DNA from: Pseudomonadales bacterium | Lineage (GTDB): Bacteria; Patescibacteriota; Microgenomatia; UBA1400; PJMF01 | Reading direction: 5' to 3' | NCBI GenBank assembly: GCA_020632235.1 | Contig: JACKFY010000003.1 | Span: forward strand, 94,139-158,138 | Length of the DNA stretch: 64,000 bases | The notes under the pieces: model-generated | What the model was told of the DNA's origin: nothing | The model's input: only the letters and a program-made list of their open reading frames with translations | Databases searched by the model: none | Shown here: positions 1 through 64,000 of the stretch, piece after piece | How the letters are laid out: each line of letters starts with the position of its first letter | How positions within the stretch are numbered: position 1 is the first letter of the stretch | Translations under genes and position numbers: made by a program

Positions 1-54
1 TGCTCGTGACAATAAAGGAAAACATGAGTAGTCCTAGAAAGAGTGCTGAGGTGT

Positions 55-1377
55 TCATGCCCCCTCCTCTCTTTGAATAACAGCACCAAGTGAGCGCAGT
101 CGCTCTTCGAGTGCCTCGTAGCCGCGATCAACGTGTTCAATAGCTGAGAAGTGAGATGTGCCCTGCGCAATGAGTGCGGCGGTAATGAGTGTTGCGCCGT
201 GGCGCAAGTCTTTGATGGTAATGTCTGTAGCCACCAGAGGCGTGGGGCCCGTAATGCCAATGGCATGTAGGTCATTGGTGCTATCGGCAAGGTTGAAGTT
301 ATACGTGTTTTCTGCGCGCCCTAGTTTTGGTTGAAAAAGAGTAATGTCTGCCCCCATCCTTTGCAGCTCTGGCACGTACTGAAAGCGACTGTCCATAACC
401 GTTTCGTGAATAGTGCTTTTTCCTTGGCATTGAGTCAGGAGAGTGGCCATGAGTGGTTGCCAGTCGGTCATGAATCCTGGTTCAATTTTGGTTGTAATAT
501 CGGTGGCCTGCAGTTCATCTTTGTAAAAAAATCTGATGCCGTACTGCCCCACCTCATACCCAGCCTTCATTTGGTCAAGAACTTGCAGAAACGCATGGAG
601 GTCTTTGGCCCGCGCGTTTTCTATCACTACATCACCCTTGGTGCCCAGCGCTGCGCAGGCGTACGTGACCGCCTCATTTCTGTCAGGGAGCAGCTTGTGA
701 ATAGCGCCGTGGAGTTCTTTTACCCCCTCAATCACGATGGTGCGGTCGGCAGTTCGCTTGATATGTCCTCCCATGGCGTTTAAAAATGCAATCAGATCAT
801 CTATTTCTGGCTCACGGGCTGCGTTTTTGAGCACTGTCGTGCCCCGTGCCAATACTCCAGCCATGATCAGTGTCTCGGTGCCGGTGTGGGAGTTTTTCTC
901 AAAGGTATATTCAGCGCCCACCATTCGTTCTGCCCTGGCTTTGTACATGCCGTCTTCAAAGATGATTGTTGCCCCGAGTGCGGCCAGTCCGTCAAAGTGT
1001 CTCTCGAGTGGTCGCTTGCCTATCTTGTCTCCTCCAGGGGCTGGTACGTTTGCTCGGCCGAATGTGTGCAGCAAGACGGGAATGAACATTGTGGAAAATC
1101 GGCCTTGTTCGCCGTGCTTGGCGTCGATACTGTGCGAAGAGAGACCTGCAGGATCTATAAAGAGTGCGCGCTCTCCTGCGGTGCGCGCCGAGCCACCCAA
1201 GTAATTGATGATGCTCGAGACAAGCTGCACATCACTGATTTGAGAGAAGTTGAGCAGGCGAGACTCGCTTGTTCCCAGCAGAGCGGCAATCATCAGTTTG
1301 AACGAAGCATTCTTTGCTCCTCCTAGGCGCACCGAGCCACGCAGAGGAGTGCCGCCAGTAACGGTAAGTGATGTCAT
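55..1377 (-). CDS. murA: UDP-N-acetylglucosamine 1-carboxyvinyltransferase
   Basis: 440 aa. N-terminal 'GGTPLRGSVRLGGAKNASFKLMIAALL' and overall length are typical of MurA. ATGA start/stop overlap with upstream murB. Confidence 0.9.
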   Translation of the reverse strand: MTSLTVTGGTPLRGSVRLGGAKNASFKLMIAALLGTSESRLLNFSQISDVQLVSSIINYLGGSARTAGERALFIDPAGLSSHSIDAKHGEQGRFSTMFIPVLLHTFGRANVPAPGGDKIGKRPLERHFDGLAALGATIIFEDGMYKARAERMVGAEYTFEKNSHTGTETLIMAGVLARGTTVLKNAAREPEIDDLIAFLNAMGGHIKRTADRTIVIEGVKELHGAIHKLLPDRNEAVTYACAALGTKGDVVIENARAKDLHAFLQVLDQMKAGYEVGQYGIRFFYKDELQATDITTKIEPGFMTDWQPLMATLLTQCQGKSTIHETVMDSRFQYVPELQRMGADITLFQPKLGRAENTYNFNLADSTNDLHAIGITGPTPLVATDITIKDLRHGATLITAALIAQGTSHFSAIEHVDRGYEALEERLRSLGAVIQREEGA

Positions 1378-2450
1378 AGTGTGTTGTAGGTATCTGTGTG
1401 GATAACGCCAGCCAACTCGTCTGTAGTAAATCCCTTAAAAAATATTTCTGGTTGTAATTGTACACCACTTTGTTCCCGTGCGACGGCTTGCAAGTGCTTG
1501 ATCACAGCCAAGTACTCATCTGCTGTTGCGTTGGCGGTATTTTCGATAAATGCTGCGTGCTTTTCAGACACCCTTGCCCCACCGATGGTAAAGCCTTTTA
1601 AGTCAAGTACTTGGTCAATCACGTATGAAACAGAGGGGGTGGGTAGAGCCAGTCGAGCTTGGTCCTGAGCCGAGAGGTTTTGAAAGATGCAGCCGAGTGA
1701 GTTTTGGGGGTGGTGTTTTTTTGCCTTTGCCCAGTCGATTGATTGTTTGAGCGCTTTTGTTCCATTTCCTTTGTATAGTAGTAAAATAGCAGAGAGAATA
1801 ACCTCATTTGTGTGATGAAAACGTGAATAATCGTACGCAAATGCAAGTTTGTTTGCAGGTAGAGTGTGGATTCTTCCGTCCTCTCCCACAACTTCCACAG
1901 AGTGGATGTAGTCAGAAATGAAGGTGTGGGCGCCATGAATGTTGTTGTAGATGGCTCCACCCAGTGTTGCGGGAATGCGGGCAAACCACTCGAGCCCAAC
2001 TATATTTTGCTGCAGCAGTGTGTTGATCAAGTAGGAAAGGGGTGTCCCTGCATCAACACGAACGGCAACATGTTCGCCATGTGTTACGTGCTTTTGTGGC
2101 AGGTGTTGTTGACGGGCTGTGTCGTCCCAGCGGGGAACAACTCGGCTAGAAAGCGCTCCTTCTGGAACACTTGGTAAAACTGCAACAGCGTTTGCAGTAT
2201 TTTTGACAACCAAGCCTCTGATACCGCGATCGGCAATCAGCGTGTTGGCTCCCCAGCCCAGTATAGTTATGTCCAGTGCGTGTTGCTTGGCATAGATAGT
2301 TAGATCTGCCAAATCTTTGGTGGTGTCTACCTGGCAAAATACCTCGGCTGGCCCGCCGATTTTGACGGTGGTGTACGGCGCGAGTGGCTCGTCCTGCTTG
2401 AACACCAGTTTGGGAAAGGCTGAAGTGAGCTGTTTGTAGAGTGCTGTCAT
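1374..2450 (-). CDS. murB: UDP-N-acetylenolpyruvoylglucosamine reductase
   Basis: 358 aa. 'LAPYTTVKIGGPAEVF...ILGWGANTLIADRGIRGLVV' matches the MurB FAD-binding N-terminal domain. 4-nt overlap with murA. Confidence 0.85.
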   Translation of the reverse strand: MTALYKQLTSAFPKLVFKQDEPLAPYTTVKIGGPAEVFCQVDTTKDLADLTIYAKQHALDITILGWGANTLIADRGIRGLVVKNTANAVAVLPSVPEGALSSRVVPRWDDTARQQHLPQKHVTHGEHVAVRVDAGTPLSYLINTLLQQNIVGLEWFARIPATLGGAIYNNIHGAHTFISDYIHSVEVVGEDGRIHTLPANKLAFAYDYSRFHHTNEVILSAILLLYKGNGTKALKQSIDWAKAKKHHPQNSLGCIFQNLSAQDQARLALPTPSVSYVIDQVLDLKGFTIGGARVSEKHAAFIENTANATADEYLAVIKHLQAVAREQSGVQLQPEIFFKGFTTDELAGVIHTDTYNTL

Positions 2451-4006
2451 GGATGCGTGGAGTAGTACTCCTTTGCTGCTGTTATAAGTGCTGTTTTCTC
2501 ATTTTCTAACTCGCCATCAGTCACGCTTTCAAGTAGGTGTGAGAGTATCTCCCCCAGTTCTCTCCCAGGCTTTAGCCCCAGCTCCTCCATCAAGTCAGTG
2601 CCGTTTACTTTCAAATCGGTTACCGCAAATGGTTGGTTTAACTGTTCGAGCATGCGTTCTTTCATCTCTTCCAGGCGCCAACTAGTTTTTCTAGCGCCAG
2701 AGCCAAGTCTGTCACCTTCACGCAGCGCCAAGATGTCGTTGATGTTGGCAAGTCCCACTGTACGCATAAACCGCCTGATAGAGGCATCGGTATTTTCTGT
2801 CTGATAGTAAAACATGTGATGACGTACTAATACATACACTCGTTCTGCATCACGTTTGGATAAAGCAAGTCTGCGCGCAATAGTTTTTGCCATCCGTGCC
2901 CCCACTATCTCATGATTATAAAACGTAATAGTGTTGCCTACCTGGCGACGTGTCTGGGGTTTACCGATATCATGCAAAAGTGTGGCCAGTCGTACAATGG
3001 GGTCGGGTGATGGGCACTCAGCCAGCGCGTCAAGACTGTGTGTCCAGACATCGGTGGTGTGGTGACCACCTTGGCTGCAACCCTTGCCTGCCAGTAGTTC
3101 TGGCATAATGTATTGTAGTAGCCCTGTCTCATCAAGCAGCTCAATAGCTTCTTTGGGAAATGGTGACGAGAGCATCTTGAGAAACTCGTCGCGAATGCGC
3201 TCCCAGCTCATCTTCGCAGTGAGTTGATGGTTGGCGGCGATAGCGTCATAGGTGGCACGTTCTATCTGCATATTCAGCTGGACGCTAAAGCGAATGGCGC
3301 GCAGCATGCGCAAAGCATCCTCGCCAAACCGCAGGTTTGGCTCTCCCACACAGCGAATAGTGTGGGTTGCAAGATCATCAAGCCCGTCAAACGGGTCATA
3401 CAGCACCACCGCGTCTTTCTCCAAGGTGATTAGAGTTAGCAACTCTGCTGTTTGTTTCAGCCACTGCTTGGCCTGCGGCACCGCAAGCGCCATCGCGTTG
3501 ATGGTAAAGTCTCGCCGTTCAAGATCTTCCCCGAGTGTATGACCCCAGACAACAGAGTCCGGCCGTCGGCCGTCACTGTACGCACCATCACTGCGAAAGG
3601 TAGTGATCTCAATAGGTTTGAGCAGAGGCTCTTTAGAAATAATCTGTGCAGGCTCACCTGCCTGTTTGAGAGAAACATGCACCTTTCCTATTTGTGAACG
3701 AGTTAAAAATACATCTTCGTGTTGTTCTTGCTTACTCATTTCTGGCACGGGCACCCCCAGTTGTTCTGCCAGATGCTCAAGTGTCACGCTCACCGTTCCA
3801 AAGGTATTTTCATAAAACGATTCGGGGAATACTGCCTGTATTTCCTCTGGAGTTGCATCGGTAGTGATATCAAAATCTTTGACCACTCCTTGTGCCTCAG
3901 AGAGCACTACATCTCGCACCGCCCCCCCCACCACGTACGCCTCAAACCCCGCCTCTTGCAGCAGAGAAATGACCTGTAGTACAGCAGTAGGAAACACTAT
4001 CTTCAT
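2447..4006 (-). CDS. cca: CCA tRNA nucleotidyltransferase / poly(A) polymerase family with HD domain
   Basis: Pol-beta head 'YVVGGAVRDVVL'. HD motif 'LLHDIGKP'. The ORF track extends it to 4192, but the conserved N-terminus begins at M63 'MKIVFPTAV...' (ATG 4006-4004). The longer extension would overlap recJ. Confidence 0.8.
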   Translation of the reverse strand: MKIVFPTAVLQVISLLQEAGFEAYVVGGAVRDVVLSEAQGVVKDFDITTDATPEEIQAVFPESFYENTFGTVSVTLEHLAEQLGVPVPEMSKQEQHEDVFLTRSQIGKVHVSLKQAGEPAQIISKEPLLKPIEITTFRSDGAYSDGRRPDSVVWGHTLGEDLERRDFTINAMALAVPQAKQWLKQTAELLTLITLEKDAVVLYDPFDGLDDLATHTIRCVGEPNLRFGEDALRMLRAIRFSVQLNMQIERATYDAIAANHQLTAKMSWERIRDEFLKMLSSPFPKEAIELLDETGLLQYIMPELLAGKGCSQGGHHTTDVWTHSLDALAECPSPDPIVRLATLLHDIGKPQTRRQVGNTITFYNHEIVGARMAKTIARRLALSKRDAERVYVLVRHHMFYYQTENTDASIRRFMRTVGLANINDILALREGDRLGSGARKTSWRLEEMKERMLEQLNQPFAVTDLKVNGTDLMEELGLKPGRELGEILSHLLESVTDGELENEKTALITAAKEYYSTHP

Positions 4007-4070
4007 AGACACACAGGCAGTATACCCCAGATTTCTCTCTCTTGTGAGAGATGCAGTACAATGGAAAGTA
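4007..4070. promoter_or_regulatory. Divergent intergenic region between cca (-) and recJ (+); presumed to carry both promoters
   Basis: A 64-nt gap remains after start refinement of both genes. No explicit -35/-10 assignment was made. Confidence 0.3.
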
Positions 4071-5717
4071 ATGAAGCTTACTCTACGCTCAGACATAACC
4101 CCCACAACACTCGAAGAACTGGGAGACATCCTTCTTGCCAATAGAGGCGTTAGTGATCCAGAATCATTTTTCTCCCCCCCACATCCCAGCACGTTTCAAC
4201 CCAGCGGCCTTGGACTTGATGACGCACGCCTTGCAACTGCAGCCAATCGGCTCAAACAAGCTATAAAGGAAAACGAACGCGTCCTGATTTACGGCGACTA
4301 TGACGCTGATGGTATTACGGCGACCGCCATCCTTTGGAAGACACTCAATCACTTGGGGTTACAAGCTATTCCATTTATTCCTTCAAGGCAAAAACATGGC
4401 TACGGCATTTCACAGCGCAGCCTAGAAGATATCTTAGAGCACCAGCCAGATTTGATAGTAACGGTGGATAACGGCATCGTAGCCCACGATATCTTTATCC
4501 AGCTGAAAAAGTTGGGCATCCAGACCATTCTTACCGATCACCACCAACCAGAATCAAAAAACGGTCAAGCGCTCTATCCACCAGCAGATGTTATCGTTCA
4601 CTCAACAAAGCTGTGTGGGGCAACGGTAGCCTGGATGCTCGCACGCTCGCTCGATGCTGGGTACGCTGAGACACTTCTTGGACTCTGCGCGCTGGCTACT
4701 ATTGCCGACCAAATGCCGCTCAAAGAGCACCACCGCGCGTTTGTCTATCATGGTCTCGCGCAGCTGAGAGTAAGCAAAGACCCCTGGATTACAGAGCTGT
4801 GCCGTGTGGCAGAGACCAAGCAGGACGCGCTGACCAGCGGCAGTATCGGGTACCAGATCGCCCCGCGCATCAACGCTATGGGCAGGATTGCCCACGGTAT
4901 GGACGCCCTGCGTCTTTTGTGTACACATCAAGGCACAACTGCTCAAAAGTATGCCGCTATCTTACAAGAAACTAATCTTGAACGCCAAGAACTGACGACC
5001 GAGATGCTTGAAATAGGTAAAGCCCAGGCAGAACAGCAAGCCGGTGAGCATCTGCTGGTGGTTTCATCACAACACTTTCATGAAGGTGTCATAGGCCTGG
5101 TAGCAGGTAAATTGACCGAGCTGTATCACACACCCACACTAGCCATCGCAGTTGGCACAGACACGGCAAAAGGCTCCGCCCGATCAATACAAGGCATAGA
5201 TATTACACAGATTCTCAGAGCGCATCGAGAGCACCTGCTGGAAGTGGGTGGTCACCCTATGGCAGGTGGATTTTTACTCGAGACTACCCAGCTAGAACCA
5301 TTCATCACCGCTGTTCAAAAAGATGCAAAAGAAAGTATCAGTGCAGAGCTGCTGGAGCCAAGTATGCGGGTTGACTGCAGCCTACCAACTGCATTAGTCC
5401 AAATCGAGACAGCCCAGATGTTGGCAGACTTCGAGCCGTTTGGCACCGCCAACCCTCGCCCTACGTTTGTGCTTGAAAACATGCAGGTAGAACAAGTGCA
5501 GCGGATAGGAAGCGAACAGCAACACTACAAGCTAACCTTACAACAAAAAGATAATGTCTCAGGTGAGCCTGTCACTGCTCTCTGGTGGAACGGTGTCGCA
5601 GAGCAGGAAATCCATACTGGGGGGATGCTCAACATTGTGGGAAAACTTGAGATCAGTGAATTTCGAGGGGTTAAAAGGGTGCAGGTGGTGGTGAAAGACT
5701 GCGTAAAGACTATCTAA
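4071..5717 (+). CDS. recJ: Single-stranded-DNA-specific exonuclease RecJ
   Basis: DHH family motifs 'IYGDYDADGITATAIL' and 'TDHHQPE', followed by a DHHA1-like C-terminus. Start refined to ATG 4071 ('MKLTLRSDITPTTLEEL'). The ORF-track start at 3864 lies antisense inside cca. Confidence 0.85.
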   Translation: MKLTLRSDITPTTLEELGDILLANRGVSDPESFFSPPHPSTFQPSGLGLDDARLATAANRLKQAIKENERVLIYGDYDADGITATAILWKTLNHLGLQAIPFIPSRQKHGYGISQRSLEDILEHQPDLIVTVDNGIVAHDIFIQLKKLGIQTILTDHHQPESKNGQALYPPADVIVHSTKLCGATVAWMLARSLDAGYAETLLGLCALATIADQMPLKEHHRAFVYHGLAQLRVSKDPWITELCRVAETKQDALTSGSIGYQIAPRINAMGRIAHGMDALRLLCTHQGTTAQKYAAILQETNLERQELTTEMLEIGKAQAEQQAGEHLLVVSSQHFHEGVIGLVAGKLTELYHTPTLAIAVGTDTAKGSARSIQGIDITQILRAHREHLLEVGGHPMAGGFLLETTQLEPFITAVQKDAKESISAELLEPSMRVDCSLPTALVQIETAQMLADFEPFGTANPRPTFVLENMQVEQVQRIGSEQQHYKLTLQQKDNVSGEPVTALWWNGVAEQEIHTGGMLNIVGKLEISEFRGVKRVQVVVKDCVKTI

Positions 5718-5827
5718 AGTATTATCATATGCTGATCCTCGCTTATCTCAGTAGGTATTATTTCTTTTGTAATTGAGTAGATTTTTGATATAGTAACATC
5801 CAGTTTTTATGTATTATATATGCTATC

Positions 5828-6655
5828 GTGAAAGAAAAAATGTTAGTCAAAGAAATAGAAGCAATAGTAAGGGTAGAATCTGAAAACACACAGTGGAGTC
5901 GGTTATTCAATCCATTAGTTATGAAAGTCTTATTAGACTATAATAATAACGATAATAGAGGTTATCTTTTTGCAATGACAGGAGACTTGGATAATTTGGG
6001 AGTATATGTTGGCAGAAACGGTAGGGCTGCTGCTGAAAATTTAGTTGATTTGTATAACCAAATAATTCATAATTGTTTGCAAAAATGGCGTGCTACTCGA
6101 AAGGACATACTATCTTTATCACTAGTTCCTAGCGGAGAAGAAGCTTTAGTTTTAGGAGTGTCTGATGGACAAGATGCGCCAGAAAATCTATTTAATACTC
6201 TTCGGAACGAAGTTATGTTGTCAATAAAAGGCCAGCCATATATTGAGATAGGTGACACTGCAGCAAGTTTTGGCGGTGTGGTTTTTGGCAGTGAATTTGA
6301 TGCACAAATACAAAATTTGGTAAATGCTGTACAACAAAAAAACAACTCCGATGATGAAATTTATCCCCTCTACCTTGAAATACTATCCGCAATAAGGAAC
6401 AAAACAGCAGTTGCGCTAGACAGGCATAAATTTGCAGATGTCTTAGAAGGAGAATATCCTGCACATGTCAGGAATCTCGTTCTCACCCAAATGCTTCGAT
6501 ACAAAGAAGCAACTCGCGTAATTATAACTGCCCTCAATAGTTTGTCAGAAGAAAATCTTGTAGAATTGCTAGTTTTACTAGGCAATGAGTATGGAGTAAA
6601 ACCACAAAAAGAGAGCGCTGTGAATGCCTTCATAAGGGAAAAAATAAACAAATGA
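5828..6655 (+). CDS. Palm-domain nucleotide-cyclase-like protein (GGDEF / class III cyclase / mCpol superfamily) with degenerate S-G-E-E signature
   Basis: 275 aa. The ordered motifs read 'FAMTGDLDNLG' (DxD metal site in beta1), 'GRAAAENLV' (GHxxGDxxL-like), 'LVPSGEEALVLGV' (the RxGG[DE]EF position reads SGEE) and 'IEIGDTAASFGGVV'. ATGA overlap with the next gene. The start codon is ambiguous (GTG 5828 or ATG 5840). Confidence 0.45.
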   Translation: MKEKMLVKEIEAIVRVESENTQWSRLFNPLVMKVLLDYNNNDNRGYLFAMTGDLDNLGVYVGRNGRAAAENLVDLYNQIIHNCLQKWRATRKDILSLSLVPSGEEALVLGVSDGQDAPENLFNTLRNEVMLSIKGQPYIEIGDTAASFGGVVFGSEFDAQIQNLVNAVQQKNNSDDEIYPLYLEILSAIRNKTAVALDRHKFADVLEGEYPAHVRNLVLTQMLRYKEATRVIITALNSLSEENLVELLVLLGNEYGVKPQKESAVNAFIREKINK

Positions 6656-7344
6656 AATACGATGGTAGATTAACCAATAACCTGATTTTAATTGGCGGCG
6701 GAATAATGCTAAGGGGAGAAACGGAGAGAATTGATCGCTGGATGCTGAGAAGAGTTCAAAATAATAATAAAAAAAGCAAACCTAAAGTACTTTTTATACC
6801 CTCAGCAAGTGGCGATTTAGATGAATATATCAAAAATTTTACCAATAGGTATCAAGAATATGGAGCAATAGTGAGCAGCCTTTCTTTAACAAGTAAGGCT
6901 CCCTCAAAAACGAAGATAAAAGAACAGTTTTTCGATGCTGAATTGATATACTTTGGTGGAGGAAGTGCTGGGTTACTTCTTGAGGCATTCAAAAAATTTG
7001 AGCTAGAAAGGCTGTGTTTTGAGGCTAATAAGCTTGGAATTTTAATAACAGGACTTAGTGCAGGAGCAATTATTTGGGGAGAAAAGTTTCTAACCTTTGA
7101 TCGAAAAGGAGATGATTTTATTAATTTTCGTATTAAGCGTGGACTTGGATGGACTAACAGTTTAATTATTCCACACTTTGACCCTTCAATGTTAAAAAAT
7201 AAAAATGTGCTTAAACTACTGAAACAAAATTTAAATTTAAAATCTCTAGCTATTGGCAACGGGACTGCTGTGTATTGGGAAGGTAGTTCTATTCCTCTTT
7301 TAAGAAACAAGAAGAATCATGCAAGGGATTGTTTTTATCTATAA
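6652..7344 (+). CDS. Peptidase family S51 (dipeptidase E / cyanophycinase-like) serine peptidase
   Basis: 'KVLFIPSASGD', 'IYFGGGSAGLLL', nucleophile motif 'TGLSAGAIIWG' and 'IPHFDP' (His). All are consistent with the S51 fold and Ser-His-Glu triad. Confidence 0.7.
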   Translation: MKYDGRLTNNLILIGGGIMLRGETERIDRWMLRRVQNNNKKSKPKVLFIPSASGDLDEYIKNFTNRYQEYGAIVSSLSLTSKAPSKTKIKEQFFDAELIYFGGGSAGLLLEAFKKFELERLCFEANKLGILITGLSAGAIIWGEKFLTFDRKGDDFINFRIKRGLGWTNSLIIPHFDPSMLKNKNVLKLLKQNLNLKSLAIGNGTAVYWEGSSIPLLRNKKNHARDCFYL

Positions 7345-7362
7345 AAGATTTAATTCAAGCTT

Positions 7363-8490
7363 ATGCGTGAAAATACTTCTCTTTACAAACCACACGCCCT
7401 TCAAAAGGGAGATGAGATTGGGCTAGTAAGTCCTGTAGGTGAAATGAACAAACAATACGAACGCAGTGCTTTGACTAAGACACTATTGTATCTTAAAAGT
7501 AGGGGATATCGTATTGGTGATGCTGAAATAAATAAAACAACCCTGATAGAAGGTGTTCAAGACCCACAGATTCTTCTTGACTACTATGACCCATATGTAT
7601 TTGATGGGAGAGAAGTATGCTTGAATCCTTTTCGAATGATGCGAAGAAGTTTTCTAGGAAAAAATAACTCTTCATCTGAAGAGAGAGTAGACCTTTTTAA
7701 TCAAGCTGTTGCTCAGTGTCGAGCAGTACTACCTCTTGTCGGCAACAGGTTTGGATTGGATATTGTTGATCAAGTCGATTATGTTGCTTTCCAAAGAAAC
7801 AAACCGATCTTTGTCACGTTCAGTGCTGCTTCAGCTTTTCTTCTACACCTGCACCTCAACACCAATGTAGAGGTTTTTTATGGCCCTCATGTTCATTTTC
7901 TTGCAGGAAGATATGAGAATAACTATACTGAGTCCTCTTTCTGGGAGATGTTAACGAAAAAAAAAACACCTTTTCTTTTAGAAAACATTTACTCTTCAGA
8001 AAATAATATAATAGGGAAAGAAATTCCTTTTATAGGCCATCACAACCAATCTTCATCTAGTGTTACGGGGACACTACTCCCCATTTTTCTCTTTAGTCTA
8101 GAGAAAGTTATAAAACAAGAAAGTATTGATTTTGACCCTAGGGGAAAGATTTTAATCTTAGAAGCAGACGAAAGAAGTTATGAAGAATGCTTAGAGGCTC
8201 TACAATTAATTCATGAGCGTGTGAATCTTTCTAATTTATCTGCCTTAGTTCTCGCTTCATTTATTGCTTTTAAACAAGAAAGCATAGAATTGAGAAACAG
8301 CTTGCTTGACCGCAACAAGATTGCCGAGTTTGTTTCTAATGTGAGAGCACTTCTCGATGACAATATACCTGTGATTTACGGATTTCCTATGGGACATTCG
8401 AAACATAAACTAACAATCCCAATGGGAATTAAAGCTGAGTTAGATATCGAAACAGGAGATATAACTATAATCGAAAGCCTTTTTTCTTAA
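7363..8490 (+). CDS. Peptidase family S66 (LD-carboxypeptidase LdcA / microcin-C immunity MccF-like) serine peptidase
   Basis: N-terminal 'LQKGDEIGLVSPVG'. Nucleophile region 'FVTFSAASAFLLHLHL'. Acidic 'ILILEADERSYEE'. C-terminal 'YGFPMGHSKHKLTIPMG'. Contains an A10 homopolymer (7967-7976). Confidence 0.7.
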   Translation: MRENTSLYKPHALQKGDEIGLVSPVGEMNKQYERSALTKTLLYLKSRGYRIGDAEINKTTLIEGVQDPQILLDYYDPYVFDGREVCLNPFRMMRRSFLGKNNSSSEERVDLFNQAVAQCRAVLPLVGNRFGLDIVDQVDYVAFQRNKPIFVTFSAASAFLLHLHLNTNVEVFYGPHVHFLAGRYENNYTESSFWEMLTKKKTPFLLENIYSSENNIIGKEIPFIGHHNQSSSSVTGTLLPIFLFSLEKVIKQESIDFDPRGKILILEADERSYEECLEALQLIHERVNLSNLSALVLASFIAFKQESIELRNSLLDRNKIAEFVSNVRALLDDNIPVIYGFPMGHSKHKLTIPMGIKAELDIETGDITIIESLFS

Positions 8491-8492
8491 AG

Positions 8493-9263
8493 ATGAACGG
8501 GACTAATAACATGTCGACTAAAGAATGGTATAAACCAACAAGTGAAAACATTAGTCCTTTTGACCGTATATACCTCGAGGAATGCAGGCTCCCCAAAGAA
8601 AGGACATCGCAAGAAGCAAGCTCTTTAGGAGCCATTATTTCTGCTATGCAAATAAAACCTCGTGTTTTAGATATAGCTGGTGGATTCGGACGGATTGGTT
8701 CGGAGTTAATTAGTCAAAATCTAGCATACTCCTTAGTTAATCTAGATCTAAATAGAGAATTTCTTGATTTAGCAAGAAAGAATGGAGTGTCAGAGGTTGT
8801 GCAAGCAGATATGCGAGATTTAGCTTTTAAAAAAGGAAGTTTTGATTTGGCACTCATAATGTTTACAGCCTTTGGCTATTTTAATGATGAAGATAACTTC
8901 AGAGTTTTGCAAGAAGTATATAGAGTACTAGATGATGACGGAGTTTTAGTATTAGACTTGCCAAACTACAATAGAATTTGTAATAATTTTTCTACCCATC
9001 GAGAAATGTTATTAGGAAATGGAGATATCATAAGATACGAAAAAAAAATTGAAGGAAACTATTTAATTGAGCAAAGATTTAGAGTAGTACAAAATCAAAG
9101 TCAAAAAAAACTGTTACCTATAAAACTAAGAATATATTCTGTTTCAGAAATAGTACTATTGTGTCAGGCAGCTGGTTTTAATGAGTTACTGGTAGTTGAC
9201 CAAGAACTAAGGGGTTTTTCTTTAACTACATCAAAGCGTCTTTGGATTATTGGTACTAAATAA
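8493..9263 (+). CDS. Class I SAM-dependent methyltransferase
   Basis: Motif I 'VLDIAGGFGRIG', acidic motif II 'LVNLDLN' and post-I/II layout typical of the Methyltransf_11/12 families. Confidence 0.75.
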   Translation: MNGTNNMSTKEWYKPTSENISPFDRIYLEECRLPKERTSQEASSLGAIISAMQIKPRVLDIAGGFGRIGSELISQNLAYSLVNLDLNREFLDLARKNGVSEVVQADMRDLAFKKGSFDLALIMFTAFGYFNDEDNFRVLQEVYRVLDDDGVLVLDLPNYNRICNNFSTHREMLLGNGDIIRYEKKIEGNYLIEQRFRVVQNQSQKKLLPIKLRIYSVSEIVLLCQAAGFNELLVVDQELRGFSLTTSKRLWIIGTK

Positions 9264-9320
9264 ATGCAAGGAAGTAGTAATTATAGCAAATCCTCCTTTT
9301 TTCTACTATAATAAGAACCT

Positions 9321-10730
9321 ATGCAACGCACCCTCACCCTCCAAACCACCCAACATATCGGTGAAGTAGTCAAGCTGCAAGGCTGGGTCGACACCAAGCG
9401 CGACCACGGCAAGCTAACGTTTATTGATTTGCGTGACCGCACGGGCACTGTTCAGTGTGTGGGCTACCAAAAAATGGGTGAGCTAACTCCCGAGTCTGTG
9501 ATTGAGGTTGTCGGCCAGGTCAAAGAGCGCCCAGAAAACATGATCAATGCAGAAAGTGCCACTGGTGCGGTTGAAATTGACGTACGCGAGTACACAGTGC
9601 TGGGCAAAGCTGGCAGCCTGCCTATTCCTATCGATACGGATGGCAGTGAGATTGCCGAAGAGATGCGCCTTAAGTACCGCTATCTTGACCTGAGGCGCGA
9701 GAGGATGCAAAAAAATGTGCGAGTACGATCAGAGTTGACTCGCGCTCTGTCTGAAGCACTCTACGAGCGTGAGTTTGTCAACATCGAAACCCCCATGCTT
9801 ACCAAGTCAACCAAAGAGGGTGCGCGTGACTTTGTGGTTCCTGCCCGCCTGCAGCCAGGTTTGTTTTACGCCCTGCCCCAGAGTCCCCAGCAGTACAAGC
9901 AGCTCCTCATGACCGCAGGGTTTGAGCGCTACTTTCAGGTAGCACGCTGCATCCGTGATGAAGACCTGCGAAGTGACAGAGGTTTTGAGTTTACCCAGCT
10001 AGACCTTGAGATGAGCTTTCCCGAGTCGCGAGAGAGCGTGATGGAGTTGGTCGAGACTGTAGTCAAACAAGCGGTCACAAGTGTGGGTGGTAAGATGCAA
10101 CAAGACCCCTTTCCTGTTGTTTCGTACCCAGAGGCACTAGAAAAGTACGGCGCTGATAAGTTTGATCTTCGTACAGAGCAGGAAAAAAAGAATGGAGTAC
10201 TTGCCTTTGCCTGGGTGGTTGATTTCCCTTTTTTCAAGAAGGTTGATGCCAAAGATGTTGCCGAGGTACGTGATGGCAAGAGCGGCTGGACGTTCACCCA
10301 CAACCCCTTTAGCTCGCCTATACCAGAGCACATAGAGTGGCTCAAAAACAAAGAGCACATTGGCGAGATTATCACCGCCCAGTATGACCTAGTCTGCAAC
10401 GGCTACGAGGTGGGTGGCGGCAGCATTCGCGCCCACTCACCAGAGCTTTTGACCGCGGTGTTCGAGATCATGGGTTACTCAAGTGAAGAGATTACCGAAG
10501 GTGTAGGGCACATGCTCGAAGCCTTTGGTGTAGGCACACCACCTCACGGCGGTATTGCTTTGGGTCTTGATAGACTAGCGATGCTTCTGACCGGCGAGAC
10601 ATCACTCAAAGAATCTATTGCCTTTCCTATGACGGGGAGTGGCAAAACAGCAGTCATGCAGGCGCCAGCGCCTATTAGCGATGAGCAGTTGCGCGAGCTA
10701 CATCTAGCTACTCAGCTGCCAAAGAAGTGA
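9321..10730 (+). CDS. aspS: Aspartate--tRNA ligase (short form lacking GAD insertion)
   Basis: Class II aaRS with an OB-fold N-terminus. 'QSPQQYKQLLMTAGFERYFQVARCIRDEDLRSDRGFEFTQLDLEMSF' closely parallels AspRS motif 2 region. 'GLDRLAMLLTG' is motif 3. Confidence 0.85.
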   Translation: MQRTLTLQTTQHIGEVVKLQGWVDTKRDHGKLTFIDLRDRTGTVQCVGYQKMGELTPESVIEVVGQVKERPENMINAESATGAVEIDVREYTVLGKAGSLPIPIDTDGSEIAEEMRLKYRYLDLRRERMQKNVRVRSELTRALSEALYEREFVNIETPMLTKSTKEGARDFVVPARLQPGLFYALPQSPQQYKQLLMTAGFERYFQVARCIRDEDLRSDRGFEFTQLDLEMSFPESRESVMELVETVVKQAVTSVGGKMQQDPFPVVSYPEALEKYGADKFDLRTEQEKKNGVLAFAWVVDFPFFKKVDAKDVAEVRDGKSGWTFTHNPFSSPIPEHIEWLKNKEHIGEIITAQYDLVCNGYEVGGGSIRAHSPELLTAVFEIMGYSSEEITEGVGHMLEAFGVGTPPHGGIALGLDRLAMLLTGETSLKESIAFPMTGSGKTAVMQAPAPISDEQLRELHLATQLPKK

Positions 10731-10818
10731 GTCAGTCTCTTCTAGTTTCTTTGTAAAAGTGGGAGTAGGCATGGTAGGAATTGGTTTCGTACGCAGTATT
10801 TGTTATACTGACAGCACC

Positions 10819-11136
10819 ATGAGCAACACTACGCATAGCAATGGGTTATTACAGGCAAAAGAGGCAGTGCTCCCTGTTTTACTTAACTACTTTAACCCCC
10901 ACACAACAACGATCTTTGTCTTTGGTTCTCAAGCGTTGGGAGTACAACACGACCGATCAGACATCGATGTAGGCTACACAACTTCTACCCCCCCCAGTGC
11001 TCTTCAAACAACAGAGATGAGAGAAAAACTTGATACGCTACCCTTTCTTATCGATCTTGTTGACTTTTCGACTGTTTCGGATGACTTTAAAAAAGTAGCT
11101 AAGGAAAGTCGCATTGTATGGCACCAAGCAAAATAA
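10819..11136 (+). CDS. Minimal nucleotidyltransferase (MNT, Pol-beta superfamily) antitoxin-type protein
   Basis: 'VFGSQALGVQHDRSDIDVGY' is the GSx9-13 SDxD signature. The ORF track starts at 10759, but M21 (10819) is the likely start. 19-nt overlap with the downstream HEPN gene. Confidence 0.7.
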   Translation: MSNTTHSNGLLQAKEAVLPVLLNYFNPHTTTIFVFGSQALGVQHDRSDIDVGYTTSTPPSALQTTEMREKLDTLPFLIDLVDFSTVSDDFKKVAKESRIVWHQAK

Positions 11137-11501
11137 CTATTTTGAGAGAAAGTTTGACCTGTGCAGTAGCGCAACTTGACGAACTTGCCACAGTAGCTAA
11201 TCCGAGTGATGTTGAGCGAGACGCCCTTATCCAGCGGTTTGAGTATACGTTTGAACTTGGTTGGAAGTACTTAAAAGCACTCCTTGCAGATCAGGGTGTG
11301 CTTGAACACTCTCCCGCAAAAGTAATAAAAGAATCATATAGGGTAGAACTTATTGATGATCTCGAGCTATGGCTCACCCTGCTTGAAAAGCGAAACTTGA
11401 CTGTTCATATGTATAGTCAAGAGATTGCAGAGTCAGTACTGCCGTTTTCTCCACCGCTTGTAACAGCAACTAGACAGCTATTACGATCAACTAATGAGTG
11501 A
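11118..11501 (+). CDS. HEPN-domain protein (nucleotidyltransferase substrate-binding, HI0074-like) toxin-type
   Basis: 127 aa, helical, with the Rx4H motif 'RNLTVH' near the C-terminus. Paired with the MNT gene. Confidence 0.7.
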   Translation: MAPSKITILRESLTCAVAQLDELATVANPSDVERDALIQRFEYTFELGWKYLKALLADQGVLEHSPAKVIKESYRVELIDDLELWLTLLEKRNLTVHMYSQEIAESVLPFSPPLVTATRQLLRSTNE

Positions 11502-11597
11502 TGTTTTGTGAAACGGGTGGTGCAGGAGATGTTTTCAACAGGTTTTGGATGGATAAAAAATAGAGAATAGGGAAAACCATCTTAAGAAAACATTGTA

Positions 11598-12017
11598 TTA
11601 GTAGGCATTTTTACCTAAGAAGCTGAGATCAGCGCCCTGTTGCTTCAGAAAATCTCTTAACAAAATGTACTGATTTCTTTGCGCATCTGTAGGATCGTAG
11701 CTTCTAATGATATCTACAGTCCATGTTGGGTTGTTGCGTAATGAGGAGCTCTTGGGCTGAAAAGATGTATCTATGTAAACCAACATTTCCAGAATGTCTA
11801 GCAACTTACTTTTTGGGTTTTCACTAGAAGCGACTTTGAGCAACCAAATGAGTGATGTTTGGTCAAATTTTATAAAAAAGGGGCCAGAGTTATGATCAAC
11901 CCTTGCCCACATTTGCCCACTGTTCTTTATAAGAAAGTCATACTCCGTGGGAGTAGCAACTAACCCACGATTGCGTGCCTGTTTGAATCCTGCGTAATGC
12001 TTATTATATCTTTGCAC
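11598..12017 (-). CDS. Hypothetical protein
   Basis: 139-aa ORF with no recognisable motifs. Sits between the TA pair and murC. Confidence 0.35.
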   Translation of the reverse strand: MQRYNKHYAGFKQARNRGLVATPTEYDFLIKNSGQMWARVDHNSGPFFIKFDQTSLIWLLKVASSENPKSKLLDILEMLVYIDTSFQPKSSSLRNNPTWTVDIIRSYDPTDAQRNQYILLRDFLKQQGADLSFLGKNAY

Positions 12018-12111
12018 TATTGGATCAATATAATCACTGTTCTCATGAATTTTTTGGGCAACATTCTTACCCCCCCCCAGAACGAAACCGATTGAAAAAT
12101 TCTCTCATGTC

Positions 12112-13542
12112 TTATAGTATATCATACACCTTATACACATCGCCCGCTCCCATAGTCAAACAAGCATCACCAGGTCGTAGGGTAGAGTTGAGTGTCTTTG
12201 CCAGCTCGTCAAGTGTTGTGACAACAGCAATATCTGCAGCTGGATTTTTTTGCTTGACAGCCTCTGCAAGTAGTTGACTAGATACAGAGTCATCACGTTC
12301 TTCTCTAGCAGAGGCAAAAACTTCCAGTAAGATGAGGCGCTCGATTTTTGCCAGAGCATCGACGAAGTCGTCAAACAGCTCTTTGGTGCGTGAGTAGGTA
12401 TGAGGCTGAAAGACAACTATTTTTTTTTGGTCTGGATACCACTGGCCTAAAGCGGTGAGTGTGGCGGTGATTTCGTCTGGATGGTGAGCATAGTCATCAT
12501 AGTAGGTGACACCATCTCTTTCTCTAATGTATTCAAAGCGACGCTTGGTAGAGCGAAACGCGGTGAGTGCCTGCATGGCCTCTGGCAGAGCAATGCCGAG
12601 GTGTGTGGTTGCAGCCAGCGCGCTGGCTGCATTGGCCACATTGTGAAGACCTGGTAGAGCAAGGGTGCTGGTGTGGGTTGCTCCTTGGTGCGTGATGGCG
12701 TAGGCGGTTGTACCAGCGCGCGTGCTATCGGGATCAAGCGCATAGATAACATCTGCCCCACTCTTTTTTGTGCCGAATGAAATGCCCTTGGCGGGAAGTG
12801 TCTCTGGAAGATGGGGGCGATCATCTGCGTTATACACCAATATGCCGCCCGGCTTGATGTGCGAGAAAAACTGAGCGAACACCTCTTTGGTGTGATTAAA
12901 GTCTTGGTAGACATCAGGATGGTCAAACGCGAGGTTGGTGCAGACAGTCAGGTATGGCTTGAGGTAGGAAAATCTTGGGGTGACCTGCTCTCCCTTCGTG
13001 ACTGCGGCTGGGTCGGTTACGTACTCGTCTGCCTCTGCCACAAAGTACTCTGATGCTTGATTCCAAGCTCCTGTTCTTGATAAGCCTGGAATGCTCCCCA
13101 CACCTACGGCGTAGGACGGGTGGCGAGCAGTATGTTCCAAAATCCAGGCGATCATAGCGCTGACGGTGGACTTCCCCCCTACGCCGCACACCGCAATGCC
13201 TTTTTTTTGGTTAAACAGCAGCCCGAGCGCTTCTGCATGAGAGAGGGTGGGAGTATTTTTTGCTTGGGCTTCGCGTACTAACGGATTATCAGGGCCGTTG
13301 TGGGCGGCCGTGTAGATAACGCACTGGGTGTTTTCTGGTAGTGGTGTGTTTAGAGAAGTAGCGGTAATACCAAGTTCTTCCAGCTGGTCTTTGGTGATAA
13401 AGTCTTCTGCTGTGTCACCTCCCCGCACTGTTTTCCCCATGTCAATCAGGCAGGCAGCCAGCGCAGTCATGGCAACACCTTTCACCCCAACCAAAAAAAA
13501 TCTATCCCACTCTAAAACATTTTGGATGGACACTGTGTTCAT
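12112..13542 (-). CDS. murC: Mur ligase, UDP-N-acetylmuramate--L-alanine ligase-like
   Basis: N-terminal Rossmann 'FFLVGVKGVAMTALAACLIDMGKTVRGGD' (MurC-like 'GIGGiGMS...GSD'). P-loop 'AVCGVGGKSTVSAMIA'. 476 aa. MurC versus MurD/Mpl cannot be fully resolved by eye. Confidence 0.6.
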   Translation of the reverse strand: MNTVSIQNVLEWDRFFLVGVKGVAMTALAACLIDMGKTVRGGDTAEDFITKDQLEELGITATSLNTPLPENTQCVIYTAAHNGPDNPLVREAQAKNTPTLSHAEALGLLFNQKKGIAVCGVGGKSTVSAMIAWILEHTARHPSYAVGVGSIPGLSRTGAWNQASEYFVAEADEYVTDPAAVTKGEQVTPRFSYLKPYLTVCTNLAFDHPDVYQDFNHTKEVFAQFFSHIKPGGILVYNADDRPHLPETLPAKGISFGTKKSGADVIYALDPDSTRAGTTAYAITHQGATHTSTLALPGLHNVANAASALAATTHLGIALPEAMQALTAFRSTKRRFEYIRERDGVTYYDDYAHHPDEITATLTALGQWYPDQKKIVVFQPHTYSRTKELFDDFVDALAKIERLILLEVFASAREERDDSVSSQLLAEAVKQKNPAADIAVVTTLDELAKTLNSTLRPGDACLTMGAGDVYKVYDIL

Positions 13543-13551
13543 GCTATTCTT

Positions 13552-14550
13552 TCAAAGTTTTTCTAAAATATTTTCCAAGACGTGTTGTAGTTTCGCACTG
13601 TCATGACGAATCAGCGAGCGATGAGCGGTGTCATGTTCTGATTTTTCAACTACAGTAGTGCTAGCCAGAGGTTTTTTGAGCATGTGTGTATTATGTACGT
13701 CTGTATCGTCAAGCACGGGGTATTCTTTTTCTGCTGCGTAGCGCGCTAGAATTTCTGAAGAAAAGACATCGGTATTGACCAGCATCCAGTCTACTGGCTG
13801 GCCAATAGCTGCTTCTATCCCTTTTTGGTGGACAGTGGCAGACATGCCGTGCGTTTGGGTTTTGCGGGTCATCAGGTTGAGCACGTACAGCACCTTGGCT
13901 GATGAGGTCTTGAATGCTGTTTGCACACCATCTACCATTAGTGTAGCCATGATACTGGCGTAGTAGTCACCCGGGCCAATGATGATGAGATCGGCTGACT
14001 CAATGGCTTGTTGTGCTTGAGAACTCAAAGAGCAGTTTGGCACGAGCGTTACTTTTTTTATTGTTTTAGGATGCTTTGGGTTTTCGTCCAAGATGTGCTC
14101 ACCCACCTCACTGGTGCCATCGGTGTAGTGAATCTTGAGGTTCACATTTTCGTCGGTGACGGGCAGCACGGTTCCACTCAGGCGAAAGATGCGACTGGCT
14201 ATGCCGAGTGACTCGGTTGTTGAGCTAGTCATGTCTTGGAGCGCTGTCAAGATGAGATTGCCCAGATTGTGACCCTTGAGCCCGCTTCCTTTATTAAATC
14301 GGTAGAGCAGAATGTTTTGAATCCAGTTTTCGTGTTCAGACTCGGCAAGCGCTGCAAGTGATTGTCTTAAATCACCTACAGGCTGAAAGCCAAACTCATC
14401 ACGTATGCGCCCTGTAGAGCCACCCGAGTCGGAAACAGCAATAAGGGTGGTGATGGTGACGGGCAGCTCTTTGAGTGCCGTGATCACCCCAAACGTGCCC
14501 GTGCCCCCGCCCATCACTACAACGTTATAAGGCTTCTTTTTTTTACTCAT
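13552..14550 (-). CDS. yvcK: YvcK/CofD-like (UPF0052, gluconeogenesis factor) family protein
   Basis: 'YNVVVMGGGTGTFGVITALKELPVTITTLIAVSDSGGSTGRIRDEFGFQPVGDLRQSLAALA' is the family signature. Start refined to M47 'MSKKKKPYNVVV' (ATG 14550). 8-nt overlap with the murE stop. Confidence 0.75.
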   Translation of the reverse strand: MSKKKKPYNVVVMGGGTGTFGVITALKELPVTITTLIAVSDSGGSTGRIRDEFGFQPVGDLRQSLAALAESEHENWIQNILLYRFNKGSGLKGHNLGNLILTALQDMTSSTTESLGIASRIFRLSGTVLPVTDENVNLKIHYTDGTSEVGEHILDENPKHPKTIKKVTLVPNCSLSSQAQQAIESADLIIIGPGDYYASIMATLMVDGVQTAFKTSSAKVLYVLNLMTRKTQTHGMSATVHQKGIEAAIGQPVDWMLVNTDVFSSEILARYAAEKEYPVLDDTDVHNTHMLKKPLASTTVVEKSEHDTAHRSLIRHDSAKLQHVLENILEKL

Positions 14551-15796
14551 TTCTTTTTTCAGGATTACTGTATACCAAGGTGCCAGAGGCGATAGAGCGA
14601 ATGGCGTCCGCATCGTTCCAAGGATACTCTGCCCTACCATAGCACATGCTTTGCTCGTGGCCTTTGCCACACACCACGATGGTATCACCCTTTTGGGCCA
14701 AGGTGTTCATGGCAAAGGCAATAGCCTCTCCTCTGTCAGCGATCGAGATCACATTTCGGTAGTTCTTGCCCAGGTTTTCCTTCATCTGCCTGATGATGCT
14801 CCAGACGTCTTCTTCTCGGGGGTCTTCGGCAGTAAAGATAGCGATGTCAGCACCACTTGCGGCTATCTGTCCCATGATCGGGCGCTTGCTAGTGTCTCTT
14901 TTACTAGCGCAGCCCACAATACAGATCAGCTTGCCTTTTGTTATACTCGGTTGGCGCAGATGGGAGAGAATGTGCTTTAGCCCGTTGGGGGTATGAGCGA
15001 AATCAACATATACCTGATACGGCTTCTTAACCGATATCTTTTCAACTCTACCAGGAATGCCAGTAAACTGAGTTATACCTTTGATGTACTGCTCATCATG
15101 CACCCCTACTTCGCGAGCCATACTATAGACTAGTCGTGCGTTCAGCTGGTTGAACGGCTCGGGAAAACGTGTAGCAATGGCTGTTTTTATAGACAAAGGG
15201 AGTTCTGTGTCCATGGAGTAGGTTTGCACTCTCTTGCTACGCACGTATTTTTTTACCAGTTTGTACTGTTCATCATCAGCATTGAGCACTGCTGTTTGTG
15301 CGCTAGAGAGAATGAGGCTTTTTGCCTTGGCATACTCATCCAACTTGAGATGATAGTCAAGGTGCTCGTGTGTGAGATTGGTGATGCCTGCCACGCGGGG
15401 CGTAATGCCCCAAGTACGATATTGATACAAACCGTGCGATGTAACCTCAAGCACGAGTGTGTCGTACCCCTCTTGCTCCATACGTTTTATGAAGGTGAGG
15501 AGATCTCTAGGTTGGGGTGAGGTAACATGAAACCCAGTGTCAATAGCCTCATCACCGATGTAGGCGGCAACGGTAGTCAGGAGCGCCACCTTTTTACCCG
15601 CTGCTTTCAGCACTTCGTAGAGCATGGTAGCTGAAGTAGTTTTACCATCAGTGCCGGTAACAGCCAGTACGATGATGTTTTTTTCTGGAAACCCAAGTTG
15701 CATCTGCGCTCGCCAGCCGTTGAGCACGCCTGTTTTCATAAAATGATAGGGGCGTTTTGCCTTGTAGAGAGCCATCTTGATCATGTCGCAGCCCAT
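14543..15796 (-). CDS. murE: Mur ligase, MurE-like (UDP-MurNAc-L-Ala-D-Glu:diamino acid ligase) with reduced N-terminal domain
   Basis: P-loop 'VTGTDGKTTSATM', 'VLNADDEQ', and C-terminal 'FTAEDPREED' resembling the MurE DNPRxE motif. Only about 45 aa precede the P-loop. Confidence 0.6.
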   Translation of the reverse strand: MGCDMIKMALYKAKRPYHFMKTGVLNGWRAQMQLGFPEKNIIVLAVTGTDGKTTSATMLYEVLKAAGKKVALLTTVAAYIGDEAIDTGFHVTSPQPRDLLTFIKRMEQEGYDTLVLEVTSHGLYQYRTWGITPRVAGITNLTHEHLDYHLKLDEYAKAKSLILSSAQTAVLNADDEQYKLVKKYVRSKRVQTYSMDTELPLSIKTAIATRFPEPFNQLNARLVYSMAREVGVHDEQYIKGITQFTGIPGRVEKISVKKPYQVYVDFAHTPNGLKHILSHLRQPSITKGKLICIVGCASKRDTSKRPIMGQIAASGADIAIFTAEDPREEDVWSIIRQMKENLGKNYRNVISIADRGEAIAFAMNTLAQKGDTIVVCGKGHEQSMCYGRAEYPWNDADAIRSIASGTLVYSNPEKRNE

Positions 15797-15816
15797 TATA
15801 TACCACTTTTTTACTC

Positions 15817-17649
15817 TTAATCCCCCACGCTGGCTGAGTCTGATGCTGGTAGGGTGAAATCAAAGACAGTGTTCTGGTCAAGATCGGGTGGAATATTGAG
15901 AAGAAGGAAAAGTTGGTCGGCGATGTCATACCAGAGTGGTGTGGCGGTTTCAGATGCCCAAGTAGAGGTAGTTGGTTCTGAGAGCTTGACGAGCATCACA
16001 AACTCTGGATTGTAGGCAGGGGCAAACCCAACAAAACTGGCAATAGTTTTATCTTCATCATAGCCGCCCTGTACTGCAATTTGTGAGGTGCCTGTCTTCC
16101 CCGCTACCGTGTGCGTGCGCGAGCGTGTCCACTGCGCCTCACCGTGCCCGGCAGCATTGACCATCATTTCAGTAACGGTTGTAGCAGTTTGGGCAGAAAT
16201 GGGCGTACTGAGTGTTGTTGTGCGGGCGGGAATACGCTCACCAGTGGTAGTATCGATCACACCTTCAATAATTCTCGGCTGTACCATCTGGCCGGTGTTG
16301 GCAATAGCGCTTACTGCCCGCACTAACTGCATGCTTGTAGTACCGATACCCTGACCAAATGAAGTAGTTGCTAGCTCTACAACACCTAGTTTTTCAGGGA
16401 ACGGCGTACTAGTGTCTTCCTGCATATCAATGCCGATGGGCTGTCCGATGCCAAATGATGTGAGGTATGAGAGTAAGCGCTCGGATCCAAGCAACTCAGC
16501 AATGTAGATCATGGCGGTATTGTCAGACTTTGCCAAACCTTGATTCATAGTAATGCCTGGTGTATAGACCTCATTCCATGTTTTTAGCTCATACCCACCC
16601 AGGTTTCTTGGGCCGCTGCAGCGCGGACAGCTTGTTTCAGGCGTGATCACTCCCGCATCAATACCAGCGGCAACCGTTAAAACTTTAAATGTTGAGCCTG
16701 GTTCATACATGTCTGCGAGCGAAGGGTTTTTATAGTATTCGCTCGGGTAGGCATAAAAGTACTGGGGGTTGTAGTTAGGATAGGTAGCCCAACCCAAGAT
16801 TGCTCCCGTGTGGGGGTTCATGATCAACACCTCCCCCTCTTTTGCTCCGTACCGCCGCATGCCTTGTTTGAGCTGTGTTTCAGCCATGTACTGTATGTCT
16901 CGACGAATGGTGAGTACAATATCTCGACCACGTAGCTTTTCTTCATTGAGAAACCCAACACTACCTATTTTTTTCCCCAGGGCATCAGTAGCAACCGTCT
17001 CTGTTTCAGATTTCCCCTGCAGCTCTTTTTCTAGCGCCCCCTCCACGCCAAAATAACCAGCGTCATCACCTTCTTTATTTTTACCCACAAACCCCACCAC
17101 TTGTGCGGCCATCGAGGCCTCTTTGTATGAACGCTGGATGTACTGATCAAAGCCCACACCAGTTAGTGACTCACTCGCAATGGTGTCTTTTATCTCTTGG
17201 GGGACGCGGTCAATAATAGCTACCCAATTACTTTGTGTTGCACTTATTTTTTCTAGAGCGTTGGTTTGAAATGCAGTGGTGAGCTCTTCTGGCGTCTCCC
17301 CACCAGTGTTCTGGGCTATTAACAGTGGTGTGAGATAAGGTGTAATGGTCTGTAACACCTCTGCGGGTGGTAGGGTGAGCTCTTGAGGACGAATAAACAG
17401 GCGGTAGCTCGGCTCGTTGCCAACCAATACGTGGTTGTCTGACGTGAAGATACTTCCCCGCTCACCACTGGTGGTGACCTCCCGTTGGTATTGATTTTGA
17501 GCAACTGCCTTGAGCGAGTCGCTTTGTATAATCTGCCAATAGTACAGGCGGGCTGTAATACCCAGACATACGAGACAAAAAAGAGCTATCATGCTGTGTG
17601 CTCGCCAACGCCTCATGTGTGCTTGCTTATTTTTTTCACTTCGTGTCAT
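15817..17649 (-). CDS. ftsI: Peptidoglycan D,D-transpeptidase (class B PBP, FtsI/PBP2-like)
   Basis: N-terminal TM followed by the transpeptidase motifs SxxK 'STFK', SxN 'SDN' and KTG 'KTGT'. Confidence 0.85.
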   Translation of the reverse strand: MTRSEKNKQAHMRRWRAHSMIALFCLVCLGITARLYYWQIIQSDSLKAVAQNQYQREVTTSGERGSIFTSDNHVLVGNEPSYRLFIRPQELTLPPAEVLQTITPYLTPLLIAQNTGGETPEELTTAFQTNALEKISATQSNWVAIIDRVPQEIKDTIASESLTGVGFDQYIQRSYKEASMAAQVVGFVGKNKEGDDAGYFGVEGALEKELQGKSETETVATDALGKKIGSVGFLNEEKLRGRDIVLTIRRDIQYMAETQLKQGMRRYGAKEGEVLIMNPHTGAILGWATYPNYNPQYFYAYPSEYYKNPSLADMYEPGSTFKVLTVAAGIDAGVITPETSCPRCSGPRNLGGYELKTWNEVYTPGITMNQGLAKSDNTAMIYIAELLGSERLLSYLTSFGIGQPIGIDMQEDTSTPFPEKLGVVELATTSFGQGIGTTSMQLVRAVSAIANTGQMVQPRIIEGVIDTTTGERIPARTTTLSTPISAQTATTVTEMMVNAAGHGEAQWTRSRTHTVAGKTGTSQIAVQGGYDEDKTIASFVGFAPAYNPEFVMLVKLSEPTTSTWASETATPLWYDIADQLFLLLNIPPDLDQNTVFDFTLPASDSASVGD

Positions 17650-17703
17650 AGAGAGACTATACTACCCTGCTTTGCGACGATCTGCCAGACCGCTCGCCTT
17701 ATT

Positions 17704-17994
17704 TTACGGCAGTGCAGCAACAGTTGTTTGCGCTGTTCGTATTGTTGCTGGTTTGCTGATGGGTTGAAACCCCGCTGCGCGCGCAGCGTCTTCTAGTTCT
17801 ACAAGCGAGAGGTGTGTCGTGCCAAACTGCTGCGACCTGAGTTCTTCTCTGAGTGCTGTTTGTTGATCGGTCAGCTGAGTCAGTTGGTAGCTCTGATGCA
17901 CAAATAAACTCCCCTGAAATAGGGTGGTCAGCAGCTGGGTGGCAACAAGCAGACCTAGTGCGCCATAATAGAGTGGTAGTGTTGTGTGTTTCAT
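17704..17994 (-). CDS. ftsL: Cell division protein FtsL-like (small bitopic coiled-coil protein)
   Basis: 96 aa with an N-terminal TM helix followed by a coiled-coil-like 'LTDQQTALREELRSQQ'. Positioned between rsmH and ftsI with 4-nt overlaps. Confidence 0.5.
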   Translation of the reverse strand: MKHTTLPLYYGALGLLVATQLLTTLFQGSLFVHQSYQLTQLTDQQTALREELRSQQFGTTHLSLVELEDAARAAGFQPISKPATIRTAQTTVAALP

Positions 17995-18896
17995 AGAGCG
18001 TTCCTTTCTTTGTCTTGGTTTGTATGTACTTTTTGTATTGTTCGTAAGATGGCACTGCGTGAGCGAGGATTTTTTGCCAGCTCACGTTCTGATGGCTTTA
18101 TTTTTGTTAAAACACTTCCTGCCCCAGATTCAGCAAGCATCTTCAAATACTGCTTGGCAATGCGATCTTCTCCCTCATGAAAGGCAATGGTGACAAGTGT
18201 GCCACCTGGCTCGAGTACTCCCCATGCCTGTGGGAGTGCTGCAGAGATGTGCTCGAGCTCGGAGTTCACTGCGATGCGAAGTGCTTGAAACACCTTGGTA
18301 GCAGGATGAAGTTTCCCTTTTTTTGGTTTAACCCGAGCAACGAGCCCAGACAACTGCGCGGTTGTGGTTATGGGGTCTTCATTTTTTTTGATTGCTCTAG
18401 CAATTTTTTTGGCGTACTGCTCGCCACCGAGTGTGGCAAACAGCTCGGCTAGCTGCTTTTCGGGAACAACAGCCAAGATATCTTTGGCTTGCACTCCCAG
18501 TTTGGTATCCATGCGCATATCAAGCGGACCATCACCCTCAAAGCTGAAGCCTCTCTCACTTGACATGAGTTGCTCCGTGCTCGTACCAAAGTCAAAGAGA
18601 ACTCCTCTGATAGTTCCGATATCGCTTGTTTTTTGTAGACTTCCAACAGTGTTTTCAATCTTTGAAAAATTTTCATGTTGAAGTACGAGGCTTCTTGCTT
18701 GTACTTGTGTGGCAAATCTGGTTTGAGCATGCTCTATAGCTTCGCTGTCTTGGTCAAACGCTAGTACTCGCGCACCTTTTTCTAGTAGTGCAGCGGTGTG
18801 TCCGCCTGCCCCAAGGGTTGCATCCAGATACCACTCACCTTCTTTCGGGTTTAAAACTTCAAGTACTTCAGTTGTCATAACTGAGACGTGTTTCAT
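17991..18896 (-). CDS. rsmH: 16S rRNA (cytosine1402-N4)-methyltransferase
   Basis: 'VLNPKEGEWYLDATLGAGGHTAALLEKGARVLAFDQD' is the MraW/RsmH signature. 301 aa. Confidence 0.9.
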   Translation of the reverse strand: MKHVSVMTTEVLEVLNPKEGEWYLDATLGAGGHTAALLEKGARVLAFDQDSEAIEHAQTRFATQVQARSLVLQHENFSKIENTVGSLQKTSDIGTIRGVLFDFGTSTEQLMSSERGFSFEGDGPLDMRMDTKLGVQAKDILAVVPEKQLAELFATLGGEQYAKKIARAIKKNEDPITTTAQLSGLVARVKPKKGKLHPATKVFQALRIAVNSELEHISAALPQAWGVLEPGGTLVTIAFHEGEDRIAKQYLKMLAESGAGSVLTKIKPSERELAKNPRSRSAILRTIQKVHTNQDKERNAL

Positions 18897-19312
18897 GGAA
18901 ATGCCTTTTCTGCAATTTCTTCTGCCTGCGCGTCAAGCTCGTCTCGGTACTGGTGATACCTGTCTCTATCCCAGATTTCTACTCTGCTGTGCGCGCCTAC
19001 TACTACCAGCTCTTTTTTAAGGCCGGCAAGGGTAGACAAGTACTCGGGCAGTTGTACTCGTCCATAGCTGTCAGGGGTTATTACTTGCGCGTCACCTGCC
19101 AAGAGCCTGGTGATGTCGCGTGTGCCTTTCTTTGTGAACGAGCTTTCTTCGAGTTTCTGCATCTCTTTGGTGTAGATTTCACTAGGAAAGATGAAGAGAC
19201 ATCCATCAAACCCGCGTGTGACCACCCATTCTTTTGCTGCAACTCGCAGTTGTTTTGGCAACATCACTCGTCGTTTTGCCTCGAGTGAGTGGTAGTATGT
19301 TCCTAGTAACAT
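18893..19312 (-). CDS. mraZ: Transcriptional regulator MraZ
   Basis: 139 aa with duplicated MraZ/SpoVT-AbrB-like halves ('RRVMLPKQLR', 'DGCLFIFPSEIY'). First gene of the dcw cluster. Confidence 0.85.
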   Translation of the reverse strand: MLLGTYYHSLEAKRRVMLPKQLRVAAKEWVVTRGFDGCLFIFPSEIYTKEMQKLEESSFTKKGTRDITRLLAGDAQVITPDSYGRVQLPEYLSTLAGLKKELVVVGAHSRVEIWDRDRYHQYRDELDAQAEEIAEKAFP

Positions 19313-19427
19313 TGTTATTAAGATAATTTACCACTTTTTACCATTTTAGAAAGTATGACAAAGGTTCTCCCTGGTGTAAAGAGGGAAAACCATTGACTGT
19401 CACCCAAAAAAACTACTTTTCTTATTT
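19313..19427 (-). promoter_or_regulatory. Upstream region of mraZ; presumed dcw-cluster promoter
   Basis: Intergenic segment directly upstream of mraZ on the minus strand. No convincing MraZ box repeats were resolved by eye. Confidence 0.25.
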
Positions 19428-19949
19428 ATGCTTTTTATGATATACTTTACACATGTTTATAGTATACATAGCATAACAACCATCATGTTCAATCTTGAAA
19501 ATTCCCCTCGTAATAAAATGCAATTAATTTTGTTTTTAGGCATAATTTCAAAAATAGTCCCTACTACTACAAGGAAAGATATACATAAATTTGTGAAGAA
19601 CTTAGTTATGGATCAACTAGAAGTTAGTGGTGAACGGGCGCATCGGATTATAGACGACCTTGAAGAAGAAACAGACACTGCTTTAAAAGAAAAAGTGAAA
19701 AAAATCATTTCTATATGGCGGCAAGTAGTAAACCAAGTGAATGAAGCAATAGAACTTAATCTGAATGAAAGTTATAAATACCTTTATAGATTGGCAGTTG
19801 TGTTTGAGAGTATTGTTGAGCAGAATAAAGATCAGCAATTTTTGTTGTTAGAAAAACTTTTTGCGCTCGAAAGCATTCTGAGTAGTGAAGAAAAAAGACT
19901 GTGTGCGCTGCTGGATGCAAACACGCCTGAGTACAATGGGATACTTTAA
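19428..19949 (+). CDS. Hypothetical protein (AT-rich islet)
   Basis: 173-aa ORF, helical and acidic, with no known motifs. Real start may be an internal Met. Confidence 0.35.
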   Translation: MLFMIYFTHVYSIHSITTIMFNLENSPRNKMQLILFLGIISKIVPTTTRKDIHKFVKNLVMDQLEVSGERAHRIIDDLEEETDTALKEKVKKIISIWRQVVNQVNEAIELNLNESYKYLYRLAVVFESIVEQNKDQQFLLLEKLFALESILSSEEKRLCALLDANTPEYNGIL

Positions 19950-19960
19950 GGTATTTTTGC

Positions 19961-20476
19961 ATGCCACCAGAAACACAAATTTTTGCGTTTCACGACACAT
20001 TCACTGTTGAGACGCCCCCCCCATCACTGAAGCAAATAGAGCCAACAGGGCTGTCAATAACAGAGCTGTTAAATCTTGCACGGACTGAAAACCCACACAT
20101 TGCTTTGGCGTATGGTCACTTATATCTAGATCATTGGAACCTGAGTTGTGTAGAGTTCGTGTTTTATATTCTTGAATGCTGCACGTTTGATTTTGTTGGA
20201 TCTCTCTATGATGATACATCTCCCAGCTTACCCCAGACGCTAGTGTCTTTAGGCAGGAAAAACGATGCGCCTGGAGGGCCAATAGTTGTTGCCTACTTTA
20301 GCGATGTTGGAGAAATGACTCATATGGGCATACTTATTGAGGAAGACAGAGTGCTGTCAAAATTTGGTCAGGGACGCCCTTACTACCATCAGATTGAGTA
20401 TATCCCTGAAGAATACGGCACGCAGTATGCACTTTTTTCGTATAGAGGGAGCGAGTCTGAGTGGCAAGCTTCGTAG
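19961..20476 (+). CDS. Hypothetical protein; possible papain-like (Cys...His) fold
   Basis: 171 aa. Cys pair 'YILECCTFDF' lies about 60 aa before 'GEMTHMGILIEED', spacing reminiscent of NlpC/P60 or CHAP enzymes. No signal peptide was noted. Confidence 0.3.
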   Translation: MPPETQIFAFHDTFTVETPPPSLKQIEPTGLSITELLNLARTENPHIALAYGHLYLDHWNLSCVEFVFYILECCTFDFVGSLYDDTSPSLPQTLVSLGRKNDAPGGPIVVAYFSDVGEMTHMGILIEEDRVLSKFGQGRPYYHQIEYIPEEYGTQYALFSYRGSESEWQAS

Positions 20477-21268
20477 CTACCTCACCGCTACATACAACTC
20501 CATCAAATCAACCTGAGCCGTAATAGCTTTGCCATCAACACTACCTTCAAAGCGCTTCCAGCTTTCGCCATCATACCCCATGATAGCAGTGCTACCGTCT
20601 TCATGCGCACGAATAGTTAGCTCTGCTGACCCCTTGAGCGGCGAAGATGAGGTGAGGGAGTAAATCTCAGAATTTAGCGTTCCCTCAAGTCCATCAGGAT
20701 ACCCGGCATCGTTAAAGATTACGAGATACCGATTGGTACTAATATCATCAGAGCTCAGTTGAAACTTGGCGTCTTTGGAAGAAATCTCCTTTTCACCCGC
20801 GGTGTTGTCGATGTACTTCCAGTCAGACTTGAGTGCGTAGTTTTCAGCGCCCGTGTAGCGCGTCAGTAGTGTGCCACCCTGGACATTTTCGTGATAACTA
20901 CACTTACCCCCAGCACTACAACTGCCCATCAGCTGGGTGTCAGAGGCAGGTAATGAGGTAAGACTCATGGTACCAAATACGCCCTGCAGCAGCTCTCCTG
21001 CCTGGTATTCGAGTTCAAAATCTACCGAGTCTGCTGGTTTTTTGAGTGATATAACTTGAATAGTTATGTTTCTACCATCTGTCTCTGGGATAATTTGCAG
21101 ATAAGGACGCTCAGACACTGGAATAACATTAACCGGTTCCTCAACTTTTTTCTTTTGTGTGGTGGTATCTTCCGCCGGAGTACTAAAAAATTGTCTGGCT
21201 GCAAATACTCCTCCTACAATTACTACCAACAAGATAGTAGTGATAATAGCAATCGTAGATTTTTTCAT
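20477..21268 (-). CDS. Hypothetical membrane-anchored/exported protein
   Basis: N-terminal 'MKKSTIAIITTILLVVIVGGVFA' TM/signal anchor, then a Thr/Ser-rich beta-type sequence. Confidence 0.45.
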   Translation of the reverse strand: MKKSTIAIITTILLVVIVGGVFAARQFFSTPAEDTTTQKKKVEEPVNVIPVSERPYLQIIPETDGRNITIQVISLKKPADSVDFELEYQAGELLQGVFGTMSLTSLPASDTQLMGSCSAGGKCSYHENVQGGTLLTRYTGAENYALKSDWKYIDNTAGEKEISSKDAKFQLSSDDISTNRYLVIFNDAGYPDGLEGTLNSEIYSLTSSSPLKGSAELTIRAHEDGSTAIMGYDGESWKRFEGSVDGKAITAQVDLMELYVAVR

Positions 21269-21285
21269 AGTATAGAGAGTTCTAC

Positions 21286-22239
21286 TTGTTACTTCGTGAA
21301 TACTGTAGCATGAAGTTTTCTTTGAGTCTATTTGTAGACTTTTATCCTATAATAGTGTATAATAATATTATGAGGCCAGAAAGAAGTGGCGGGATAGTTA
21401 ACCCATATGGCGCTGTAGTTGCAGCATTGACCGCTAACAATTGGAAAGTTGGGTATGTTAATGATCGAGTAACATATGTTCCTCCATTGAAAAATGTTGA
21501 GAAACCAAAAGTACGTGGTATTAAACATAATGTAGTCCTATTCGATCACCTCAAAGGTAGCCCAGATGATATCTTCTCTGCTCTTAAAGCAGTACATCAA
21601 GATCCATTAAGATTCTTAGTTGGAAGTAGAGTTGATCTTTTAGGTGCTACAGATCCTCATTCTATGTATGAAGTAGCGCAACTCTTAGCTCAGGTTTCAT
21701 TTGAGGGTCAGTTAATTGTCACAGAAAGAGAAGATACTCCAGTATTTGTGGCAGAACAGATATTATTTGATAGCTTTTTAGGATTACCTCGAGAACAAAT
21801 AAAACTACATGTTGGAGATGTTTTATCATTAGATAAAGATAGTGCCTCAAGTGCAATGATAGCAGATGTATTAACATATTACTTATCAGATCAACAGTTA
21901 CAAAACATAGCCAACATTGTGTATGGAAGATTAGATAGCGATGGTTATTTTTTTTGCAGAGATTTGGTGGAAGTTAATGGCCCTCCGCCAGTGCGTTCTC
22001 GCACTATAAGTACAGTACCTTCGATTGCTACAGTAGGCTCTCATCTTAGAGTCGATTTTAATCTGGATATTTCTGACAGTGATATAGAAAACATCATACT
22101 TAATAGATGGGGAGCCACTTCTACCTATTGTAGAGCAGATGCAAACCAATTAATAGAACAATTTTCTCAAGCAGGTTTAGAATTTAGTTATTTCTATTCC
22201 TACTTCAACAGTGCAACTATACAACAGTTCTCATCCTAG
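21286..22239 (+). CDS. Hypothetical protein (AT-rich islet)
   Basis: 317-aa ORF with no recognisable motifs. Composition differs from flanking glyQS. Confidence 0.35.
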   Translation: MLLREYCSMKFSLSLFVDFYPIIVYNNIMRPERSGGIVNPYGAVVAALTANNWKVGYVNDRVTYVPPLKNVEKPKVRGIKHNVVLFDHLKGSPDDIFSALKAVHQDPLRFLVGSRVDLLGATDPHSMYEVAQLLAQVSFEGQLIVTEREDTPVFVAEQILFDSFLGLPREQIKLHVGDVLSLDKDSASSAMIADVLTYYLSDQQLQNIANIVYGRLDSDGYFFCRDLVEVNGPPPVRSRTISTVPSIATVGSHLRVDFNLDISDSDIENIILNRWGATSTYCRADANQLIEQFSQAGLEFSYFYSYFNSATIQQFSS

Positions 22240-22279
22240 AGTTTTTTACGTAAATGTGTATAGAAAAAGCTAATAATAT

Positions 22280-23677
22280 TTATCCTTTAATGTTAAAAAC
22301 GTGTTGCAAATCTGAAATAGGCATTCGCTCTTGCTCTGTACTATCTCTATCTCTAATGGTAACCGTATCATTTTCCAGTGTTTCAAAATCTATGGTAATA
22401 CAGCTAGGAGTGCCAACTTCATCTTGGTACAAGTAGCGTTTGCCAATATTACCTCTGTCGTCCCAGGTCACTCTGACTCCCGATTGTAGCAACGTAGCAA
22501 ACACCGCTCGTGCTTTTGTTACTAAATCTGGCTTGTTTTTCATTAGGGGGAAGACCGCTGCTTGGTACGGCGCGAGATTGCTGCTTAACTTCAAAACAGT
22601 TCTGTGCCGTTCTGCGTCAAACCAATAGGCATCACACAGCACCATTAACAATAACCGGTTGATGCCAACAGCAGGTTCGATAACGTGTGGCACAAAGACT
22701 TCACCAGCGTGAGGGTCGCGGTACTCCAGTGATTGGCCAGAGTGCTGCATGTGTTGTCTCAGGTCATAGTCAGTGCGGTAGGCAATGCCCCACAGCTCTT
22801 TCCAGCCAAAGGGAAAGTGATAGTCAAGGTCGTAGGTGTCTTTGCTGTAAAAACTGCGCTCGGCATCGGTGTGCTGACGCCAGCGAATGTTGTCTTCCCG
22901 GACTCCCAGTGTGTGTGTCACAAACTGCCACATTGCCTCTTTCCAGTCAGAAAACAGCGCGCGCCAATCACTCTCTTCTGGGTTAAAAAAGTACTCGATC
23001 TCTGCTTGTTCAAACTCGAGCGTGCGAAAAACAAATTGACCAGTGGTTATCTCATTGCGAAAGCTCTTGCCTACTTGACCCACCCCAAACGGCAGGGTGA
23101 CCCGAGTGCTGTCGGTGATTTGCTTGAAGTTGCTAAAGATGCCTTGGGCTGTTTCACCACGCAGATAGACAGTGTCTTTTTCTCCACTTACCGCGCCAAT
23201 ACCTGTTTTAAACAACAAGTTAAAATCTTTTGCTTCACTCAGCGTGTTGCCGTCAGGGCTCAACACCCCATGATCGGAGATAAACAGATCCATCTCTGCA
23301 ATCGAGAGATCTTCTACACTAAATGAGTGATCAACTGCGCCTGGGTGCTGCTCTATCCATGACTCGATGATGTGATCTGCCCGATAGCGCTTGTGGTTTT
23401 TTGTGTCTTCTACCAGTGGGTCGCTAAATGAGCCCACGTGACCAGAGGCCACCCAGGTTTGTGGGTGTAGCATGATCTGTGAGTCAAGCCCAACCATGTC
23501 TTCTCGCTTGGTAATAAACTCTGTCCACCACGCATCTTTAATGTTTTTGAGCAGCTGCGCGCCAAGCGGCCCGTAGTCATACGAGCTAGTCAGCCCGCCA
23601 TATATCTCGGACGTAGAGTAAACAAAGCCACGGCGTTTGGCAAGAGAGACAATGTCTTCGAGTGAGTAGTCTGGCAT
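22280..23677 (-). CDS. glyQS: Glycine--tRNA ligase (dimeric alpha2, archaeal/eukaryote-like type)
   Basis: 'IVSLAKRRGFVYSTSEIYGGLTSSYDYGPLGAQLLKNIKDAWW' is a classic GlyRS N-terminus. C-terminal anticodon-binding domain. 465 aa. Confidence 0.9.
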   Translation of the reverse strand: MPDYSLEDIVSLAKRRGFVYSTSEIYGGLTSSYDYGPLGAQLLKNIKDAWWTEFITKREDMVGLDSQIMLHPQTWVASGHVGSFSDPLVEDTKNHKRYRADHIIESWIEQHPGAVDHSFSVEDLSIAEMDLFISDHGVLSPDGNTLSEAKDFNLLFKTGIGAVSGEKDTVYLRGETAQGIFSNFKQITDSTRVTLPFGVGQVGKSFRNEITTGQFVFRTLEFEQAEIEYFFNPEESDWRALFSDWKEAMWQFVTHTLGVREDNIRWRQHTDAERSFYSKDTYDLDYHFPFGWKELWGIAYRTDYDLRQHMQHSGQSLEYRDPHAGEVFVPHVIEPAVGINRLLLMVLCDAYWFDAERHRTVLKLSSNLAPYQAAVFPLMKNKPDLVTKARAVFATLLQSGVRVTWDDRGNIGKRYLYQDEVGTPSCITIDFETLENDTVTIRDRDSTEQERMPISDLQHVFNIKG

Positions 23678-23728
23678 AGTACCAGAAAGATTTTAGTCTA
23701 AGAGCGATAAGATTGCTAGGGCAATTAC

Positions 23729-24265
23729 TTACCTCGTCTCTTCGATCTCAACCCCTGTCAAGCCTTCCAGCTCTTCAAGCATCATGGTTTCATCGTAGTT
23801 TTCTAGCTCTGACTCAAGCAAGGCACTTTGCTGAGACCCAACTATAATCATCATAACGAACGCTGCTGCTAGGAGCATCCAGAGGGTGTTTCTCGGCGTG
23901 ACGGCTTTGACCACACTGCCATAAGTGTTGTCGCTGGCAGACCCACGTTTCAAAAACCAGTACAACAGAGGAATCCAGCCAATCACGGGAATCAAGACAA
24001 GTAGTAACAGCCACCCAGATTTATCAACGTCATGGAGTCTGCGTACTGCGGCCGCCAAACCAGGAATGATGAGTGCGAGTGAGTAGAGTGAGCTGGCCAG
24101 CGAAAGTAGGCCACCTACCAGGCCAACGTCCATCAGCAGTATAGCAACGGCACTGAGTACTAAAGAAATGATCATGTTGAGCAGCACAAACCCCCAGTAG
24201 TCAGCTCTACTGAGTCTGTCTGAAAAATTAAATGCGTTTTTAAGTGCTAATATATATGCCTGCAT
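23729..24265 (-). CDS. DUF805 family inner-membrane protein
   Basis: 'FNFSDRLSRADYWGFVLLNMIISLVL' is the DUF805 signature. Multiple TM helices. Confidence 0.65.
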   Translation of the reverse strand: MQAYILALKNAFNFSDRLSRADYWGFVLLNMIISLVLSAVAILLMDVGLVGGLLSLASSLYSLALIIPGLAAAVRRLHDVDKSGWLLLLVLIPVIGWIPLLYWFLKRGSASDNTYGSVVKAVTPRNTLWMLLAAAFVMMIIVGSQQSALLESELENYDETMMLEELEGLTGVEIEETR

Positions 24266-24422
24266 AAAAATCCTTTTTTACCATTACTGAACATAATTAT
24301 ACGTATCTCAACGGTGACCGTTGCAAGCTCCACACCGTAGTAATGGTATACTAAAGATATGCAACCTCATACTATAGCAGCTCTTTCGGTAGCAAGTTTT
24401 TTTGGAATGATTCAGAAATATA

Positions 24423-24845
24423 TTGCTGCAAAAGCCCTCTCAGTTAGAAATTAATATTACCTATTACAGAATTAGAAATGCTCGCGAAAAAAAGTATAGA
24501 GACCTCTACTATAAAGCATACAACTTAGAAGCATCAGAATTAGAAATTAAGGCTGATTACCGACACAGCTCAGGAAGTGCTAGTTGTACTGTAACTATTT
24601 CTCGAGCGAGCAAAAGTGCGAGTGACCTCACTATCCGCCATAGAGAGCAGCATGCGAGTGGCTTTACAGAAAGAATAAAACTCTACTCAAGTACTCTATC
24701 CGGACATCATGATGGAAGTTTGAAGTATGGGTACGTTAATGGTGAAGTTAAAAATGAAGCAAAACAATTGATTGTTCGCTCAGATGTAAAGTTTTCTGGT
24801 GAAGATTCATTTACTAAAATAACTTATACAGCAAATATCATATAA
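24423..24845 (+). CDS. Hypothetical protein
   Basis: 140-aa ORF with no motifs. Confidence 0.3.
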   Translation: MLQKPSQLEINITYYRIRNAREKKYRDLYYKAYNLEASELEIKADYRHSSGSASCTVTISRASKSASDLTIRHREQHASGFTERIKLYSSTLSGHHDGSLKYGYVNGEVKNEAKQLIVRSDVKFSGEDSFTKITYTANII

Positions 24846-24864
24846 ACAGGTCTAGTAATAACCC

Positions 24865-25401
24865 TTACACTCGTAAAAACTCAAAGCTCCTCATCGGTCT
24901 ATCAGACAGTGCACTCACATACTCTGTGATAGTATCGTACTTGCTATCAGCCGGATGCTGGTACCCTAGACTGACAATGATTTCAGATAAATGGTCTCGA
25001 ATTGGTTGCGATCGTTTTTGAGATACGACTTCATCTCGTACTTGTAGTACTTTTTGATAGAGGTATGGTTCTAGTTCCTCTTGTACAAATAACTTATCAT
25101 AGGTTTCTAGCAGTTGCGTAATGTTTCTAATATCAGCAAGCTTGGGCGAGTCTTCAAAGGCTTCTTTTAAAAGCTTTGATTGCGTGAGGAGCGGGAGAGA
25201 TTTTGTACTCACCAGAAATGCAGAAATAACGTTGCCTGGTTCGAGGTGTGCTCTTTTGGAAGATGCAAGTTTTCTGACGCCTTTAGCAACACACACCATT
25301 CGTCCCTGTTCTTGGGTTAAGAGGGTGACTACTCTGTCGGTCTCACCAGTGTTTGTCCGTTTTAAAACGAGTGCCTCGAGCGCGAGCGTACGTTGTTTCA
25401 T
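24865..25401 (-). CDS. recO: DNA repair protein RecO (short form)
   Basis: N-terminal OB-fold pattern 'LEALVLKRTNTGETDRVVTLLTQEQGRMVCVAKGVRK' resembles the RecO N-domain. At 178 aa it is shorter than typical RecO. Confidence 0.5.
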   Translation of the reverse strand: MKQRTLALEALVLKRTNTGETDRVVTLLTQEQGRMVCVAKGVRKLASSKRAHLEPGNVISAFLVSTKSLPLLTQSKLLKEAFEDSPKLADIRNITQLLETYDKLFVQEELEPYLYQKVLQVRDEVVSQKRSQPIRDHLSEIIVSLGYQHPADSKYDTITEYVSALSDRPMRSFEFLRV

Positions 25402-25413
25402 ACTCTACCAGCT

Positions 25414-27378
25414 TTAAAATGGTGCTGTTACGACTGTATCTTTGGATACTACTTGTTTTTCTTGCGTGCCATTTACATCAGTAAAGAGCTCAAACTCTTT
25501 GATACCGCCTTGTTTTCGGATAAACAGCTCGTACTCTTCTCCGTTTTGATAAGGAATACTGTAGGTTACTTGTAGTTTAGCAATACCAAGTGGTTCAAGC
25601 GTGAAGAATCCGTCTATGACAGAGAATCCGGCTTCAGCGTACAGCTCTGGCTCGTTCTCAAAGCCCTGAGTTGAGATGAGCTCTGCTCCCTCGGGCACAT
25701 AGATGCGCGTCCAGTCTTGCAGAGTGGCGTTGAGACATAACAAACCTGCCTCGAGGTTGCAGTTGTCTGCTTTTCGACTGTTTTTGTAGGTGATTTCTAC
25801 TGTCTTTGTTACTTTGCCATTTTCAGGGGCAGAAACTGATTGCTTTACATCATAGGTTACAAAGAGGTTTGATTTGGCCCCACCAAGATTAGCGTTTACC
25901 AGCGCAAAGTAATCTGATCCCGCGTGCTGTTGCCCAAGCGCACCAGTTGCATTGATGGTCGCTGCGGCAGCTTGTGTTTCTTCATCAAAAAAGTAAAACT
26001 GAGCGTGTCGCGCTTCAATACTCGCAAACCCCGTTTGAAACAGTTCTGGCCATTGTTGCTTGGGTGTACTGTAGGCTTTATTTAAAATCTCTCTCATCAT
26101 CGGCCCTAAAACACCTTTCCTATCTGTTCTGAGGTAGGGTGTGGGGCGGGTGATGATCTCCGAGAGCGCATAGATAATCTGCGGACAGTCACAGGCAGGT
26201 ACAGTCTCGGCGGAAAATGTACCGTAGCCAGGTACATCAACAGGGCCAAGGAGAGTGATGAGCGAGAGTAAAAATTCGGTGTCGATGGCGATGATGCCGT
26301 CAATATCTTGTTCTTCTCCGGAAACTGTTTGGTACTCTGTGTAGAATTGATCCATCGAGGTAGCAAAGTCGGGAGAAATATTCATGTCGCGGAGGTTCCA
26401 AGCTGATTCAGTGGTCAGGTACTTACCGAGCTTCTCGGGGATGTCTTGGGTAGCACGATACTGTTGGTCTAGCTCGTAGATATCGTCAGACTTCTCTGCC
26501 TCTACCTTACCGTTTTCAACCGAGATAATAGCGTAGGCAGTCAAAAAACCACCTGTGGGGCGCAGCTCATTGTCATTTTGAAACAAGACGAGATACTTTT
26601 TTTTACCTTCAGTAGCGCCAGCTACACTGGGTAGTTGGTTGATGACCGGTCGAAACTCTGAAAGTGCGCTGTGAGCGCCGGCACTGAGTTCTTTTGCCTG
26701 CACGATGTATTCTTTCACCGGTTGGCCGCGAATCGAGTCTGGGTAGTTACTTTCATCAATTTGAGCGAGATAGGCGTCCATCTGTCCCAAGTCAACAGAG
26801 ATTGCATCGAGCTCTGGGTTTACTTTATCGAGAGTTTGCAGTAGTACTGCAAGTCTATCTTCTATTGTGCCGCCCTCAAACGAGCTCTCGCCAGAAAACC
26901 CGAGTACATCGGCGTACGGCTCCATTGCCGCAATTGATTTTTCAGCAGCAGCAAGACCTGCCCTAGCAGCAGCAATACCCTCTGTTCCATCTATGTAGTA
27001 GGTCCGCGCTACAGGAATAGCCGAGTATACTCCAAGTGAGGAGTAGGTGTGTTCTATTTCATCCAGTTGTGTTTTGAGAGTCTGGATGTGTGCAGCGGTC
27101 TCCGGAAGGTTTTGATTTTTAAATGAACTATAGACTTGACCAGCTGTTGCCTGCGCTGCTGTTGCCTGTGTTTGCATTTTTTTAGCGCTGCTGTAAGTAA
27201 CAGCCCCAAGTACCACTGCCAGCGTGAGCATAAATACACATAACACTCCAAGGATAGCGACTATTTTGTGAGTACGCCGAGCAGCGCCCCATCTCTGGCG
27301 CAGTGATGTTTTTTCCTGTGGTGTAGTATGACCTACTGATTCGTTTTCGGTGGGATGTTTCAAGTCTGCTTTGGGCAT
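25414..27378 (-). CDS. DUF4012 domain membrane-anchored protein
   Basis: N-terminal TM. 'KKYLVLFQNDNELRPTGGFLTAYAIISVENGKV' matches the DUF4012 signature. Common at the start of Actinobacteria/CPR surface-glycan loci. Confidence 0.65.
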   Translation of the reverse strand: MPKADLKHPTENESVGHTTPQEKTSLRQRWGAARRTHKIVAILGVLCVFMLTLAVVLGAVTYSSAKKMQTQATAAQATAGQVYSSFKNQNLPETAAHIQTLKTQLDEIEHTYSSLGVYSAIPVARTYYIDGTEGIAAARAGLAAAEKSIAAMEPYADVLGFSGESSFEGGTIEDRLAVLLQTLDKVNPELDAISVDLGQMDAYLAQIDESNYPDSIRGQPVKEYIVQAKELSAGAHSALSEFRPVINQLPSVAGATEGKKKYLVLFQNDNELRPTGGFLTAYAIISVENGKVEAEKSDDIYELDQQYRATQDIPEKLGKYLTTESAWNLRDMNISPDFATSMDQFYTEYQTVSGEEQDIDGIIAIDTEFLLSLITLLGPVDVPGYGTFSAETVPACDCPQIIYALSEIITRPTPYLRTDRKGVLGPMMREILNKAYSTPKQQWPELFQTGFASIEARHAQFYFFDEETQAAAATINATGALGQQHAGSDYFALVNANLGGAKSNLFVTYDVKQSVSAPENGKVTKTVEITYKNSRKADNCNLEAGLLCLNATLQDWTRIYVPEGAELISTQGFENEPELYAEAGFSVIDGFFTLEPLGIAKLQVTYSIPYQNGEEYELFIRKQGGIKEFELFTDVNGTQEKQVVSKDTVVTAPF

Positions 27379-27398
27379 ATCCTGTCAGTATAGCATAA

Positions 27399-28019
27399 TT
27401 ACCACTTTGAGATCATGGCCCGAGGAGTTTTGAGTAAAATACGAATGTCATCACCAATAGATTGGGTCTGGGCGTATTGGGCATCAAGTGCTGCCCGTTT
27501 GACAAACGGCACTTCATTTCTCCCACTGGTTTGCCAGGGACCAGTAATACCTGGTTTGACTGAAAAAATATACTTTACGTACTCGCGGGTTTTAGGGTAG
27601 CGTTTTGTTTGCTCTTGGAGCTCCTTTTTAACATACGCCCGAGGACCAACCATGCTCATCTCGCCTTTGAGTACATTGAGTAACTGAGGAAACTCATCGA
27701 TGGTGAGTGACCTGAGAGCCTTGCCTAGCTTGGTAATGCGTGGGTCATTTTCTATTTTCCAGTCATTTTGCTTGAATGTTTCGAGTAGTTGCGGGTCGTG
27801 TTCATGAAGGAGTGCGTCAGCATTTGGCACCATCGAGCGAAATTTATAGAGATAAAACTCCACCCCTTTTTGACCGACTCGTTTGTGTTTAAATAAAATA
27901 GGGAGTCCAGAATCAAGATAAATCAGGACGGGCACCAAAAGCCAAAACGGCACAAACACGATGCATAAAATAAGAGCAACAACAACATCAAGGACTCGCT
28001 TTTTTTGATCGTAGGTCAT
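27399..28019 (-). CDS. Polyprenyl-phosphate phosphoglycosyl transferase (small monotopic PglC/WbaP C-terminal type)
   Basis: Re-entrant N-terminal helix. 'KFRSM', 'DEFPQLLNVLKGEMSMVGPRA' are Bac_transf motifs. Confidence 0.8.
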   Translation of the reverse strand: MTYDQKKRVLDVVVALILCIVFVPFWLLVPVLIYLDSGLPILFKHKRVGQKGVEFYLYKFRSMVPNADALLHEHDPQLLETFKQNDWKIENDPRITKLGKALRSLTIDEFPQLLNVLKGEMSMVGPRAYVKKELQEQTKRYPKTREYVKYIFSVKPGITGPWQTSGRNEVPFVKRAALDAQYAQTQSIGDDIRILLKTPRAMISKW

Positions 28020-28030
28020 GATTGAGTACT

Positions 28031-29134
28031 TTAGAGGTAGTTTTTTTTGTCTTCTTCTTTGAGTCGTTCTACCAGTTTTTTTACATCTTGGCTACGCGAC
28101 TTGGGGGCAATCATTACGATCTCGTCGGTATCAACAATGATCATGTCTTCTATACCCACCACTGCCACCAGCCTATCGCTTGCGTGAATTAAGTTGTTTC
28201 TTGAGTTGACTGCGAGTACCTCGGTCTGCCCATTGTCTGCTGCCACCACGTTGCCGTAGAGATCTTTGGTGCCAAGGTCGTACACCACCTTCCACTCACC
28301 CACGTCATTCCAGCCAAAGTCACCCGGCATAAGCACTAAGTTGTCGGCTTTTTCTGAAATGGCGTAATCAATAGAGATGCTCTCTGCTACTTTGTAGATG
28401 GCAGGGAGTGCTTTGTGAAAAGAGGTGCCTGTTTTTTCTATAAGCGGCTTGGCTAGCGCCCACATCTCTGGCATGTGTTGCTCAAACGCATCAATGAGTG
28501 TGTGTGCTCCCCAGACATACATGTTGGCATTCCAAAAGTAACGCCCAGTAGAGATAAACGCGCGCGCGGTGGCTTCATTTGGTTTTTCGGTGAAATTTTC
28601 AACATGAAATACCGAGAGATGTCTGCCAATTTTCTCGATCTCGTCACCTACCTTGATGTAGCCAAAGGCAGTTGAGGGGTGGGTGGGGGTAATGCCTACG
28701 GTGACGAGCTCTGGTCGTTTTTCAGCCGCCTTGCAGGCTGCGTGCATGACGCGAATAAACTCTGCTTCGTCCTCCACGATGTGGTCTGAGGCCGCATTCA
28801 TGACCACAGCATCTTTATCTTTGCTGTACGCCAGTAGTGAGCCGGTAAGCATAGCGAGCGCCGTATCTTTTTTTTCTGGTTCGGCAATGATGTTTTCTGC
28901 CGGGACCTCGGGAAGTTGGGCCGCTACTTCTTCTTTGTAGCGTTGATTGGTGACAACAATAATGCGCTCTGGCGGCACAATCTTGGCGATACGATCTGCA
29001 GTCAACTGCATCATTGTTTTTTGTCCAACCAGCTTTAAAAACTGCTTGGGTGTTTTGGTGCGAGACTTTGGCCACAACCTGGTGCCACCGCCACCCGCTA
29101 AGATAACCGCAAAAACATGACCATGTGTTGACAT
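28031..29134 (-). CDS. manC: Mannose-1-phosphate guanylyltransferase
   Basis: 'FAVILAGGGGTRLWPKSRTKTPKQF' nucleotidyltransferase signature. 367 aa without a PMI domain. Confidence 0.8.
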   Translation of the reverse strand: MSTHGHVFAVILAGGGGTRLWPKSRTKTPKQFLKLVGQKTMMQLTADRIAKIVPPERIIVVTNQRYKEEVAAQLPEVPAENIIAEPEKKDTALAMLTGSLLAYSKDKDAVVMNAASDHIVEDEAEFIRVMHAACKAAEKRPELVTVGITPTHPSTAFGYIKVGDEIEKIGRHLSVFHVENFTEKPNEATARAFISTGRYFWNANMYVWGAHTLIDAFEQHMPEMWALAKPLIEKTGTSFHKALPAIYKVAESISIDYAISEKADNLVLMPGDFGWNDVGEWKVVYDLGTKDLYGNVVAADNGQTEVLAVNSRNNLIHASDRLVAVVGIEDMIIVDTDEIVMIAPKSRSQDVKKLVERLKEEDKKNYL

Positions 29135-29207
29135 TCTTCCCTTTCTACGTGTCTTACTACCTCAAGAGCAGAGATGCATTATGTTCACCATAGCATATCA
29201 CATGACA

Positions 29208-30395
29208 CTACTGTCCAGATTGCCATAGTTGGTATAATTTCTCAAGGTTTGAAATAAACTCCTCTTCAAAGTGTTTTTTTTGACAGGTTTTTGCGGCAGC
29301 TTGTAAGCGGTGAGTGCTCCATCTTCTTTGTAACCCTTTTTCAATAGCATCAGCAACACTAGAAGGCGTTGTTTCTTTGCAGTGTTGAGAGATGTCTTTG
29401 CCCAATACTTCACTACAACCGCTTTTTTGATGCAGCACGCTTGGTACTCCTAGTGAGGCAGCTTCTAGTGGTGTAATGCCAAAATCTTCAAGTCCTGGGT
29501 GAAGAAACAACTTGCTTCGGTTGAGCAACCACGTTTTTTCGTGCTCTGTGAGTATTCCTGTAAAGTAGGTAACGCCATCAGCTTGTGTATATCGGGCAAG
29601 AAATGACTCAAGTGACTGGTTTTTGTGTCGAATAGATACGCGATCAGCTAAGCGTTCTAGACGAGCTCTATCGGGGCCATCACCCGCCACAACGAGACCC
29701 AGCCCCAACTGTTTGCACGCTAAGATGCTACTATCAACTCGTTTGTACGAGACAAGTCGAGAGAGACTCGCGAGGTACTCTTTTTTGACCGTTTCTTTTG
29801 TCAGTAGGGTAACGGGAGGGTACACTACCCCATCAGACGTTCTTTTGTATATATGTTTGACCCGCTGTGCAACTAGGTTTGAAATGGCAAGGTAACTGTC
29901 TGGCCTACTGGCTGCGACTTGATCCCACTGGCTCAGATATCCAAGCGTTTTTTTTCCAAGATACGACAGTCCAGGCACTCGAAATGCGCCCGAGTGCTGT
30001 GTGTACTCGTCTGTGTGAGTGGTGAGAAATCTGGTGGGTGTGCAGATGTAACAGAGATGAAATTGATCTGCCCGGGTGATAGCGCCCTTGGCAAACGAGG
30101 CAGAGAGCGATATCACCACATCATGAGCCGAGAGATCAAGCGTTTCAAAAGCGATGGGTAGGAGTGGAGCTAGCGCACGGTGATGAGATCGCACATACGG
30201 TAGGTGTTGAAGAACTGATGTTTTGACCGTTGTGTGAGTCAGCCAGCTGACGTTGTTTGCATCATAGACTGAGGTGTAGAGCGTTGCGGTTGGAAAAAGC
30301 TTGAGAAGAGACGAGAGAACCTGCTCTGCCCCGCCAAACTCCGTGGTGAGGTGGTCGTAGATAATAGCTGGTGAGCGAGGAGTAGTTATTTTCAG
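29208..30395 (-). CDS. GT4 glycosyltransferase lacking a canonical start codon (possible CTG start or N-terminally disrupted)
   Basis: The ORF track starts at GTG 30194. My manual translation shows the same frame open a further 67 codons upstream with GT4 N-terminal sequence '...LKITTPRSPAIIYDHLTTEFGGAEQVLSSLLKLF...'. These codons contain no ATG, GTG or TTG. A CTG at 30395-30393 overlaps the upstream GT4 stop as CTGA. C-terminal 'HPGLEDFGITPLEAASLGVPSV' is a GT4 motif. Confidence 0.55.
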   Translation of the reverse strand: MKITTPRSPAIIYDHLTTEFGGAEQVLSSLLKLFPTATLYTSVYDANNVSWLTHTTVKTSVLQHLPYVRSHHRALAPLLPIAFETLDLSAHDVVISLSASFAKGAITRADQFHLCYICTPTRFLTTHTDEYTQHSGAFRVPGLSYLGKKTLGYLSQWDQVAASRPDSYLAISNLVAQRVKHIYKRTSDGVVYPPVTLLTKETVKKEYLASLSRLVSYKRVDSSILACKQLGLGLVVAGDGPDRARLERLADRVSIRHKNQSLESFLARYTQADGVTYFTGILTEHEKTWLLNRSKLFLHPGLEDFGITPLEAASLGVPSVLHQKSGCSEVLGKDISQHCKETTPSSVADAIEKGLQRRWSTHRLQAAAKTCQKKHFEEEFISNLEKLYQLWQSGQ

Positions 30396-31504
30396 GTAGT
30401 ATTTCCCAGTACGTCTTGATACACCTCAAGTGTTTGCTGGGCTGCTTTGTCCCATGAAAACTGTGTCTGCAAGCTGTTTTTTTGAGCATTTGTGAGCGTG
30501 GGTCGTTTTTTTTCTATGTTCTTGACTGCTTGCACAAACGATGCAGTGCTAAGAGGATCAAAGTACTGGGCGTACTCTTGGTAGATTTCACGAAAAATAG
30601 GAATATCAGAGGCAAGCACACAGCCACCAGCAACGAGCGCCTCAACACCAGTTAGCCCAAATCCTTCTGATGTAGAAGGTTGAATAAGCGCCAAATGAGA
30701 GTGATACAGCTCAAAGAGCTCAGCGTCAGGAACAAATCCGCGCACGTCGAGTTGTTTTTTAACGCCTAGTTGACCAGCGCGCGTGAGCACTGTGTCGAGA
30801 AACACCGACCGAGAGCCAACCAAAGTCAGGGTGTAGTCAGGTAGCTTTTGGAGAGCGCGCAGTACCAGCTCTATATTTTTATGCGGATAGAGCGAGCCAA
30901 CGTAGAGCAATTGTTTATTGGGTCTGTAGGCATCCAGCTGTTTTTGCTGGCTGGCGATCTCTGCACCCTCATAGATTGAGAGTAATTTTTCTTTTGTTTC
31001 TGGGTAGTAGCTACTCACCACCTCTGCAATCGTATTGGATGGGGTGATGATACTATCTGCCTTTTTACAGGCGATGGAGGTGACTACTCGGTACATCAAG
31101 TATTTTAGGTAATACTCGCCCGCACCCAGTGTGGTAACGGCGCTTCCCTTGTGCTGGTGCCACAATAGGTCGTGAATGGTGACCACTAGCTTACCCTGGT
31201 ACAACACCGGCACGTTGAAATGAGGTGTGTGAAAAAGAGCAAGTGGCTGACGCTGGACTCGCCACCAAAACGAGGTTTGCTCGCGCAGAGTGTAGTGACG
31301 CTCTGGTGAGAGAACTACCTTAACAGACTTTGGTAGTTTGTTTGGGAAAAACTCACGTACTTGATCTTGGGAGCGAAAAAAAAGCACCCAGGTGTACTCA
31401 GTGTGAGTAACAACCTGGGTGACTATATTTTGAATGTATCTCCCAATGCCAGCGTGCTGTTTACCTCCTAGCCTGCAATCTATTCCTATTACTGCCTGCG
31501 GCAT
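30392..31504 (-). CDS. GT4 glycosyltransferase
   Basis: 370 aa. C-terminal 'STSEGFGLTGVEALVAGGCVLASDIP' is the GT4 EX7E region. Confidence 0.8.
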   Translation of the reverse strand: MPQAVIGIDCRLGGKQHAGIGRYIQNIVTQVVTHTEYTWVLFFRSQDQVREFFPNKLPKSVKVVLSPERHYTLREQTSFWWRVQRQPLALFHTPHFNVPVLYQGKLVVTIHDLLWHQHKGSAVTTLGAGEYYLKYLMYRVVTSIACKKADSIITPSNTIAEVVSSYYPETKEKLLSIYEGAEIASQQKQLDAYRPNKQLLYVGSLYPHKNIELVLRALQKLPDYTLTLVGSRSVFLDTVLTRAGQLGVKKQLDVRGFVPDAELFELYHSHLALIQPSTSEGFGLTGVEALVAGGCVLASDIPIFREIYQEYAQYFDPLSTASFVQAVKNIEKKRPTLTNAQKNSLQTQFSWDKAAQQTLEVYQDVLGNTT

Positions 31505-31512
31505 ACGGCATA

Positions 31513-32001
31513 CTACTTGGTTTTTTTAGTCTTCTTTTTAGGCGATTTTTTAGTGCTTTTTTTTGCACTTGATTTCTTGGCCATTGCTTTGGCAAGCGGT
31601 TGTGTCTCTGATTGCTCGAGTGTTTCATTCACAATAGCTTCAAGTTCTTGCAGCTCTTGATCGGTCAGGTCGTCATCGCAGCCACAACTCCCGCCACAGC
31701 AACCAGACATGTCATCTAGCTCTTGCTGGAGGAGTTTGATTTTATTGGAGCGAGTGAAGTTGACAATCAAGCTGTAGAGCAAGTGACCAAAGCCGATCAG
31801 AAAAACAGCAAGAGTAAGGTACTCAAAGATTTTTGGCTCTTGGGTGAGTGTCAATCCCCCATCGTAGAGATACCTCAAAATGAGCTGTGGGAGAAAGGAG
31901 GCTGCAAACAGCGAGCCCACCATAACAGCCAGCGATTCTACGAGTTGTTTTTGCTGCTGGGCGCGTAAGTCTTGTATTGCACATTGTGTATTGGACATCA
32001 T
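31513..32001 (-). CDS. Hypothetical membrane protein with Cys-rich 'GCCGGSCGCDDD' motif and poly-Lys C-terminal tail
   Basis: Two predicted TM helices, then 'MSGCCGGSCGCDDD', an acidic helix, and a C-terminal 'KKSSAKKSTKKSPKKKTKKTK'. Confidence 0.4.
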   Translation of the reverse strand: MMSNTQCAIQDLRAQQQKQLVESLAVMVGSLFAASFLPQLILRYLYDGGLTLTQEPKIFEYLTLAVFLIGFGHLLYSLIVNFTRSNKIKLLQQELDDMSGCCGGSCGCDDDLTDQELQELEAIVNETLEQSETQPLAKAMAKKSSAKKSTKKSPKKKTKKTK

Positions 32002-32006
32002 ATTGG

Positions 32007-32876
32007 TTAGATCCCTTCTTTACTACGTACGAAGTACTGTATCATAGTTCTGATAAAAGAGGGATAGGAATCTTTGTAGTGTTTATCATAGTACTGCAGC
32101 ATGGTGTGATAGAAATGTTTTCTCGTAGTAGTGGCTAGTTTTTTTGAACTACTCTTGATGCCAGACTTATACTTGTGATGTACCACAACAACTTCAGGGT
32201 TGTATACTATTTCATATCCAGCCTCACGAATACGCGTACACCAATCAAGATCTTCGGCATACATAAAAAACTGCTCATCAAGTAGCCCCACTTTTTTAAT
32301 AGCTGACTGGCGCACCAACAGCGCTGCTCCCGAACAGGCATCTATAGCATGAATGCTGTGATAGTTTTTATAGGATTGATGATACTGTGCAAACAACCGT
32401 GAGTGAGGTAGTAGCTTGGAGGCTCCCATAAAGTATGTTAGCGACGCCCAGGGTGTGGGCTCGCCTCTGTGGCACGCCATATCGAGTTCTCCGGAAGAGT
32501 AGACAATCTTGGGTGTAATGACACCCACTTGTGGATGGGCATCCATGTAGGCAATGAGTGTGTCAATAGTGCTTTCTGGGGTGCACTCAATATCAGAGTT
32601 AAGCAGCATGCAGTAGCGAGTAGTACTGCGTTCTAATGCTCTGTTATTTGCATAGGCAAAGCCATAATTTTTCTCAAGATAGAGGGGAGTAACCCACGGA
32701 AACGACCGCTCAAGCATTTTTTTTGTATCATCACTACTGTTGTTGTCGACTACGGTAACAATAACCTTGTTTTTTGTTTTGGTGAGGTAGTGAGTGTGGA
32801 GGGTTGAGAGAGTTTTTTCGAGCCAAAACTGTGAGTTGTAGGTCACAATAATGATCTCAAGTGTTGGTTGTTTCAT
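32007..32876 (-). CDS. GT2 glycosyltransferase
   Basis: 'LEIIIVTYNSQFWLEKTL...VTVVDNNSSDDT' N-terminal GT-A signature with DxD. Confidence 0.8.
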   Translation of the reverse strand: MKQPTLEIIIVTYNSQFWLEKTLSTLHTHYLTKTKNKVIVTVVDNNSSDDTKKMLERSFPWVTPLYLEKNYGFAYANNRALERSTTRYCMLLNSDIECTPESTIDTLIAYMDAHPQVGVITPKIVYSSGELDMACHRGEPTPWASLTYFMGASKLLPHSRLFAQYHQSYKNYHSIHAIDACSGAALLVRQSAIKKVGLLDEQFFMYAEDLDWCTRIREAGYEIVYNPEVVVVHHKYKSGIKSSSKKLATTTRKHFYHTMLQYYDKHYKDSYPSFIRTMIQYFVRSKEGI

Positions 32877-34069
32877 GACTGATTTCCCATAGCATTGTAG
32901 AGCGCATCAAGTTTTTTGGAGATCTCTCCCCACTCAAAGTGCTGAGCCACATACAGTTTGCCAGTCGAGCTGAGCTTTTTTTGTAGTGAGCGATTTTGAA
33001 GCACTTTGACAGTTTGTTGTATCAGTTCTTCTGGTGATGAGCTCAACACAACGTGCGTGTCTGGGGTGACATCAATACCCTCAACAGCGGTTGGCGTAGC
33101 AACAATGGGTGTGCCAGCAGCCATCGCCTCCAGAATTTTGTATCGCGTTCCTTTACCACTCATAACAGGAGCAATTAGCACATTTGCTGTCGAAAATGCA
33201 TCACGAATATCATCAATCCTGCCTAACACCTTTACGTCTTTGAGTGCTTTGGCTTTTTCTATAATGTCTTGGGTTGGCTCATTTCCCACGATGTGTAGCT
33301 GTGCATTGGGTATCTGTGCTTTTACCCCGTTCCAAACAGCATCCAGTAGATAGTTGACCGCCTCAACGTTGGGCAACCACTTAAATGTGCCTACAAATAG
33401 CGCAGTTGGGGTTGGTGGTGGCTTCCAGGGTTTTTCTGCAAACCAAGCAGCATCGACACCATTCTCTACTACTTGAATGCCCTCTTTTTCTCCAAGAACC
33501 TGAGCAATGTACTCTTTATCTGCCTCGCTCATGGTTACGAGTACATCTGATTTTTTCCAAAAATGTTTTTCCCAGTGTTTAATTTTGGCTATATCAACCG
33601 CAAGAATGGGTTGTAGTAGGGGGTGGGCTCGCTCGGCATAGCTTTCGTACCCAAGGTACTCGATGGTTTGTTCAACAAGTAAAATAGGAGTGTCAGTCTG
33701 GGGAATGTGGGGCATCATGTAAAATGTCTCGGCGTGAATGAGGTCGTACTGGGTATAGGAAAGCTCTGCTTCAACAGCCTTAATTACCTCAGGTACATGA
33801 TTTCGAATGATCAAGAATGGATAACTAGAGACTGCAGTTTTGAGTACATTTTTAAGAGTAAATGGGCGTTGTGATCGCTTAAATACGCGAACTACCGAGC
33901 AAAATTCTTCAAGGTGGCTGATGTATTTTTTCTCGCTTTCATCTTTAATCAAAGCAAAAAGCGTAATGCTGTGGTGTTGGGAAAGCTTTTTGAGTAGGTT
34001 GTAGGTTCTAATTTGACCACCAGAAAGAAGCGGATACGGCAGGTAGGGGGTGAGCATCAAGATATTCAT
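32873..34069 (-). CDS. GT4 glycosyltransferase
   Basis: 'MNILMLTPYLPYPLLSGGQIRTYNL' N-terminus. GT-B C-terminal domain. Confidence 0.8.
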   Translation of the reverse strand: MNILMLTPYLPYPLLSGGQIRTYNLLKKLSQHHSITLFALIKDESEKKYISHLEEFCSVVRVFKRSQRPFTLKNVLKTAVSSYPFLIIRNHVPEVIKAVEAELSYTQYDLIHAETFYMMPHIPQTDTPILLVEQTIEYLGYESYAERAHPLLQPILAVDIAKIKHWEKHFWKKSDVLVTMSEADKEYIAQVLGEKEGIQVVENGVDAAWFAEKPWKPPPTPTALFVGTFKWLPNVEAVNYLLDAVWNGVKAQIPNAQLHIVGNEPTQDIIEKAKALKDVKVLGRIDDIRDAFSTANVLIAPVMSGKGTRYKILEAMAAGTPIVATPTAVEGIDVTPDTHVVLSSSPEELIQQTVKVLQNRSLQKKLSSTGKLYVAQHFEWGEISKKLDALYNAMGNQS

Positions 34070-35511
34070 TGTTTGGGTTTGGTTAAGTCGATAATGATGT
34101 ACTCCTGCGTTTTTTCGAGTACAAAGTAGCGCTCTTCTAGCTCGCGAGCCTCGTCATCATAGCTGGTAGAAACATAATGCGTCGCGCCTAGCTTTCTTTT
34201 TTGCTCTATTTCGTAGCCGATGGGCCAACCCACTCGCTTTGTCTGAAATAAAAATGACGTGTCGCCAAAGTTTGGCGCAATCACCTGAGCATTGGCTGGC
34301 ACAACTTGATCAACAACTGCCCCAGCCGTGTCATACTCCCAGTGGTTCACGTTAAAGTAACCTCTCACCTGCATGCCTGCCCCAACAAGCATTAAAAGAC
34401 TCAGGCTTATTGTTGCTGCTAGACTGAGTACATGTCTCGTTTGGGTAGAGATTTGATTGAAAGATGAAATAAATGAGTAGCATGCATAAATACCAAATGC
34501 TACGGTGATCGAGAGGATGGGTGTGAGGAGGACTTGATAGTAGTCATGCTGCACATTGCCGGTAGCAATAACAATGAGGTAGGCGAACATTCCTGCCCAC
34601 CAAGATCCATACACCAAGAGTTCTTTTTTATTTGCCACAAATGGTGCGAGCACTACAAACACTACCCCAACATATCCTAGCATTAGCTTGCTTATTCTTT
34701 CAAAAAATATCCAGCGAAACCAGGCTGGGCGCAGGCGAATACCATTGCCATTAAATAACCAGTCGCTGGCCGGAATACCTTCGGGAAACTGAGCAATCCA
34801 GCTGCGCCACCACCACAGTGGAAGAACTGCCAACAAAAATAACAGAGCAGGCCAGTAGGAGCGCCAATGCGTAGTGTGTTTGTGCACAAATAGCACCATG
34901 TAGACTGGAGCAAAAAACACAACAAACGGCTTGAGTAGCAGCGCTAGGGTAAATAGTACCGCTGAGTAAAAATAACCACTTGGCTTATTTTTCTCTACTG
35001 ACCAAACAAAACAGGCAAGTGAAGTGGTGATAGCAGCCAGCATGGCTGGTTCTGGTAATACGGTACGAGAGTAGTAGACGCTGTAGGGTAAAACCGCAAA
35101 CACCACTGCACTCAAGTACGCAATTTTTTTACCAGACAGCATCTTGACAACACCAAAGATGCTAACGAGAGTGACAAGCGAGCACAGCATCGAAAATAGG
35201 CGACTAGCAACCACGACATCAGACAGATGGAGGGTAGTTACGATAACCGCCAATACTCCATTGACAATAGGAAACTCTACCATACGGTAGCCTTCTGGAT
35301 TGTCTAAACCTGATGGGATGTTAGACAGATCGTGATAGGTAGGATGAAGTAGATCAATACCATGAAGGGTGTATTCTCTGGTGACCGAGGCGGTATCTGC
35401 CTGTCGCCAGCTATGCCAATCTAGAAGCGGATAAGAAACACGATATAAGCGCAGCATCAGCGCAAGCGCAATGATGCCGAGCAGCGGTGAGTATCTGAGA
35501 AGTATTTTCAT
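34066..35511 (-). CDS. Polytopic membrane protein, putative GT-C-type glycosyltransferase
   Basis: 481 aa with more than 10 TM helices and an N-terminal loop 'DWHSWRQADTASVTREY'. Family not resolved. Confidence 0.4.
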   Translation of the reverse strand: MKILLRYSPLLGIIALALMLRLYRVSYPLLDWHSWRQADTASVTREYTLHGIDLLHPTYHDLSNIPSGLDNPEGYRMVEFPIVNGVLAVIVTTLHLSDVVVASRLFSMLCSLVTLVSIFGVVKMLSGKKIAYLSAVVFAVLPYSVYYSRTVLPEPAMLAAITTSLACFVWSVEKNKPSGYFYSAVLFTLALLLKPFVVFFAPVYMVLFVHKHTTHWRSYWPALLFLLAVLPLWWWRSWIAQFPEGIPASDWLFNGNGIRLRPAWFRWIFFERISKLMLGYVGVVFVVLAPFVANKKELLVYGSWWAGMFAYLIVIATGNVQHDYYQVLLTPILSITVAFGIYACYSFISSFNQISTQTRHVLSLAATISLSLLMLVGAGMQVRGYFNVNHWEYDTAGAVVDQVVPANAQVIAPNFGDTSFLFQTKRVGWPIGYEIEQKRKLGATHYVSTSYDDEARELEERYFVLEKTQEYIIIDLTKPKQ

Positions 35512-37238
35512 TACTCTGTTTGCATGGGTTGCGGGGTATCAGATCTGCGCTCCTGCATCACTACTGCGAGCACAACTGCCGTCATTCCCCAAAAGGTGAA
35601 GGCTACTTTAGAGGCAGCAAAGACATCGATATAGCTGGCGTTAATGAGAAGCCCTAGTGCTGCAGCAAGATAGGCAACGCTTACACCCCGCACAAAGCGA
35701 TTGCTTGTCGTACGGTATGCATACAACGCCAACCACATAGCAATCACTGTCGCACCATAAAAGGTCAGAAATCCCAACAAACCGGTTTCTCCTAGAGTAC
35801 GAAGGAAGTTATTGTCGGTACTTTCTGCCTCGGTGAAGTGATAGGTAGTGTCTTTGGTAAGGGTGGCGTAGCCAGAACCAAGCAAGGGATTCGACTCAAA
35901 TCCCGCAATAGCTCGCGGCCACAGCGTGTCGTAGCGAATAGCAGCTGAGAGACCATACTTGAGCGCATTTTCAGAATAGGTCCGTTCTTTTTCAATTACA
36001 ACCGTTGTCTTTTTTCCATCAGCTGAAGTTGTACTGACGCGCACCTTGACAGGAATATCAACTTTCACGTCACTAGGACGCTCTTTGGTGGGTTGCGTGT
36101 CAGACTGGGTGAGTGCAGTGTCAAGCTCATCAGTCGAGAGGCTGTTTTCTGGCTTTTCAAACCACTCTTCTCTCGGGGGAACAACATCGTCGATGGCAGT
36201 CACCAGCGCGATACGTTGTGTCTCGATCACCATGTAGTTTTGGTAGGCTGTGGGGTACCCTTCAAGTGTTTGGAGAAGCCGCGTGTACATAGTCGTACCA
36301 AAGAAAGCAACTAAAACATACACGAGTACACCTAGCAACAAACTCTTTGTAAAAAAGTACCGCAGTTTTTGTTTGAGTGACGACTGTTTGAGGGCAAGTA
36401 AAAAAATCATCACCACTGCAGCCAGTAAAAAAGAAATAAATGACGAGCGTGAGGCAGCTACAATGAGCATCCATAACCCAAGTACAAATAATAACCAGAG
36501 CGTATACCGCTGCATCTTTTTTTTAGCCAGCAAAGCAAAAGAGAAAACAAAGGGTAAGAGAACCACCAAGTATCCTGCTAAATCATAGTGCCCACCAAAT
36601 GTTGACTGCACTCTGCCACCTTCAGTTAAATAGAGTCGCACGCCTTTACTAAACTCTCTATTCATGGTGGAGTAGACAGGCCAGTAGAGGTATTTTTGCC
36701 CAATGCCGTAGAGAATAACCCCGAGCAGTGTCACAAACACGACCTTGAGGAGCAACACGGCATCTTTTTTGGTTTTAATAGCACTAAAAATAATAAAAAA
36801 GAGAGAGAAGTACTCTATGTAGCGGAAAAAATGCAAAAATGTTTTACCCACATGCACGGGCTGAAACGGTACGGTGTGTGTAATGAAGATAGCCGAAAGG
36901 CTTGAAAAAAACCCAACCAGTACGTAAGCAGCTATAATGGTGGTAAGTGGTGTTTTAATCGTAATTTTTTTGCGCAATACCTGCACGCACCACACAACTG
37001 CGGTGAGTAAGATGGCGACATCCTCTAGCCGCACCCGAACGATATAGCCAGGAATCGCTTCAAACAGTGGCAGCTTTGGATAGAGCGGGATAAACACCAA
37101 TAAAAAACCACTCAACAGCAGCAGTATATGTGCATCAATCCAAGCTGCAAAACGCTGCATCTTTGTTGTAGGTGTAGCGACTTTTTTTGTAGCAGCTGAT
37201 TTTTTTTGTTTTTGTTTTGGCATGCCTAGAACTTCCAA
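35511..37238 (-). CDS. O-antigen ligase/polymerase (Wzy_C)-like polytopic membrane protein
   Basis: Multi-TM. 'LIVAASRSSFISFLLAAVV' resembles the Wzy_C core. Long C-terminal extracytoplasmic domain. Confidence 0.5.
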   Translation of the reverse strand: MEVLGMPKQKQKKSAATKKVATPTTKMQRFAAWIDAHILLLLSGFLLVFIPLYPKLPLFEAIPGYIVRVRLEDVAILLTAVVWCVQVLRKKITIKTPLTTIIAAYVLVGFFSSLSAIFITHTVPFQPVHVGKTFLHFFRYIEYFSLFFIIFSAIKTKKDAVLLLKVVFVTLLGVILYGIGQKYLYWPVYSTMNREFSKGVRLYLTEGGRVQSTFGGHYDLAGYLVVLLPFVFSFALLAKKKMQRYTLWLLFVLGLWMLIVAASRSSFISFLLAAVVMIFLLALKQSSLKQKLRYFFTKSLLLGVLVYVLVAFFGTTMYTRLLQTLEGYPTAYQNYMVIETQRIALVTAIDDVVPPREEWFEKPENSLSTDELDTALTQSDTQPTKERPSDVKVDIPVKVRVSTTSADGKKTTVVIEKERTYSENALKYGLSAAIRYDTLWPRAIAGFESNPLLGSGYATLTKDTTYHFTEAESTDNNFLRTLGETGLLGFLTFYGATVIAMWLALYAYRTTSNRFVRGVSVAYLAAALGLLINASYIDVFAASKVAFTFWGMTAVVLAVVMQERRSDTPQPMQTE

Positions 37239-38179
37239 GTATACACGTTTTTGGCAATTTTCTTATAGGCGCTCACCTTCTCTGTCTTGTTCTGCAAAGA
37301 AAAAAGAATGATGCGAAGAAGTGCGCCAGCAAAAATAATACTTTTCACAAAGGGAAGTTGCCAACGTGGAACGTGTTTGTTCCAGATGTACACTAGGTGT
37401 TTGGCCTCGCCCACCAGCGCATGAGTCTTTGACGAGCTGGCTGATTGTACGTGAACAATGCGCGCGTTTGTCACTATGCCAACTTTCCAGCCAGCTTTCT
37501 GTGCTCGCAGGCAGTACTCTATGTCTTCGGCGTACATAAAGATTGCCCCGTCAAGCACCCCACACTCTTGCACGACTTGTTTTTTGATCAGCATAGCTGT
37601 CCCCCCCACCCACCCCATCACAGCAACCTCCCCCTCTTCTTTCTTCCCTGCTCTCCTACCCGTGTGCTGGATGGAGGGCAGTCGTTTTCCAAAAAAAGGA
37701 ATATCGTCAAGAAAGAGCTGTTGGTTTATCAGCGAGCAGAGAGACGGCAGATCTCCTCCTTGTGGCTGGAGTGAACCATCTGTGTTGCGCAGTTCTGCTG
37801 CCAGAATGCCGTAGGTAGCATACTGCGTGTTGTGTGCTACCTGCCAGAGGTGAGTGAGTGCGCCCTCTTCTACAATAGTGTCTGAGTTGAGAAGGAGGTA
37901 GTGGTTGCCCCGAGCACGCTTGATGCCTTCGTTATTCGCTGCTGCAAAACCAAGATTTTCCTGTTGCTGGAGCACTACAATGGGTATATCAGAGGTGTTG
38001 GCTAGTTGTGCGAGCGCCGTTTTACTGCCGTCAGTTGAGTTGTTATCGATCACGATAATCTCTGTTGCTTTCCGAAGTGCGTGATCTGTTTTGAGTGCGC
38101 GTACAACCGAGTCGATGGTCTGCAGTGTCAAGTCTTTAGTGTTGTAGGAAACAATCAGGATGCTTAACTCTATCGTCAT
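37226..38179 (-). CDS. GT2 glycosyltransferase
   Basis: 'LSILIVSYNTKDLTLQTIDSV...IIVIDNNSTDGS' GT-A signature. Confidence 0.8.
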   Translation of the reverse strand: MTIELSILIVSYNTKDLTLQTIDSVVRALKTDHALRKATEIIVIDNNSTDGSKTALAQLANTSDIPIVVLQQQENLGFAAANNEGIKRARGNHYLLLNSDTIVEEGALTHLWQVAHNTQYATYGILAAELRNTDGSLQPQGGDLPSLCSLINQQLFLDDIPFFGKRLPSIQHTGRRAGKKEEGEVAVMGWVGGTAMLIKKQVVQECGVLDGAIFMYAEDIEYCLRAQKAGWKVGIVTNARIVHVQSASSSKTHALVGEAKHLVYIWNKHVPRWQLPFVKSIIFAGALLRIILFSLQNKTEKVSAYKKIAKNVYTWKF

Positions 38180-38193
38180 ATATAGCCAAGTGC

Positions 38194-38799
38194 TTACTGA
38201 AACCAGCGGGCTCTGCCCAGCACGTAGTCGTACTGCTTGAGTGCTCGCTCTGCTATCTCTTTGGCAGGTGTACCAGCTACGATACTTCCTGCTGGTACGT
38301 CTTTGGTCACAATACTACCAGCCGCGATCACCGCCCCTTTTCCCACCGTAACCCCAGGTAAGATAATTGATCTAGGGCCTATAAAGACGTAGTCTTCTAT
38401 GATTACTTTTTCCTCAATTGCTCGCATGTCAGAGGCGTGCACATCGTGCTCGCTGGTCCAGATCATAACCTCCGAGGCAATATCAACGTGACTGCCTATT
38501 CGGAGCCCTCCGGTAGAGTCTGGTAGCTGCTTGCGCCCGTCTAGTGTGGCTCGCTCACCAATGAGTGTGTCATCTCCAATAGTGATGTGCCGAGGGTCGT
38601 AGATGCGCGCCATCATGTGGATGGTGGAACCTCTTCCAATCTGCATGCCTGCTAGCCGGTAAAAAAACCGCCGCACGTGATGGAGGGGTATAGTTCCGAC
38701 ACCCCACCAGAGAATACCAGTAATAAGTTCCAGCCAAATGGCAGAAAGACGAGAGTAAATTTTTTCAGGGAGTGAGCGAGAAGACGTGCTTGCTTTCAT
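38194..38799 (-). CDS. Hexapeptide-repeat (LbH) O-acetyltransferase
   Basis: Tandem hexapeptide repeats '[13 protein letters not shown]...[43 protein letters not shown]'. Confidence 0.8.
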
Positions 38800-38843
38800 A
38801 GGGCAGGTAGTATCGTACCATACCGCCCTAGTACTTGGGGGAG

Positions 38844-39845
38844 CTACTCTGTGTACTGCACGCCCACATGCGCGTATCCTAATTGGGTGATAACCCGCCC
38901 TTTGGGTGTACGTTTGATGAGGCCTGATTGGAGGAGGTAGGGCTCTAGTACCTCTTCAACCGTGACGGCGTCTTCATTCAAAAGTGCTGTGATCGTAGAG
39001 AGGCCAACTGGTCCACCATTGTGCTTGTGGATTATCTCGAGCAAGAAGGTGCGTTCTGTTTCGTGTAAACCCAGCGAATCAACAGCATACATCTTGAGCG
39101 CAGCGATCACGTCATCGCGCGCTACTTCTTTTCTACCTTGCACTTGGACGAAGTCACGGGCGCGCTTGGTTAACTTGAGGGCAATGCGTGGTGTACCACG
39201 AGAGCGAGCAGCTATTTCGAGCGCTGCCTCATCAGTAATGCTGCAGTGTAGTTTGTCGGATGCCGCGTAAATAATGCGTGAGAGTACTTTTGGCGTGTAG
39301 AGCTTGAGTCGGTGAATGATGCCAAACCGATCGCGAAATGGTCCAGCTAGCAAGCCAAACCGGGTGGTTGCACCAATTAAGGTAAACTTTGGTACATCAA
39401 GACGAATGGTGCGGGCTGATGGCCCTTTGCCCACTACGATATCAAGCGCAAAGTCTTCCATAGCTGGATAGAGTGTCTCTTCCACTCCCTTTGGCAGGCG
39501 ATGGATCTCGTCAATAAACAGGCAGTCGCCCGGTTGTAAATTAGTCAGGATTGCTGCCAAGTCTCCGGCTTTGGTGAGTGCAGTACCTGAGGTAATCTTG
39601 AGGTTTACCCCCAGCTCTTTGGCAATCAAGTGCGCCAGCGTTGTTTTCCCCAAGCCTGGTGGTCCGTACAGCAGTACGTGATCAAGTTGTTCCTTCCTTT
39701 CTTTGGCAGCCTGAATAGAGATCTGAAGTGATGTTTTGAGTTGTTCTTGACCAAAAAACTCATCCCACTCTTGGGCTCGCAGACTAGTAAAGATAGCATC
39801 ATCACCGTTTTGCTGGTCTTTTGGAGTTGTGTCTTTGTTTGTCAT
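38844..39845 (-). CDS. ruvB: Holliday junction branch migration DNA helicase RuvB
   Basis: Walker A '[18 protein letters not shown]', sensor and arginine finger regions, and a C-terminal winged helix. 333 aa. Confidence 0.95.
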
Positions 39846-40411
39846 GTATGTGTATTCTTGAGTGCTTGTTTTATTATCTCTTGGGTACTCATGTTTTCGA
39901 TATCTGGCGTGTGCTTGACGCGTTCTTCTGCCTCGTCGCGGTCAAACCCTAGGGCCTCCAGCGCTGCCACGATCTCTTGTTGCTTGGTGCTGAGTGGTGT
40001 TAAATCAATGTCTTCCAGACCCCCTAGCTTATTTTTAAGCTCAATAATGATTTTTTGGGCCATTTTTTTACCCACCCTGGGCACCGACTTGAAAAAGGTC
40101 ACATCTGCTTGCTGAACGGCTGTTACTACTCGTTGTGTACCCTGACCAGTGATGGTGAGTGCCGTGCGCGGACCCACCCCCGACACGCCAACAAGCGAGA
40201 GAAATAACTGTTTGTCTTCTGGATGTTCAAAGCCATAGAGCTCTAGCGCATCTTCCCGCACGTGGGTGTAGATGTAGAGGGAAACGTGCTCTGTGTTCGA
40301 AGCATTGCTCAAGACAGTGTTACTCACCTGCACGCTGTAGCCCACGCCCCCCACTACTACTAGCAACGCCTCACCTTCGACTTTGGGAATGCCTGTGAGA
40401 TAACCAATCAT
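39842..40411 (-). CDS. ruvA: Holliday junction DNA helicase RuvA
   Basis: 'MIGYLTGIPKVEGEALLVVVGGVGYSVQVS' OB domain, then HhH domain. 4-nt overlap with ruvB. Confidence 0.85.
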   Translation of the reverse strand: MIGYLTGIPKVEGEALLVVVGGVGYSVQVSNTVLSNASNTEHVSLYIYTHVREDALELYGFEHPEDKQLFLSLVGVSGVGPRTALTITGQGTQRVVTAVQQADVTFFKSVPRVGKKMAQKIIIELKNKLGGLEDIDLTPLSTKQQEIVAALEALGFDRDEAEERVKHTPDIENMSTQEIIKQALKNTHT

Positions 40412-40435
40412 GCTATTTGTTATAACACAGTGACC

Positions 40436-40933
40436 TTATTCGGGCGAGATTTGGGTTGGTTGATAGAGATGCGTCATCAACACTGCAATGGCATCAACAG
40501 CATCATCAACAATCGGTTCATTCAGTAGATTGCACTCCAGCCGCACCATTTTCTCTACTGCACGTTTATCTGCCCGGCCGTTGCCGGTCACGGCCAGCTT
40601 GATACTGCCTGGGTTGTACTCTGAGTACTCTAGGCCGTGTTCTAGACAAATGCCAATAATGATGCCGCGCACTTCTGCCACCTTCATGGCTGTTTTTTGG
40701 TTTTTGCTAAAAAAGACCGACTCTATGGCGAGGTGAGACGGCTCAAACTCTTTGATAATCTTAGTCAAGTAGGTGATGATAGCTTGGTATCTGTGTGCCA
40801 GAGAGTCTTTCGCATCTGTCTGTGCGCAGCCATACTCAATGAGCTGAATGGAGCCAGAAACTTTCCCCCCCACCGCCCACCCCATTCGATCGTAACCTGG
40901 GTCGATAGCGAGCGTTGGTTGGTTGATTTTCAT
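40436..40933 (-). CDS. ruvC: Crossover junction endodeoxyribonuclease RuvC
   Basis: 'LAIDPGYDRMGWAV' RNase-H-like start. Likely start is M12 'MKINQPTLAIDPG' (ATG 40933). The ORF track extends to 40966. Confidence 0.85.
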   Translation of the reverse strand: MKINQPTLAIDPGYDRMGWAVGGKVSGSIQLIEYGCAQTDAKDSLAHRYQAIITYLTKIIKEFEPSHLAIESVFFSKNQKTAMKVAEVRGIIIGICLEHGLEYSEYNPGSIKLAVTGNGRADKRAVEKMVRLECNLLNEPIVDDAVDAIAVLMTHLYQPTQISPE

Positions 40934-41058
40934 ACAAAGATAAAGTATACTTGTGGTGTGGGACACAGATGGAAGGCTGTTTTCAGACCTTGACCACGCT
41001 CATTACTCATATGAGTTAAAACGTAAGACATCTGCTCCACAATATGCTGTGTGTAGAG

Positions 41059-42201
41059 TTATAGCAAAGAAGAGATAGTTTTCACAATGGTGCGTGCTGA
41101 GTTCTCCCAAGAGTACTTTTTTAGTTGTTCTGCTGCTTTTTGGCTATAGTTATTTTTTTCTTGGACGGAGAGTGAAAGCGCCCGGCTCACCCCGTCTGCA
41201 ATGCTTTCAACCGAGGTAGGGTCAACTAAAATACCAGCCTCGCCCACAACTTCAGGGAGGCTGGTGGTGTTGGCCACAACAGGAACAATCCCATACTGCA
41301 GAGCCTCGAGCGGTGGAATACCAAAGCCCTCGTGCAAGCCAGGTAGCACCACGCACTCGGCGCTCATGTAGAGCGCTGCTTTTTGCTCTTCTGTTACAAA
41401 GCCCAGGAAGCGTATGGCGTCACGAGCACTTGACTGCTCTGCTTTCTGGTGAATACCTTCAGCCAGCCAGCCGTCTTTGCCAGCCAAGACAAGCTGAACC
41501 TCTGGTTGAGTGGTGCGGAGTATCTCAAATGCTTTTATGAGTCGCTCCAGGTTTTTCCTCGGTTGAATGGTGCCTACAAACAAAATATAGGGTGTAGCAA
41601 TAGCAAGCTCTTCAAGCAGTGCTCTTTGCTTTTCTTGAGATACCTCCTGAGGGTTGCTGTTAAGAGCTGGTGGGGCAACAATCACGTCTGCTGGGTCTCG
41701 ACCATAGACCTGGCATACATCTTGCTTGGTGTACTTGCTAATAGCAACCACCTTTTGTGCACCCTTGACACTAAAGGCTGTCCACGCTCGCAGTTTGTGC
41801 AGATCTTTTTTCAAGAACTGGTCGGGGTAGGCCAAGAAACCCAAGTCCATCACGCTTGAGACATACTGCACGGGGCAAAAGCGCGGTGTATAGTGACCAG
41901 GAGTATAATGAAGACCTATTCGCTGCTTATTTTTCCAGAGGTAAAGGGGAAGAGCTACTTGTGTCCAGAGTGGTTGAGGGCCAATCACCCTATAGCGCCA
42001 CCCTTTTCTTGACTTTGGCAGCTCTGTGATAGGCGGACTTTGAAGCAACACTTCAAAAGAAAGAGCGTTATCATCTCTAGTCTGATGCTCAATCTCTTTG
42101 AGTATTTGGAAGGCATAGACGTTACTACCCACTCTGTTTACCACGTTGGCCTCATTACCATCGATCGTGATCGGTATCGCGCTGACTTTAGCTGTGTTCA
42201 T
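41059..42201 (-). CDS. GT4 glycosyltransferase
   Basis: 'LPGLHEGFGIPPLEALQYGIVPVVANTTSLPEVVG'. Probable start at M19 (42201). The ORF track extends to 42255. Confidence 0.8.
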   Translation of the reverse strand: MNTAKVSAIPITIDGNEANVVNRVGSNVYAFQILKEIEHQTRDDNALSFEVLLQSPPITELPKSRKGWRYRVIGPQPLWTQVALPLYLWKNKQRIGLHYTPGHYTPRFCPVQYVSSVMDLGFLAYPDQFLKKDLHKLRAWTAFSVKGAQKVVAISKYTKQDVCQVYGRDPADVIVAPPALNSNPQEVSQEKQRALLEELAIATPYILFVGTIQPRKNLERLIKAFEILRTTQPEVQLVLAGKDGWLAEGIHQKAEQSSARDAIRFLGFVTEEQKAALYMSAECVVLPGLHEGFGIPPLEALQYGIVPVVANTTSLPEVVGEAGILVDPTSVESIADGVSRALSLSVQEKNNYSQKAAEQLKKYSWENSARTIVKTISSLL

Positions 42202-43315
42202 CGAGTGCTTTTTGGTAGACCTGTACGGTAGCGTCGGTAACTGTTTCCCAGTCAAAGAGCTGTTTTCTGATGATCATGCGCTGCAGTCGCACTTTTTGTT
42301 GCTGGGCTGACTCACCAAGAATCTCGGTTATTCCAGAACGAATGCTTTCAACTTCAAGTGGATCAACCAGCACGGCAGCATTACCTGCTACCTCTGGCAT
42401 TGATGAGATGTTTGCAGTAACTACCGGTGTGCCGTACTCAAATGCTTCCAAAATAGGCAAGCCAAACCCCTCGTAGAGTGATGGATAGGCTACAAGCTCT
42501 GCCTGAGCGTAAAGCACCGACAAAGTAGCGTCGCTGACTCTGCCCAAAAATCGCAGGTGTGGATTGTTGCTGATGCGCTCTGAGTTATCCCACCCACTCT
42601 CACCAGCGATGATGAGTTGAACTTCACTCGCCAGTGGCTGCCAGGCTTTAATCAGTCGTTTGAGATTTTTCCTCGGCTCTCTGGTGCCCACAAACAAGAT
42701 GTAGGGCCTGTCTAGCTGGTATTTTTTTGAGACGTACTCTACTGCTTCTTGGGTAAGTTGGTCGCTCTGCACTTTTACTTCAAGAGGTAACGCCTCTGGG
42801 ACCACGTGCACGCGGTAGTCAGGAATACCAAGTAGCTCAACCACATCTTTTTTTGTTGCCCTACTCACTGCAATAATGTGAGCGTTTCGCTCTCCCAAAA
42901 TCTTCCATGAGCGTTGGTGGGCTTTGAGAATACGTGGATGTGCGGTATCGGGATACTTGAGCATAGCGAGGTCATGAATAGTCGAGACCAACGGCAAGCC
43001 CTTATCTGGCGGCTGCATCCAGTCCCAGGAGTGAAATACATCAATGGTGGGCAAACGAGCGCCAACAGGCGCAAGCCCCCAACGCCAGGCCAGTTGCTGC
43101 AGGCCAGGAGGAAGCTGGCGAATAACAGTGCTTGAGTTCTGGTGATGGGCCAGTAGCTCATCAGCCATGCTTTCTAGCTGTTTGTGCTGGCGAAACGAAC
43201 TGCCATAGAGCGAGAGCGCTTGCCCTGCTGCCAAGAGCGAGCGGGCGAGGTTGCTGGTGTAGCGAGACACGCCACGTCCATAGATGATTGGTGAGATATC
43301 AAGGCCTATCTGCAT
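42188..43315 (-). CDS. GT4 glycosyltransferase
   Basis: 'PSLYEGFGLPILEAFEYGTPVVTANISSMPEVAG'. Confidence 0.8.
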   Translation of the reverse strand: MQIGLDISPIIYGRGVSRYTSNLARSLLAAGQALSLYGSSFRQHKQLESMADELLAHHQNSSTVIRQLPPGLQQLAWRWGLAPVGARLPTIDVFHSWDWMQPPDKGLPLVSTIHDLAMLKYPDTAHPRILKAHQRSWKILGERNAHIIAVSRATKKDVVELLGIPDYRVHVVPEALPLEVKVQSDQLTQEAVEYVSKKYQLDRPYILFVGTREPRKNLKRLIKAWQPLASEVQLIIAGESGWDNSERISNNPHLRFLGRVSDATLSVLYAQAELVAYPSLYEGFGLPILEAFEYGTPVVTANISSMPEVAGNAAVLVDPLEVESIRSGITEILGESAQQQKVRLQRMIIRKQLFDWETVTDATVQVYQKALDEHS

Positions 43316-43355
43316 TATGATTGGGTGAGATACAAAACATCATTCTTACTTGAGT

Positions 43356-43628
43356 TCATAATAAGGGTTTTAATGTAGGTTTAATTGACTCCATAAAGTA
43401 ATCACTGACACCATTAAAGCTAACAAGATCAACCTGCCTGCCAGTTGCCGACTCCAACTCTTGTTGTAAAGCCACAAACTCAAGTCCCATACTTTCTGGG
43501 GGACGAATGATTATATCAATGTCACTTGCAGTTGTCTGAGCATTAGCAGCAAAAGAGCCAAATAAAGAAGCATGCGCAACCCCATACTTTCTTAAAATCA
43601 ACTGGATTGTTTTGTGTGTGTTTGGCAT
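43356..43628 (-). CDS. Minimal nucleotidyltransferase (MNT) domain protein, no adjacent HEPN partner
   Basis: 'LFGSFAANAQTTASDIDIIIRP' GS...SDxD signature. 90 aa. Confidence 0.65.
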   Translation of the reverse strand: MPNTHKTIQLILRKYGVAHASLFGSFAANAQTTASDIDIIIRPPESMGLEFVALQQELESATGRQVDLVSFNGVSDYFMESIKPTLKPLL

Positions 43629-43676
43629 ACTACTAAATATAGCTCATAATCAAGACACTCGTCAAAACAGCATGTC

Positions 43677-44684
43677 TTACCTCGACTGGTAATACTTTAG
43701 TGTTCTTCCCAACCCTTCCTCAAACGAAATAGTAGGCTCCCATCCAAGCAGCTGCCTGGCTTTTATGATATCTGGCTGCCTGCGTGTAGGGTCATCACTC
43801 GGTAATGTTTGGTGTAGTAGAGGTAGGTCTTCAAGAGAGGTCTCTCGACCAGTGGCAACAGCGTGCATGATCTGGGCTGTCTCGAGCACTGTGTGTTCGT
43901 CAGGGTTGCCCAGGTTGATTGTCTCTCCAGCCAAGTCTTCTTTTGCGAGAAATAGTAGAATGCCGTGCACCAAGTCGTCAACATAGCAGTACGAGCGCGT
44001 TTGAGAGCCGTCACCATAAATGGTGAAGGGCTTTTCAGCCAATGCCTGCTTGATAAAACTAGGAATGATTCTGCCATCATCAAGATCAATTCGCGGCCCA
44101 TAGGTATTAAAAATGCGCACTACGCGTGCATCAATGCCCAGATCTCGAGCAAACACTCCACAGATCGTCTCTCCCAGACGCTTGCTCTCGTCATAGCATG
44201 ATCTCTCTCCGTTTGGATTCACATTGCCCCAGTAGGTTTCTGCTTGTGGATGCTGTTGTGGGTCACCGTACACCTCTGAGGTGCTGGCAAACAAAAACCG
44301 CGCCTGGGGGTGGTGCTCTTTGAGAAAAGAGAGGAGATGATGCGTACCAATGCTATTTGCCAAGTAGGTAGCAACCGGCTCTGCCTGGTAGAGTGGTGGG
44401 CTGGCAGGTGAGGCAAAATGTAAAACAGCATCCAGCTGTTCCATATCTGCAAGGTATTTCTCTGCCGGCCCAGACACATCTGCTTCTAAAAACGTAAAAT
44501 GCTCGTGCGTTTCAAAGCCAGAAAGATTTTGCCTGCTTCCCGTGATGAAGTTATCAACCCCTATCACCCGCGCTTCATTGTGGAGTAGTGTCTCACACAG
44601 GTGCGAGCCGATAAAGCCAGCTGCCCCCGTGACCACCACTGTTTTGTTGTGAAACCAGTTTTGAGACTGCATAATTGGGGTCAT
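43677..44684 (-). CDS. UDP-glucuronate decarboxylase (UDP-xylose synthase) / NAD-dependent epimerase-dehydratase
   Basis: 'VVVTGAAGFIGSHLCETLL' Rossmann motif and 'CYDESKRLGE' (YxxxK) of the UXS/ArnA-type SDR. Confidence 0.75.
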   Translation of the reverse strand: MTPIMQSQNWFHNKTVVVTGAAGFIGSHLCETLLHNEARVIGVDNFITGSRQNLSGFETHEHFTFLEADVSGPAEKYLADMEQLDAVLHFASPASPPLYQAEPVATYLANSIGTHHLLSFLKEHHPQARFLFASTSEVYGDPQQHPQAETYWGNVNPNGERSCYDESKRLGETICGVFARDLGIDARVVRIFNTYGPRIDLDDGRIIPSFIKQALAEKPFTIYGDGSQTRSYCYVDDLVHGILLFLAKEDLAGETINLGNPDEHTVLETAQIMHAVATGRETSLEDLPLLHQTLPSDDPTRRQPDIIKARQLLGWEPTISFEEGLGRTLKYYQSR

Positions 44685-44748
44685 TGTAGCACTAGAAAAC
44701 CGACCAGCTCACCTGCAAAACACCACGCGTTCTTGCTACAATACTTTC

Positions 44749-45699
44749 GTGACCACCATCATCATCCCCACCCTCCTCACCGACCCGGAGTTGCTCCAAG
44801 AATGCCTTGATAGTGTTTTTTCTAGCACTACCACACAAACATTTGAAGTCATGGTGGTGTGCAATATACCGCAAGAAAAATCTAAGAAAACACTATCGAA
44901 ACTACATCTCTACAATGCGACAGTGTCGCATATGGGCGTGAACGCTGGTTTTACCGGCGCAGTCAATGCAGGCATACAGAAAAGCAATGCAGAGTATATA
45001 GTTTTGCTTAATGACGATGCGACAGCGTCGCCTGACTGGCTTGACCAACTGGTCAATACTCAGCAACAAACACAGGCCGACATGGTGGCCTCAACCATCT
45101 ACTTGGGTGGCTCGGGCACTATTGACTCACAGGGATTTACGTTTTACTGGCGAGGAAAAGCCTATCCCCTCTTACAAAAGAGGGGCACCTCTCACTTGAA
45201 GAGTGAGCAGGCGGGGTGTTTGAATAAAAAAAAGAACATCCCTCACCTTTCAGGTGAGGGGGATCACTGGCTCAATAACCAACAATTTTTTACCTCAAAT
45301 ACTCCAAAGTTTTTTAGGGAACCATTTGGCCCCGACGCAGCAGCCTGTTTGTACACCAGGAAGCTGTTTGACACAGTCGGATTGTTTGACGATCGGTTTT
45401 TTGCCTATTTAGAAGACGTTGATCTTGCCCTGCGGGCACGAAAGGCCGGCATGTACTGCGCGCTTGCCAAAGACGGAGTGGCGTATCATCACAAACACGC
45501 CACAAGTGGCGCCTTCCCTCGCTTTAAAGCCACTCAAGATATGAAAAACTGGTGGCGGATAGTACTATATACCTATCCAAAAAAATCGTGGAGAAAATTT
45601 TGGCCACAGATACTCCTTGAGCGGGGAAGAAACCTGTCAGGGTGGATGAAGTCACTTGCGTTAGCTCAAAAAGCAAAAACGAAGTATACTACCCGGTAG
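44749..45699 (+). CDS. GT2 glycosyltransferase
   Basis: 'TTIIIPTLLTDPELLQECLDSV', 'VLLNDDATASPDW' (DxD) and 'AYLEDVDLALRARKAG' are typical of rhamnosyltransferase-like GT2 enzymes. Confidence 0.7.
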   Translation: MTTIIIPTLLTDPELLQECLDSVFSSTTTQTFEVMVVCNIPQEKSKKTLSKLHLYNATVSHMGVNAGFTGAVNAGIQKSNAEYIVLLNDDATASPDWLDQLVNTQQQTQADMVASTIYLGGSGTIDSQGFTFYWRGKAYPLLQKRGTSHLKSEQAGCLNKKKNIPHLSGEGDHWLNNQQFFTSNTPKFFREPFGPDAAACLYTRKLFDTVGLFDDRFFAYLEDVDLALRARKAGMYCALAKDGVAYHHKHATSGAFPRFKATQDMKNWWRIVLYTYPKKSWRKFWPQILLERGRNLSGWMKSLALAQKAKTKYTTR

Positions 45700-45700
45700 T

Positions 45701-45988
45701 ATGCTCTCCTTCTTTTCTCAAAATAAACACCTCTTTTGGTCAGCAGACATCACAAAACTAGATCTGCAAGAACACAAGCAATACATCATACATCAGGTGC
45801 TGCAGTATGGTGATCTTGAAACTATACGGATGCTCAAACAAGTTTACTCTCATAATGAATTAGTGACAACTTTCGTCGAACATCCTAGAAAAACGTATCA
45901 AGCCAAAACTTTCTCCTTTGTAAAGAAACATGTCTTGGGCATTACTTCACCACTGGATGAATCAAACTATGTCTCAGTTATTTCGTGA
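45701..45988 (+). CDS. Hypothetical protein
   Basis: 95-aa ORF with no motifs. Confidence 0.3.
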   Translation: MLSFFSQNKHLFWSADITKLDLQEHKQYIIHQVLQYGDLETIRMLKQVYSHNELVTTFVEHPRKTYQAKTFSFVKKHVLGITSPLDESNYVSVIS

Positions 45989-46112
45989 AACCGTACAACA
46001 AAAGCAACTAGAGTTACTATCCTCCATATCTATACCTACGGAAACGTACCTTACCGGAGGTACAGCATTATCATTACAGATTGGCCTCTTATCCTTATTG
46101 AATGACTAATGA
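45969..46112 (+). pseudogene. 47-codon ORF resembling the N-terminus of an AbiEii/DUF1814-type nucleotidyltransferase; likely truncated remnant
   Basis: Manual translation gives 'MSQLFRETVQQKQLELLSSISIPTETYLTGGTALSLQIGLLSLLND*'. The 'LTGGTALSL' block resembles the conserved start of AbiEii-family proteins. It terminates exactly where the AT-rich island begins. Confidence 0.3.
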
Positions 46113-46194
46113 ATATATCAGGCTGAATAAAATTTTTCGCTCTTAGTACACCTATTATTGCTTCCTTTTTTTCAAGCTGTTAGAATGAGACAGA

Positions 46195-47124
46195 ATGAAG
46201 CCAAGTCTCATAGTTACTATCCCTGCTTACAATGAAGAAGCAACGCTACCCAGTGTAATCAAGAGCATCCCAAAAACACTAAAGGGTGTTGGAAAAATTG
46301 AAGTGCTTGTCTGGAGTGACGGCTCTACTGATAACACCATCAAAGCAGCTAAAAAAGCGGGTGCCACACATGTATTTGAGAATAAAAAAAATGTAGGGTT
46401 AGCAAAAACATTTGATAGAGCAACGAAAAAAGCAGTAGAGATTGGTGCAGACATTATTGTTAACACCGATGCAGATAACCAGTATGATCAATCTGAGATA
46501 CCGTTATTACTTCAACCTATTTTAGAGCAGGGAGCCGACATGGTAAATGGCGACCGCCAAGTAGAAAAACTGGAGCATATGCCATTGGCCAAGAAGTACG
46601 GTAACATGCTGGGGAGCTGGACAATACGCTGGCTGACGGGCGTTCACCTTAATGATGCTAGCAGTGGCTTTCGCGCGTATACAAAGGAGGCGATAGAAAG
46701 CTTTGATCTTCTTTCCTCCCACACCTATACTCATGAGACGATCATTCAAGCTGCGTTCAAAGACCTTCTCATTCATGAAGTGCCGGTTACGTTCAAAAAG
46801 CGACATGGCAGCGGCTCCAAACTGATCTCAAGCGTGTGGTCACACATCAAAAAATCGGGCGCGACGATTGTGCGCACCATCCTCATGTACCGGGCATTTA
46901 AGGTATTATCGATGATTGGCTTGACGCTGTGCTTGATTGGATGTCTGTTTATGCTGCGGTTTCTCTACTTTTATCTTACTGACGCCGGGAGTGGACACGT
47001 ACAGTCCCTCATTTTCGCCTCAGTATTGATCAGCATGGGGTTTAACACTATTATGTTGGGGGTGATTGCAGACCTTATTGCGGTGAATAGAAAGCTACTT
47101 GAAAAAAAAGTTAGTACAGAATGA
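46195..47124 (+). CDS. Polyprenyl-phosphate hexosyltransferase (GtrB/DPM1-like GT2)
   Basis: 'LIVTIPAYNEEATLPSVIKSIP...VLVWSDGSTDNT' and 'NTDADNQYD', plus two C-terminal TM helices typical of GtrB. Confidence 0.8.
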   Translation: MKPSLIVTIPAYNEEATLPSVIKSIPKTLKGVGKIEVLVWSDGSTDNTIKAAKKAGATHVFENKKNVGLAKTFDRATKKAVEIGADIIVNTDADNQYDQSEIPLLLQPILEQGADMVNGDRQVEKLEHMPLAKKYGNMLGSWTIRWLTGVHLNDASSGFRAYTKEAIESFDLLSSHTYTHETIIQAAFKDLLIHEVPVTFKKRHGSGSKLISSVWSHIKKSGATIVRTILMYRAFKVLSMIGLTLCLIGCLFMLRFLYFYLTDAGSGHVQSLIFASVLISMGFNTIMLGVIADLIAVNRKLLEKKVSTE

Positions 47125-48200
47125 AGAACGTTGCTCTAATTGGTCCCTCAAGCACACTTTTCAAAGGTGGAATTACACATTTTACAGAAGAACTATATAA
47201 TATTTTGAGTAAAAAAGATGATGTTGTTATAGATTTCATACCATTTACAAGAAACTATCCGCCTCTTTTATACAAAGGGTCACAGCCCAGCGGGAAAATA
47301 CAAAAAGGATGGGACTGGCTCAATCCTCTTTCATATATACAAGTAGCAAAAAGGATAAAGACACTTAACGCTGATATTGTAATTTTACAATGGTGGACTT
47401 TTTTTTGGGGTATTCCATACTTATTTCTATTATTAATTATGAAGCTCTTCAAAACAGATGTACAAAAGCATATTGTAATTCACAATGTCTATGACCATGA
47501 ATGCAGCGCTTTATCAAAGCTATTTTCAAAAATAGTCCTACCATTTTTCGACTTTATATATCGTGTATTACAGCAAGGAGAATATGACAAACTAGCAAAA
47601 TTGCTAAGAGATAAGTCAAAAATAAAACTACAACAAATGCCTGTATTCAATATGTTCAAAAAAAAACCACATAGCATTGTTTATAAAAAGAAATCAGCTG
47701 ATGAAAAAATTATGCTTTTTTTCGGACATGTAAGGCCATACAAAGGATTAGACTTACTTATTGAATCACTTTCAAAACTGAACAAAAATGATTTTGCATT
47801 TCATTTACTCGTTGCGGGAGAATTTTGGAATGATAAAGAAGCGTATATTAAACAAATAAAAAAATATAATCTAGAAGATTATATAACACTTTTTGATAAA
47901 TATATCCCTGATGATGAAGTTCCGAATTACTTCAATAGTGCTGATGCAGTAATTATGCCTTACAAAAAAGCTACCGGTACTGCAGTTTCTAAAGTTGCTC
48001 ACTTTTTTAACAAACCAATAATAGCCACACCCGTGGGTGATTTGGCTCAAAGCTCGCATTTTGTCGCAGAATCTACCAGTATCAATGATTTTGTTAAAGT
48101 ATTGAAAAGATTCTTTAAATATAAAAACATTAGACCAAATAAAAGCAAAATTAATAATACAACTTGGAAAATCTACACAAAGTCATTACTATCAATATAG
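47121..48200 (+). CDS. GT-B fold glycosyltransferase (GT4-like)
   Basis: 'FFGHVRPYKGLDLLIES...LLVAGEF...ADAVIMPYKKATGTAVSKVAHFFNKPIIATPVGDL' shows GT1/GT4 C-domain topology. Confidence 0.55.
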   Translation: MKNVALIGPSSTLFKGGITHFTEELYNILSKKDDVVIDFIPFTRNYPPLLYKGSQPSGKIQKGWDWLNPLSYIQVAKRIKTLNADIVILQWWTFFWGIPYLFLLLIMKLFKTDVQKHIVIHNVYDHECSALSKLFSKIVLPFFDFIYRVLQQGEYDKLAKLLRDKSKIKLQQMPVFNMFKKKPHSIVYKKKSADEKIMLFFGHVRPYKGLDLLIESLSKLNKNDFAFHLLVAGEFWNDKEAYIKQIKKYNLEDYITLFDKYIPDDEVPNYFNSADAVIMPYKKATGTAVSKVAHFFNKPIIATPVGDLAQSSHFVAESTSINDFVKVLKRFFKYKNIRPNKSKINNTTWKIYTKSLLSI

Positions 48201-48232
48201 TATAACCAAATAAAGATTTTCAAAATGTTAAT

Positions 48233-48964
48233 ATGAAAGGATATGGAATGAAAATTAAATACAGTGATAAAGATTTCAAAAGTTTTTACAAAAAAGACAA
48301 GCATGCTAAATCATATGATATTAAAAGGTCATCTACTCTAAAAAAAAGAATTGTCAGATCACTAGAGAGATACACCGCGACATTATTTCTACGCAAAGAC
48401 TCAAAGATAATTGAGGTTGGTGTGGGAACAGGCTTCATTACAGAACGCATCATAAAATACGGAACAGTATTTGGTATTGACACATCAAATGTGATGGTTC
48501 AAGAGCTGAAAAATAAGATTACAAACAACAGTCTATCATTAAAAAATATGTCATTATATGACAAACTACCTAGCAAGAAGTTTGATTACGCAATTTCATA
48601 TAGAGTTTTGATGCATTTAAATGAGAACAATATTATAAAAGGATTGAACAATCTGGAAAAGAGTCTAAAAGATTCAGGATTAGTTGTTGTTGATATACCT
48701 AGAAAATCATTGTTTAAAGACCTTGTTCAATTTCTAAAGAAAATATTTGTTCCTGGTGAAGAAGTACACAACTACACATACAATGAGTCTCAAATATATA
48801 GAATGGTGAATAAAACAGAAAATTTGAAAATTAAGACTCTATTAGCCATTGATCACGTGTGGCTATTTTTACCACTATATTTGGTATTCAACTCTTTCAA
48901 AGATAATGATTATCTTAAAAGACTAATATTAATGATTGAAAGGAAGCTAAATATATTTTTATAG
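48233..48964 (+). CDS. Class I SAM-dependent methyltransferase
   Basis: Motif I 'IIEVGVGTGFITERII'. Confidence 0.7.
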   Translation: MKGYGMKIKYSDKDFKSFYKKDKHAKSYDIKRSSTLKKRIVRSLERYTATLFLRKDSKIIEVGVGTGFITERIIKYGTVFGIDTSNVMVQELKNKITNNSLSLKNMSLYDKLPSKKFDYAISYRVLMHLNENNIIKGLNNLEKSLKDSGLVVVDIPRKSLFKDLVQFLKKIFVPGEEVHNYTYNESQIYRMVNKTENLKIKTLLAIDHVWLFLPLYLVFNSFKDNDYLKRLILMIERKLNIFL

Positions 48965-49392
48965 CTTCAGTACAAGATGGATAGTAATATGCGAGAAACA
49001 GTAGATCAAGAACTATACTTATTTCTTGGTATAGATCTTGTTAAGCCTTATGATGAAAAAATAGTCAAAATTGTTGAAAAAATAACAAAAGAACTATCAC
49101 TAAAAATAAGGAGTGGCAGATAATTAATCTGCAAAAGAATAAAAAAAAGAATAAACAATGATAAGATAGTAACTATAGATAAAACCGACAATGTTTTTAA
49201 TAAATTTACTTTGCTAATAAAACTTATATATAGTATTGTAAAAATACGCTTCAAAAGCCCTCAAAAAAAAATCAATATTAATATAATTTGGTCGGGATTC
49301 AGAGTTGCAGAGTTGCTAATATGGGTTGTTTGTAAGTTGTTGAGTATTAAGATCACTTATACAGTTGTGACACGAAAACAAACGGGTCATTT

Positions 49393-50067
49393 TTGAATAT
49401 TTATAACGCAATAATATTTTTATCACAAGATCTTTATCTGAGTTGGAGAGGCAAAGATAGTTTAAAAAATTTTAGAATTATTCATCCTACACCTGAATTA
49501 GAAACAAAAGTAACAAAAAAGGGTAAATACATTCTTTTTGTAACAGTTCCTATTTTTGAAAAAAACTTTAAGAAAAGAGGAGTAGAAAACTTTTTTAGAC
49601 TTGCAGGGTATCTTAATAAAAACAGTGATTATAAGTTGCTTGTACTAAATCGATGGGTTGAAGGCGCGCACATCTTAGAGGAATTCAAACTAAAATATTC
49701 ATGTTACAATACTAAAATTTTAAGCAAATATGAGAAAAATATTTCACAATTCTATAGAAATGCCCTTGTATTGATAAACTTAGATGAAGGTTCAGATACA
49801 CCCCAGTTTCCCCTTAGCGTAGCTGAAGCTATTGCTTGTAGTTGCCCTATTGTAGCAGTAAGTGACAAATGGCTGATAAATAAAGTTCATAGTGCTATGG
49901 CGGGAATAATATCTAATAATTCTGTTGACGAGTTGGTAAGCGCAATAGATAAAATTAGCACTAGCATTTTAGATTACAAAAATAATGCTCATGAACTGTC
50001 AAAGCAATTATTTTCAACAACAATGCATAGTAAATACTCTGACTACTTAATAGAAATCAATAAGTGA
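49393..50067 (+). CDS. GT1-family C-terminal-domain-like protein (possibly truncated glycosyltransferase)
   Basis: 'NALVLINLDEGSDTPQFPLSVAEAIACSCPIVAVSDKW' resembles a GT-B C-domain. Only 224 aa. Upstream 48965-49392 is an AT-rich non-coding-looking stretch. Confidence 0.4.
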   Translation: MNIYNAIIFLSQDLYLSWRGKDSLKNFRIIHPTPELETKVTKKGKYILFVTVPIFEKNFKKRGVENFFRLAGYLNKNSDYKLLVLNRWVEGAHILEEFKLKYSCYNTKILSKYEKNISQFYRNALVLINLDEGSDTPQFPLSVAEAIACSCPIVAVSDKWLINKVHSAMAGIISNNSVDELVSAIDKISTSILDYKNNAHELSKQLFSTTMHSKYSDYLIEINK

Positions 50068-50942
50068 TGTCTACATATAAAATAATTTACCAATTAGTTA
50101 AAAGAATGCTTCTGATTATTTCTTTAGTATTGGTTATGTTGTTCTTAATGAATAACCCATCACTAGTTTCAGACATAGTATATAAAATTGGATTTTTTAA
50201 CTCTTTACTCATTATAGTTGTATTAATGATTAACGTTGCAATTTCATACTATAGAATTCAGCTTATCTTAAAACTTTTGAATTGTAATATTAGTACAAAT
50301 TTACTATTAAGAGAGTACTCAAAATCAATTATAATGAGATACTTGCCTGGAGGCATATGGGATCACGCTTCTCTAGTTGCTTCGCTGAAAGAATACACAA
50401 AGTCATCATTTAAAACACTTTCACTGGTTCCAACGTTGAATGTTATTTCCTTGATAATAATTGGAGTTTTTTCTTTCTTTTACTTTTACATCTCACTAAT
50501 GAAGTTATCATTTATCATCGGAACCATTGTATTATTGATTATTACGCTTATTTATTTTAATTTCTACAATTTGAAAAAGATTATTTATGGTAGGAGATTG
50601 TTTATGAATCAGTTAATTTTTTTATTCACACTAACTATTATTCAACTAGCTACTGTAGGTTTTGCATTTTTCATATGTATGAATGCAGTTGTAAAAGCTG
50701 AGTTTAGTATGAATTTACACTGGCTTGATGTAACAAACGCATTTATAGCATCATGGGTGGCGGGAGTACTAGCTATTCCATTTCCAAGTGGTATTGGGGT
50801 TAGAGAGTTTGTGATTACTCATTTACTTAGTAGTACATCACTACCAACGAAATACATTGTAATGGTTTCATTAGTCTTTAGAGTATATATTATAATAAGA
50901 GATATTGCTTTTTTCTTTTTTTCACGAATTTTTTATAAATAA
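50064..50942 (+). CDS. Polytopic membrane protein (possibly flippase-like / LPG-synthase-TM-like)
   Basis: 292 aa with about 8 TM helices and a 'RYLPGGIWD' loop. 4-nt overlap with the previous gene. Confidence 0.4.
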   Translation: MMSTYKIIYQLVKRMLLIISLVLVMLFLMNNPSLVSDIVYKIGFFNSLLIIVVLMINVAISYYRIQLILKLLNCNISTNLLLREYSKSIIMRYLPGGIWDHASLVASLKEYTKSSFKTLSLVPTLNVISLIIIGVFSFFYFYISLMKLSFIIGTIVLLIITLIYFNFYNLKKIIYGRRLFMNQLIFLFTLTIIQLATVGFAFFICMNAVVKAEFSMNLHWLDVTNAFIASWVAGVLAIPFPSGIGVREFVITHLLSSTSLPTKYIVMVSLVFRVYIIIRDIAFFFFSRIFYK

Positions 50943-50975
50943 GAAACCTATCAAATTATCTATAGTTAGCACTTA

Positions 50976-51533
50976 TCAAAACGCTTTACCCAACTCTAAC
51001 TGCCTTTTTGTCCACTCCGCCTTAATATTTTGACGCACAGGTCTTTGCACTCTCACTCTGTTCTCCCCTAGTCTTTGCAAAGATCTACCCGGATATCTAA
51101 AACGAGTGCCTCGAAGCGCTCTGTTTACCACCCTCACAAAACTGCTCATTTTTGCAAGCACTCTATCTGAGCGTGTGTCATCCAGTGAGTAACCAAGTGC
51201 TAGCATGAAGTTGACTTTTTCTTCCAGTGTGGAGAAGACAATAACGCCAGCTATATCTGCAATAGCTTTCTGCACCTCTTTTTTACTCATGTCTGGGAAT
51301 ATATTTTCTGAGGCAACAGTATACTTATCTGCGACTCTGGTCTTTTCTTCTGCCAATAGGAGTACAATAATTGAGATGAGAAAATCATCTGCTTGTGAAT
51401 ATAAAACAATCTCTTCTTGCTGCGCAGCGCCTCCCATAACTTCGGGGGTTATGCCTTCATCAAAGTACTCACTGCTGCGTGGGTCTTGTTGCCAGGCTTC
51501 TCGGATTTTTTGTGCTAGTTCGTAATTGTGCAT
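50976..51533 (-). CDS. Hypothetical protein
   Basis: 185-aa ORF, more GC-rich than its neighbours, with a basic C-terminus. No motifs. Confidence 0.35.
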   Translation of the reverse strand: MHNYELAQKIREAWQQDPRSSEYFDEGITPEVMGGAAQQEEIVLYSQADDFLISIIVLLLAEEKTRVADKYTVASENIFPDMSKKEVQKAIADIAGVIVFSTLEEKVNFMLALGYSLDDTRSDRVLAKMSSFVRVVNRALRGTRFRYPGRSLQRLGENRVRVQRPVRQNIKAEWTKRQLELGKAF

Positions 51534-51544
51534 AAGTAATACAA

Positions 51545-52102
51545 TTAATAATTTTTATTGATTATATCAAACAGTATTTCCATAGTATTATCAGCATATA
51601 CTCTATAGATAGGCTCATCATTCTCATTCAGATACGCGCTCTCTGTGTTGAAGCTCGCCCCATCTAAAGAATACATTTGCCAGCAGAGGTGTATATTTTC
51701 TCTCTGGTATGTTTTTGGAATATCTACACCATTAAAAAAGTTTTCTTGTAAATGATCTGCCTCAAATATTTTTGTTATTTTTTTATCACCATTCTTTTCA
51801 AAAAAATCAACACTTATAGTATTGGTATTATCTCTTTGATACGTTGCAAACTGCCATTCAATATGTGTTGGTATATAGTCTGTTGCTACAAAACAATCTG
51901 TAACAATGGTATTACCCAAGAGGGCGTTGCTCACAGAGCGCTCACCATAATTTCTGGTCGAGTACTCTGGTAGAGCATATACATCGCCAGATATAAGAAC
52001 GTATACTAGCGTGCAAAAAATACCAAAAATAGCCATCAATTCTATATATTTTTTCATTAGAAGTAGATCCAAACTACTATCTCTCGTATAAATATGCGCC
52101 AC
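51545..52102 (-). CDS. Hypothetical exported protein
   Basis: N-terminal TM/signal 'MAIFGIFCTLVYVLISG'. Confidence 0.35.
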   Translation of the reverse strand: MAHIYTRDSSLDLLLMKKYIELMAIFGIFCTLVYVLISGDVYALPEYSTRNYGERSVSNALLGNTIVTDCFVATDYIPTHIEWQFATYQRDNTNTISVDFFEKNGDKKITKIFEADHLQENFFNGVDIPKTYQRENIHLCWQMYSLDGASFNTESAYLNENDEPIYRVYADNTMEILFDIINKNY

Positions 52103-53511
52103 TCAATAAGAAAAAGTACTACCATACTAGCAAGCATAGCTACATTTTTATACTGTAGTTTCTGTAGGATACTATTATAACCGATCGCCATAGCTGTAAA
52201 AATAGGAATGCTAGAGTAAAGATAATACCTTCCCGACAATGCCCTTATCCAGCCGTCCCAGAAAAATGCAGACATATAATTTTTATAGATCAATATTGAA
52301 AACAACAGTAGAAAAGGAATGAAATACACCCAGTATCTTTTATTTTTAAGCAGTGCGGGTATCGCTGCTATGAGAAGTAATCCGTACGTTCCCATAAAAA
52401 TAAAAAGAATATCTCTTCGTAGTGGTTTTTGACCCCAGCCAAAGACACCGATATAGTTGCGCACCCATTGATAGCCGAGATTTAACCCGTTGGGACTGAA
52501 AACAACCTTCACTCCCTGCCAAGTATATGGCTCATAATCAAAATCATCATACGTCATTTGATGTCGATCTTGTACGATCTCTCCAGCCTCGCCAATTTCT
52601 GCTTTACTAATATCTGCGCTCACCAAATCGCCCGTAACAACGTAGTTTTGTGCGTAGTACCACCCGCCAATGAGCAGACTACTAACGGTATATAACAATA
52701 CGGCAGTGATGAGCTTTCGGTCCAGCAACTTTTTGCCATGAGACATGAGTAATTTGACAAGAACGAGCGGCATCATAAATACAGCAAACAACTTTGTGCA
52801 AAGTGCCAATCCCGTTACTACTGAGAGCTGTATGACTGTGCGTAAGTTATATGTGTTAGTTTTGGCTACAAGATAAAATAGTAATCCGCACAAGAGTGTC
52901 AACAAAATATCATTTGAGGCGTACCCTGCGGCATGAAAAAAAGTAGGCCAACTGCCAAACAAAATGATTGCGATGAGTGATGTTGTGTGGTTTTTAGTTA
53001 CTTCTTTTGCAAATCGATATATGACATAGAGCGTGGCTGTGGCTATAAATGCATTGATAATGCGCAGCATACATACAATTTGGAGTGATGAAGCGCTATC
53101 CCTAAAAATGGCATACACTGGCGTCATGAGGGCGTAGTACAGGGTGGATGCTGCACGATCCAGTTTCTACTCCCCCTCTTCTGTCGCAGTTGCTGAAACC
53201 ATCCAATCTGCATCTTCTTGCAAAAACTCTCGTGCATAATTAAGATTCATCTGCCTCAAGTTTGTAGAACCAGGAGCAATCAATGTGGGGTTTGGTTTTG
53301 TTGTGTGCACATACAGCCTTTCTTTTCTGCGTTCTAGCGACTCAATGTAACCGATGTGCCTCGTCTCGTCTGGCCCCATCCACGGTGGAGTAACAAGAAT
53401 ATATAATAGTACTTTCAAAAAAAACAATAGCAGCACAATAGCTACTTGTACTCTGTGCTTTTGAAAAAAAGCTTTGCTATTAGATAGATAGTGTGAAGTC
53501 TTCTTTTTCAT
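52057..53511 (-). pseudogene. GT-C-type (PMT_2/ArnT-like) membrane glycosyltransferase interrupted by a single in-frame TAG
   Basis: The N-terminal fragment 53511..53167 has a TM helix plus a 'PPWMGPDETRH' loop. The C-terminal fragment 53127..52057 is polytopic and includes 'GLALCTKLFAVFMMPLVL'. The two are in the same frame, separated only by TAG (53169-53167) and 13 sense codons. Confidence 0.45.
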
Positions 53512-55423
53512 GGGTTAGATTGATATTATAATACGGATCTCTACTTACTATATTACCCCATTTTGCCATAAAAATTTGCTGTTCAGCATATAGTTGAGAC
53601 TGATCTCTTGTTGCGTTTTCAGATTTCGGGATAGACTCTCCTTCTTTGTGTATGAGTTGGGCATGAGGGGTGAACACATTTCTGGTACCAATCTTTTCAG
53701 TAAGTCTGAGACAAAAATCTACATCGTTATATGCTATGGCAAGCTTTTCGTTAAATCCATTTACTTTTTCAAACTTCGTCTTTTTTACCATTAAACATGC
53801 TGCCGTTACAAACGAATAATTTTTGACGGATAAAGTATCTACGGTAACAAATCCATTTTTTGGCTTCGTTTTGTGCGCGTGTCCCGCTATTTTTATAGCA
53901 TCATCATATCCTATACCCAAAACTCCTCCATAGTGCTGAATGGTGTAATCAGGATAAAAAAGGGCGGCGCCCACAGCCCCAATTTCTTTTCTTTGGGCGT
54001 GTTGCAGCATTTTTTCAATCCAGTCTCTACTAATTATTTCTGTATCATTATTTAAAAAAAGTAGGTACTCCCCCGTTGCTTTTGCAGCACCATAATTATT
54101 GGCAGCAGAATAGTTAAATGCTTTACTCCATGTGTATGCTTTGAGTGGTAGTTTCTTTTTATATTGTGTATATACTTCACTAGTGTTGGTACTCGTACTG
54201 CCCGTATCAATGACAACAACTTCATAGTTTTGATATCTTGTTTTTTGGATAGATCTCAGGCACGCGCGCATAAGATTGGCTTTATCTTTATTGAGGATGA
54301 TAATGCTCACCTTTGGTTTGTTCATTACTGCATACTGCATGCTCCATACACCTAAGTATTTTGTATTTTTTACACGTCCTTTTACACCTCTTCTCTGAAG
54401 GTCATCCCGCAGCACTATTTCTTGGTTGACATAGGCATATGGTTTTACTTTGCCACTACTCTTTTCTGACGCAGTTGAAGTTTCAGATTTTCGCCAGCTG
54501 TATAGTATCGTTGGAATGTGGTGTATATACTGTGAAGTTTTATATGCATTTTTTTTATTGTTTAGTATTATTGAATCTTTTTTATTTATTTCTGTAGTTG
54601 CTCGCAAAAATAAATCCCAATCCTGTGCCCCCTCTGTTCCTAGTCGAAAACCGCCAACTTTCTCTACCAAGCTTTTGCGAAGCGTGGCAAAGTGAGTAAT
54701 GTAGTTGATTGACCTGAGATAATCGGGGCTCCAGTCTGGCTTAAAAAAAGGATCAATATGGTCTCTGCCATTTTCGGCAATTTTATCTTCATCGGTATAG
54801 ATAAAATCTATTTTTTTATTATCATTGAGTGCAGCAACAACTTCATATAACGCATTGGGCCATAACACATCATCATGATCCATGAGCGATACAAACCTTC
54901 CCGTTGCCAATGATAGTGCGTCATTTGAGGCATTGCAGATATGACCATTTTCTGTGCGAAAGATGCTTTTAATTCTTTTATCCTGGCTTTGATATTCGAG
55001 AATGATGTCACGTACTTTTTGATCTGGAGAGTTATCATCTACTATACACAGTTCCCAGTTTTCATATGACTGATCAATCACAGAGTTAATGCACGCGCGC
55101 AAAAATGTTCCTTTTGTATTATATGTTGGAAGTAAGATTGAAATAAGAGGCTGATATTCAAGGGTGGTTATATGCTGTCTTTGTGCATTAAGTGTTTTTT
55201 TGTCTGGATAGTATTTTTTTACCCATCGTTTGTATTGTTTATTGACGTAATCATTGTGGTTTAGCTGATACCAGTGTTCAGTTATTTTGTCGATAACAGC
55301 AGTAATACCACCTCTTTTATACAATGCACATGCCTTATCAACTTTAGTTTTATTGGTTATATGCTCTATTGAGTAGCGAAAAAACTCTTTTGTGAAGTGG
55401 AAGTATCTAACAACAATCATCAT
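53480..55423 (-). CDS. Tandem-GT2 (two GT-A domains) glycosyltransferase
   Basis: First domain 'ISILLPTYNTKGTFLRACINSVIDQSYENWELCIVDDNSPD'. Second domain 'VSIIILNKDKANLMRACLRSIQKTRYQNYEVVVIDTGST'. Confidence 0.8.
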   Translation of the reverse strand: MMIVVRYFHFTKEFFRYSIEHITNKTKVDKACALYKRGGITAVIDKITEHWYQLNHNDYVNKQYKRWVKKYYPDKKTLNAQRQHITTLEYQPLISILLPTYNTKGTFLRACINSVIDQSYENWELCIVDDNSPDQKVRDIILEYQSQDKRIKSIFRTENGHICNASNDALSLATGRFVSLMDHDDVLWPNALYEVVAALNDNKKIDFIYTDEDKIAENGRDHIDPFFKPDWSPDYLRSINYITHFATLRKSLVEKVGGFRLGTEGAQDWDLFLRATTEINKKDSIILNNKKNAYKTSQYIHHIPTILYSWRKSETSTASEKSSGKVKPYAYVNQEIVLRDDLQRRGVKGRVKNTKYLGVWSMQYAVMNKPKVSIIILNKDKANLMRACLRSIQKTRYQNYEVVVIDTGSTSTNTSEVYTQYKKKLPLKAYTWSKAFNYSAANNYGAAKATGEYLLFLNNDTEIISRDWIEKMLQHAQRKEIGAVGAALFYPDYTIQHYGGVLGIGYDDAIKIAGHAHKTKPKNGFVTVDTLSVKNYSFVTAACLMVKKTKFEKVNGFNEKLAIAYNDVDFCLRLTEKIGTRNVFTPHAQLIHKEGESIPKSENATRDQSQLYAEQQIFMAKWGNIVSRDPYYNINLTHEKEDFTLSI

Positions 55424-56964
55424 ATTTTGGGTGGTTTGTAAACAAATAGGTTTTTTATTTCATCTGTATTCTTATTTTTGAAAAGCTCTATGACTTTTTT
55501 ACGACTTATATTTTTATGAATATGGAGAGTTTTTACCATAGATTGCCACAGAATAAAAAACCTTGAGTGATAGATGTTGTTTAGTTCTTTGTTTCTTGTC
55601 TTTATTACAGCTTCTTGTTCACTAATTTTTTTCTGGTAATTATCAACCATCTTACTAAACTTAATTTTTTCCTCCCTAAATAACGCATGGTTGATGGAGT
55701 GTATTTTTTGCAAAATCTGATTGTATCCAAACGTCGTACTAAGGGTTTTTTCTCTAAACACACCATTGTTAATTTTAAAAGTAGTCAATTGTGAAGTAAA
55801 ATTATTTGACAATGCGCCCTCAACAGGAGACTGATTGATAAGAAAAAGACTCTCATTTATTTTAGAGTCGTGATTGTAATCACCTATGTGAAGATGTGCG
55901 CACTCATCTGCATTGAAAACCGCCATACTCTTTGGGTGTAGCGCCATGACCTCAGCATCATCATGCTTTTCATTTAGGAGTGTTGGAATTATATTTTTGA
56001 GTGAAAATGGTTTGTCATTAAAAGACTTAGTTTGGTCAGGAGAAATTATCATTAGTGGAACATGCACTAATGATGGACGGCAGTATATCCCGTGAGCAAA
56101 AAAGATGTTGTCTTCCCCCAACAGCTCACCATGGTCGCTGGTAATAGCAATTTTTGATCTTTTTGCTATTCCCATATTTATAATATTTTTTACAAAAATA
56201 TTTATTTGCTTGTCCATTTCATAAATGCCTTGGTCGTATTGCGCAACATAATAATTAACATCTTGCTCAAAATCATCACCAAACTCATTAAATGCTATCT
56301 GATATTTAGGAGCAACAGAAAAATTCTGTAATACAGCATCATCTATGCCAGTAAAAGCATCGTTGACAATTTTATCGATTTTTCTTGTATCTTTTTTAAA
56401 GATTTTATCATCTCGAAATCTACTTTTTTTATTTTTTGTGTAAGGGCCATGCGCCTCCATTAAATGGAAGCACAAAAATAATTTTTTTTGTTTATTTTTC
56501 TCTATATACTTGGCGCCTGCATCCAATATCTCACTACTTGGCGCATATAGTGCATTAAAACGGCCTGTTTCTTTTTGTGATAGTTCATCCCAAAAGTGAT
56601 CAAAAAAATCAGAAAGGTTTGTGTGAGACCTCGATGTTACAAAGTTTCCTGTAAAGAAAGCAGTTGTATAGCCACGCTCTTTTAATAAATCTAGGTTAGG
56701 GAAGTCTTTGGTAGTAAATTTTTTATTTTGGTCAAAAAATGGAGTCATCTCTGTGGGATACTTTCCACCAAGTATTGAGGGAACAGAGGCAAATGTATAA
56801 GAACTAGGTGAAATAGCACGTTGGTATACCGTTCCATTTTTACTGAGTTTATCTATACACGATGTTGTTTGTCGATCATAACCATAAAGACTCATGTGGT
56901 CTTTTCGAACAGCATCAAGGATAAATAAAAAGATATACTGAGGGTGAGAATCCATGTCTACCAA
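55420..56964 (-). CDS. Sulfatase-like / alkaline-phosphatase-superfamily hydrolase or transferase
   Basis: N-terminal 'IFLFILDAVRKDHMSLYGYDRQTT...AISPSSYTFASVPSILGG' matches the sulfatase N-domain layout. A Ser sits at the Cys/Ser-x-P-x-R position. Confidence 0.55.
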   Translation of the reverse strand: MVDMDSHPQYIFLFILDAVRKDHMSLYGYDRQTTSCIDKLSKNGTVYQRAISPSSYTFASVPSILGGKYPTEMTPFFDQNKKFTTKDFPNLDLLKERGYTTAFFTGNFVTSRSHTNLSDFFDHFWDELSQKETGRFNALYAPSSEILDAGAKYIEKNKQKKLFLCFHLMEAHGPYTKNKKSRFRDDKIFKKDTRKIDKIVNDAFTGIDDAVLQNFSVAPKYQIAFNEFGDDFEQDVNYYVAQYDQGIYEMDKQINIFVKNIINMGIAKRSKIAITSDHGELLGEDNIFFAHGIYCRPSLVHVPLMIISPDQTKSFNDKPFSLKNIIPTLLNEKHDDAEVMALHPKSMAVFNADECAHLHIGDYNHDSKINESLFLINQSPVEGALSNNFTSQLTTFKINNGVFREKTLSTTFGYNQILQKIHSINHALFREEKIKFSKMVDNYQKKISEQEAVIKTRNKELNNIYHSRFFILWQSMVKTLHIHKNISRKKVIELFKNKNTDEIKNLFVYKPPKI

Positions 56965-57632
56965 TATCCTAACTTCCTCAACTTCTCCATCTTATCTTCT
57001 TTTGTTGCTTCTCTACCTGCTCGCTCAGAAGCATGTGGGTCTGCAACGGGGTGAGTAAACGGCGCTTCACCCAGAGATTTATACCCTTTGTCATACAGAT
57101 CAACATACGGCACATCATATTTTTTTATGTACTCCCAAATATCATCTATCGTAAATTGAAGTATGGGGTGCACTCTACTGTGGCTTCTTCTCTTCGAGAT
57201 GACTGTTTCTTTTGATCGTGCTTCATGTTCGTCCCAGCGTATGCCAGAAACAAACACCCTGATGTCATATTCACTGATCGCGTAGTTGATAGCGTTGATT
57301 TTTGCTATGCGCATGATCTCCATTTTTTCCTCATCGTTGGTAGATGCGTTGTATGATTGCAGATCTTCAGGCAAGTGCTTCAGCCAAATCAAATCTACAC
57401 TCCAATCTTTTTTTATTTTTTTGATGAAAGTGTATATTTCTGGAAACTCAATAGTTGAGTCATTAAAAAGTACACGAAACGGTATTTCGCCGTACATTTC
57501 TTTGATAATATGCATGATAACGGTGGAGTCTTTGCCGCCTGTCCATGCAACCACAATTTCTTCGTCCTTCCATTGCTGGCGTGCGCTTTCTATACCATCT
57601 TGCGCTTGTTTAATTTTTTGTTTGAGTGACAT
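56958..57632 (-). CDS. PAPS-reductase-family (phosphoadenosine phosphosulfate reductase-like) protein
   Basis: 'IVVAWTGGKDSTVIMHIIKEMYG' PP-loop (SGGKDS-like) of the PAPS_reduct family. 224 aa. Confidence 0.7.
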   Translation of the reverse strand: MSLKQKIKQAQDGIESARQQWKDEEIVVAWTGGKDSTVIMHIIKEMYGEIPFRVLFNDSTIEFPEIYTFIKKIKKDWSVDLIWLKHLPEDLQSYNASTNDEEKMEIMRIAKINAINYAISEYDIRVFVSGIRWDEHEARSKETVISKRRSHSRVHPILQFTIDDIWEYIKKYDVPYVDLYDKGYKSLGEAPFTHPVADPHASERAGREATKEDKMEKLRKLGYW

Positions 57633-57670
57633 ACTTCCTTAATTCTAACGAACTACATTTTCTTTTGACA

Positions 57671-58399
57671 TTACCCAAAATACTTTGCTACTACTTTTTT
57701 TGCCCCTCCACTATCTTTCACCTCTCCCCCTTCCAGCCACAATGCATGCTCTGTATGCTCACGAATTAAATCAGGTGAGTGACTAACTACTACTATAGTA
57801 ACCTTATTTTTTTTCATTTCTTCTATTCTTGTGACACACTTTCTCTGAAACTCATGATCCCCCACTGCCAAAATCTCATCAATCAGCAAAATTTCTGGAT
57901 CTGTGTGAATAGCCACCGCAAAAGCGAGCCTGAGGTACATGCCACTACTGTAATGCTTGATAGGCTGGTCTATAAATTCCCATAGCTCTGCAAAATCAAC
58001 AATAGTTTTAAATTTTTTCTCTATCTCTGCCCTAGTCATCCCTAAGATCACCCCATTGAGAAAAACGTTTTCTCTGCCCGTGAGTTCTGGATGAAACCCA
58101 GCACCCAACTCAATAAGGGGCGCAATTCTGCCAGTGACAGAAATACTTCCCGAGGTGGGCTGGGTTACACCAGCTATTAACTTTAAAAGTGTTGACTTAC
58201 CTGATCCGTTAGGGCCAATAATACCAATGCTTTCACCTTTTTTAACTTCTAGATCAATATTTTTGACTGCCCAAAATGTTTCATGAGTTTTGTTTCTACC
58301 CAAAAGAGCTGGTATAAACTCTTTGAGCGTGCGCTGATGTTGCTTGTAATAGAGCTTTGAGACGTTCTGGATGGTGATGGCGGAGGCTAATTTGTTCAT
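57671..58399 (-). CDS. ABC transporter ATP-binding protein (Wzt/TagH-type polysaccharide exporter)
   Basis: Walker A 'IGIIGPNGSGKSTLLKLIAG', signature 'YSSGMYLRLAFA', Walker B 'LLIDEILAVGD'. Confidence 0.85.
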   Translation of the reverse strand: MNKLASAITIQNVSKLYYKQHQRTLKEFIPALLGRNKTHETFWAVKNIDLEVKKGESIGIIGPNGSGKSTLLKLIAGVTQPTSGSISVTGRIAPLIELGAGFHPELTGRENVFLNGVILGMTRAEIEKKFKTIVDFAELWEFIDQPIKHYSSGMYLRLAFAVAIHTDPEILLIDEILAVGDHEFQRKCVTRIEEMKKNKVTIVVVSHSPDLIREHTEHALWLEGGEVKDSGGAKKVVAKYFG

Positions 58400-59622
58400 G
58401 CTTTATTTGTTTCTGTAACATAGGATGCCACTGCAGAGCCAACGTCCCAAGGAAAAATCACCTTCTGCAAATGGAGTGGATTATCGCCTACCACCGCCCA
58501 GTCGCTTACTCCAGCAGCCTGTGCGCGTTTTTTTGTTGCATCTAGATTGTGAGTAGAAACAGTTTGTTTTACCTCTAGTCCTAAAGAACCCTCAACAATA
58601 AAATCAATTTCTTGACCAGATCGTGTTTGGTAGTAGGTAAGTTGATGCTTTCTTATATTCATAAACACTGCATTTTCAAGTAATTGACCAGCAGAAATAC
58701 TAGAAGAAACAGCCTGGGCAAAACCAACATCTTCAAAATATACCTTATCGAAAGAAGAAACCTGGTTATCAATGCTTGATTTTTGTGACAGCAGAGATAT
58801 AGCATATGTTTGCGTGAGACACTCAAGATACTCATATATCTGCTCTCTTCGTAACTTCATAACACTTGAGAGCGTTTGGACATTAACCCGCTGCCCAATG
58901 CGCTGTGTTAATAACCTAAGTAAGTTGTAGAGGTGGGTGGTATCAGCAAAGTCGGCAAATGTTACTACATCAATCTGAAAGTATGAGGTAACAATATCTT
59001 CAAGTAGTTTCTGTTTTACTTCACTATTATCTTGTAATACAACCTCTGGAAACCCTCCGTATTGGGTATACTCACGAAATAGCGAAGACGGGAGTGAATC
59101 TGCTGGTAATAGCGCGCTATGATCTTGATACTCTTGCCAGGAAAGATTATTTTGCAGCACCTTCTCTCCTTTAAATCGGCAAAACTCTTGAAATGATAAA
59201 GGGTGGAGCTCAAACAGTAGTTTTCGACCAGCCAAGCTCTGATTAAAGTGATTTTTTATGTAGTAGCTACTTGATCCCGTCACAATAAATTTTATATGAT
59301 AGGTGTCATAGAGATATTTAATGACAGAAGGAGCATTCTTGACAAATTGCAGTTCATCTATAAGCACATATGATGGGCGAGAAACGTCTAAACCTCTACT
59401 TTCAAGGCTGACTCGCACCGTTTCATAGTTGCTTGATTCCCAAATCAAACGCTCTTGCAGGTTTTCAAAATCGATAAATACTTTGTTTTTCGTTTGTATG
59501 TAATCAAGTAACTGTAACAACACAGTGGTTTTTCCTACTCGGCGCATACCTGTAACCACTAATACTTGTGGTATCTCAATGTACTCTAGTAAGGTGTGGT
59601 ACATGTCTCTGTGTATTTGCAT
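58396..59622 (-). CDS. AAA+ ATPase with DUF4143 C-terminal domain
   Basis: 'VLVVTGMRRVGKTTVLLQL' Walker A, 'YVLIDELQ' Walker B, then a DUF4143-type C-terminus. 4-nt overlap with wzt. Confidence 0.65.
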   Translation of the reverse strand: MQIHRDMYHTLLEYIEIPQVLVVTGMRRVGKTTVLLQLLDYIQTKNKVFIDFENLQERLIWESSNYETVRVSLESRGLDVSRPSYVLIDELQFVKNAPSVIKYLYDTYHIKFIVTGSSSYYIKNHFNQSLAGRKLLFELHPLSFQEFCRFKGEKVLQNNLSWQEYQDHSALLPADSLPSSLFREYTQYGGFPEVVLQDNSEVKQKLLEDIVTSYFQIDVVTFADFADTTHLYNLLRLLTQRIGQRVNVQTLSSVMKLRREQIYEYLECLTQTYAISLLSQKSSIDNQVSSFDKVYFEDVGFAQAVSSSISAGQLLENAVFMNIRKHQLTYYQTRSGQEIDFIVEGSLGLEVKQTVSTHNLDATKKRAQAAGVSDWAVVGDNPLHLQKVIFPWDVGSAVASYVTETNKA

Positions 59623-59718
59623 ATCGTGCTATTTTAGCATAAAAAATGTAATTTGTCCATTCTTTCCTACAAATACCCTGCACATTTGTAGTATTTTTCC
59701 GACAAAGTAGCGGGGTTA

Positions 59719-60498
59719 CTACACAACATCGGCAAACACTCCTTCCAATTTTTTAAAAAACCAGTAGCCAAGCATTAAAACACTGGTAGAAACCACTGCC
59801 GCAATGCCCAGACTCATGTAGTTTGGCTCTCCGGCCGCCAAGATCACCTGGCGATAGGCGTTGATAAAAACCGCCATTGGGTTGATCTGGAATATCCAGC
59901 GGTACCGATCAGGAAACATCTCGGTGGGGTAGATGACGGGCGTTAGGTACATCCAGACTATAAGACCAAGTCCCAACACATACTGAATGTCTCGATACAA
60001 AAGATTGGCTGCTGCTAAAAACAATGAAAGACCATAGGTAAATATGAGTTGTATGCCAAAGATAGGCACCACCCACACAATGTGCCAGGAAAGAGAGATG
60101 TGATAGTAGATAAGAAACACGACCAACACCGAGAGGGCGAGAAAGAGATCAACCACTTTGGCCAAGATAGCACTCAAAACAAATACTTCTCGGGGAAAGT
60201 AGATCTTAGTGATCAAACCCGCGTTCGCGACCAAACTACCTGTTGCACCGGCAAGTGCGCCGGAAAAAAAATTCCAGGGCAACAACCCAACATACAAAAA
60301 AACAGCATACGGCACGCCAAGGCTTTCAACACGAAGAATCTTGGAAAATACAAATGCCATGACCAGCATCTGAATCAGTGGATTAAGAATCACCCAGGCA
60401 TACCCAAGGATCGACTGCTTGTAGCGTTGTTTGATCTCGCGCCAAGTCAGCTCTGAGAGTAACTCGCGGTAGGTGGTGAAAAGAGAGAAAAATTGCAT
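59719..60498 (-). CDS. ABC-2 type transporter permease (Wzm/TagG-type)
   Basis: 259 aa with 6 TM helices and an ABC2_membrane-like pattern. Upstream partner of the Wzt ATPase. Confidence 0.75.
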   Translation of the reverse strand: MQFFSLFTTYRELLSELTWREIKQRYKQSILGYAWVILNPLIQMLVMAFVFSKILRVESLGVPYAVFLYVGLLPWNFFSGALAGATGSLVANAGLITKIYFPREVFVLSAILAKVVDLFLALSVLVVFLIYYHISLSWHIVWVVPIFGIQLIFTYGLSLFLAAANLLYRDIQYVLGLGLIVWMYLTPVIYPTEMFPDRYRWIFQINPMAVFINAYRQVILAAGEPNYMSLGIAAVVSTSVLMLGYWFFKKLEGVFADVV

Positions 60499-60501
60499 AG
60501 G

Positions 60502-61422
60502 CTACCCTCTCCACCGCTCTACAAACCACTCCACGGTTTTTTCTAGCCCTTCATCAAGAAAAACTGTTGCACGCCAGCCCAGACTCTCTCGGACCTTGAC
60601 TGCACTGGCATACAGCACTCGCGGATCACCCAGCCTGTCTGGAAAGTGCTCAATGCGCGGTTCTTTTCCCAGTAGGTGACCGATTTTCTGGGCTATCTGG
60701 AGTACGGTGGCTGGTTGTTCGGTTGAGAGATTATAGTAGTGGTACCGGTTGGGTTGTTTGTCGAGCAGCTCAAGAGCTTGCACATGAGCAGTCACAACGT
60801 CATCAATGTAGACAAAGTCACGCTGATGACCCCCATCACCCCACACAGTAACTGATTCATCATCGTATATTTGTTTTATAAATCGAGGAATGGCATGGGT
60901 TTCTGGCTGATGATCTTCTCCTGGGCCATAGAGGTTAAAGTAGCGCAGGGCAACACCAGTCAGCCCATGAGTGGCAACGTATGATGATACAAGCCCCTCC
61001 ATGGCGAGTTTTGTCATGCCGTAGGGGTTGGTGGGGAGGGTCACCGCCTCTTCTGTGAGTGGCGTTTGTGTTGGCTCGCCGTACACTGCAGCCGAGCTCG
61101 AAAACACAATGCTCGCAACACCATTTGCTCTCATGGCTTCCAGTACGTTGAGTGTGCCAGAGATATTATCATCGATGTAGCGTTGCGGCTGTTTGACCGA
61201 CTCACCTGCTTCGATCAGAGAGGCGAGATGAAACACCACATCTGCATCTACTATCAACTCTTTCATTGCCTCTTGGTCTTTTACGTCAGCAATAAACGTT
61301 TCACACCCATCAAAAGGACGAAGGTCGATGTTTGTAACCTGGTGCCCTTCGGTAAGTAGTCGGGTGATCAGGTGTTTTCCCAAAAAACCACTCCCTCCTG
61401 TCACAATAATGCGTTTGCTCAT
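60502..61422 (-). CDS. NAD-dependent sugar epimerase (UDP-glucose 4-epimerase GalE-like)
   Basis: 'IIVTGGSGFLGKHLITRLL' Rossmann motif and 'YGMTKLAME' YxxxK motif. Confidence 0.75.
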   Translation of the reverse strand: MSKRIIVTGGSGFLGKHLITRLLTEGHQVTNIDLRPFDGCETFIADVKDQEAMKELIVDADVVFHLASLIEAGESVKQPQRYIDDNISGTLNVLEAMRANGVASIVFSSSAAVYGEPTQTPLTEEAVTLPTNPYGMTKLAMEGLVSSYVATHGLTGVALRYFNLYGPGEDHQPETHAIPRFIKQIYDDESVTVWGDGGHQRDFVYIDDVVTAHVQALELLDKQPNRYHYYNLSTEQPATVLQIAQKIGHLLGKEPRIEHFPDRLGDPRVLYASAVKVRESLGWRATVFLDEGLEKTVEWFVERWRG

Positions 61423-61432
61423 AGCGTTTCTT

Positions 61433-62659
61433 TCATGCTACCCAATAGCCTTGTGTAAATAACACAACATTTATGAAAAGTACTATAGCAGAGATAAGAA
61501 ACAAGAGAAGTAACAGAGAGTGCTTTCCTGAAAGCAGCTGTGCTATCCATACATATAGGGGAAAAATAACAATGACATACCTTGGCATACTAGAAAATGT
61601 ACCCGTCAATGTAGGTATAAGAAAGACTCCCCAACTGTATACAAGCCAACTGGAAGGTACATATAACTGCGAGAGCAAGCGTGTATCAAATACTGCCAAG
61701 ACGCGACTCAGCAAACCAGAAACTCTGGAAACAAGCAGTTTTTGCAAAAACACTCCCGTAGCCATGATAAGAATAAAGAAAACAAGCATGTTAATCACAA
61801 ACTCTTGCACTGCTGCGTAGTAGGAAAAGCGAGTAGGGTCAGCAGTCGCTAACATTTTCATGTAGCGCCAAATAACCTGAGGAAGTAGCACGAGTGACTC
61901 TTGTCTGTCTCCGCCAAAATCCGACTGAACCGAGAAAAAATACAGAGGGTCACCAAACTCTCGCCACAAGTACAACATGTAGGAAAGCAGCCCCAAAGCT
62001 CCCGACAACACCGCCACTATGGCTTTTTTGGGAGTTACTCTGAGACTAGCCCCTGCGGCAACCTGCTGCGACAGCAGGCCAATTAACATGGCTGGGGTCA
62101 GCACAACACCCACAATGCGGGTTGCACTGGCAAGCATCAGGGTGAAGGCGACCCACAACCAGCATTTTTGCTCTAAAAGCATACATGCACCTAGAGCTAA
62201 TAGTAAAAATACGCTTTCGGTATACACAGCAACAAAAAAGAACGAGGTAGGAAAAAGCAGCATAATGAGTGCTGCGTTCTTCATCACGGGTTCGGGCAGT
62301 TTGTTTTGTAATAGCAACCTAAATACAGAGAGCGAAAAAACCAAGCAAACGGCGTTTAGTAGCAGTCCGCTATACAAATGGTTGTGGGTAAGAACAGAAA
62401 GCAGCTTGATCAAAGTTGGGTAAACGGGAAAAAATGCTTGTATGAGGTCGGCAAAATGGTACCCATAGATAGCTATGGTAAGGTAGTGCACGCCATCAAA
62501 GTGTGCCCATGATCGCAGCCATGAAAGAGGGGAAAATGCCTGCAGTACCTCTACCCCTGCAAATGAGGGTTGATAGGCCAGCACTAACGGGCTGAGCATC
62601 GAGATTAATACTAAGGCGCACCAATACAGAGCTACTAATCCAAACGCCCAGAGTAGCAA
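61433..62659 (-). CDS. Polytopic membrane protein (possible GT-C mannosyltransferase-like)
   Basis: 408 aa with more than 10 TM helices. No soluble-domain motifs. Confidence 0.35.
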   Translation of the reverse strand: MLLWAFGLVALYWCALVLISMLSPLVLAYQPSFAGVEVLQAFSPLSWLRSWAHFDGVHYLTIAIYGYHFADLIQAFFPVYPTLIKLLSVLTHNHLYSGLLLNAVCLVFSLSVFRLLLQNKLPEPVMKNAALIMLLFPTSFFFVAVYTESVFLLLALGACMLLEQKCWLWVAFTLMLASATRIVGVVLTPAMLIGLLSQQVAAGASLRVTPKKAIVAVLSGALGLLSYMLYLWREFGDPLYFFSVQSDFGGDRQESLVLLPQVIWRYMKMLATADPTRFSYYAAVQEFVINMLVFFILIMATGVFLQKLLVSRVSGLLSRVLAVFDTRLLSQLYVPSSWLVYSWGVFLIPTLTGTFSSMPRYVIVIFPLYVWIAQLLSGKHSLLLLLFLISAIVLFINVVLFTQGYWVA

Positions 62660-62666
62660 CTTTTTT

Positions 62667-63704
62667 TCACTTTGAGAATATCTGTGTATACACGGCGAGT
62701 GTTTCTTGGGCGGTCTCCTCCCAGCTATAGCTGGCCGCCACCTTACTACCAGAGCGCACTACCCTACGTCGCGCAGTTTTTGACAGATGCAGTATGCGCT
62801 CTACTCCACGCGCTAGCTCTTCGGCAACTGGCTCGACAAACTCAATACTCGTGTCTGGAGCCAGCTCTTGGAGTGCGGGCGTATTGCTGGCTACTACCGG
62901 CGTCCTGCAGCGCATGGCCTCAAGTACTGGTAGGCCAAAGCCTTCATACAGCGAGGGCTGAACGTAACACAGAGCGCCTGAATAGAGTGCGGAAAGCTCA
63001 CTACTTGCATCACCCAAAATTTCAGACAAAAAATGCACACGCTCACTCACATCGCTCAGCGCCAATTGCGTCTCGATCCACTGCCACTCGAGTATGGGTT
63101 GGGGTCGAAAGTTTCTGCCCACACACACCAAGTCTATCTCTTCTGGTATAAACTTGAGCATCTTGATGAGTTGAGGAATGTTTTTATTATAGTTAATATC
63201 ACCCACATACAACACATACCGGGCTGGTAAGTGGTATTTTTTTCTGACTTTCTTTACTTCAGTCTCTTTTGCTGGCCCTAGATCGGGATTGCTTGCCAGT
63301 GGCACGACGCTGATGTGTTCTTTTGGAACACCAAGATGCTTGGTAATATCACGCTTTGAAGTGTATGAGTCAGTGATGACCGCGTCAACATTTTTTAGTG
63401 CTAATTTTTGCTTTTGCAGGAAAAACGAGCCCTTTATTCCTGGTTTGTAGTACTCTGGATACAAAAGAGGAATAACGTCATGAATGGTCACTACTCTCTT
63501 TGCGTGACTTCGAAGTGGTAATGTGTTAAAAAATAAATCAAAAAAAGGGTAATGGACAATATCTGAGTGTGTAGCCTGTTCGTCTTCTACCAACTCCACC
63601 CCTTCTAACTGAGAGAGCGCCTGGGTCAGCTGACGCGTGTACAAACCAATACCTCGCACCGCGTGTCCTGTTTTGAGTGGGAGCGTGTTGATGGCAACTC
63701 GCAT
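62667..63704 (-). CDS. GT4 glycosyltransferase
   Basis: 'PSLYEGFGLPVLEAMRCRTPVVASNTPALQELAP'. Confidence 0.8.
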   Translation of the reverse strand: MRVAINTLPLKTGHAVRGIGLYTRQLTQALSQLEGVELVEDEQATHSDIVHYPFFDLFFNTLPLRSHAKRVVTIHDVIPLLYPEYYKPGIKGSFFLQKQKLALKNVDAVITDSYTSKRDITKHLGVPKEHISVVPLASNPDLGPAKETEVKKVRKKYHLPARYVLYVGDINYNKNIPQLIKMLKFIPEEIDLVCVGRNFRPQPILEWQWIETQLALSDVSERVHFLSEILGDASSELSALYSGALCYVQPSLYEGFGLPVLEAMRCRTPVVASNTPALQELAPDTSIEFVEPVAEELARGVERILHLSKTARRRVVRSGSKVAASYSWEETAQETLAVYTQIFSK

Positions 63705-63707
63705 ACG

Positions 63708-64000
63708 TTAGGTGCGCTCTTTTCTCTGTATCTCGACTAGCTTGAGGTACGAAACCGTATGATGCAGACCACTGAGTACTGCAAAGAGAAATCCTGCCAA
63801 GCCGTCTTGAAAACCCTTGTGACGAATGAAGAGTGAAAAAAAAGTAGTGGTTGGCTTGTACAGCGTAAACAGTAGCCAGTTTTTGATAGAAATGGTGACG
63901 CCTTGTTCTTGCAGCTGTGTGGCTTTAAACGATGTATAGCGATTAAACTTGGTGATGTATGCTTCCAGGGTTGGATTGGAGTTGTGTAGCAAATGGCCTT
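63708..64000 (-). CDS. Glycosyltransferase C-terminal fragment (gene continues beyond window end)
   Basis: Open to the window edge. 'FIRHKGFQDGLAGFLFAVLSGLHHTVSYLKL' resembles GT2 (WaaE/KdtX-like) C-termini. Confidence 0.35.
   Translation of the reverse strand, partial: GHLLHNSNPTLEAYITKFNRYTSFKATQLQEQGVTISIKNWLLFTLYKPTTTFFSLFIRHKGFQDGLAGFLFAVLSGLHHTVSYLKLVEIQRKERT

Follow-up and report, generated by a model that had tools for sequence, protein, structure and literature searches.

Two adjoining genes on the - strand of a Candidatus Woesebacteria (Microgenomates, CPR) genome carry the database names of a sulfatase and a PAPS reductase, and lie within a glycan-biosynthesis region of about 40 kb. 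The question raised by this locus is what chemistry the pair performs there. The window analysed is the whole stretch of 64,000 nucleotides in which the pair is found, and the first-pass annotation had placed the pair in an AT-rich glycan-modification island.

Base composition and gene content

In 1-kb windows, GC content lay at 0.45-0.52 over most of the stretch, at 0.28-0.32 between 47 and 51 kb and at 0.33-0.41 between 51 and 60 kb. Median GC was 0.366 and median GC3 0.319 in the 13 genes spanning 47121-59622, against 0.476 and 0.484 for the remaining 46 ORFs (Mann-Whitney, p=2.9e-6 for GC and p=2.5e-5 for GC3). The uniform composition that the first-pass annotation had said would tell against its reading was thus not found, and its AT-rich stretch was confirmed (GC 0.37 vs 0.48), with displaced limits: the abrupt shift it had set at about 46.1 kb occurs about 1 kb later, and the end it had set at 57660 lies about 2 kb further on. 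A brief dip at 45.7-46.4 kb (0.36-0.39) is followed by a return to 0.46-0.50 within the first GT2 gene (46195-47124), which is considered to lie outside the sustained block because its overall GC is 0.443. The lasting fall begins at about 47.1 kb, and it is not until about 59.65 kb that values of at least 0.46 are regained.

The block is not uniform: GC is 0.28-0.31 in a + strand sub-block (47121-50942) and 0.33-0.44 in a - strand operon (50976-59622). It is flanked by more of the glycan region at normal GC (25-46 kb and 60-64 kb). The shift in composition hints at an island, against which stand this embedding, the lack of a tRNA gene and an Rfam search without a match. The low-GC segment is best explained as belonging to a locus for a cell-surface glycan whose export depends on an ABC transporter (Wzm/Wzt). 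Earlier gene calls all held when compared with Pfam and NCBIfam, and the genes of the block and its edges are as follows.

46195..47124, + strand: GT2 polyprenyl-phosphate hexose synthase-like protein (AglJ / DPM / GtrB-like); PF00535 5.5e-19; NCBIfam AglJ 6.6e-36 and dolichyl-phosphate hexose transferase 1.2e-26, both under curated cut-offs
47121..48200, + strand: GT4 glycosyltransferase; PF00534 1.2e-15; GC 0.308; opens the very low-GC sub-block
48233..48964, + strand: SAM-dependent methyltransferase; PF13649 and PF08241 about 1e-11; GC 0.290
49393..50067, + strand: GT1/GT4 glycosyltransferase, C-terminal half; PF00534 5.7e-06, profile positions 12-157 only; probably what remains of a gene, with only 48-aa and 61-aa ORFs in the gap of 430 nt upstream
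50064..50942, + strand: flippase-like polytopic membrane protein, LPG_synthase_TM family; PF03706 4.6e-09; GC 0.281
50976..51533, - strand: 185-aa ORF, the final one of the - strand operon; no Pfam or NCBIfam match; GC 0.435
51545..52102, - strand: 185-aa ORF; no Pfam or NCBIfam match; the near-identical contig L023 has a 163-aa gene call at the same place
52057..53511, - strand: GT-C (PMT_2 / ArnT-like) glycosyltransferase; PF13231 1.7e-07
53480..55423, - strand: 647-aa glycosyltransferase with two GT2 modules (double GT2); PF00535 1e-51, matched over two stretches; PF10111 2.9e-21
55420..56964, - strand: cytoplasmic sulfatase-fold AP-superfamily enzyme; PF00884 Sulfatase 6.6e-37; Thr nucleophile
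56958..57632, - strand: PAPS_reduct-fold PP-loop protein, 224 aa, cysteine-free; PF01507 9.6e-37
57671..58399, - strand: Wzt/TagH-type ABC exporter ATPase, 242 aa; PF00005 1.5e-24; NCBIfam TagH 2.7e-64 and galactan Wzt 3.3e-59, both under cut-offs; no C-terminal carbohydrate-binding module by Pfam or NCBIfam
58396..59622, - strand: AAA_14 / DUF4143 ATPase, between wzm and wzt; PF13173 1.7e-30; PF13635 1.4e-20
59719..60498, - strand: Wzm ABC-2 permease of the glycan exporter; PF01061 2.8e-20; NCBIfam galactan Wzm 3e-24; GC 0.462

The GT-C gene is split here into ORFs of 114 aa and 356 aa by one additional G (about 53172) and one missing C (about 53141), both in homopolymers; it is intact in L023 (99.95% identical), where the protein has 484 aa and the frame reads HPPLYY. 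The double GT2 protein is likely a polymerising enzyme, and the start of its gene overlaps the stop of the AP-like gene by 4 nt. Spacing within the pair depends on the start codon: the genes overlap, as described earlier, by 7 nt with a TTG start at 56964, but are separated by a 2-nt gap with an ATG start at 56955.

The PP-loop protein

The 224-aa protein contains no cysteine, as do 20 of its 23 relatives. An ECG(L/I)H catalytic Cys is the defining feature of APS/PAPS reductases (PMC8173546); the protein therefore lacks it and cannot be a thiol-dependent PAPS reductase. This assignment was ruled out, and the name "PAPS-reductase-like" is not supported.

In the family alignment (mean column identity 68%), AWTGGKDST, K111, E203-R204-x-G206-R207 and a C-terminal GYW are invariant. 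The TGGKDS loop is a true PP-loop, as in CysD (SIGKDS), whereas CysH has SSSFGIQA at this place. With the family profile, CysD scored 97/92 bits and CysH 67 bits, and in a tblastn search of the CysH-CysD-CysN operon of L020, CysD was matched better than the adjoining CysH. The tail SERAGRE..KMEKLRKLGYW aligns with the CysD tail SERQGRV..SMEEKKRQGYF (4-18 of 2000-5000 shuffles scored as high). Using NCBIfam, CysH reached 103.9 (cut-off 154) and CysD 94.8 (cut-off 195), with a weak WbuX match (6e-4). The AF2 model had a pLDDT of 88.8, and Foldseek did not separate the reductase, CysD and FAD-synthase relatives. An anion site made of Lys and R-x-G-R is probably common to FMN adenylyltransferases, which bind phosphate there, and is therefore not considered sulfate-specific. 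Lys111 and R-x-G-R are kept in the 224-aa protein, and their equivalents touch the APS sulfate in APS reductases (PMC8173546). The protein is predicted to be an ATP-dependent adenylyltransferase, a "mini-CysD". The outcome envisaged earlier as a refutation, an unrelated PP-loop ATPase without sulfur chemistry, is correct as to a PP-loop protein that is not a reductase, but the closest characterised relatives handle APS or sulfate.

The sulfatase-fold protein

The AP-like protein has 511 aa from ATG 56955 (as in the public record) or 514 aa from TTG 56964, and is composed of a catalytic domain (about 1-330), a beta subdomain and, after it, a helix of 54 residues. Its sequence contains no signal peptide and no membrane domain. 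At the site of the sulfatase formylglycine precursor C/S-x-P-x-R it carries an invariant Thr, this position being Thr in every AP partner examined (Ser in two members). A formylglycine sulfatase was ruled out on these grounds, and the earlier label "sulfatase-like" is not supported as an enzyme name. The catalytic residues of MCR-1 are all present and invariant (D14=E246, T54=T285, H169=H395, D274=D465, H275=H466, E277=E468, H288=H478), and H395, H478 and E468 (MCR-1 numbering) vary among sulfatases (PMC5216409). A His follows DHG where sulfatases carry the sulfate-binding Lys.

In sequence and fold the protein is overall closer to sulfatases than to phosphoethanolamine (PEtN) transferases; its best PDB relatives are sulfatases (those of the 224-aa protein being PAPS/APS reductases), GacH, LtaS and EptC are clear structural relatives, and the NCBIfam arylsulfatase score was 61.7 (cut-off 481). 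It is predicted to be a sulfuryl/phosphoryl transferase and not a hydrolase. As to the group transferred, the active site matches that of the phosphoethanolamine transferases residue for residue, and known enzymes with the Thr/His395/His478/Glu468 constellation move phosphodiesters and not sulfate.

Conservation of the pair and its neighbourhoods

An AP-superfamily partner adjoins the PP-loop gene or is fused to it in 21 of 22 Patescibacteria/Nitrospira loci. Both domains occur in one chain in at least 33 protein clusters (29 close and four distant), and the AP + PAPS_reduct fusion was confirmed in all six long representatives tested. The order Wzm-Wzt-PP-loop-AP is kept in L001-L003, in which Wzm is 65-67% identical, the gene adjoining the PP-loop gene is 64-69% identical to the Wzt ATPase, and the AAA_14 / DUF4143 ATPase is missing from the wzm-wzt interval. 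In L021 and L025 the pair is flanked by glycosyltransferase genes, and most loci show synteny with Wzm/Wzt, a glycosyltransferase or a Wzx-like flippase. These data support and strengthen the view that the two genes form a true functional unit linked to the assembly of glycan, and the sulfur or phospho group transfer suggested earlier is the most plausible chemistry. The module appears to be undescribed.

Identity among relatives was 62-81% for Wzm, Wzt and the PP-loop protein and 23-49% for the AP-like partner, a divergence that fits a constant donor-maker and an acceptor-specific transferase. The set of glycosyltransferases also varies from one relative to another. The "serotype-like variable region" proposed earlier is thus apt for the glycosyltransferase content and the AP partner, but not for the conserved core.

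Some lineages have an NPP-type (PF01663) domain as the partner. The module includes a methyltransferase in L016 and L027; in L014, for which the search for an AP partner found none, a methyltransferase adjoins the PP-loop gene. The NPP-type partners, and the methyltransferases by their likeness to methyl-phosphate caps, are observations that speak against sulfate. Neighbours are mostly non-glycan genes in L026, and the archaeal homologue L017 adjoins an FMN-dependent dehydrogenase. The neighbourhoods examined contained no kinase or phospho-alcohol-forming gene (G3P-, choline-related), the loci examined had neither an amidotransferase nor a glutaminase as partner, and the window lacks a CysN-like GTPase, a sulfate transporter and a pyrophosphatase.

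Proposed function and alternatives

The pair probably activates an anionic group with ATP and adds it to a cell-surface polysaccharide before export, the group being most likely sulfate. We infer the transferred group, its donor and its acceptor from the features above and tentatively favour the following scheme, in which the pair makes APS and uses it. The PP-loop protein would be a pared-down adenylyltransferase of the CysD type, catalysing ATP + sulfate -> APS + PPi. The metal-activated Thr of the soluble sulfatase-fold enzyme would then attack the APS sulfur, so that AMP leaves and a covalent sulfo-Thr forms. A hydroxyl of a polyprenol-linked glycan, made on the cytoplasmic face by the adjoining double GT2 enzyme, would displace the Thr and become sulfated, and Wzm/Wzt would export the sulfated polymer. 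CysD by itself is a poor ATP sulfurylase. The formation of APS is unfavourable thermodynamically, and tight adjacency or fusion of the two enzymes would channel this intermediate. Such a module would require neither PAPS nor APS kinase.

The main rival, possible but doubtful, keeps the same two steps with a phospho-alcohol or other phosphodiester unit drawn from an ADP-linked donor. The PP-loop enzyme would resemble eukaryotic FMN adenylyltransferase (ATP + X-phosphate -> ADP-X + PPi), and the Thr enzyme would resemble EptA/MCR-1/LtaS/GacH but act in the cytoplasm, taking soluble ADP-X and not a membrane phospholipid as donor and placing X-phosphate on the glycan, e.g. glycerol phosphate or a later-methylated phosphate. 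It would account for the invariant MCR-1 residues, of which H395, H478 and E468 vary in sulfatases (PMC5216409), for the Thr (or Ser) of every partner examined, for the NPP-type partners, for the structural kinship with GacH, LtaS and EptC, and for methyltransferases by the PP-loop gene (L014, L016, L027), which can be compared with O-antigen methyl-phosphate terminators (PMC11231755, PMC3482155). Among the best sequence/structure matches of the PP-loop protein are, moreover, the FAD synthases of human and yeast, but CysD scores highest, and the AP-like protein is nearer to sulfatases than to PEtN transferases. Characterised Thr-type transferases are all membrane-anchored and extracytoplasmic with lipid donors, unlike this protein without TM or signal peptide; the neighbourhoods lack a gene making a phospho-alcohol, and no ADP-activated alcohol donor is known in glycan decoration.

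Less readily, a coupled pair acting on glycan might perform other chemistry, such as adenylation of a sugar carboxylate with group exchange, AMP transfer via an NPP-like AMP-Thr, or, as a variant, a pyrophosphatase/phosphodiesterase role of the AP-like enzyme in pulling or editing the adenylation. We consider this unlikely, even if the coupling is what is observed and the chemistry what we infer: glycan-locus PP-loop enzymes (WbuX/PseA type) do adenylate carbonyls, in line with the weak WbuX match, and NPP-type enzymes usually attack the nucleotide alpha-phosphate, but the fold is specifically PAPS_reduct and not of WbuX or asparagine-synthetase type, AMP transfer would make a separate adenylyltransferase superfluous, and the loci lack an amidotransferase or glutaminase. 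Housekeeping or salvage unrelated to glycan (for instance making FAD, or turning over nucleotides or cofactors with an adenylyltransferase and a pyrophosphatase/phosphodiesterase) is quite improbable. Core-like conservation of the PP-loop protein and the settings of L026 and L017 would suit it, but the pair overlaps or abuts inside one glycan operon in the window, most loci show exporter, glycosyltransferase or flippase synteny, and the AP partner diverges at the pace of glycan-specific genes. That the database names are literally correct, one protein being a formylglycine sulfatase that removes sulfate and the other a PAPS reductase that depends on thioredoxin and serves sulfur assimilation, is scarcely credible and already refuted at the sequence level. 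PF00884 and PF01507 are well over gathering scores and the best PDB relatives agree with these names, but one protein lacks the Cys required for catalysis (PMC8173546), the other has an invariant Thr for C/S-x-P-x-R and no signal peptide, and all NCBIfam equivalog scores, among them CysH and arylsulfatase, fall far under their cut-offs.

Comparison with known systems

For the favoured route through APS, the closest counterpart of the PP-loop protein is CysD of CysDN, the small subunit of GTP-regulated ATP sulfurylase (PDB 1ZUN), which is its best phmmer PDB match and best family-profile target. They share the PAPS_reduct/PP-loop fold, the canonical S/T-G-G-K-D-S loop, the extreme C-terminus (SER-x-GR ... 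ME ... GY(F/W)) and, as predicted, the reaction ATP + sulfate -> APS + PPi. CysD has about 300 aa, with two insertions missing from the 224-aa protein, and its partner is the CysN GTPase in place of an AP-superfamily enzyme. CysH (2O8V, 2GOY, 2OQ2, 7LHR) has the fold in common (Foldseek E about 1e-14, TM about 0.78) and the same Lys and R-x-G-R sulfate contacts (PMC8173546), but its PP-loop is degenerate whereas that of the 224-aa protein is intact, and the latter, having neither ECG(L/I)H nor any cysteine, therefore cannot form the S-sulfocysteine intermediate of CysH. The PAPS domain of eukaryotic FMN adenylyltransferase/FAD synthase (8ROM, 8RON, 3G5A) has the same fold, is Cys-independent, has a GGKD(C/S)T loop and LYD-x-GY-x-SLG, and shows that phosphomonoester adenylation is possible on the PAPS_reduct fold. 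The 224-aa protein showed no sign of a flavin-binding region, flavin metabolism is unrelated to its genomic partner and context, and the human 8ROM construct stops just past LYD-x-GY-x-SLG, so that the ER-x-GR...GYW tail lies beyond the part compared.

MCR-1, EptA and EptC share with the AP-like protein an identical catalytic constellation (acidic metal ligand, T-x-x-S-(V/I)-P Thr, H-x-M-x-x-HGP, DHGE-x-LGE...HG) (PMC5216409), and by analogy ping-pong transfer via a covalent Thr intermediate would be expected. They are periplasmic with an N-terminal 5-TM domain, whereas the protein studied here is cytoplasmic without it and has a dedicated PP-loop partner, a phospholipid donor being unlikely. 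It differs likewise from the glycerol-phosphate transferases GacH and LtaS, which are membrane-anchored and extracellular, use phosphatidylglycerol and have no PP-loop partner, and from S1 sulfatases (6HHM, 6HR5, 7LHA) by Thr in place of C/S-x-P-x-R, His in place of the Lys after DHG, and the lack of a secretion signal.

In ABC-transporter-dependent O-antigens, WbdD/WbbB-type terminators close the chain with an anionic cap (methyl-phosphate, Kdo) (PMC3482155, PMC11231755). They resemble the AP-like protein as cytoplasmic modifiers encoded beside Wzm/Wzt, in which a long helix comes after an N-terminal catalytic domain, but the helix here is far shorter than the WbdD ruler, no convincing C-terminal amphipathic helix was found, Wzt has no carbohydrate-binding module, and the catalytic domains are unrelated (kinase/methyltransferase vs PP-loop/AP). 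In N-glycosylation of Halobacterium salinarum, the sulfatase-like AP-superfamily proteins Agl30 and Agl31, one of them soluble, add sulfate to a lipid-linked glycan at the cytoplasmic stage and do not remove it (PMC11980604). The published account does not address the sulfate donor or PAPS, and no sulfate-activating partner is seen in the sections considered. The likeness, drawn from this description, extends to the nearest PDB structures, 6HHM and BT1596 being those of both Agl30/Agl31 and the AP-like model.

Composition and limits of the AT-rich block

From a level of about 0.48, GC content drops to 0.28-0.32 between 47 and 51 kb and stands at 0.33-0.41 at 51-60 kb. The 13 genes at 47121-59622 have a median GC of 0.366 and GC3 of 0.319, against 0.476 and 0.484 in the other 46 ORFs of the window (Mann-Whitney test, p = 2.9e-6 for GC and p = 2.5e-5 for GC3). 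In the fine profiles, GC dips briefly at 45.7-46.4 kb, recovers within the GT2 gene that opens the forward set, stays low from about 47.1 kb onwards and is normal again at about 59.65 kb. The first-pass annotation had placed an AT-rich glycan-modification island at 46110-57660: the compositional shift is real, and both ends have to be moved by 1-2 kb. Its gene calls were all confirmed. The block is composite, five forward genes being convergent with a long reverse-strand operon that runs from 63704 down to 50976. The features considered here are:

46195-50942 (+): five genes, beginning with a GtrB/AglJ-like GT2
48965-50067 (+): candidate decayed GT4 gene
52057-53511 (-): PMT_2 GT-C gene
55420-56964 (-): sulfatase-like protein of the alkaline phosphatase (AP) superfamily
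56958-57632 (-): PP-loop protein of the PAPS_reduct fold
58396-59622 (-): AAA_14/DUF4143 ATPase gene

The data do not establish the block as a mobile island: scans of the window gave no tRNA gene and no Rfam match, and hence no RNA landmark for a boundary, and no integrase or transposase was found among the scanned ORFs. The low-GC stretch includes conserved core genes, namely wzt and the one for the PP-loop protein, and further low-GC patches occur in the window at 5.8-9.3 kb and at about 19-22 kb. The former patch contains a second block at 5828-9263 (+) with GC of 0.34-0.37 and GC3 of 0.23-0.29, encoding a 275-aa protein without family, a Peptidase_S51, an LD-carboxypeptidase (S66) and a methyltransferase, and adjoining a class II tRNA synthetase (D/K/N type) of normal GC. 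In the latter, the ORFs 19428-19949 (+) and 21286-22239 (+) (GC 0.33 and 0.36) have no Pfam match, and the neighbouring ORFs at 19961-21268 are also without family. A gene for a 95-aa DUF6922 protein, 45701-45988 (+), lies at the left-hand margin of the dip. In the related locus L026 (13204-13503) a DUF6922 gene stands beside an AbiEii-like toxin gene, so the copy in the window could represent an orphaned gene of antitoxin type.

Glycan region and exporter operon

Glycan biosynthesis accounts for most of 25-64 kb of the window (DUF4012, ManC, several GT4, PMT_2 GT-C, Wzy_C-like, GT2, epimerase and PIG-V-like GT-C genes), and the AT-rich block is a sub-block of this surface-glycan region of about 40 kb. 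Upstream of it lies a glycan cluster of normal GC (25414-45699), with a DUF4012 protein, ManC (GDP-mannose pyrophosphorylase), at least five GT4, GT2s, a dehydratase/epimerase, a second PMT_2 GT-C (34066-35511) and a Wzy_C-like membrane protein of 575 aa; the region may make more than one surface polymer.

The gene order in the operon is wzm, AAA_14, wzt, PP-loop, AP-like, double GT2 and GT-C, with genes abutting or overlapping. The ABC-2 permease (PF01061) and the ATPase (PF00005) abut and lie on the same strand as the glycosyltransferases, the arrangement of an ABC-dependent export system, and the top NCBIfam matches of the exporter genes are TagH and galactan Wzt/Wzm. The AAA_14/DUF4143 gene (GC 0.39, 4-nt overlap with wzt) separates wzm from wzt and has the appearance of an inserted gene, since the two exporter genes are directly adjacent in the related loci L001-L003.

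Two glycosyltransferase genes appear damaged. The GT1 ORF at 49393-50067 (+) matches only the C-terminal half of its domain, and the 430 nt AT-rich gap upstream of it contains nothing but an A-run and ORFs of 48 and 61 aa, suggesting that a GT4 gene has decayed here. The PMT_2 GT-C gene is split into ORFs of 114 and 356 aa and is intact (484 aa) in L023, a metagenome contig 99.95% identical to the window; relative to L023, it carries +1 and -1 homopolymer indels 31 nt apart at 53141-53172 (GGGGG for GGGG, CCC for CCCC), where the L023 frame reads ...HPPLYY.... Either the split is an artefact of sequencing or assembly, or the allele is truly frame-disrupted and possibly switchable. Candidate Gtr-like components of the window are the GT2 starting at 46195 and a GT-C that is frame-disrupted in this assembly; the Pfam scan of the window ORFs gave no GtrA-type protein, and an LPG_synthase_TM protein is present instead.

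The PP-loop protein

The 224-aa PP-loop protein has the PAPS_reduct fold (PF01507, 9.6e-37; AF2 model with pLDDT 88.8). The top Foldseek matches of the model were PAPS/APS reductases (2oq2, 4bwv, 6vpu, 2goy), followed by FAD synthase and CysD, and this search does not tell the three classes apart. APS/PAPS reductases require the catalytic Cys of ECG(L/I)H to form an S-sulfocysteine intermediate (PMC8173546). The window protein contains no cysteine, nor do 20 of 23 relatives, and no Cys column is conserved; without this residue the protein is not a reductase. It also fails the CysH equivalog cut-offs of NCBIfam (PRK02090, 103.9 against 154 bits; TIGR02057, 90.4 against 254 bits).

The motif AWTGGKDST, invariant in the family, is a canonical PP-loop and aligns with SIGKDS of CysD (1zun_A); FAD synthase has a likewise canonical GGKDC, whereas E. 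coli CysH has SSSFGIQA. The reference sequences for CysH and CysD were checked against PDB entries 2o8v_A (100%) and 1zun_A, and the family profile scored 97 and 92 bits on CysD against 67 on CysH. MAFFT had misplaced the family tail onto mid-CysD, and the tails were compared by direct local alignment with shuffling: the invariant SER-x-GR..KE..M..LR..GYW aligns to the extreme C-terminus of CysD (SERQGRV..SMEEKKRQGYF) with a score reached by only 4-18 of 2000-5000 shuffles. In L020, which holds a true CysH-CysD-CysN operon, the window protein again matches CysD better than CysH. CysD is about 300 aa long, whereas the window protein lacks two of its insertions and misses the CysD cut-off (PRK05253, 94.8 against 195 bits). 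The true CysD of L020 is accompanied by a CysN/GTP_EFTU GTPase; none occurs among the scanned window ORFs or beside the relatives.

Lys111 and R204-x-G-R207 are invariant in the family, and their equivalents touch the sulfate of APS in APS reductases (PMC8173546). From sequence comparison, we regard them as a probable anion site and not as sulfate-specific evidence. The use of ER-x-GR as a diagnostic for sulfate binding was downgraded, as a corresponding pair of Arg residues seems to serve phosphate in FMN adenylyltransferases.

The sulfatase-like protein

The AP-like protein (511/514 aa) has the sulfatase alpha/beta fold, with an N-terminal metal Asp and a DHG motif. The formylglycine motif C/S-x-P-x-R is absent, and the Thr of SSYT(L/F)ASVPS occupies the position of the modified Cys of iduronate-2-sulfatase; this residue, Thr54, does not vary among 24 relatives, and fused forms have Thr or Ser there. 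Thr does not support the formylglycine elimination step of the sulfatase mechanism, so hydrolytic sulfatase activity is unlikely.

HMM alignment to the catalytic domain of MCR-1 (sequence checked against 6li5_A) gave a counterpart for every active-site residue of MCR-1, all of them invariant: D14 for E246, T54 for T285, H169 for H395, D274 for D465, H275 for H466, E277 for E468 and H288 for H478, the acidic ligand being Asp where MCR-1 has Glu. In MCR-1, E246, T285, D465 and H466 bind Zn1, and H395, H478 and E468 are conserved among phosphoethanolamine transferases and variable in sulfatases (PMC5216409). The protein misses the cut-offs of these transferases by far (NF028537, 53.5 against 500 bits; EptA, 49.5 against 561 bits).

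No signal peptide or TM segment was detected, the highest 19-residue hydropathy (1.15-1.66) being located in a core strand; the AF2 model is without TM helices, its catalytic domain starting at about residue 6 and being followed by a beta subdomain and a 54-residue helix. In contrast, EptA and MCR-1 have an N-terminal multi-pass membrane domain and act in the periplasm. The AP-like protein is predicted to be a cytoplasmic group transferase with a Thr nucleophile on a sulfatase scaffold.

Pairing, fusion and taxonomic distribution

Partners of the PP-loop gene were surveyed in 27 related loci (L001-L027) using tblastn and HMM scans together with Pfam tables; the divergent AP partners of L021 and L027 were missed by the profile search of the locus ORFs and found from the Pfam tables. 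An AP-superfamily gene adjoins the PP-loop gene in the window, L001-L007, L019, L021, L025 and L026, the partner is of the NPP type (PF01663) in L008, L013, L016 and L027, and both domains form a single ORF in L009-L012 and in a Nitrospira MAG (L015). Only L014 is without partner, that is 1 of 22 Patescibacteria/Nitrospira loci. Every partner keeps the metal Asp and the Thr (or Ser) nucleophile, and partners of the PF00884 type also keep DHGE...H.

With the 670-aa fusion of L011 as query, 29 clusters carrying PF00884 and PF01507 in one chain were recovered, along with two distant PF00884 fusions and two fusions of PF01663 with PF01507. In the exhaustive library of cluster representatives, the 40 best family members include 16 that measure 640-850 aa and have the PP-loop domain C-terminal, and the long representatives tested were all AP+PAPS_reduct fusions (6/6), some with DUF4214 in between. 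That two different AP subfamilies are fused to the same PP-loop domain argues strongly for a common pathway. Across the Microgenomates, the two proteins are strictly paired and repeatedly fused and thereby define one functional unit, apparently undescribed in the literature searched.

L001-L003 share the order Wzm-Wzt-PP-loop-AP; identities are 64-69% for its first three members and only 23-36% for the AP-like one. The combination of a conserved PP-loop enzyme (62-81%) and a fast-evolving transferase (23-49%) fits a constant donor and an acceptor that varies with glycan structure.

DUF4214 is often found C-terminal on the AP-like protein or between the fusion domains (representatives P0373, P0379, P0384 and P0371; L021, 9346-10815; L026, 8706-10181), where a long helix stands in the window protein. 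Overlapping genes accompany the PP-loop gene in Chisholm- and Gottesmanbacteria (L014, 6327-7874; L016, 8442-11330; L027, 8001-11006), one for a SAM methyltransferase and, in L016 and L027, also one of the NPP type; this three-gene form of the module may produce a methylated substituent. In a Desulfobacterales MAG (L018, 7268-10801), an arylsulfotransferase gene (ASST, PF05935) is followed, two genes further downstream, by a distant PAPS_reduct homologue (32%), so that the fold is paired with sulfuryl-transfer chemistry there in another, unrelated way.

An NCBI protein of 'Candidatus Woesebacteria bacterium' matches the 511-aa version of the AP-like protein at 100% identity, and the PP-loop protein occurs unchanged on GCA_020429005.1 and in a Logan assembly. 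More than 500 PP-loop homologues were found, nearly all in Patescibacteria/Microgenomates (Roizman-, Levy-, Gottesman-, Chisholm- and Daviesbacteria), which places the window in a CPR genome. Microgenomates-type genes with 52-66% identity to the window were also observed in MAGs named 'Pseudomonadales' or 'uncultured Gammaproteobacteria' (L001, L003, L005, L009, L010, L012 and L013), one of which has an isolate name containing 'PATE'; the public taxonomic labels of these MAGs look wrong.

Proposed reaction and alternatives

In the proposed mechanism, the PP-loop enzyme would adenylate an oxyanion, the AMP would be displaced by the Thr of the AP-like protein, which would become covalently modified, and a hydroxyl of a cytoplasmic lipid-linked glycan would then take the group before export by Wzm/Wzt. 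Our tentative choice for the transferred group is sulfate, via APS, a reading supported by the CysD-like features of the PP-loop protein and the sulfatase-like scaffold of its partner; the benefit of channelling the thermodynamically unfavourable APS would explain the fusions. An experimental precedent is provided by Agl30/Agl31, sulfatase-like proteins that sulfate a dolichol-linked glycan in Halobacterium and that share their nearest PDB neighbours with the AP-like model (PMC11980604). Transfer of a phospho-alcohol from an ADP-X donor is the somewhat less likely main rival and draws on several observations, namely the catalytic residues of MCR-1 type, the NPP-type alternative partners, the methyltransferases adjoining in L014, L016 and L027, and the FMN adenylyltransferase as a precedent on the same fold; no gene for a phospho-alcohol precursor was found in the neighbourhoods examined, which counts against it and in favour of sulfate.

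Sulfate monoesters and phosphate diesters are both monoanionic, as reflected in the promiscuity of the AP superfamily, so that the active site alone does not decide between these two groups; some other coupled chemistry is improbable. Outside the loci with the Wzm-Wzt order, the pair is flanked by glycosyltransferases, a Wzx-like flippase or methyltransferases, and a pair without any glycan role is very improbable. That the two proteins act as a sulfatase and a PAPS reductase is scarcely credible: on sequence grounds, the names 'PAPS reductase family' and 'sulfatase-like hydrolase/transferase' are contradicted by the active sites of both. Returning to sulfate, the unit might constitute a self-contained, PAPS-independent sulfation system, in which a minimal CysD passes APS directly to a Thr-type sulfotransferase of sulfatase fold via sulfo-Thr, and with it a new class of carbohydrate sulfotransferases widespread in the Microgenomates; this fuller proposal is possible and is put forward with reserve.

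Comparison with known systems

The transferred group could, by analogy, be a chain-terminating cap as in WbdD-type systems. All known terminated systems have a cap-reading carbohydrate-binding module (CBM) on Wzt (PMC11231755). In WbdD/WbbB-type systems this module is fused to Wzt and reads the terminal cap, whereas the window Wzt (242 aa) consists of the ABC domain only, without CBM. In the AF2 model, the catalytic domain of the AP-like protein is followed by the helix 409-462 (54 residues) and shorter helices. The tail has a low hydrophobic moment, which gives no support to the WbdD-like amphipathic membrane helix that was considered for this C-terminus, so the terminator reading is an analogy only.

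Literature searches on the pair and on bacterial sulfatase-like sulfotransferases found only the Halobacterium paper, which gives neither the sulfate donor nor the nucleophile of Agl30/Agl31 (PMC11980604). They returned no cytoplasmic Thr enzyme without membrane domain on a sulfatase scaffold, no obligate pairing or fusion of such an enzyme with a Cys-less CysD-like PP-loop protein, and neither the implied adenylate donor nor the distribution across Microgenomates. Both domains belong to well-known superfamilies, and decoration of glycans by AP-superfamily transferases is known (EptA, LtaS, GacH, Agl30/31). Should the unit use an adenylate donor to sulfate or phospho-decorate a wall glycan, it would represent a new cytoplasmic route, independent of PAPS and of lipid donors, and would extend the known chemistry of Thr-type AP-superfamily enzymes. 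It would also provide concrete information on the surfaces of CPR cells, which are attached to their hosts and whose exterior is, to our knowledge, hardly characterised. Natural fusions such as P0241 (670 aa) are usable as they are as constructs for biochemistry. If the sulfation reading is true, CPR bacteria without sulfate assimilation would display sulfated wall polymers, and the unit would offer a testable donor logic for archaeal Agl30/Agl31.

Follow-up and report, generated by a model that had tools for sequence, protein, structure and literature searches.

Two open reading frames (ORFs) on the minus strand of the window, by which we mean the whole 64,000-nt stretch of DNA analysed, together resemble one membrane glycosyltransferase, yet the deposited record separates them by a TAG codon, which raises the question of whether this locus (52057..53511) holds an inactivated gene, a recoded gene, two genes or an error. 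The N-terminal ORF runs from an ATG at 53511 to a TAG at 53169-53167 (114 aa), from where 13 sense codons, KLDRAASTLYYAL, lead to an ATG at 53127; the second ORF, in a frame equal to that of the first, extends from this ATG to a TAA at 52059-52057 (356 aa). These coordinates agree in every particular with those of the initial annotation. With the TAG included, the combined ORF has a length of 484 codons, matching the gene as we delimit it (484 codons plus stop), and the ATG called as the first codon of the 356-aa product (53125..53127) corresponds to an internal residue, Met129, of the full protein.

The 114-aa and 356-aa ORFs are a single gene encoding a GT-C glycosyltransferase, a claim made initially from the sequence that is now borne out by matches to the PMT_2 and PMT profiles, by a GT-C fold and by homologues that span the junction. 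The shorter piece opens with a Lys/Arg-rich segment and then has a hydrophobic helix at residues 22–40 (TM1) and a loop, PPWMGPDETRH, whose PDETRH element (53356..53373, minus strand) lies in the first loop after TM1. In an alignment of 20 homologues D48 and H52 are invariant and P47 and E49 are conserved at 90% or more, upholding the earlier recognition of this element as a D-E loop. A search of 5.8 billion proteins had only two hits, the 356-aa piece and a homologue of 470 aa, P0002; 98% of the length of P0002 aligns to the fused translation, with 47% BLASTP identity. The arrangement of the two ORFs is not a product of chance, because P0002 aligns without a gap over the junction and a 484-aa protein covers both parts.

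An exhaustive HMMER search identified 2,351 relatives, of which just two pass E<1e-30, P0002 (51% identical to the repaired protein) and P0003 (36%); the subfamily is thus small and rare, having two other clusters at this threshold among 1.84 billion representatives. Scanning GTDB species genomes for relatives gave 31 pattern matches, none of which was confirmed, and a metagenome scan recovered distant relatives only, at 25% identity (L003-L005), which were left out of the comparisons below. These homologues bear on whether the locus could consist of two separate, genuine genes, one for a small membrane protein and one for an N-terminally short GT39-like protein, as the public annotation would have it by listing MCB9802186.1 (114 aa) and MCB9802185.1 (356 aa) as two proteins. 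All homologues with at least 36% identity, however, are single proteins of 458–484 aa that cover both parts, the 356-aa piece alone has neither TM1 nor the D-E loop nor the QHPP motif, and no orthologues were found in which this position is occupied by two genes translated separately, so that we regard a two-gene locus as extremely improbable.

The gene is broken by paired compensating 1-nt indels and not by a nonsense substitution. Reading along the minus strand, the frame is lost at a G5 run (53172..53176), which is G4 in 3/3 independent contigs and hence has one G extra, and is regained at a C3 run (53142..53144), which is C4 in the same 3/3 contigs and has one C missing. The indels are of opposite sign (+1 G and −1 C) and 31 nt apart, leaving the spanned 31 nt out of frame; the two ORFs look in frame because the frame returns at the C-run after this shifted stretch. 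Three-frame translation of the junction gives GE*KLDRAAST in frame 0 of the window and GSRNWIVQHPP in the +1 frame (53142..53174), while P0002 reads GSSNWIVQHPP at the matching ungapped position. The TAG at 53167..53169 exists in the shifted frame only, and in the true frame its letters fall within AGT AGA (Ser-Arg). A point nonsense mutation was rejected on the same grounds: the codons past the TAG (KLDRAAST) are unlike the homologue, and the +1 frame fits it.

The +1 stretch carries the near-invariant QHPP of the QHPPLYY motif and is where the PMT_2 profile starts. Across the 20-sequence alignment Q120, H121, P122, P123, Y125 and Y126 are invariant or conserved at 90% or more, and the strongest motif of the family is therefore encoded, in the window, by the 'wrong' frame. 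With one G deleted and one C inserted, the ORF is open over 484 codons and the PMT_2 score rises from 29.7 to 39.0 bits, with the start of the match moving to profile position 1. The original description of the locus as split by one in-frame amber codon consequently gives way to a +1 G / −1 C lesion, the stop itself being absent from three independent assemblies. We also considered whether the paired indels arose from a quasi-palindrome or by template switching and rejected this, as we found no repeat or inverted repeat linking the two sites.

Direct support for this repair comes from public read sets. When proteins were clustered at 90%, the 114-aa and 356-aa products shared a cluster with a longer protein, P0152 (484 aa, from Logan), which is identical to the repaired translation that had been predicted from the 47%-identical homologue. 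P0152 is encoded on three independently assembled contigs, L006 (SRR12358676), L007 (SRR12358675) and L008 (SRR28385528). Comparison of L006 with positions 57896-51492 of the window (6,405 nt) revealed three differences only, namely the extra G, the missing C and a change at 54311 (minus strand), where the window has AAAGG and the three contigs have AAAAG, which is synonymous and affects Lys371 of the neighbouring GT2 gene. At all three sites L006, L007 and L008 are unanimous against the window; from 51476 on, L008 diverges abruptly as a strain variant. Exact-product look-ups of the broken ORFs as they stand in the window (P0001, the 224-aa ORF and the 359-aa ORF) returned no record.

Production of the full protein by recoding, either through readthrough of the TAG (suppressor tRNA or reassignment) or through programmed +1 and −1 frameshifts, is effectively excluded, and we assign it a negligible probability. 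The shared frame of the two ORFs, with no further stop between them, would suit readthrough, but its product would read GE?KLDRAAST and lose the near-invariant NWIVQHPP. Judged from the sequence, GGG-G would permit perfect +1 re-pairing of the Gly tRNA; it has, however, no adjacent stimulatory stop or rare codon, A-CCC-T, where the frame returns, is no slippery site, and the sequence around the frameshift showed neither a repeat nor a hairpin of note. P0002 and the near-identical alleles have neither stop nor shift at the site, meaning that nothing is conserved there, and similar indels strike neighbouring genes at unrelated positions. Stop usage among 53 genes of the window (TAA 23, TGA 20, TAG 10) agrees with the initial opinion that genome-wide recoding is unlikely, TAG terminating 10 of the 53, and a tRNA scan of the 64,000-nt window, which could have revealed a suppressor, detected no tRNA genes.

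Profile matches and a structural model identify the 484-aa protein as a GT-C enzyme of the PMT_2 type; the polytopic GT-C fold has an N-terminal membrane module of several helices that STT3, ArnT, PMT, ALG and Emb have in common. The repaired protein matches PMT_2 (PF13231) at 39.0 bits against a cut-off of 26.1, over profile positions 1–148 of 160, and PMT (PF02366) at 26.8 bits against 22.7, over profile positions 84–233 only; in the deposited form PMT_2 scores 29.7–32 bits and the match begins at profile position 24, the 356-aa piece alone giving 32.0 bits from position 24 for PMT_2 and 26.6 bits from position 84 for PMT, internal starts that suit a domain shorn of its N-terminus. No MIR or PMT_4TMC domain was matched at E<=1. 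An AF2 model of the 484-aa protein (pLDDT 81.6, pTM 0.86) is almost wholly helical, and in a Foldseek comparison with the PDB 19/19 matches at E<=1e-3 were GT-C enzymes (TM 0.37–0.51), including yeast and human STT3, ArnT (5ezm), AglB, Pmt4 and ALG12; AftA, PglB and Pmt1/2 followed at E values from 1e-3 to 4e-3. A profile of the family run against PDB sequences likewise matched Pmt1, Pmt2 and ArnT.

The name used in the public annotation, a GT39 protein O-mannosyltransferase, is not borne out for a protein of 484 aa with a partial PF02366 match and neither MIR nor 4TMC domain, and GT83 ArnT was rejected, the PRK13279 equivalog scoring 20.7 bits against a cut-off of 567. In the topology that we propose, the N-terminus would be cytoplasmic and followed by TM1, an outward loop with PDETRH and, at the start of TM2, QHPPLYY. 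By analogy with PMT, ArnT and STT3, D48 and E49 in loop 1 may be catalytic or metal-binding acids, and the protein would be expected to transfer a sugar from a polyprenyl-phosphate carrier to a surface glycan or protein on the outer face of the membrane. Once repaired, the gene is an ordinary PMT_2-type GT-C glycosyltransferase of a rare subfamily.

The gene belongs to a surface-glycan cluster of a Patescibacteria (CPR) genome. Upstream lies a gene for a two-domain GT2 glycosyltransferase of 647 aa (53480..55423, minus strand), and downstream lies a gene for a 170-aa protein with no family assigned (51548..52057, minus strand), its ATG and the stop of the GT-C gene overlapping as TAATG. The distant homologue's locus keeps the adjacency of GT2 and GT-C and the order GT2, GT-C and two successive genes for proteins of about 180 aa, with a gene comparable in size to that of the 170-aa protein at the corresponding place. 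Other genes of this low-GC island encode a Wzm/Wzt-like ABC-2 exporter, PAPS-reductase-like and sulfatase-family proteins, GT1 and GT2 glycosyltransferases, a methyltransferase and an LPG_synthase_TM protein. Among the closest species-representative genomes, all of them Patescibacteria/CPR, AspRS of the window is 67–72% identical to that of WWE3 and Patescibacteria group entries and 59% identical to that of Dojkabacteria. The window therefore comes from a CPR bacterium, and the cluster is not to be taken for a Gram-negative O-antigen locus. We also observed that proteins identical to those of the window occur under two record names, 'Pseudomonadales bacterium' as well as 'Candidatus Woesebacteria bacterium', and that several records in the CPR group of AspRS relatives are labelled Pseudomonadales or Gammaproteobacteria.

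The pattern seen in the GT-C gene extends across the island. Contigs L009-L011 (from SRR12358676 and SRR12358675), compared with positions 47061-51110 of the window, differ by eight further indel events of 1–2 nt (at 47555, 47563-4, 47568, 47576, 48949, 49101, 49141 and 49389) and three substitutions. Nearly all of these indels fall in A, T or G runs or in a GT repeat (A5/A6, A8/A7, T5/T6, AAA/AA, TTT/TT, GG/GGG and GTGT/GT), and two assemblies concur at each site. A GT1 gene that is intact at 359 aa in the contigs (P0166) is broken in the window, by a frameshift and an in-frame stop, into pieces of 48 + 61 + 224 aa; the methyltransferase has 243 aa in the window and 251 aa in the contigs; and another GT1 has 359 aa compared with 358 aa, with a local scrambled stretch. 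Three or more of the adjacent gene calls in the deposited record are thus very probably wrong through run-length errors like those in the GT-C gene.

The stretch bearing the indels is the low-GC part at 47.0–54.4 kb of the window. Between 47061 and 64000, 14/14 differences fall within 47061-54311, which has 33.8% GC, and none in the next 9.7 kb (binomial p = 7e-6). Outside the island, one indel was found in about 41 kb compared. Among contigs from the read sets used above, L012 is 100.000% identical to the window over 6,134 nt (0 substitutions, 0 indels), L093 is 99.988% identical over 16,294 nt (2 substitutions, 0 indels) and L095 differs over 14,651 nt by 4 substitutions and that single indel, T4 versus T5 at 7297, in a further patch of low GC. 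A general frameshift problem is absent where the GC content of the window is higher. The other split-gene candidates that we checked (10759/11118, 17699/17991/18893, 13552/14543 and 41059/42188) proved to be ordinary separate genes, comprising an MNT/HEPN pair, rsmH, mraZ, CofD, a Mur ligase and two GT4.

From these sequence comparisons, the split by the TAG very probably reflects errors of homopolymer length in the consensus of the deposited metagenome-assembled genome (MAG). Differences from the other assemblies are run-length changes and one run-boundary substitution, private to one assembly, and two to three independent assemblies, otherwise identical to the window, contradict the lesions. 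The origin would be an incompletely polished assembly, presumably of long reads, with run-length errors concentrated in the low-GC island; in the GT-C gene, the extra G and the missing C would together cause 31 nt to be misread, creating a TAG by chance and with it two gene calls. Of the three possibilities raised initially, sequencing error is now favoured, readthrough or suppression falls away with the loss of NWIVQHPP from its product, and an inactivated gene remains as a less likely rival.

According to this rival, which we consider unlikely, the lesions are real: the surface-glycan cluster of the sequenced strain was inactivated recently and is decaying, and other strains that share its habitat still have the cluster intact. 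The GT-C gene, the GT1 gene and the end of the methyltransferase gene would have been hit by slippage indels at short runs, for instance after selection was lost or as an escape from a phage or host. Run-length indels are the commonest natural frameshift mutations. The lesions are limited to a single glycan island of low GC, probably acquired by horizontal transfer and variable between strains; Logan contigs break there repeatedly and L008 diverges abruptly from 51476 on, indicating that the island varies in nature. Three further points weigh against errors: G5 and C3 are shorter than the runs usually miscalled, opposite-sign errors 31 nt apart would be an unusual coincidence if independent, and decay of a glycan cluster in a real strain would likewise produce clustered lesions confined to the island.

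Against real decay stands the composition of the differences, with indels outnumbering substitutions 10:4 in the island, compared with 1:49 for real strain divergence at the locus (L008 versus window 51054-51476; Fisher p = 7e-8). The affected genes carry no other damage, and the read sets that are 100.000% and 99.988% identical to the window outside the island hold intact alleles only. Two independent indels in a gene of 1.45 kb would be expected with a probability of about 2%, as a rough estimate. Moreover, the second indel in the GT-C gene regains the frame after 31 nt yet cannot rescue function, and selection does not explain the pairing, because the shifted stretch contains a stop. The change from AAAAG to AAAGG at 54311 is length-neutral, at a run boundary, and probably more typical of base-calling than of mutation.

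We accordingly see little chance that G5 and C3 are real and that a CPR strain silenced its glycan cluster by a burst of slippage indels with co-occurring strains left intact. Such lesions would offer a snapshot of an episymbiotic lineage in which a glycan of the cell surface was lost very recently or varies between on and off, and documenting so recent an inactivation in a CPR bacterium would be of modest interest. Under the favoured reading, that of assembly errors, the locus is a caution that two run-length errors which offset each other can leave behind a stop with the appearance of readthrough or of a newly formed pseudogene.

Comparison with known systems places the protein among PMT/ArnT/STT3-type GT-C enzymes, with which it shares about twelve TM helices and a conserved Asp-Glu pair in the first loop beyond TM1. 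PDETRH probably parallels the D-E motif of PMT loop 1. Eukaryotic PMTs exceed 700 aa, whereas the protein described here has 484 aa and neither MIR nor another large soluble domain.

The lesion, in turn, invites comparison with glycosyltransferases of surface glycans that vary in phase by slipped-strand mispairing, in which a 1-nt change in a G-run likewise switches off the gene. The tracts in those systems, however, are usually at least 7 nt long, compared with 4–5 nt here, and, unlike in them, the gene carries a second, compensating indel and its neighbours are struck at A and T runs too. In nanopore-based MAGs, homopolymer indels that fragment gene calls are a documented residual error unless short-read polishing succeeds (PMC9262707). 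The island resembles such long-read MAGs in its ±1 run changes and run-boundary substitution, its several split or truncated genes, which independent assemblies of short contigs have intact, and the clustering of the differences in AT-rich sequence, and differs from them in that the runs affected in the GT-C gene are short, measuring 4 nt in the intact allele.

The glycan cluster lies in a low-GC island at window positions 46000–60000, where GC content is 29–40% compared with 46–50% elsewhere. Because this island carries PAPS-reductase-like and sulfatase-family genes, our data suggest that its glycan is sulfated or modified in some other way. An AAA_14/DUF4143 ATPase gene (59622–58396) intervenes between the ABC-2 permease (60498–59719) and ABC ATPase (58399–57671) genes.

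By comparing the window with Logan contigs from independent runs, we observed a second interrupted glycosyltransferase gene in the island, of the GT1 family (48977–50067, + strand), in which one in-frame stop and one frameshift leave three fragments (48, 61 and 224 aa). Contigs from runs SRR12358675/6 encode an intact 359-aa version (P0166), and differ from the window in three run lengths within the gene (window versus contigs: A5 versus A6 at 49101, A8 versus A7 at 49141 and T5 versus T6 at 49389). Only the 224-aa piece is retained in public annotation, as the hypothetical protein MCB9802181.1. Neighbouring genes are also affected: an extra A at 48949 (+) alters the C-terminus of a methyltransferase (243 aa in the window, 251 aa in other assemblies), and four indel events plus one substitution inside 22 nt (47555–47576, +) scramble a few residues of another GT1 protein (47121–48200; 359 aa in the window versus 358). 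Outside the island, a single indel was found in ~41 kb compared, namely a T absent from a T-run at 7297 (T4 versus T5 in contig L095), which shortens a Peptidase_S51 protein (ORF 6652–7344, +) from 239 to 230 aa and sits in a separate low-GC patch (36.6% GC).

Contig L008 (run SRR28385528) is identical to the window over ~4 kb except at the three sites private to the window. Its BLAST match to the window stops at 51054, and L008 4002–4425 diverges suddenly from window 51054–51476 (−), with 50 differences across ~420 nt; the change falls within the second of the small unknown genes (50976–51533). This divergence point looks like a recombination breakpoint or a strain-variable edge of the glycan island.

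The split GT-C gene has further PMT_2-type paralogues, one of 481 aa (34066–35511, −) in a second glycan cluster at about 25–43 kb, which also carries Bac_transf, DUF4012, GT4 and GT2 genes, and one of 528 aa just past the right end of the window (contig L012, 1475–3061); within a ~75-kb stretch, this small CPR genome therefore carries at least three GT-C genes. The split gene's product belongs, with its homologues P0002 and P0003, to a subfamily marked by PPWxGPDETRH...NWIVQHPPLYY and a C-terminal WIYF. This subfamily is very rare: of 1.84 billion representatives searched, only two other 50%-identity clusters score at E<1e-30. The source of P0002 is the Logan runs SRR8925715/6, where flanking gene order is the same as at the window locus.

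The record name 'Pseudomonadales bacterium' looks wrong. Proteins identical to those of the window are present in the 'Candidatus Woesebacteria' MAG GCA_020429115.1, and the nearest species genomes by AspRS (9321–10730) are Patescibacteria/CPR, including WWE3 and Dojkabacteria, several of which also bear Pseudomonadales or Gammaproteobacteria labels.

Lastly, overlapping genes at 10759–11501 (+) encode a nucleotidyltransferase (Polbeta/NTP_transf_2) and an NTase_sub_bind (HEPN-like) protein, a pair that looks like an MNT-HEPN toxin-antitoxin module rather than a split gene.
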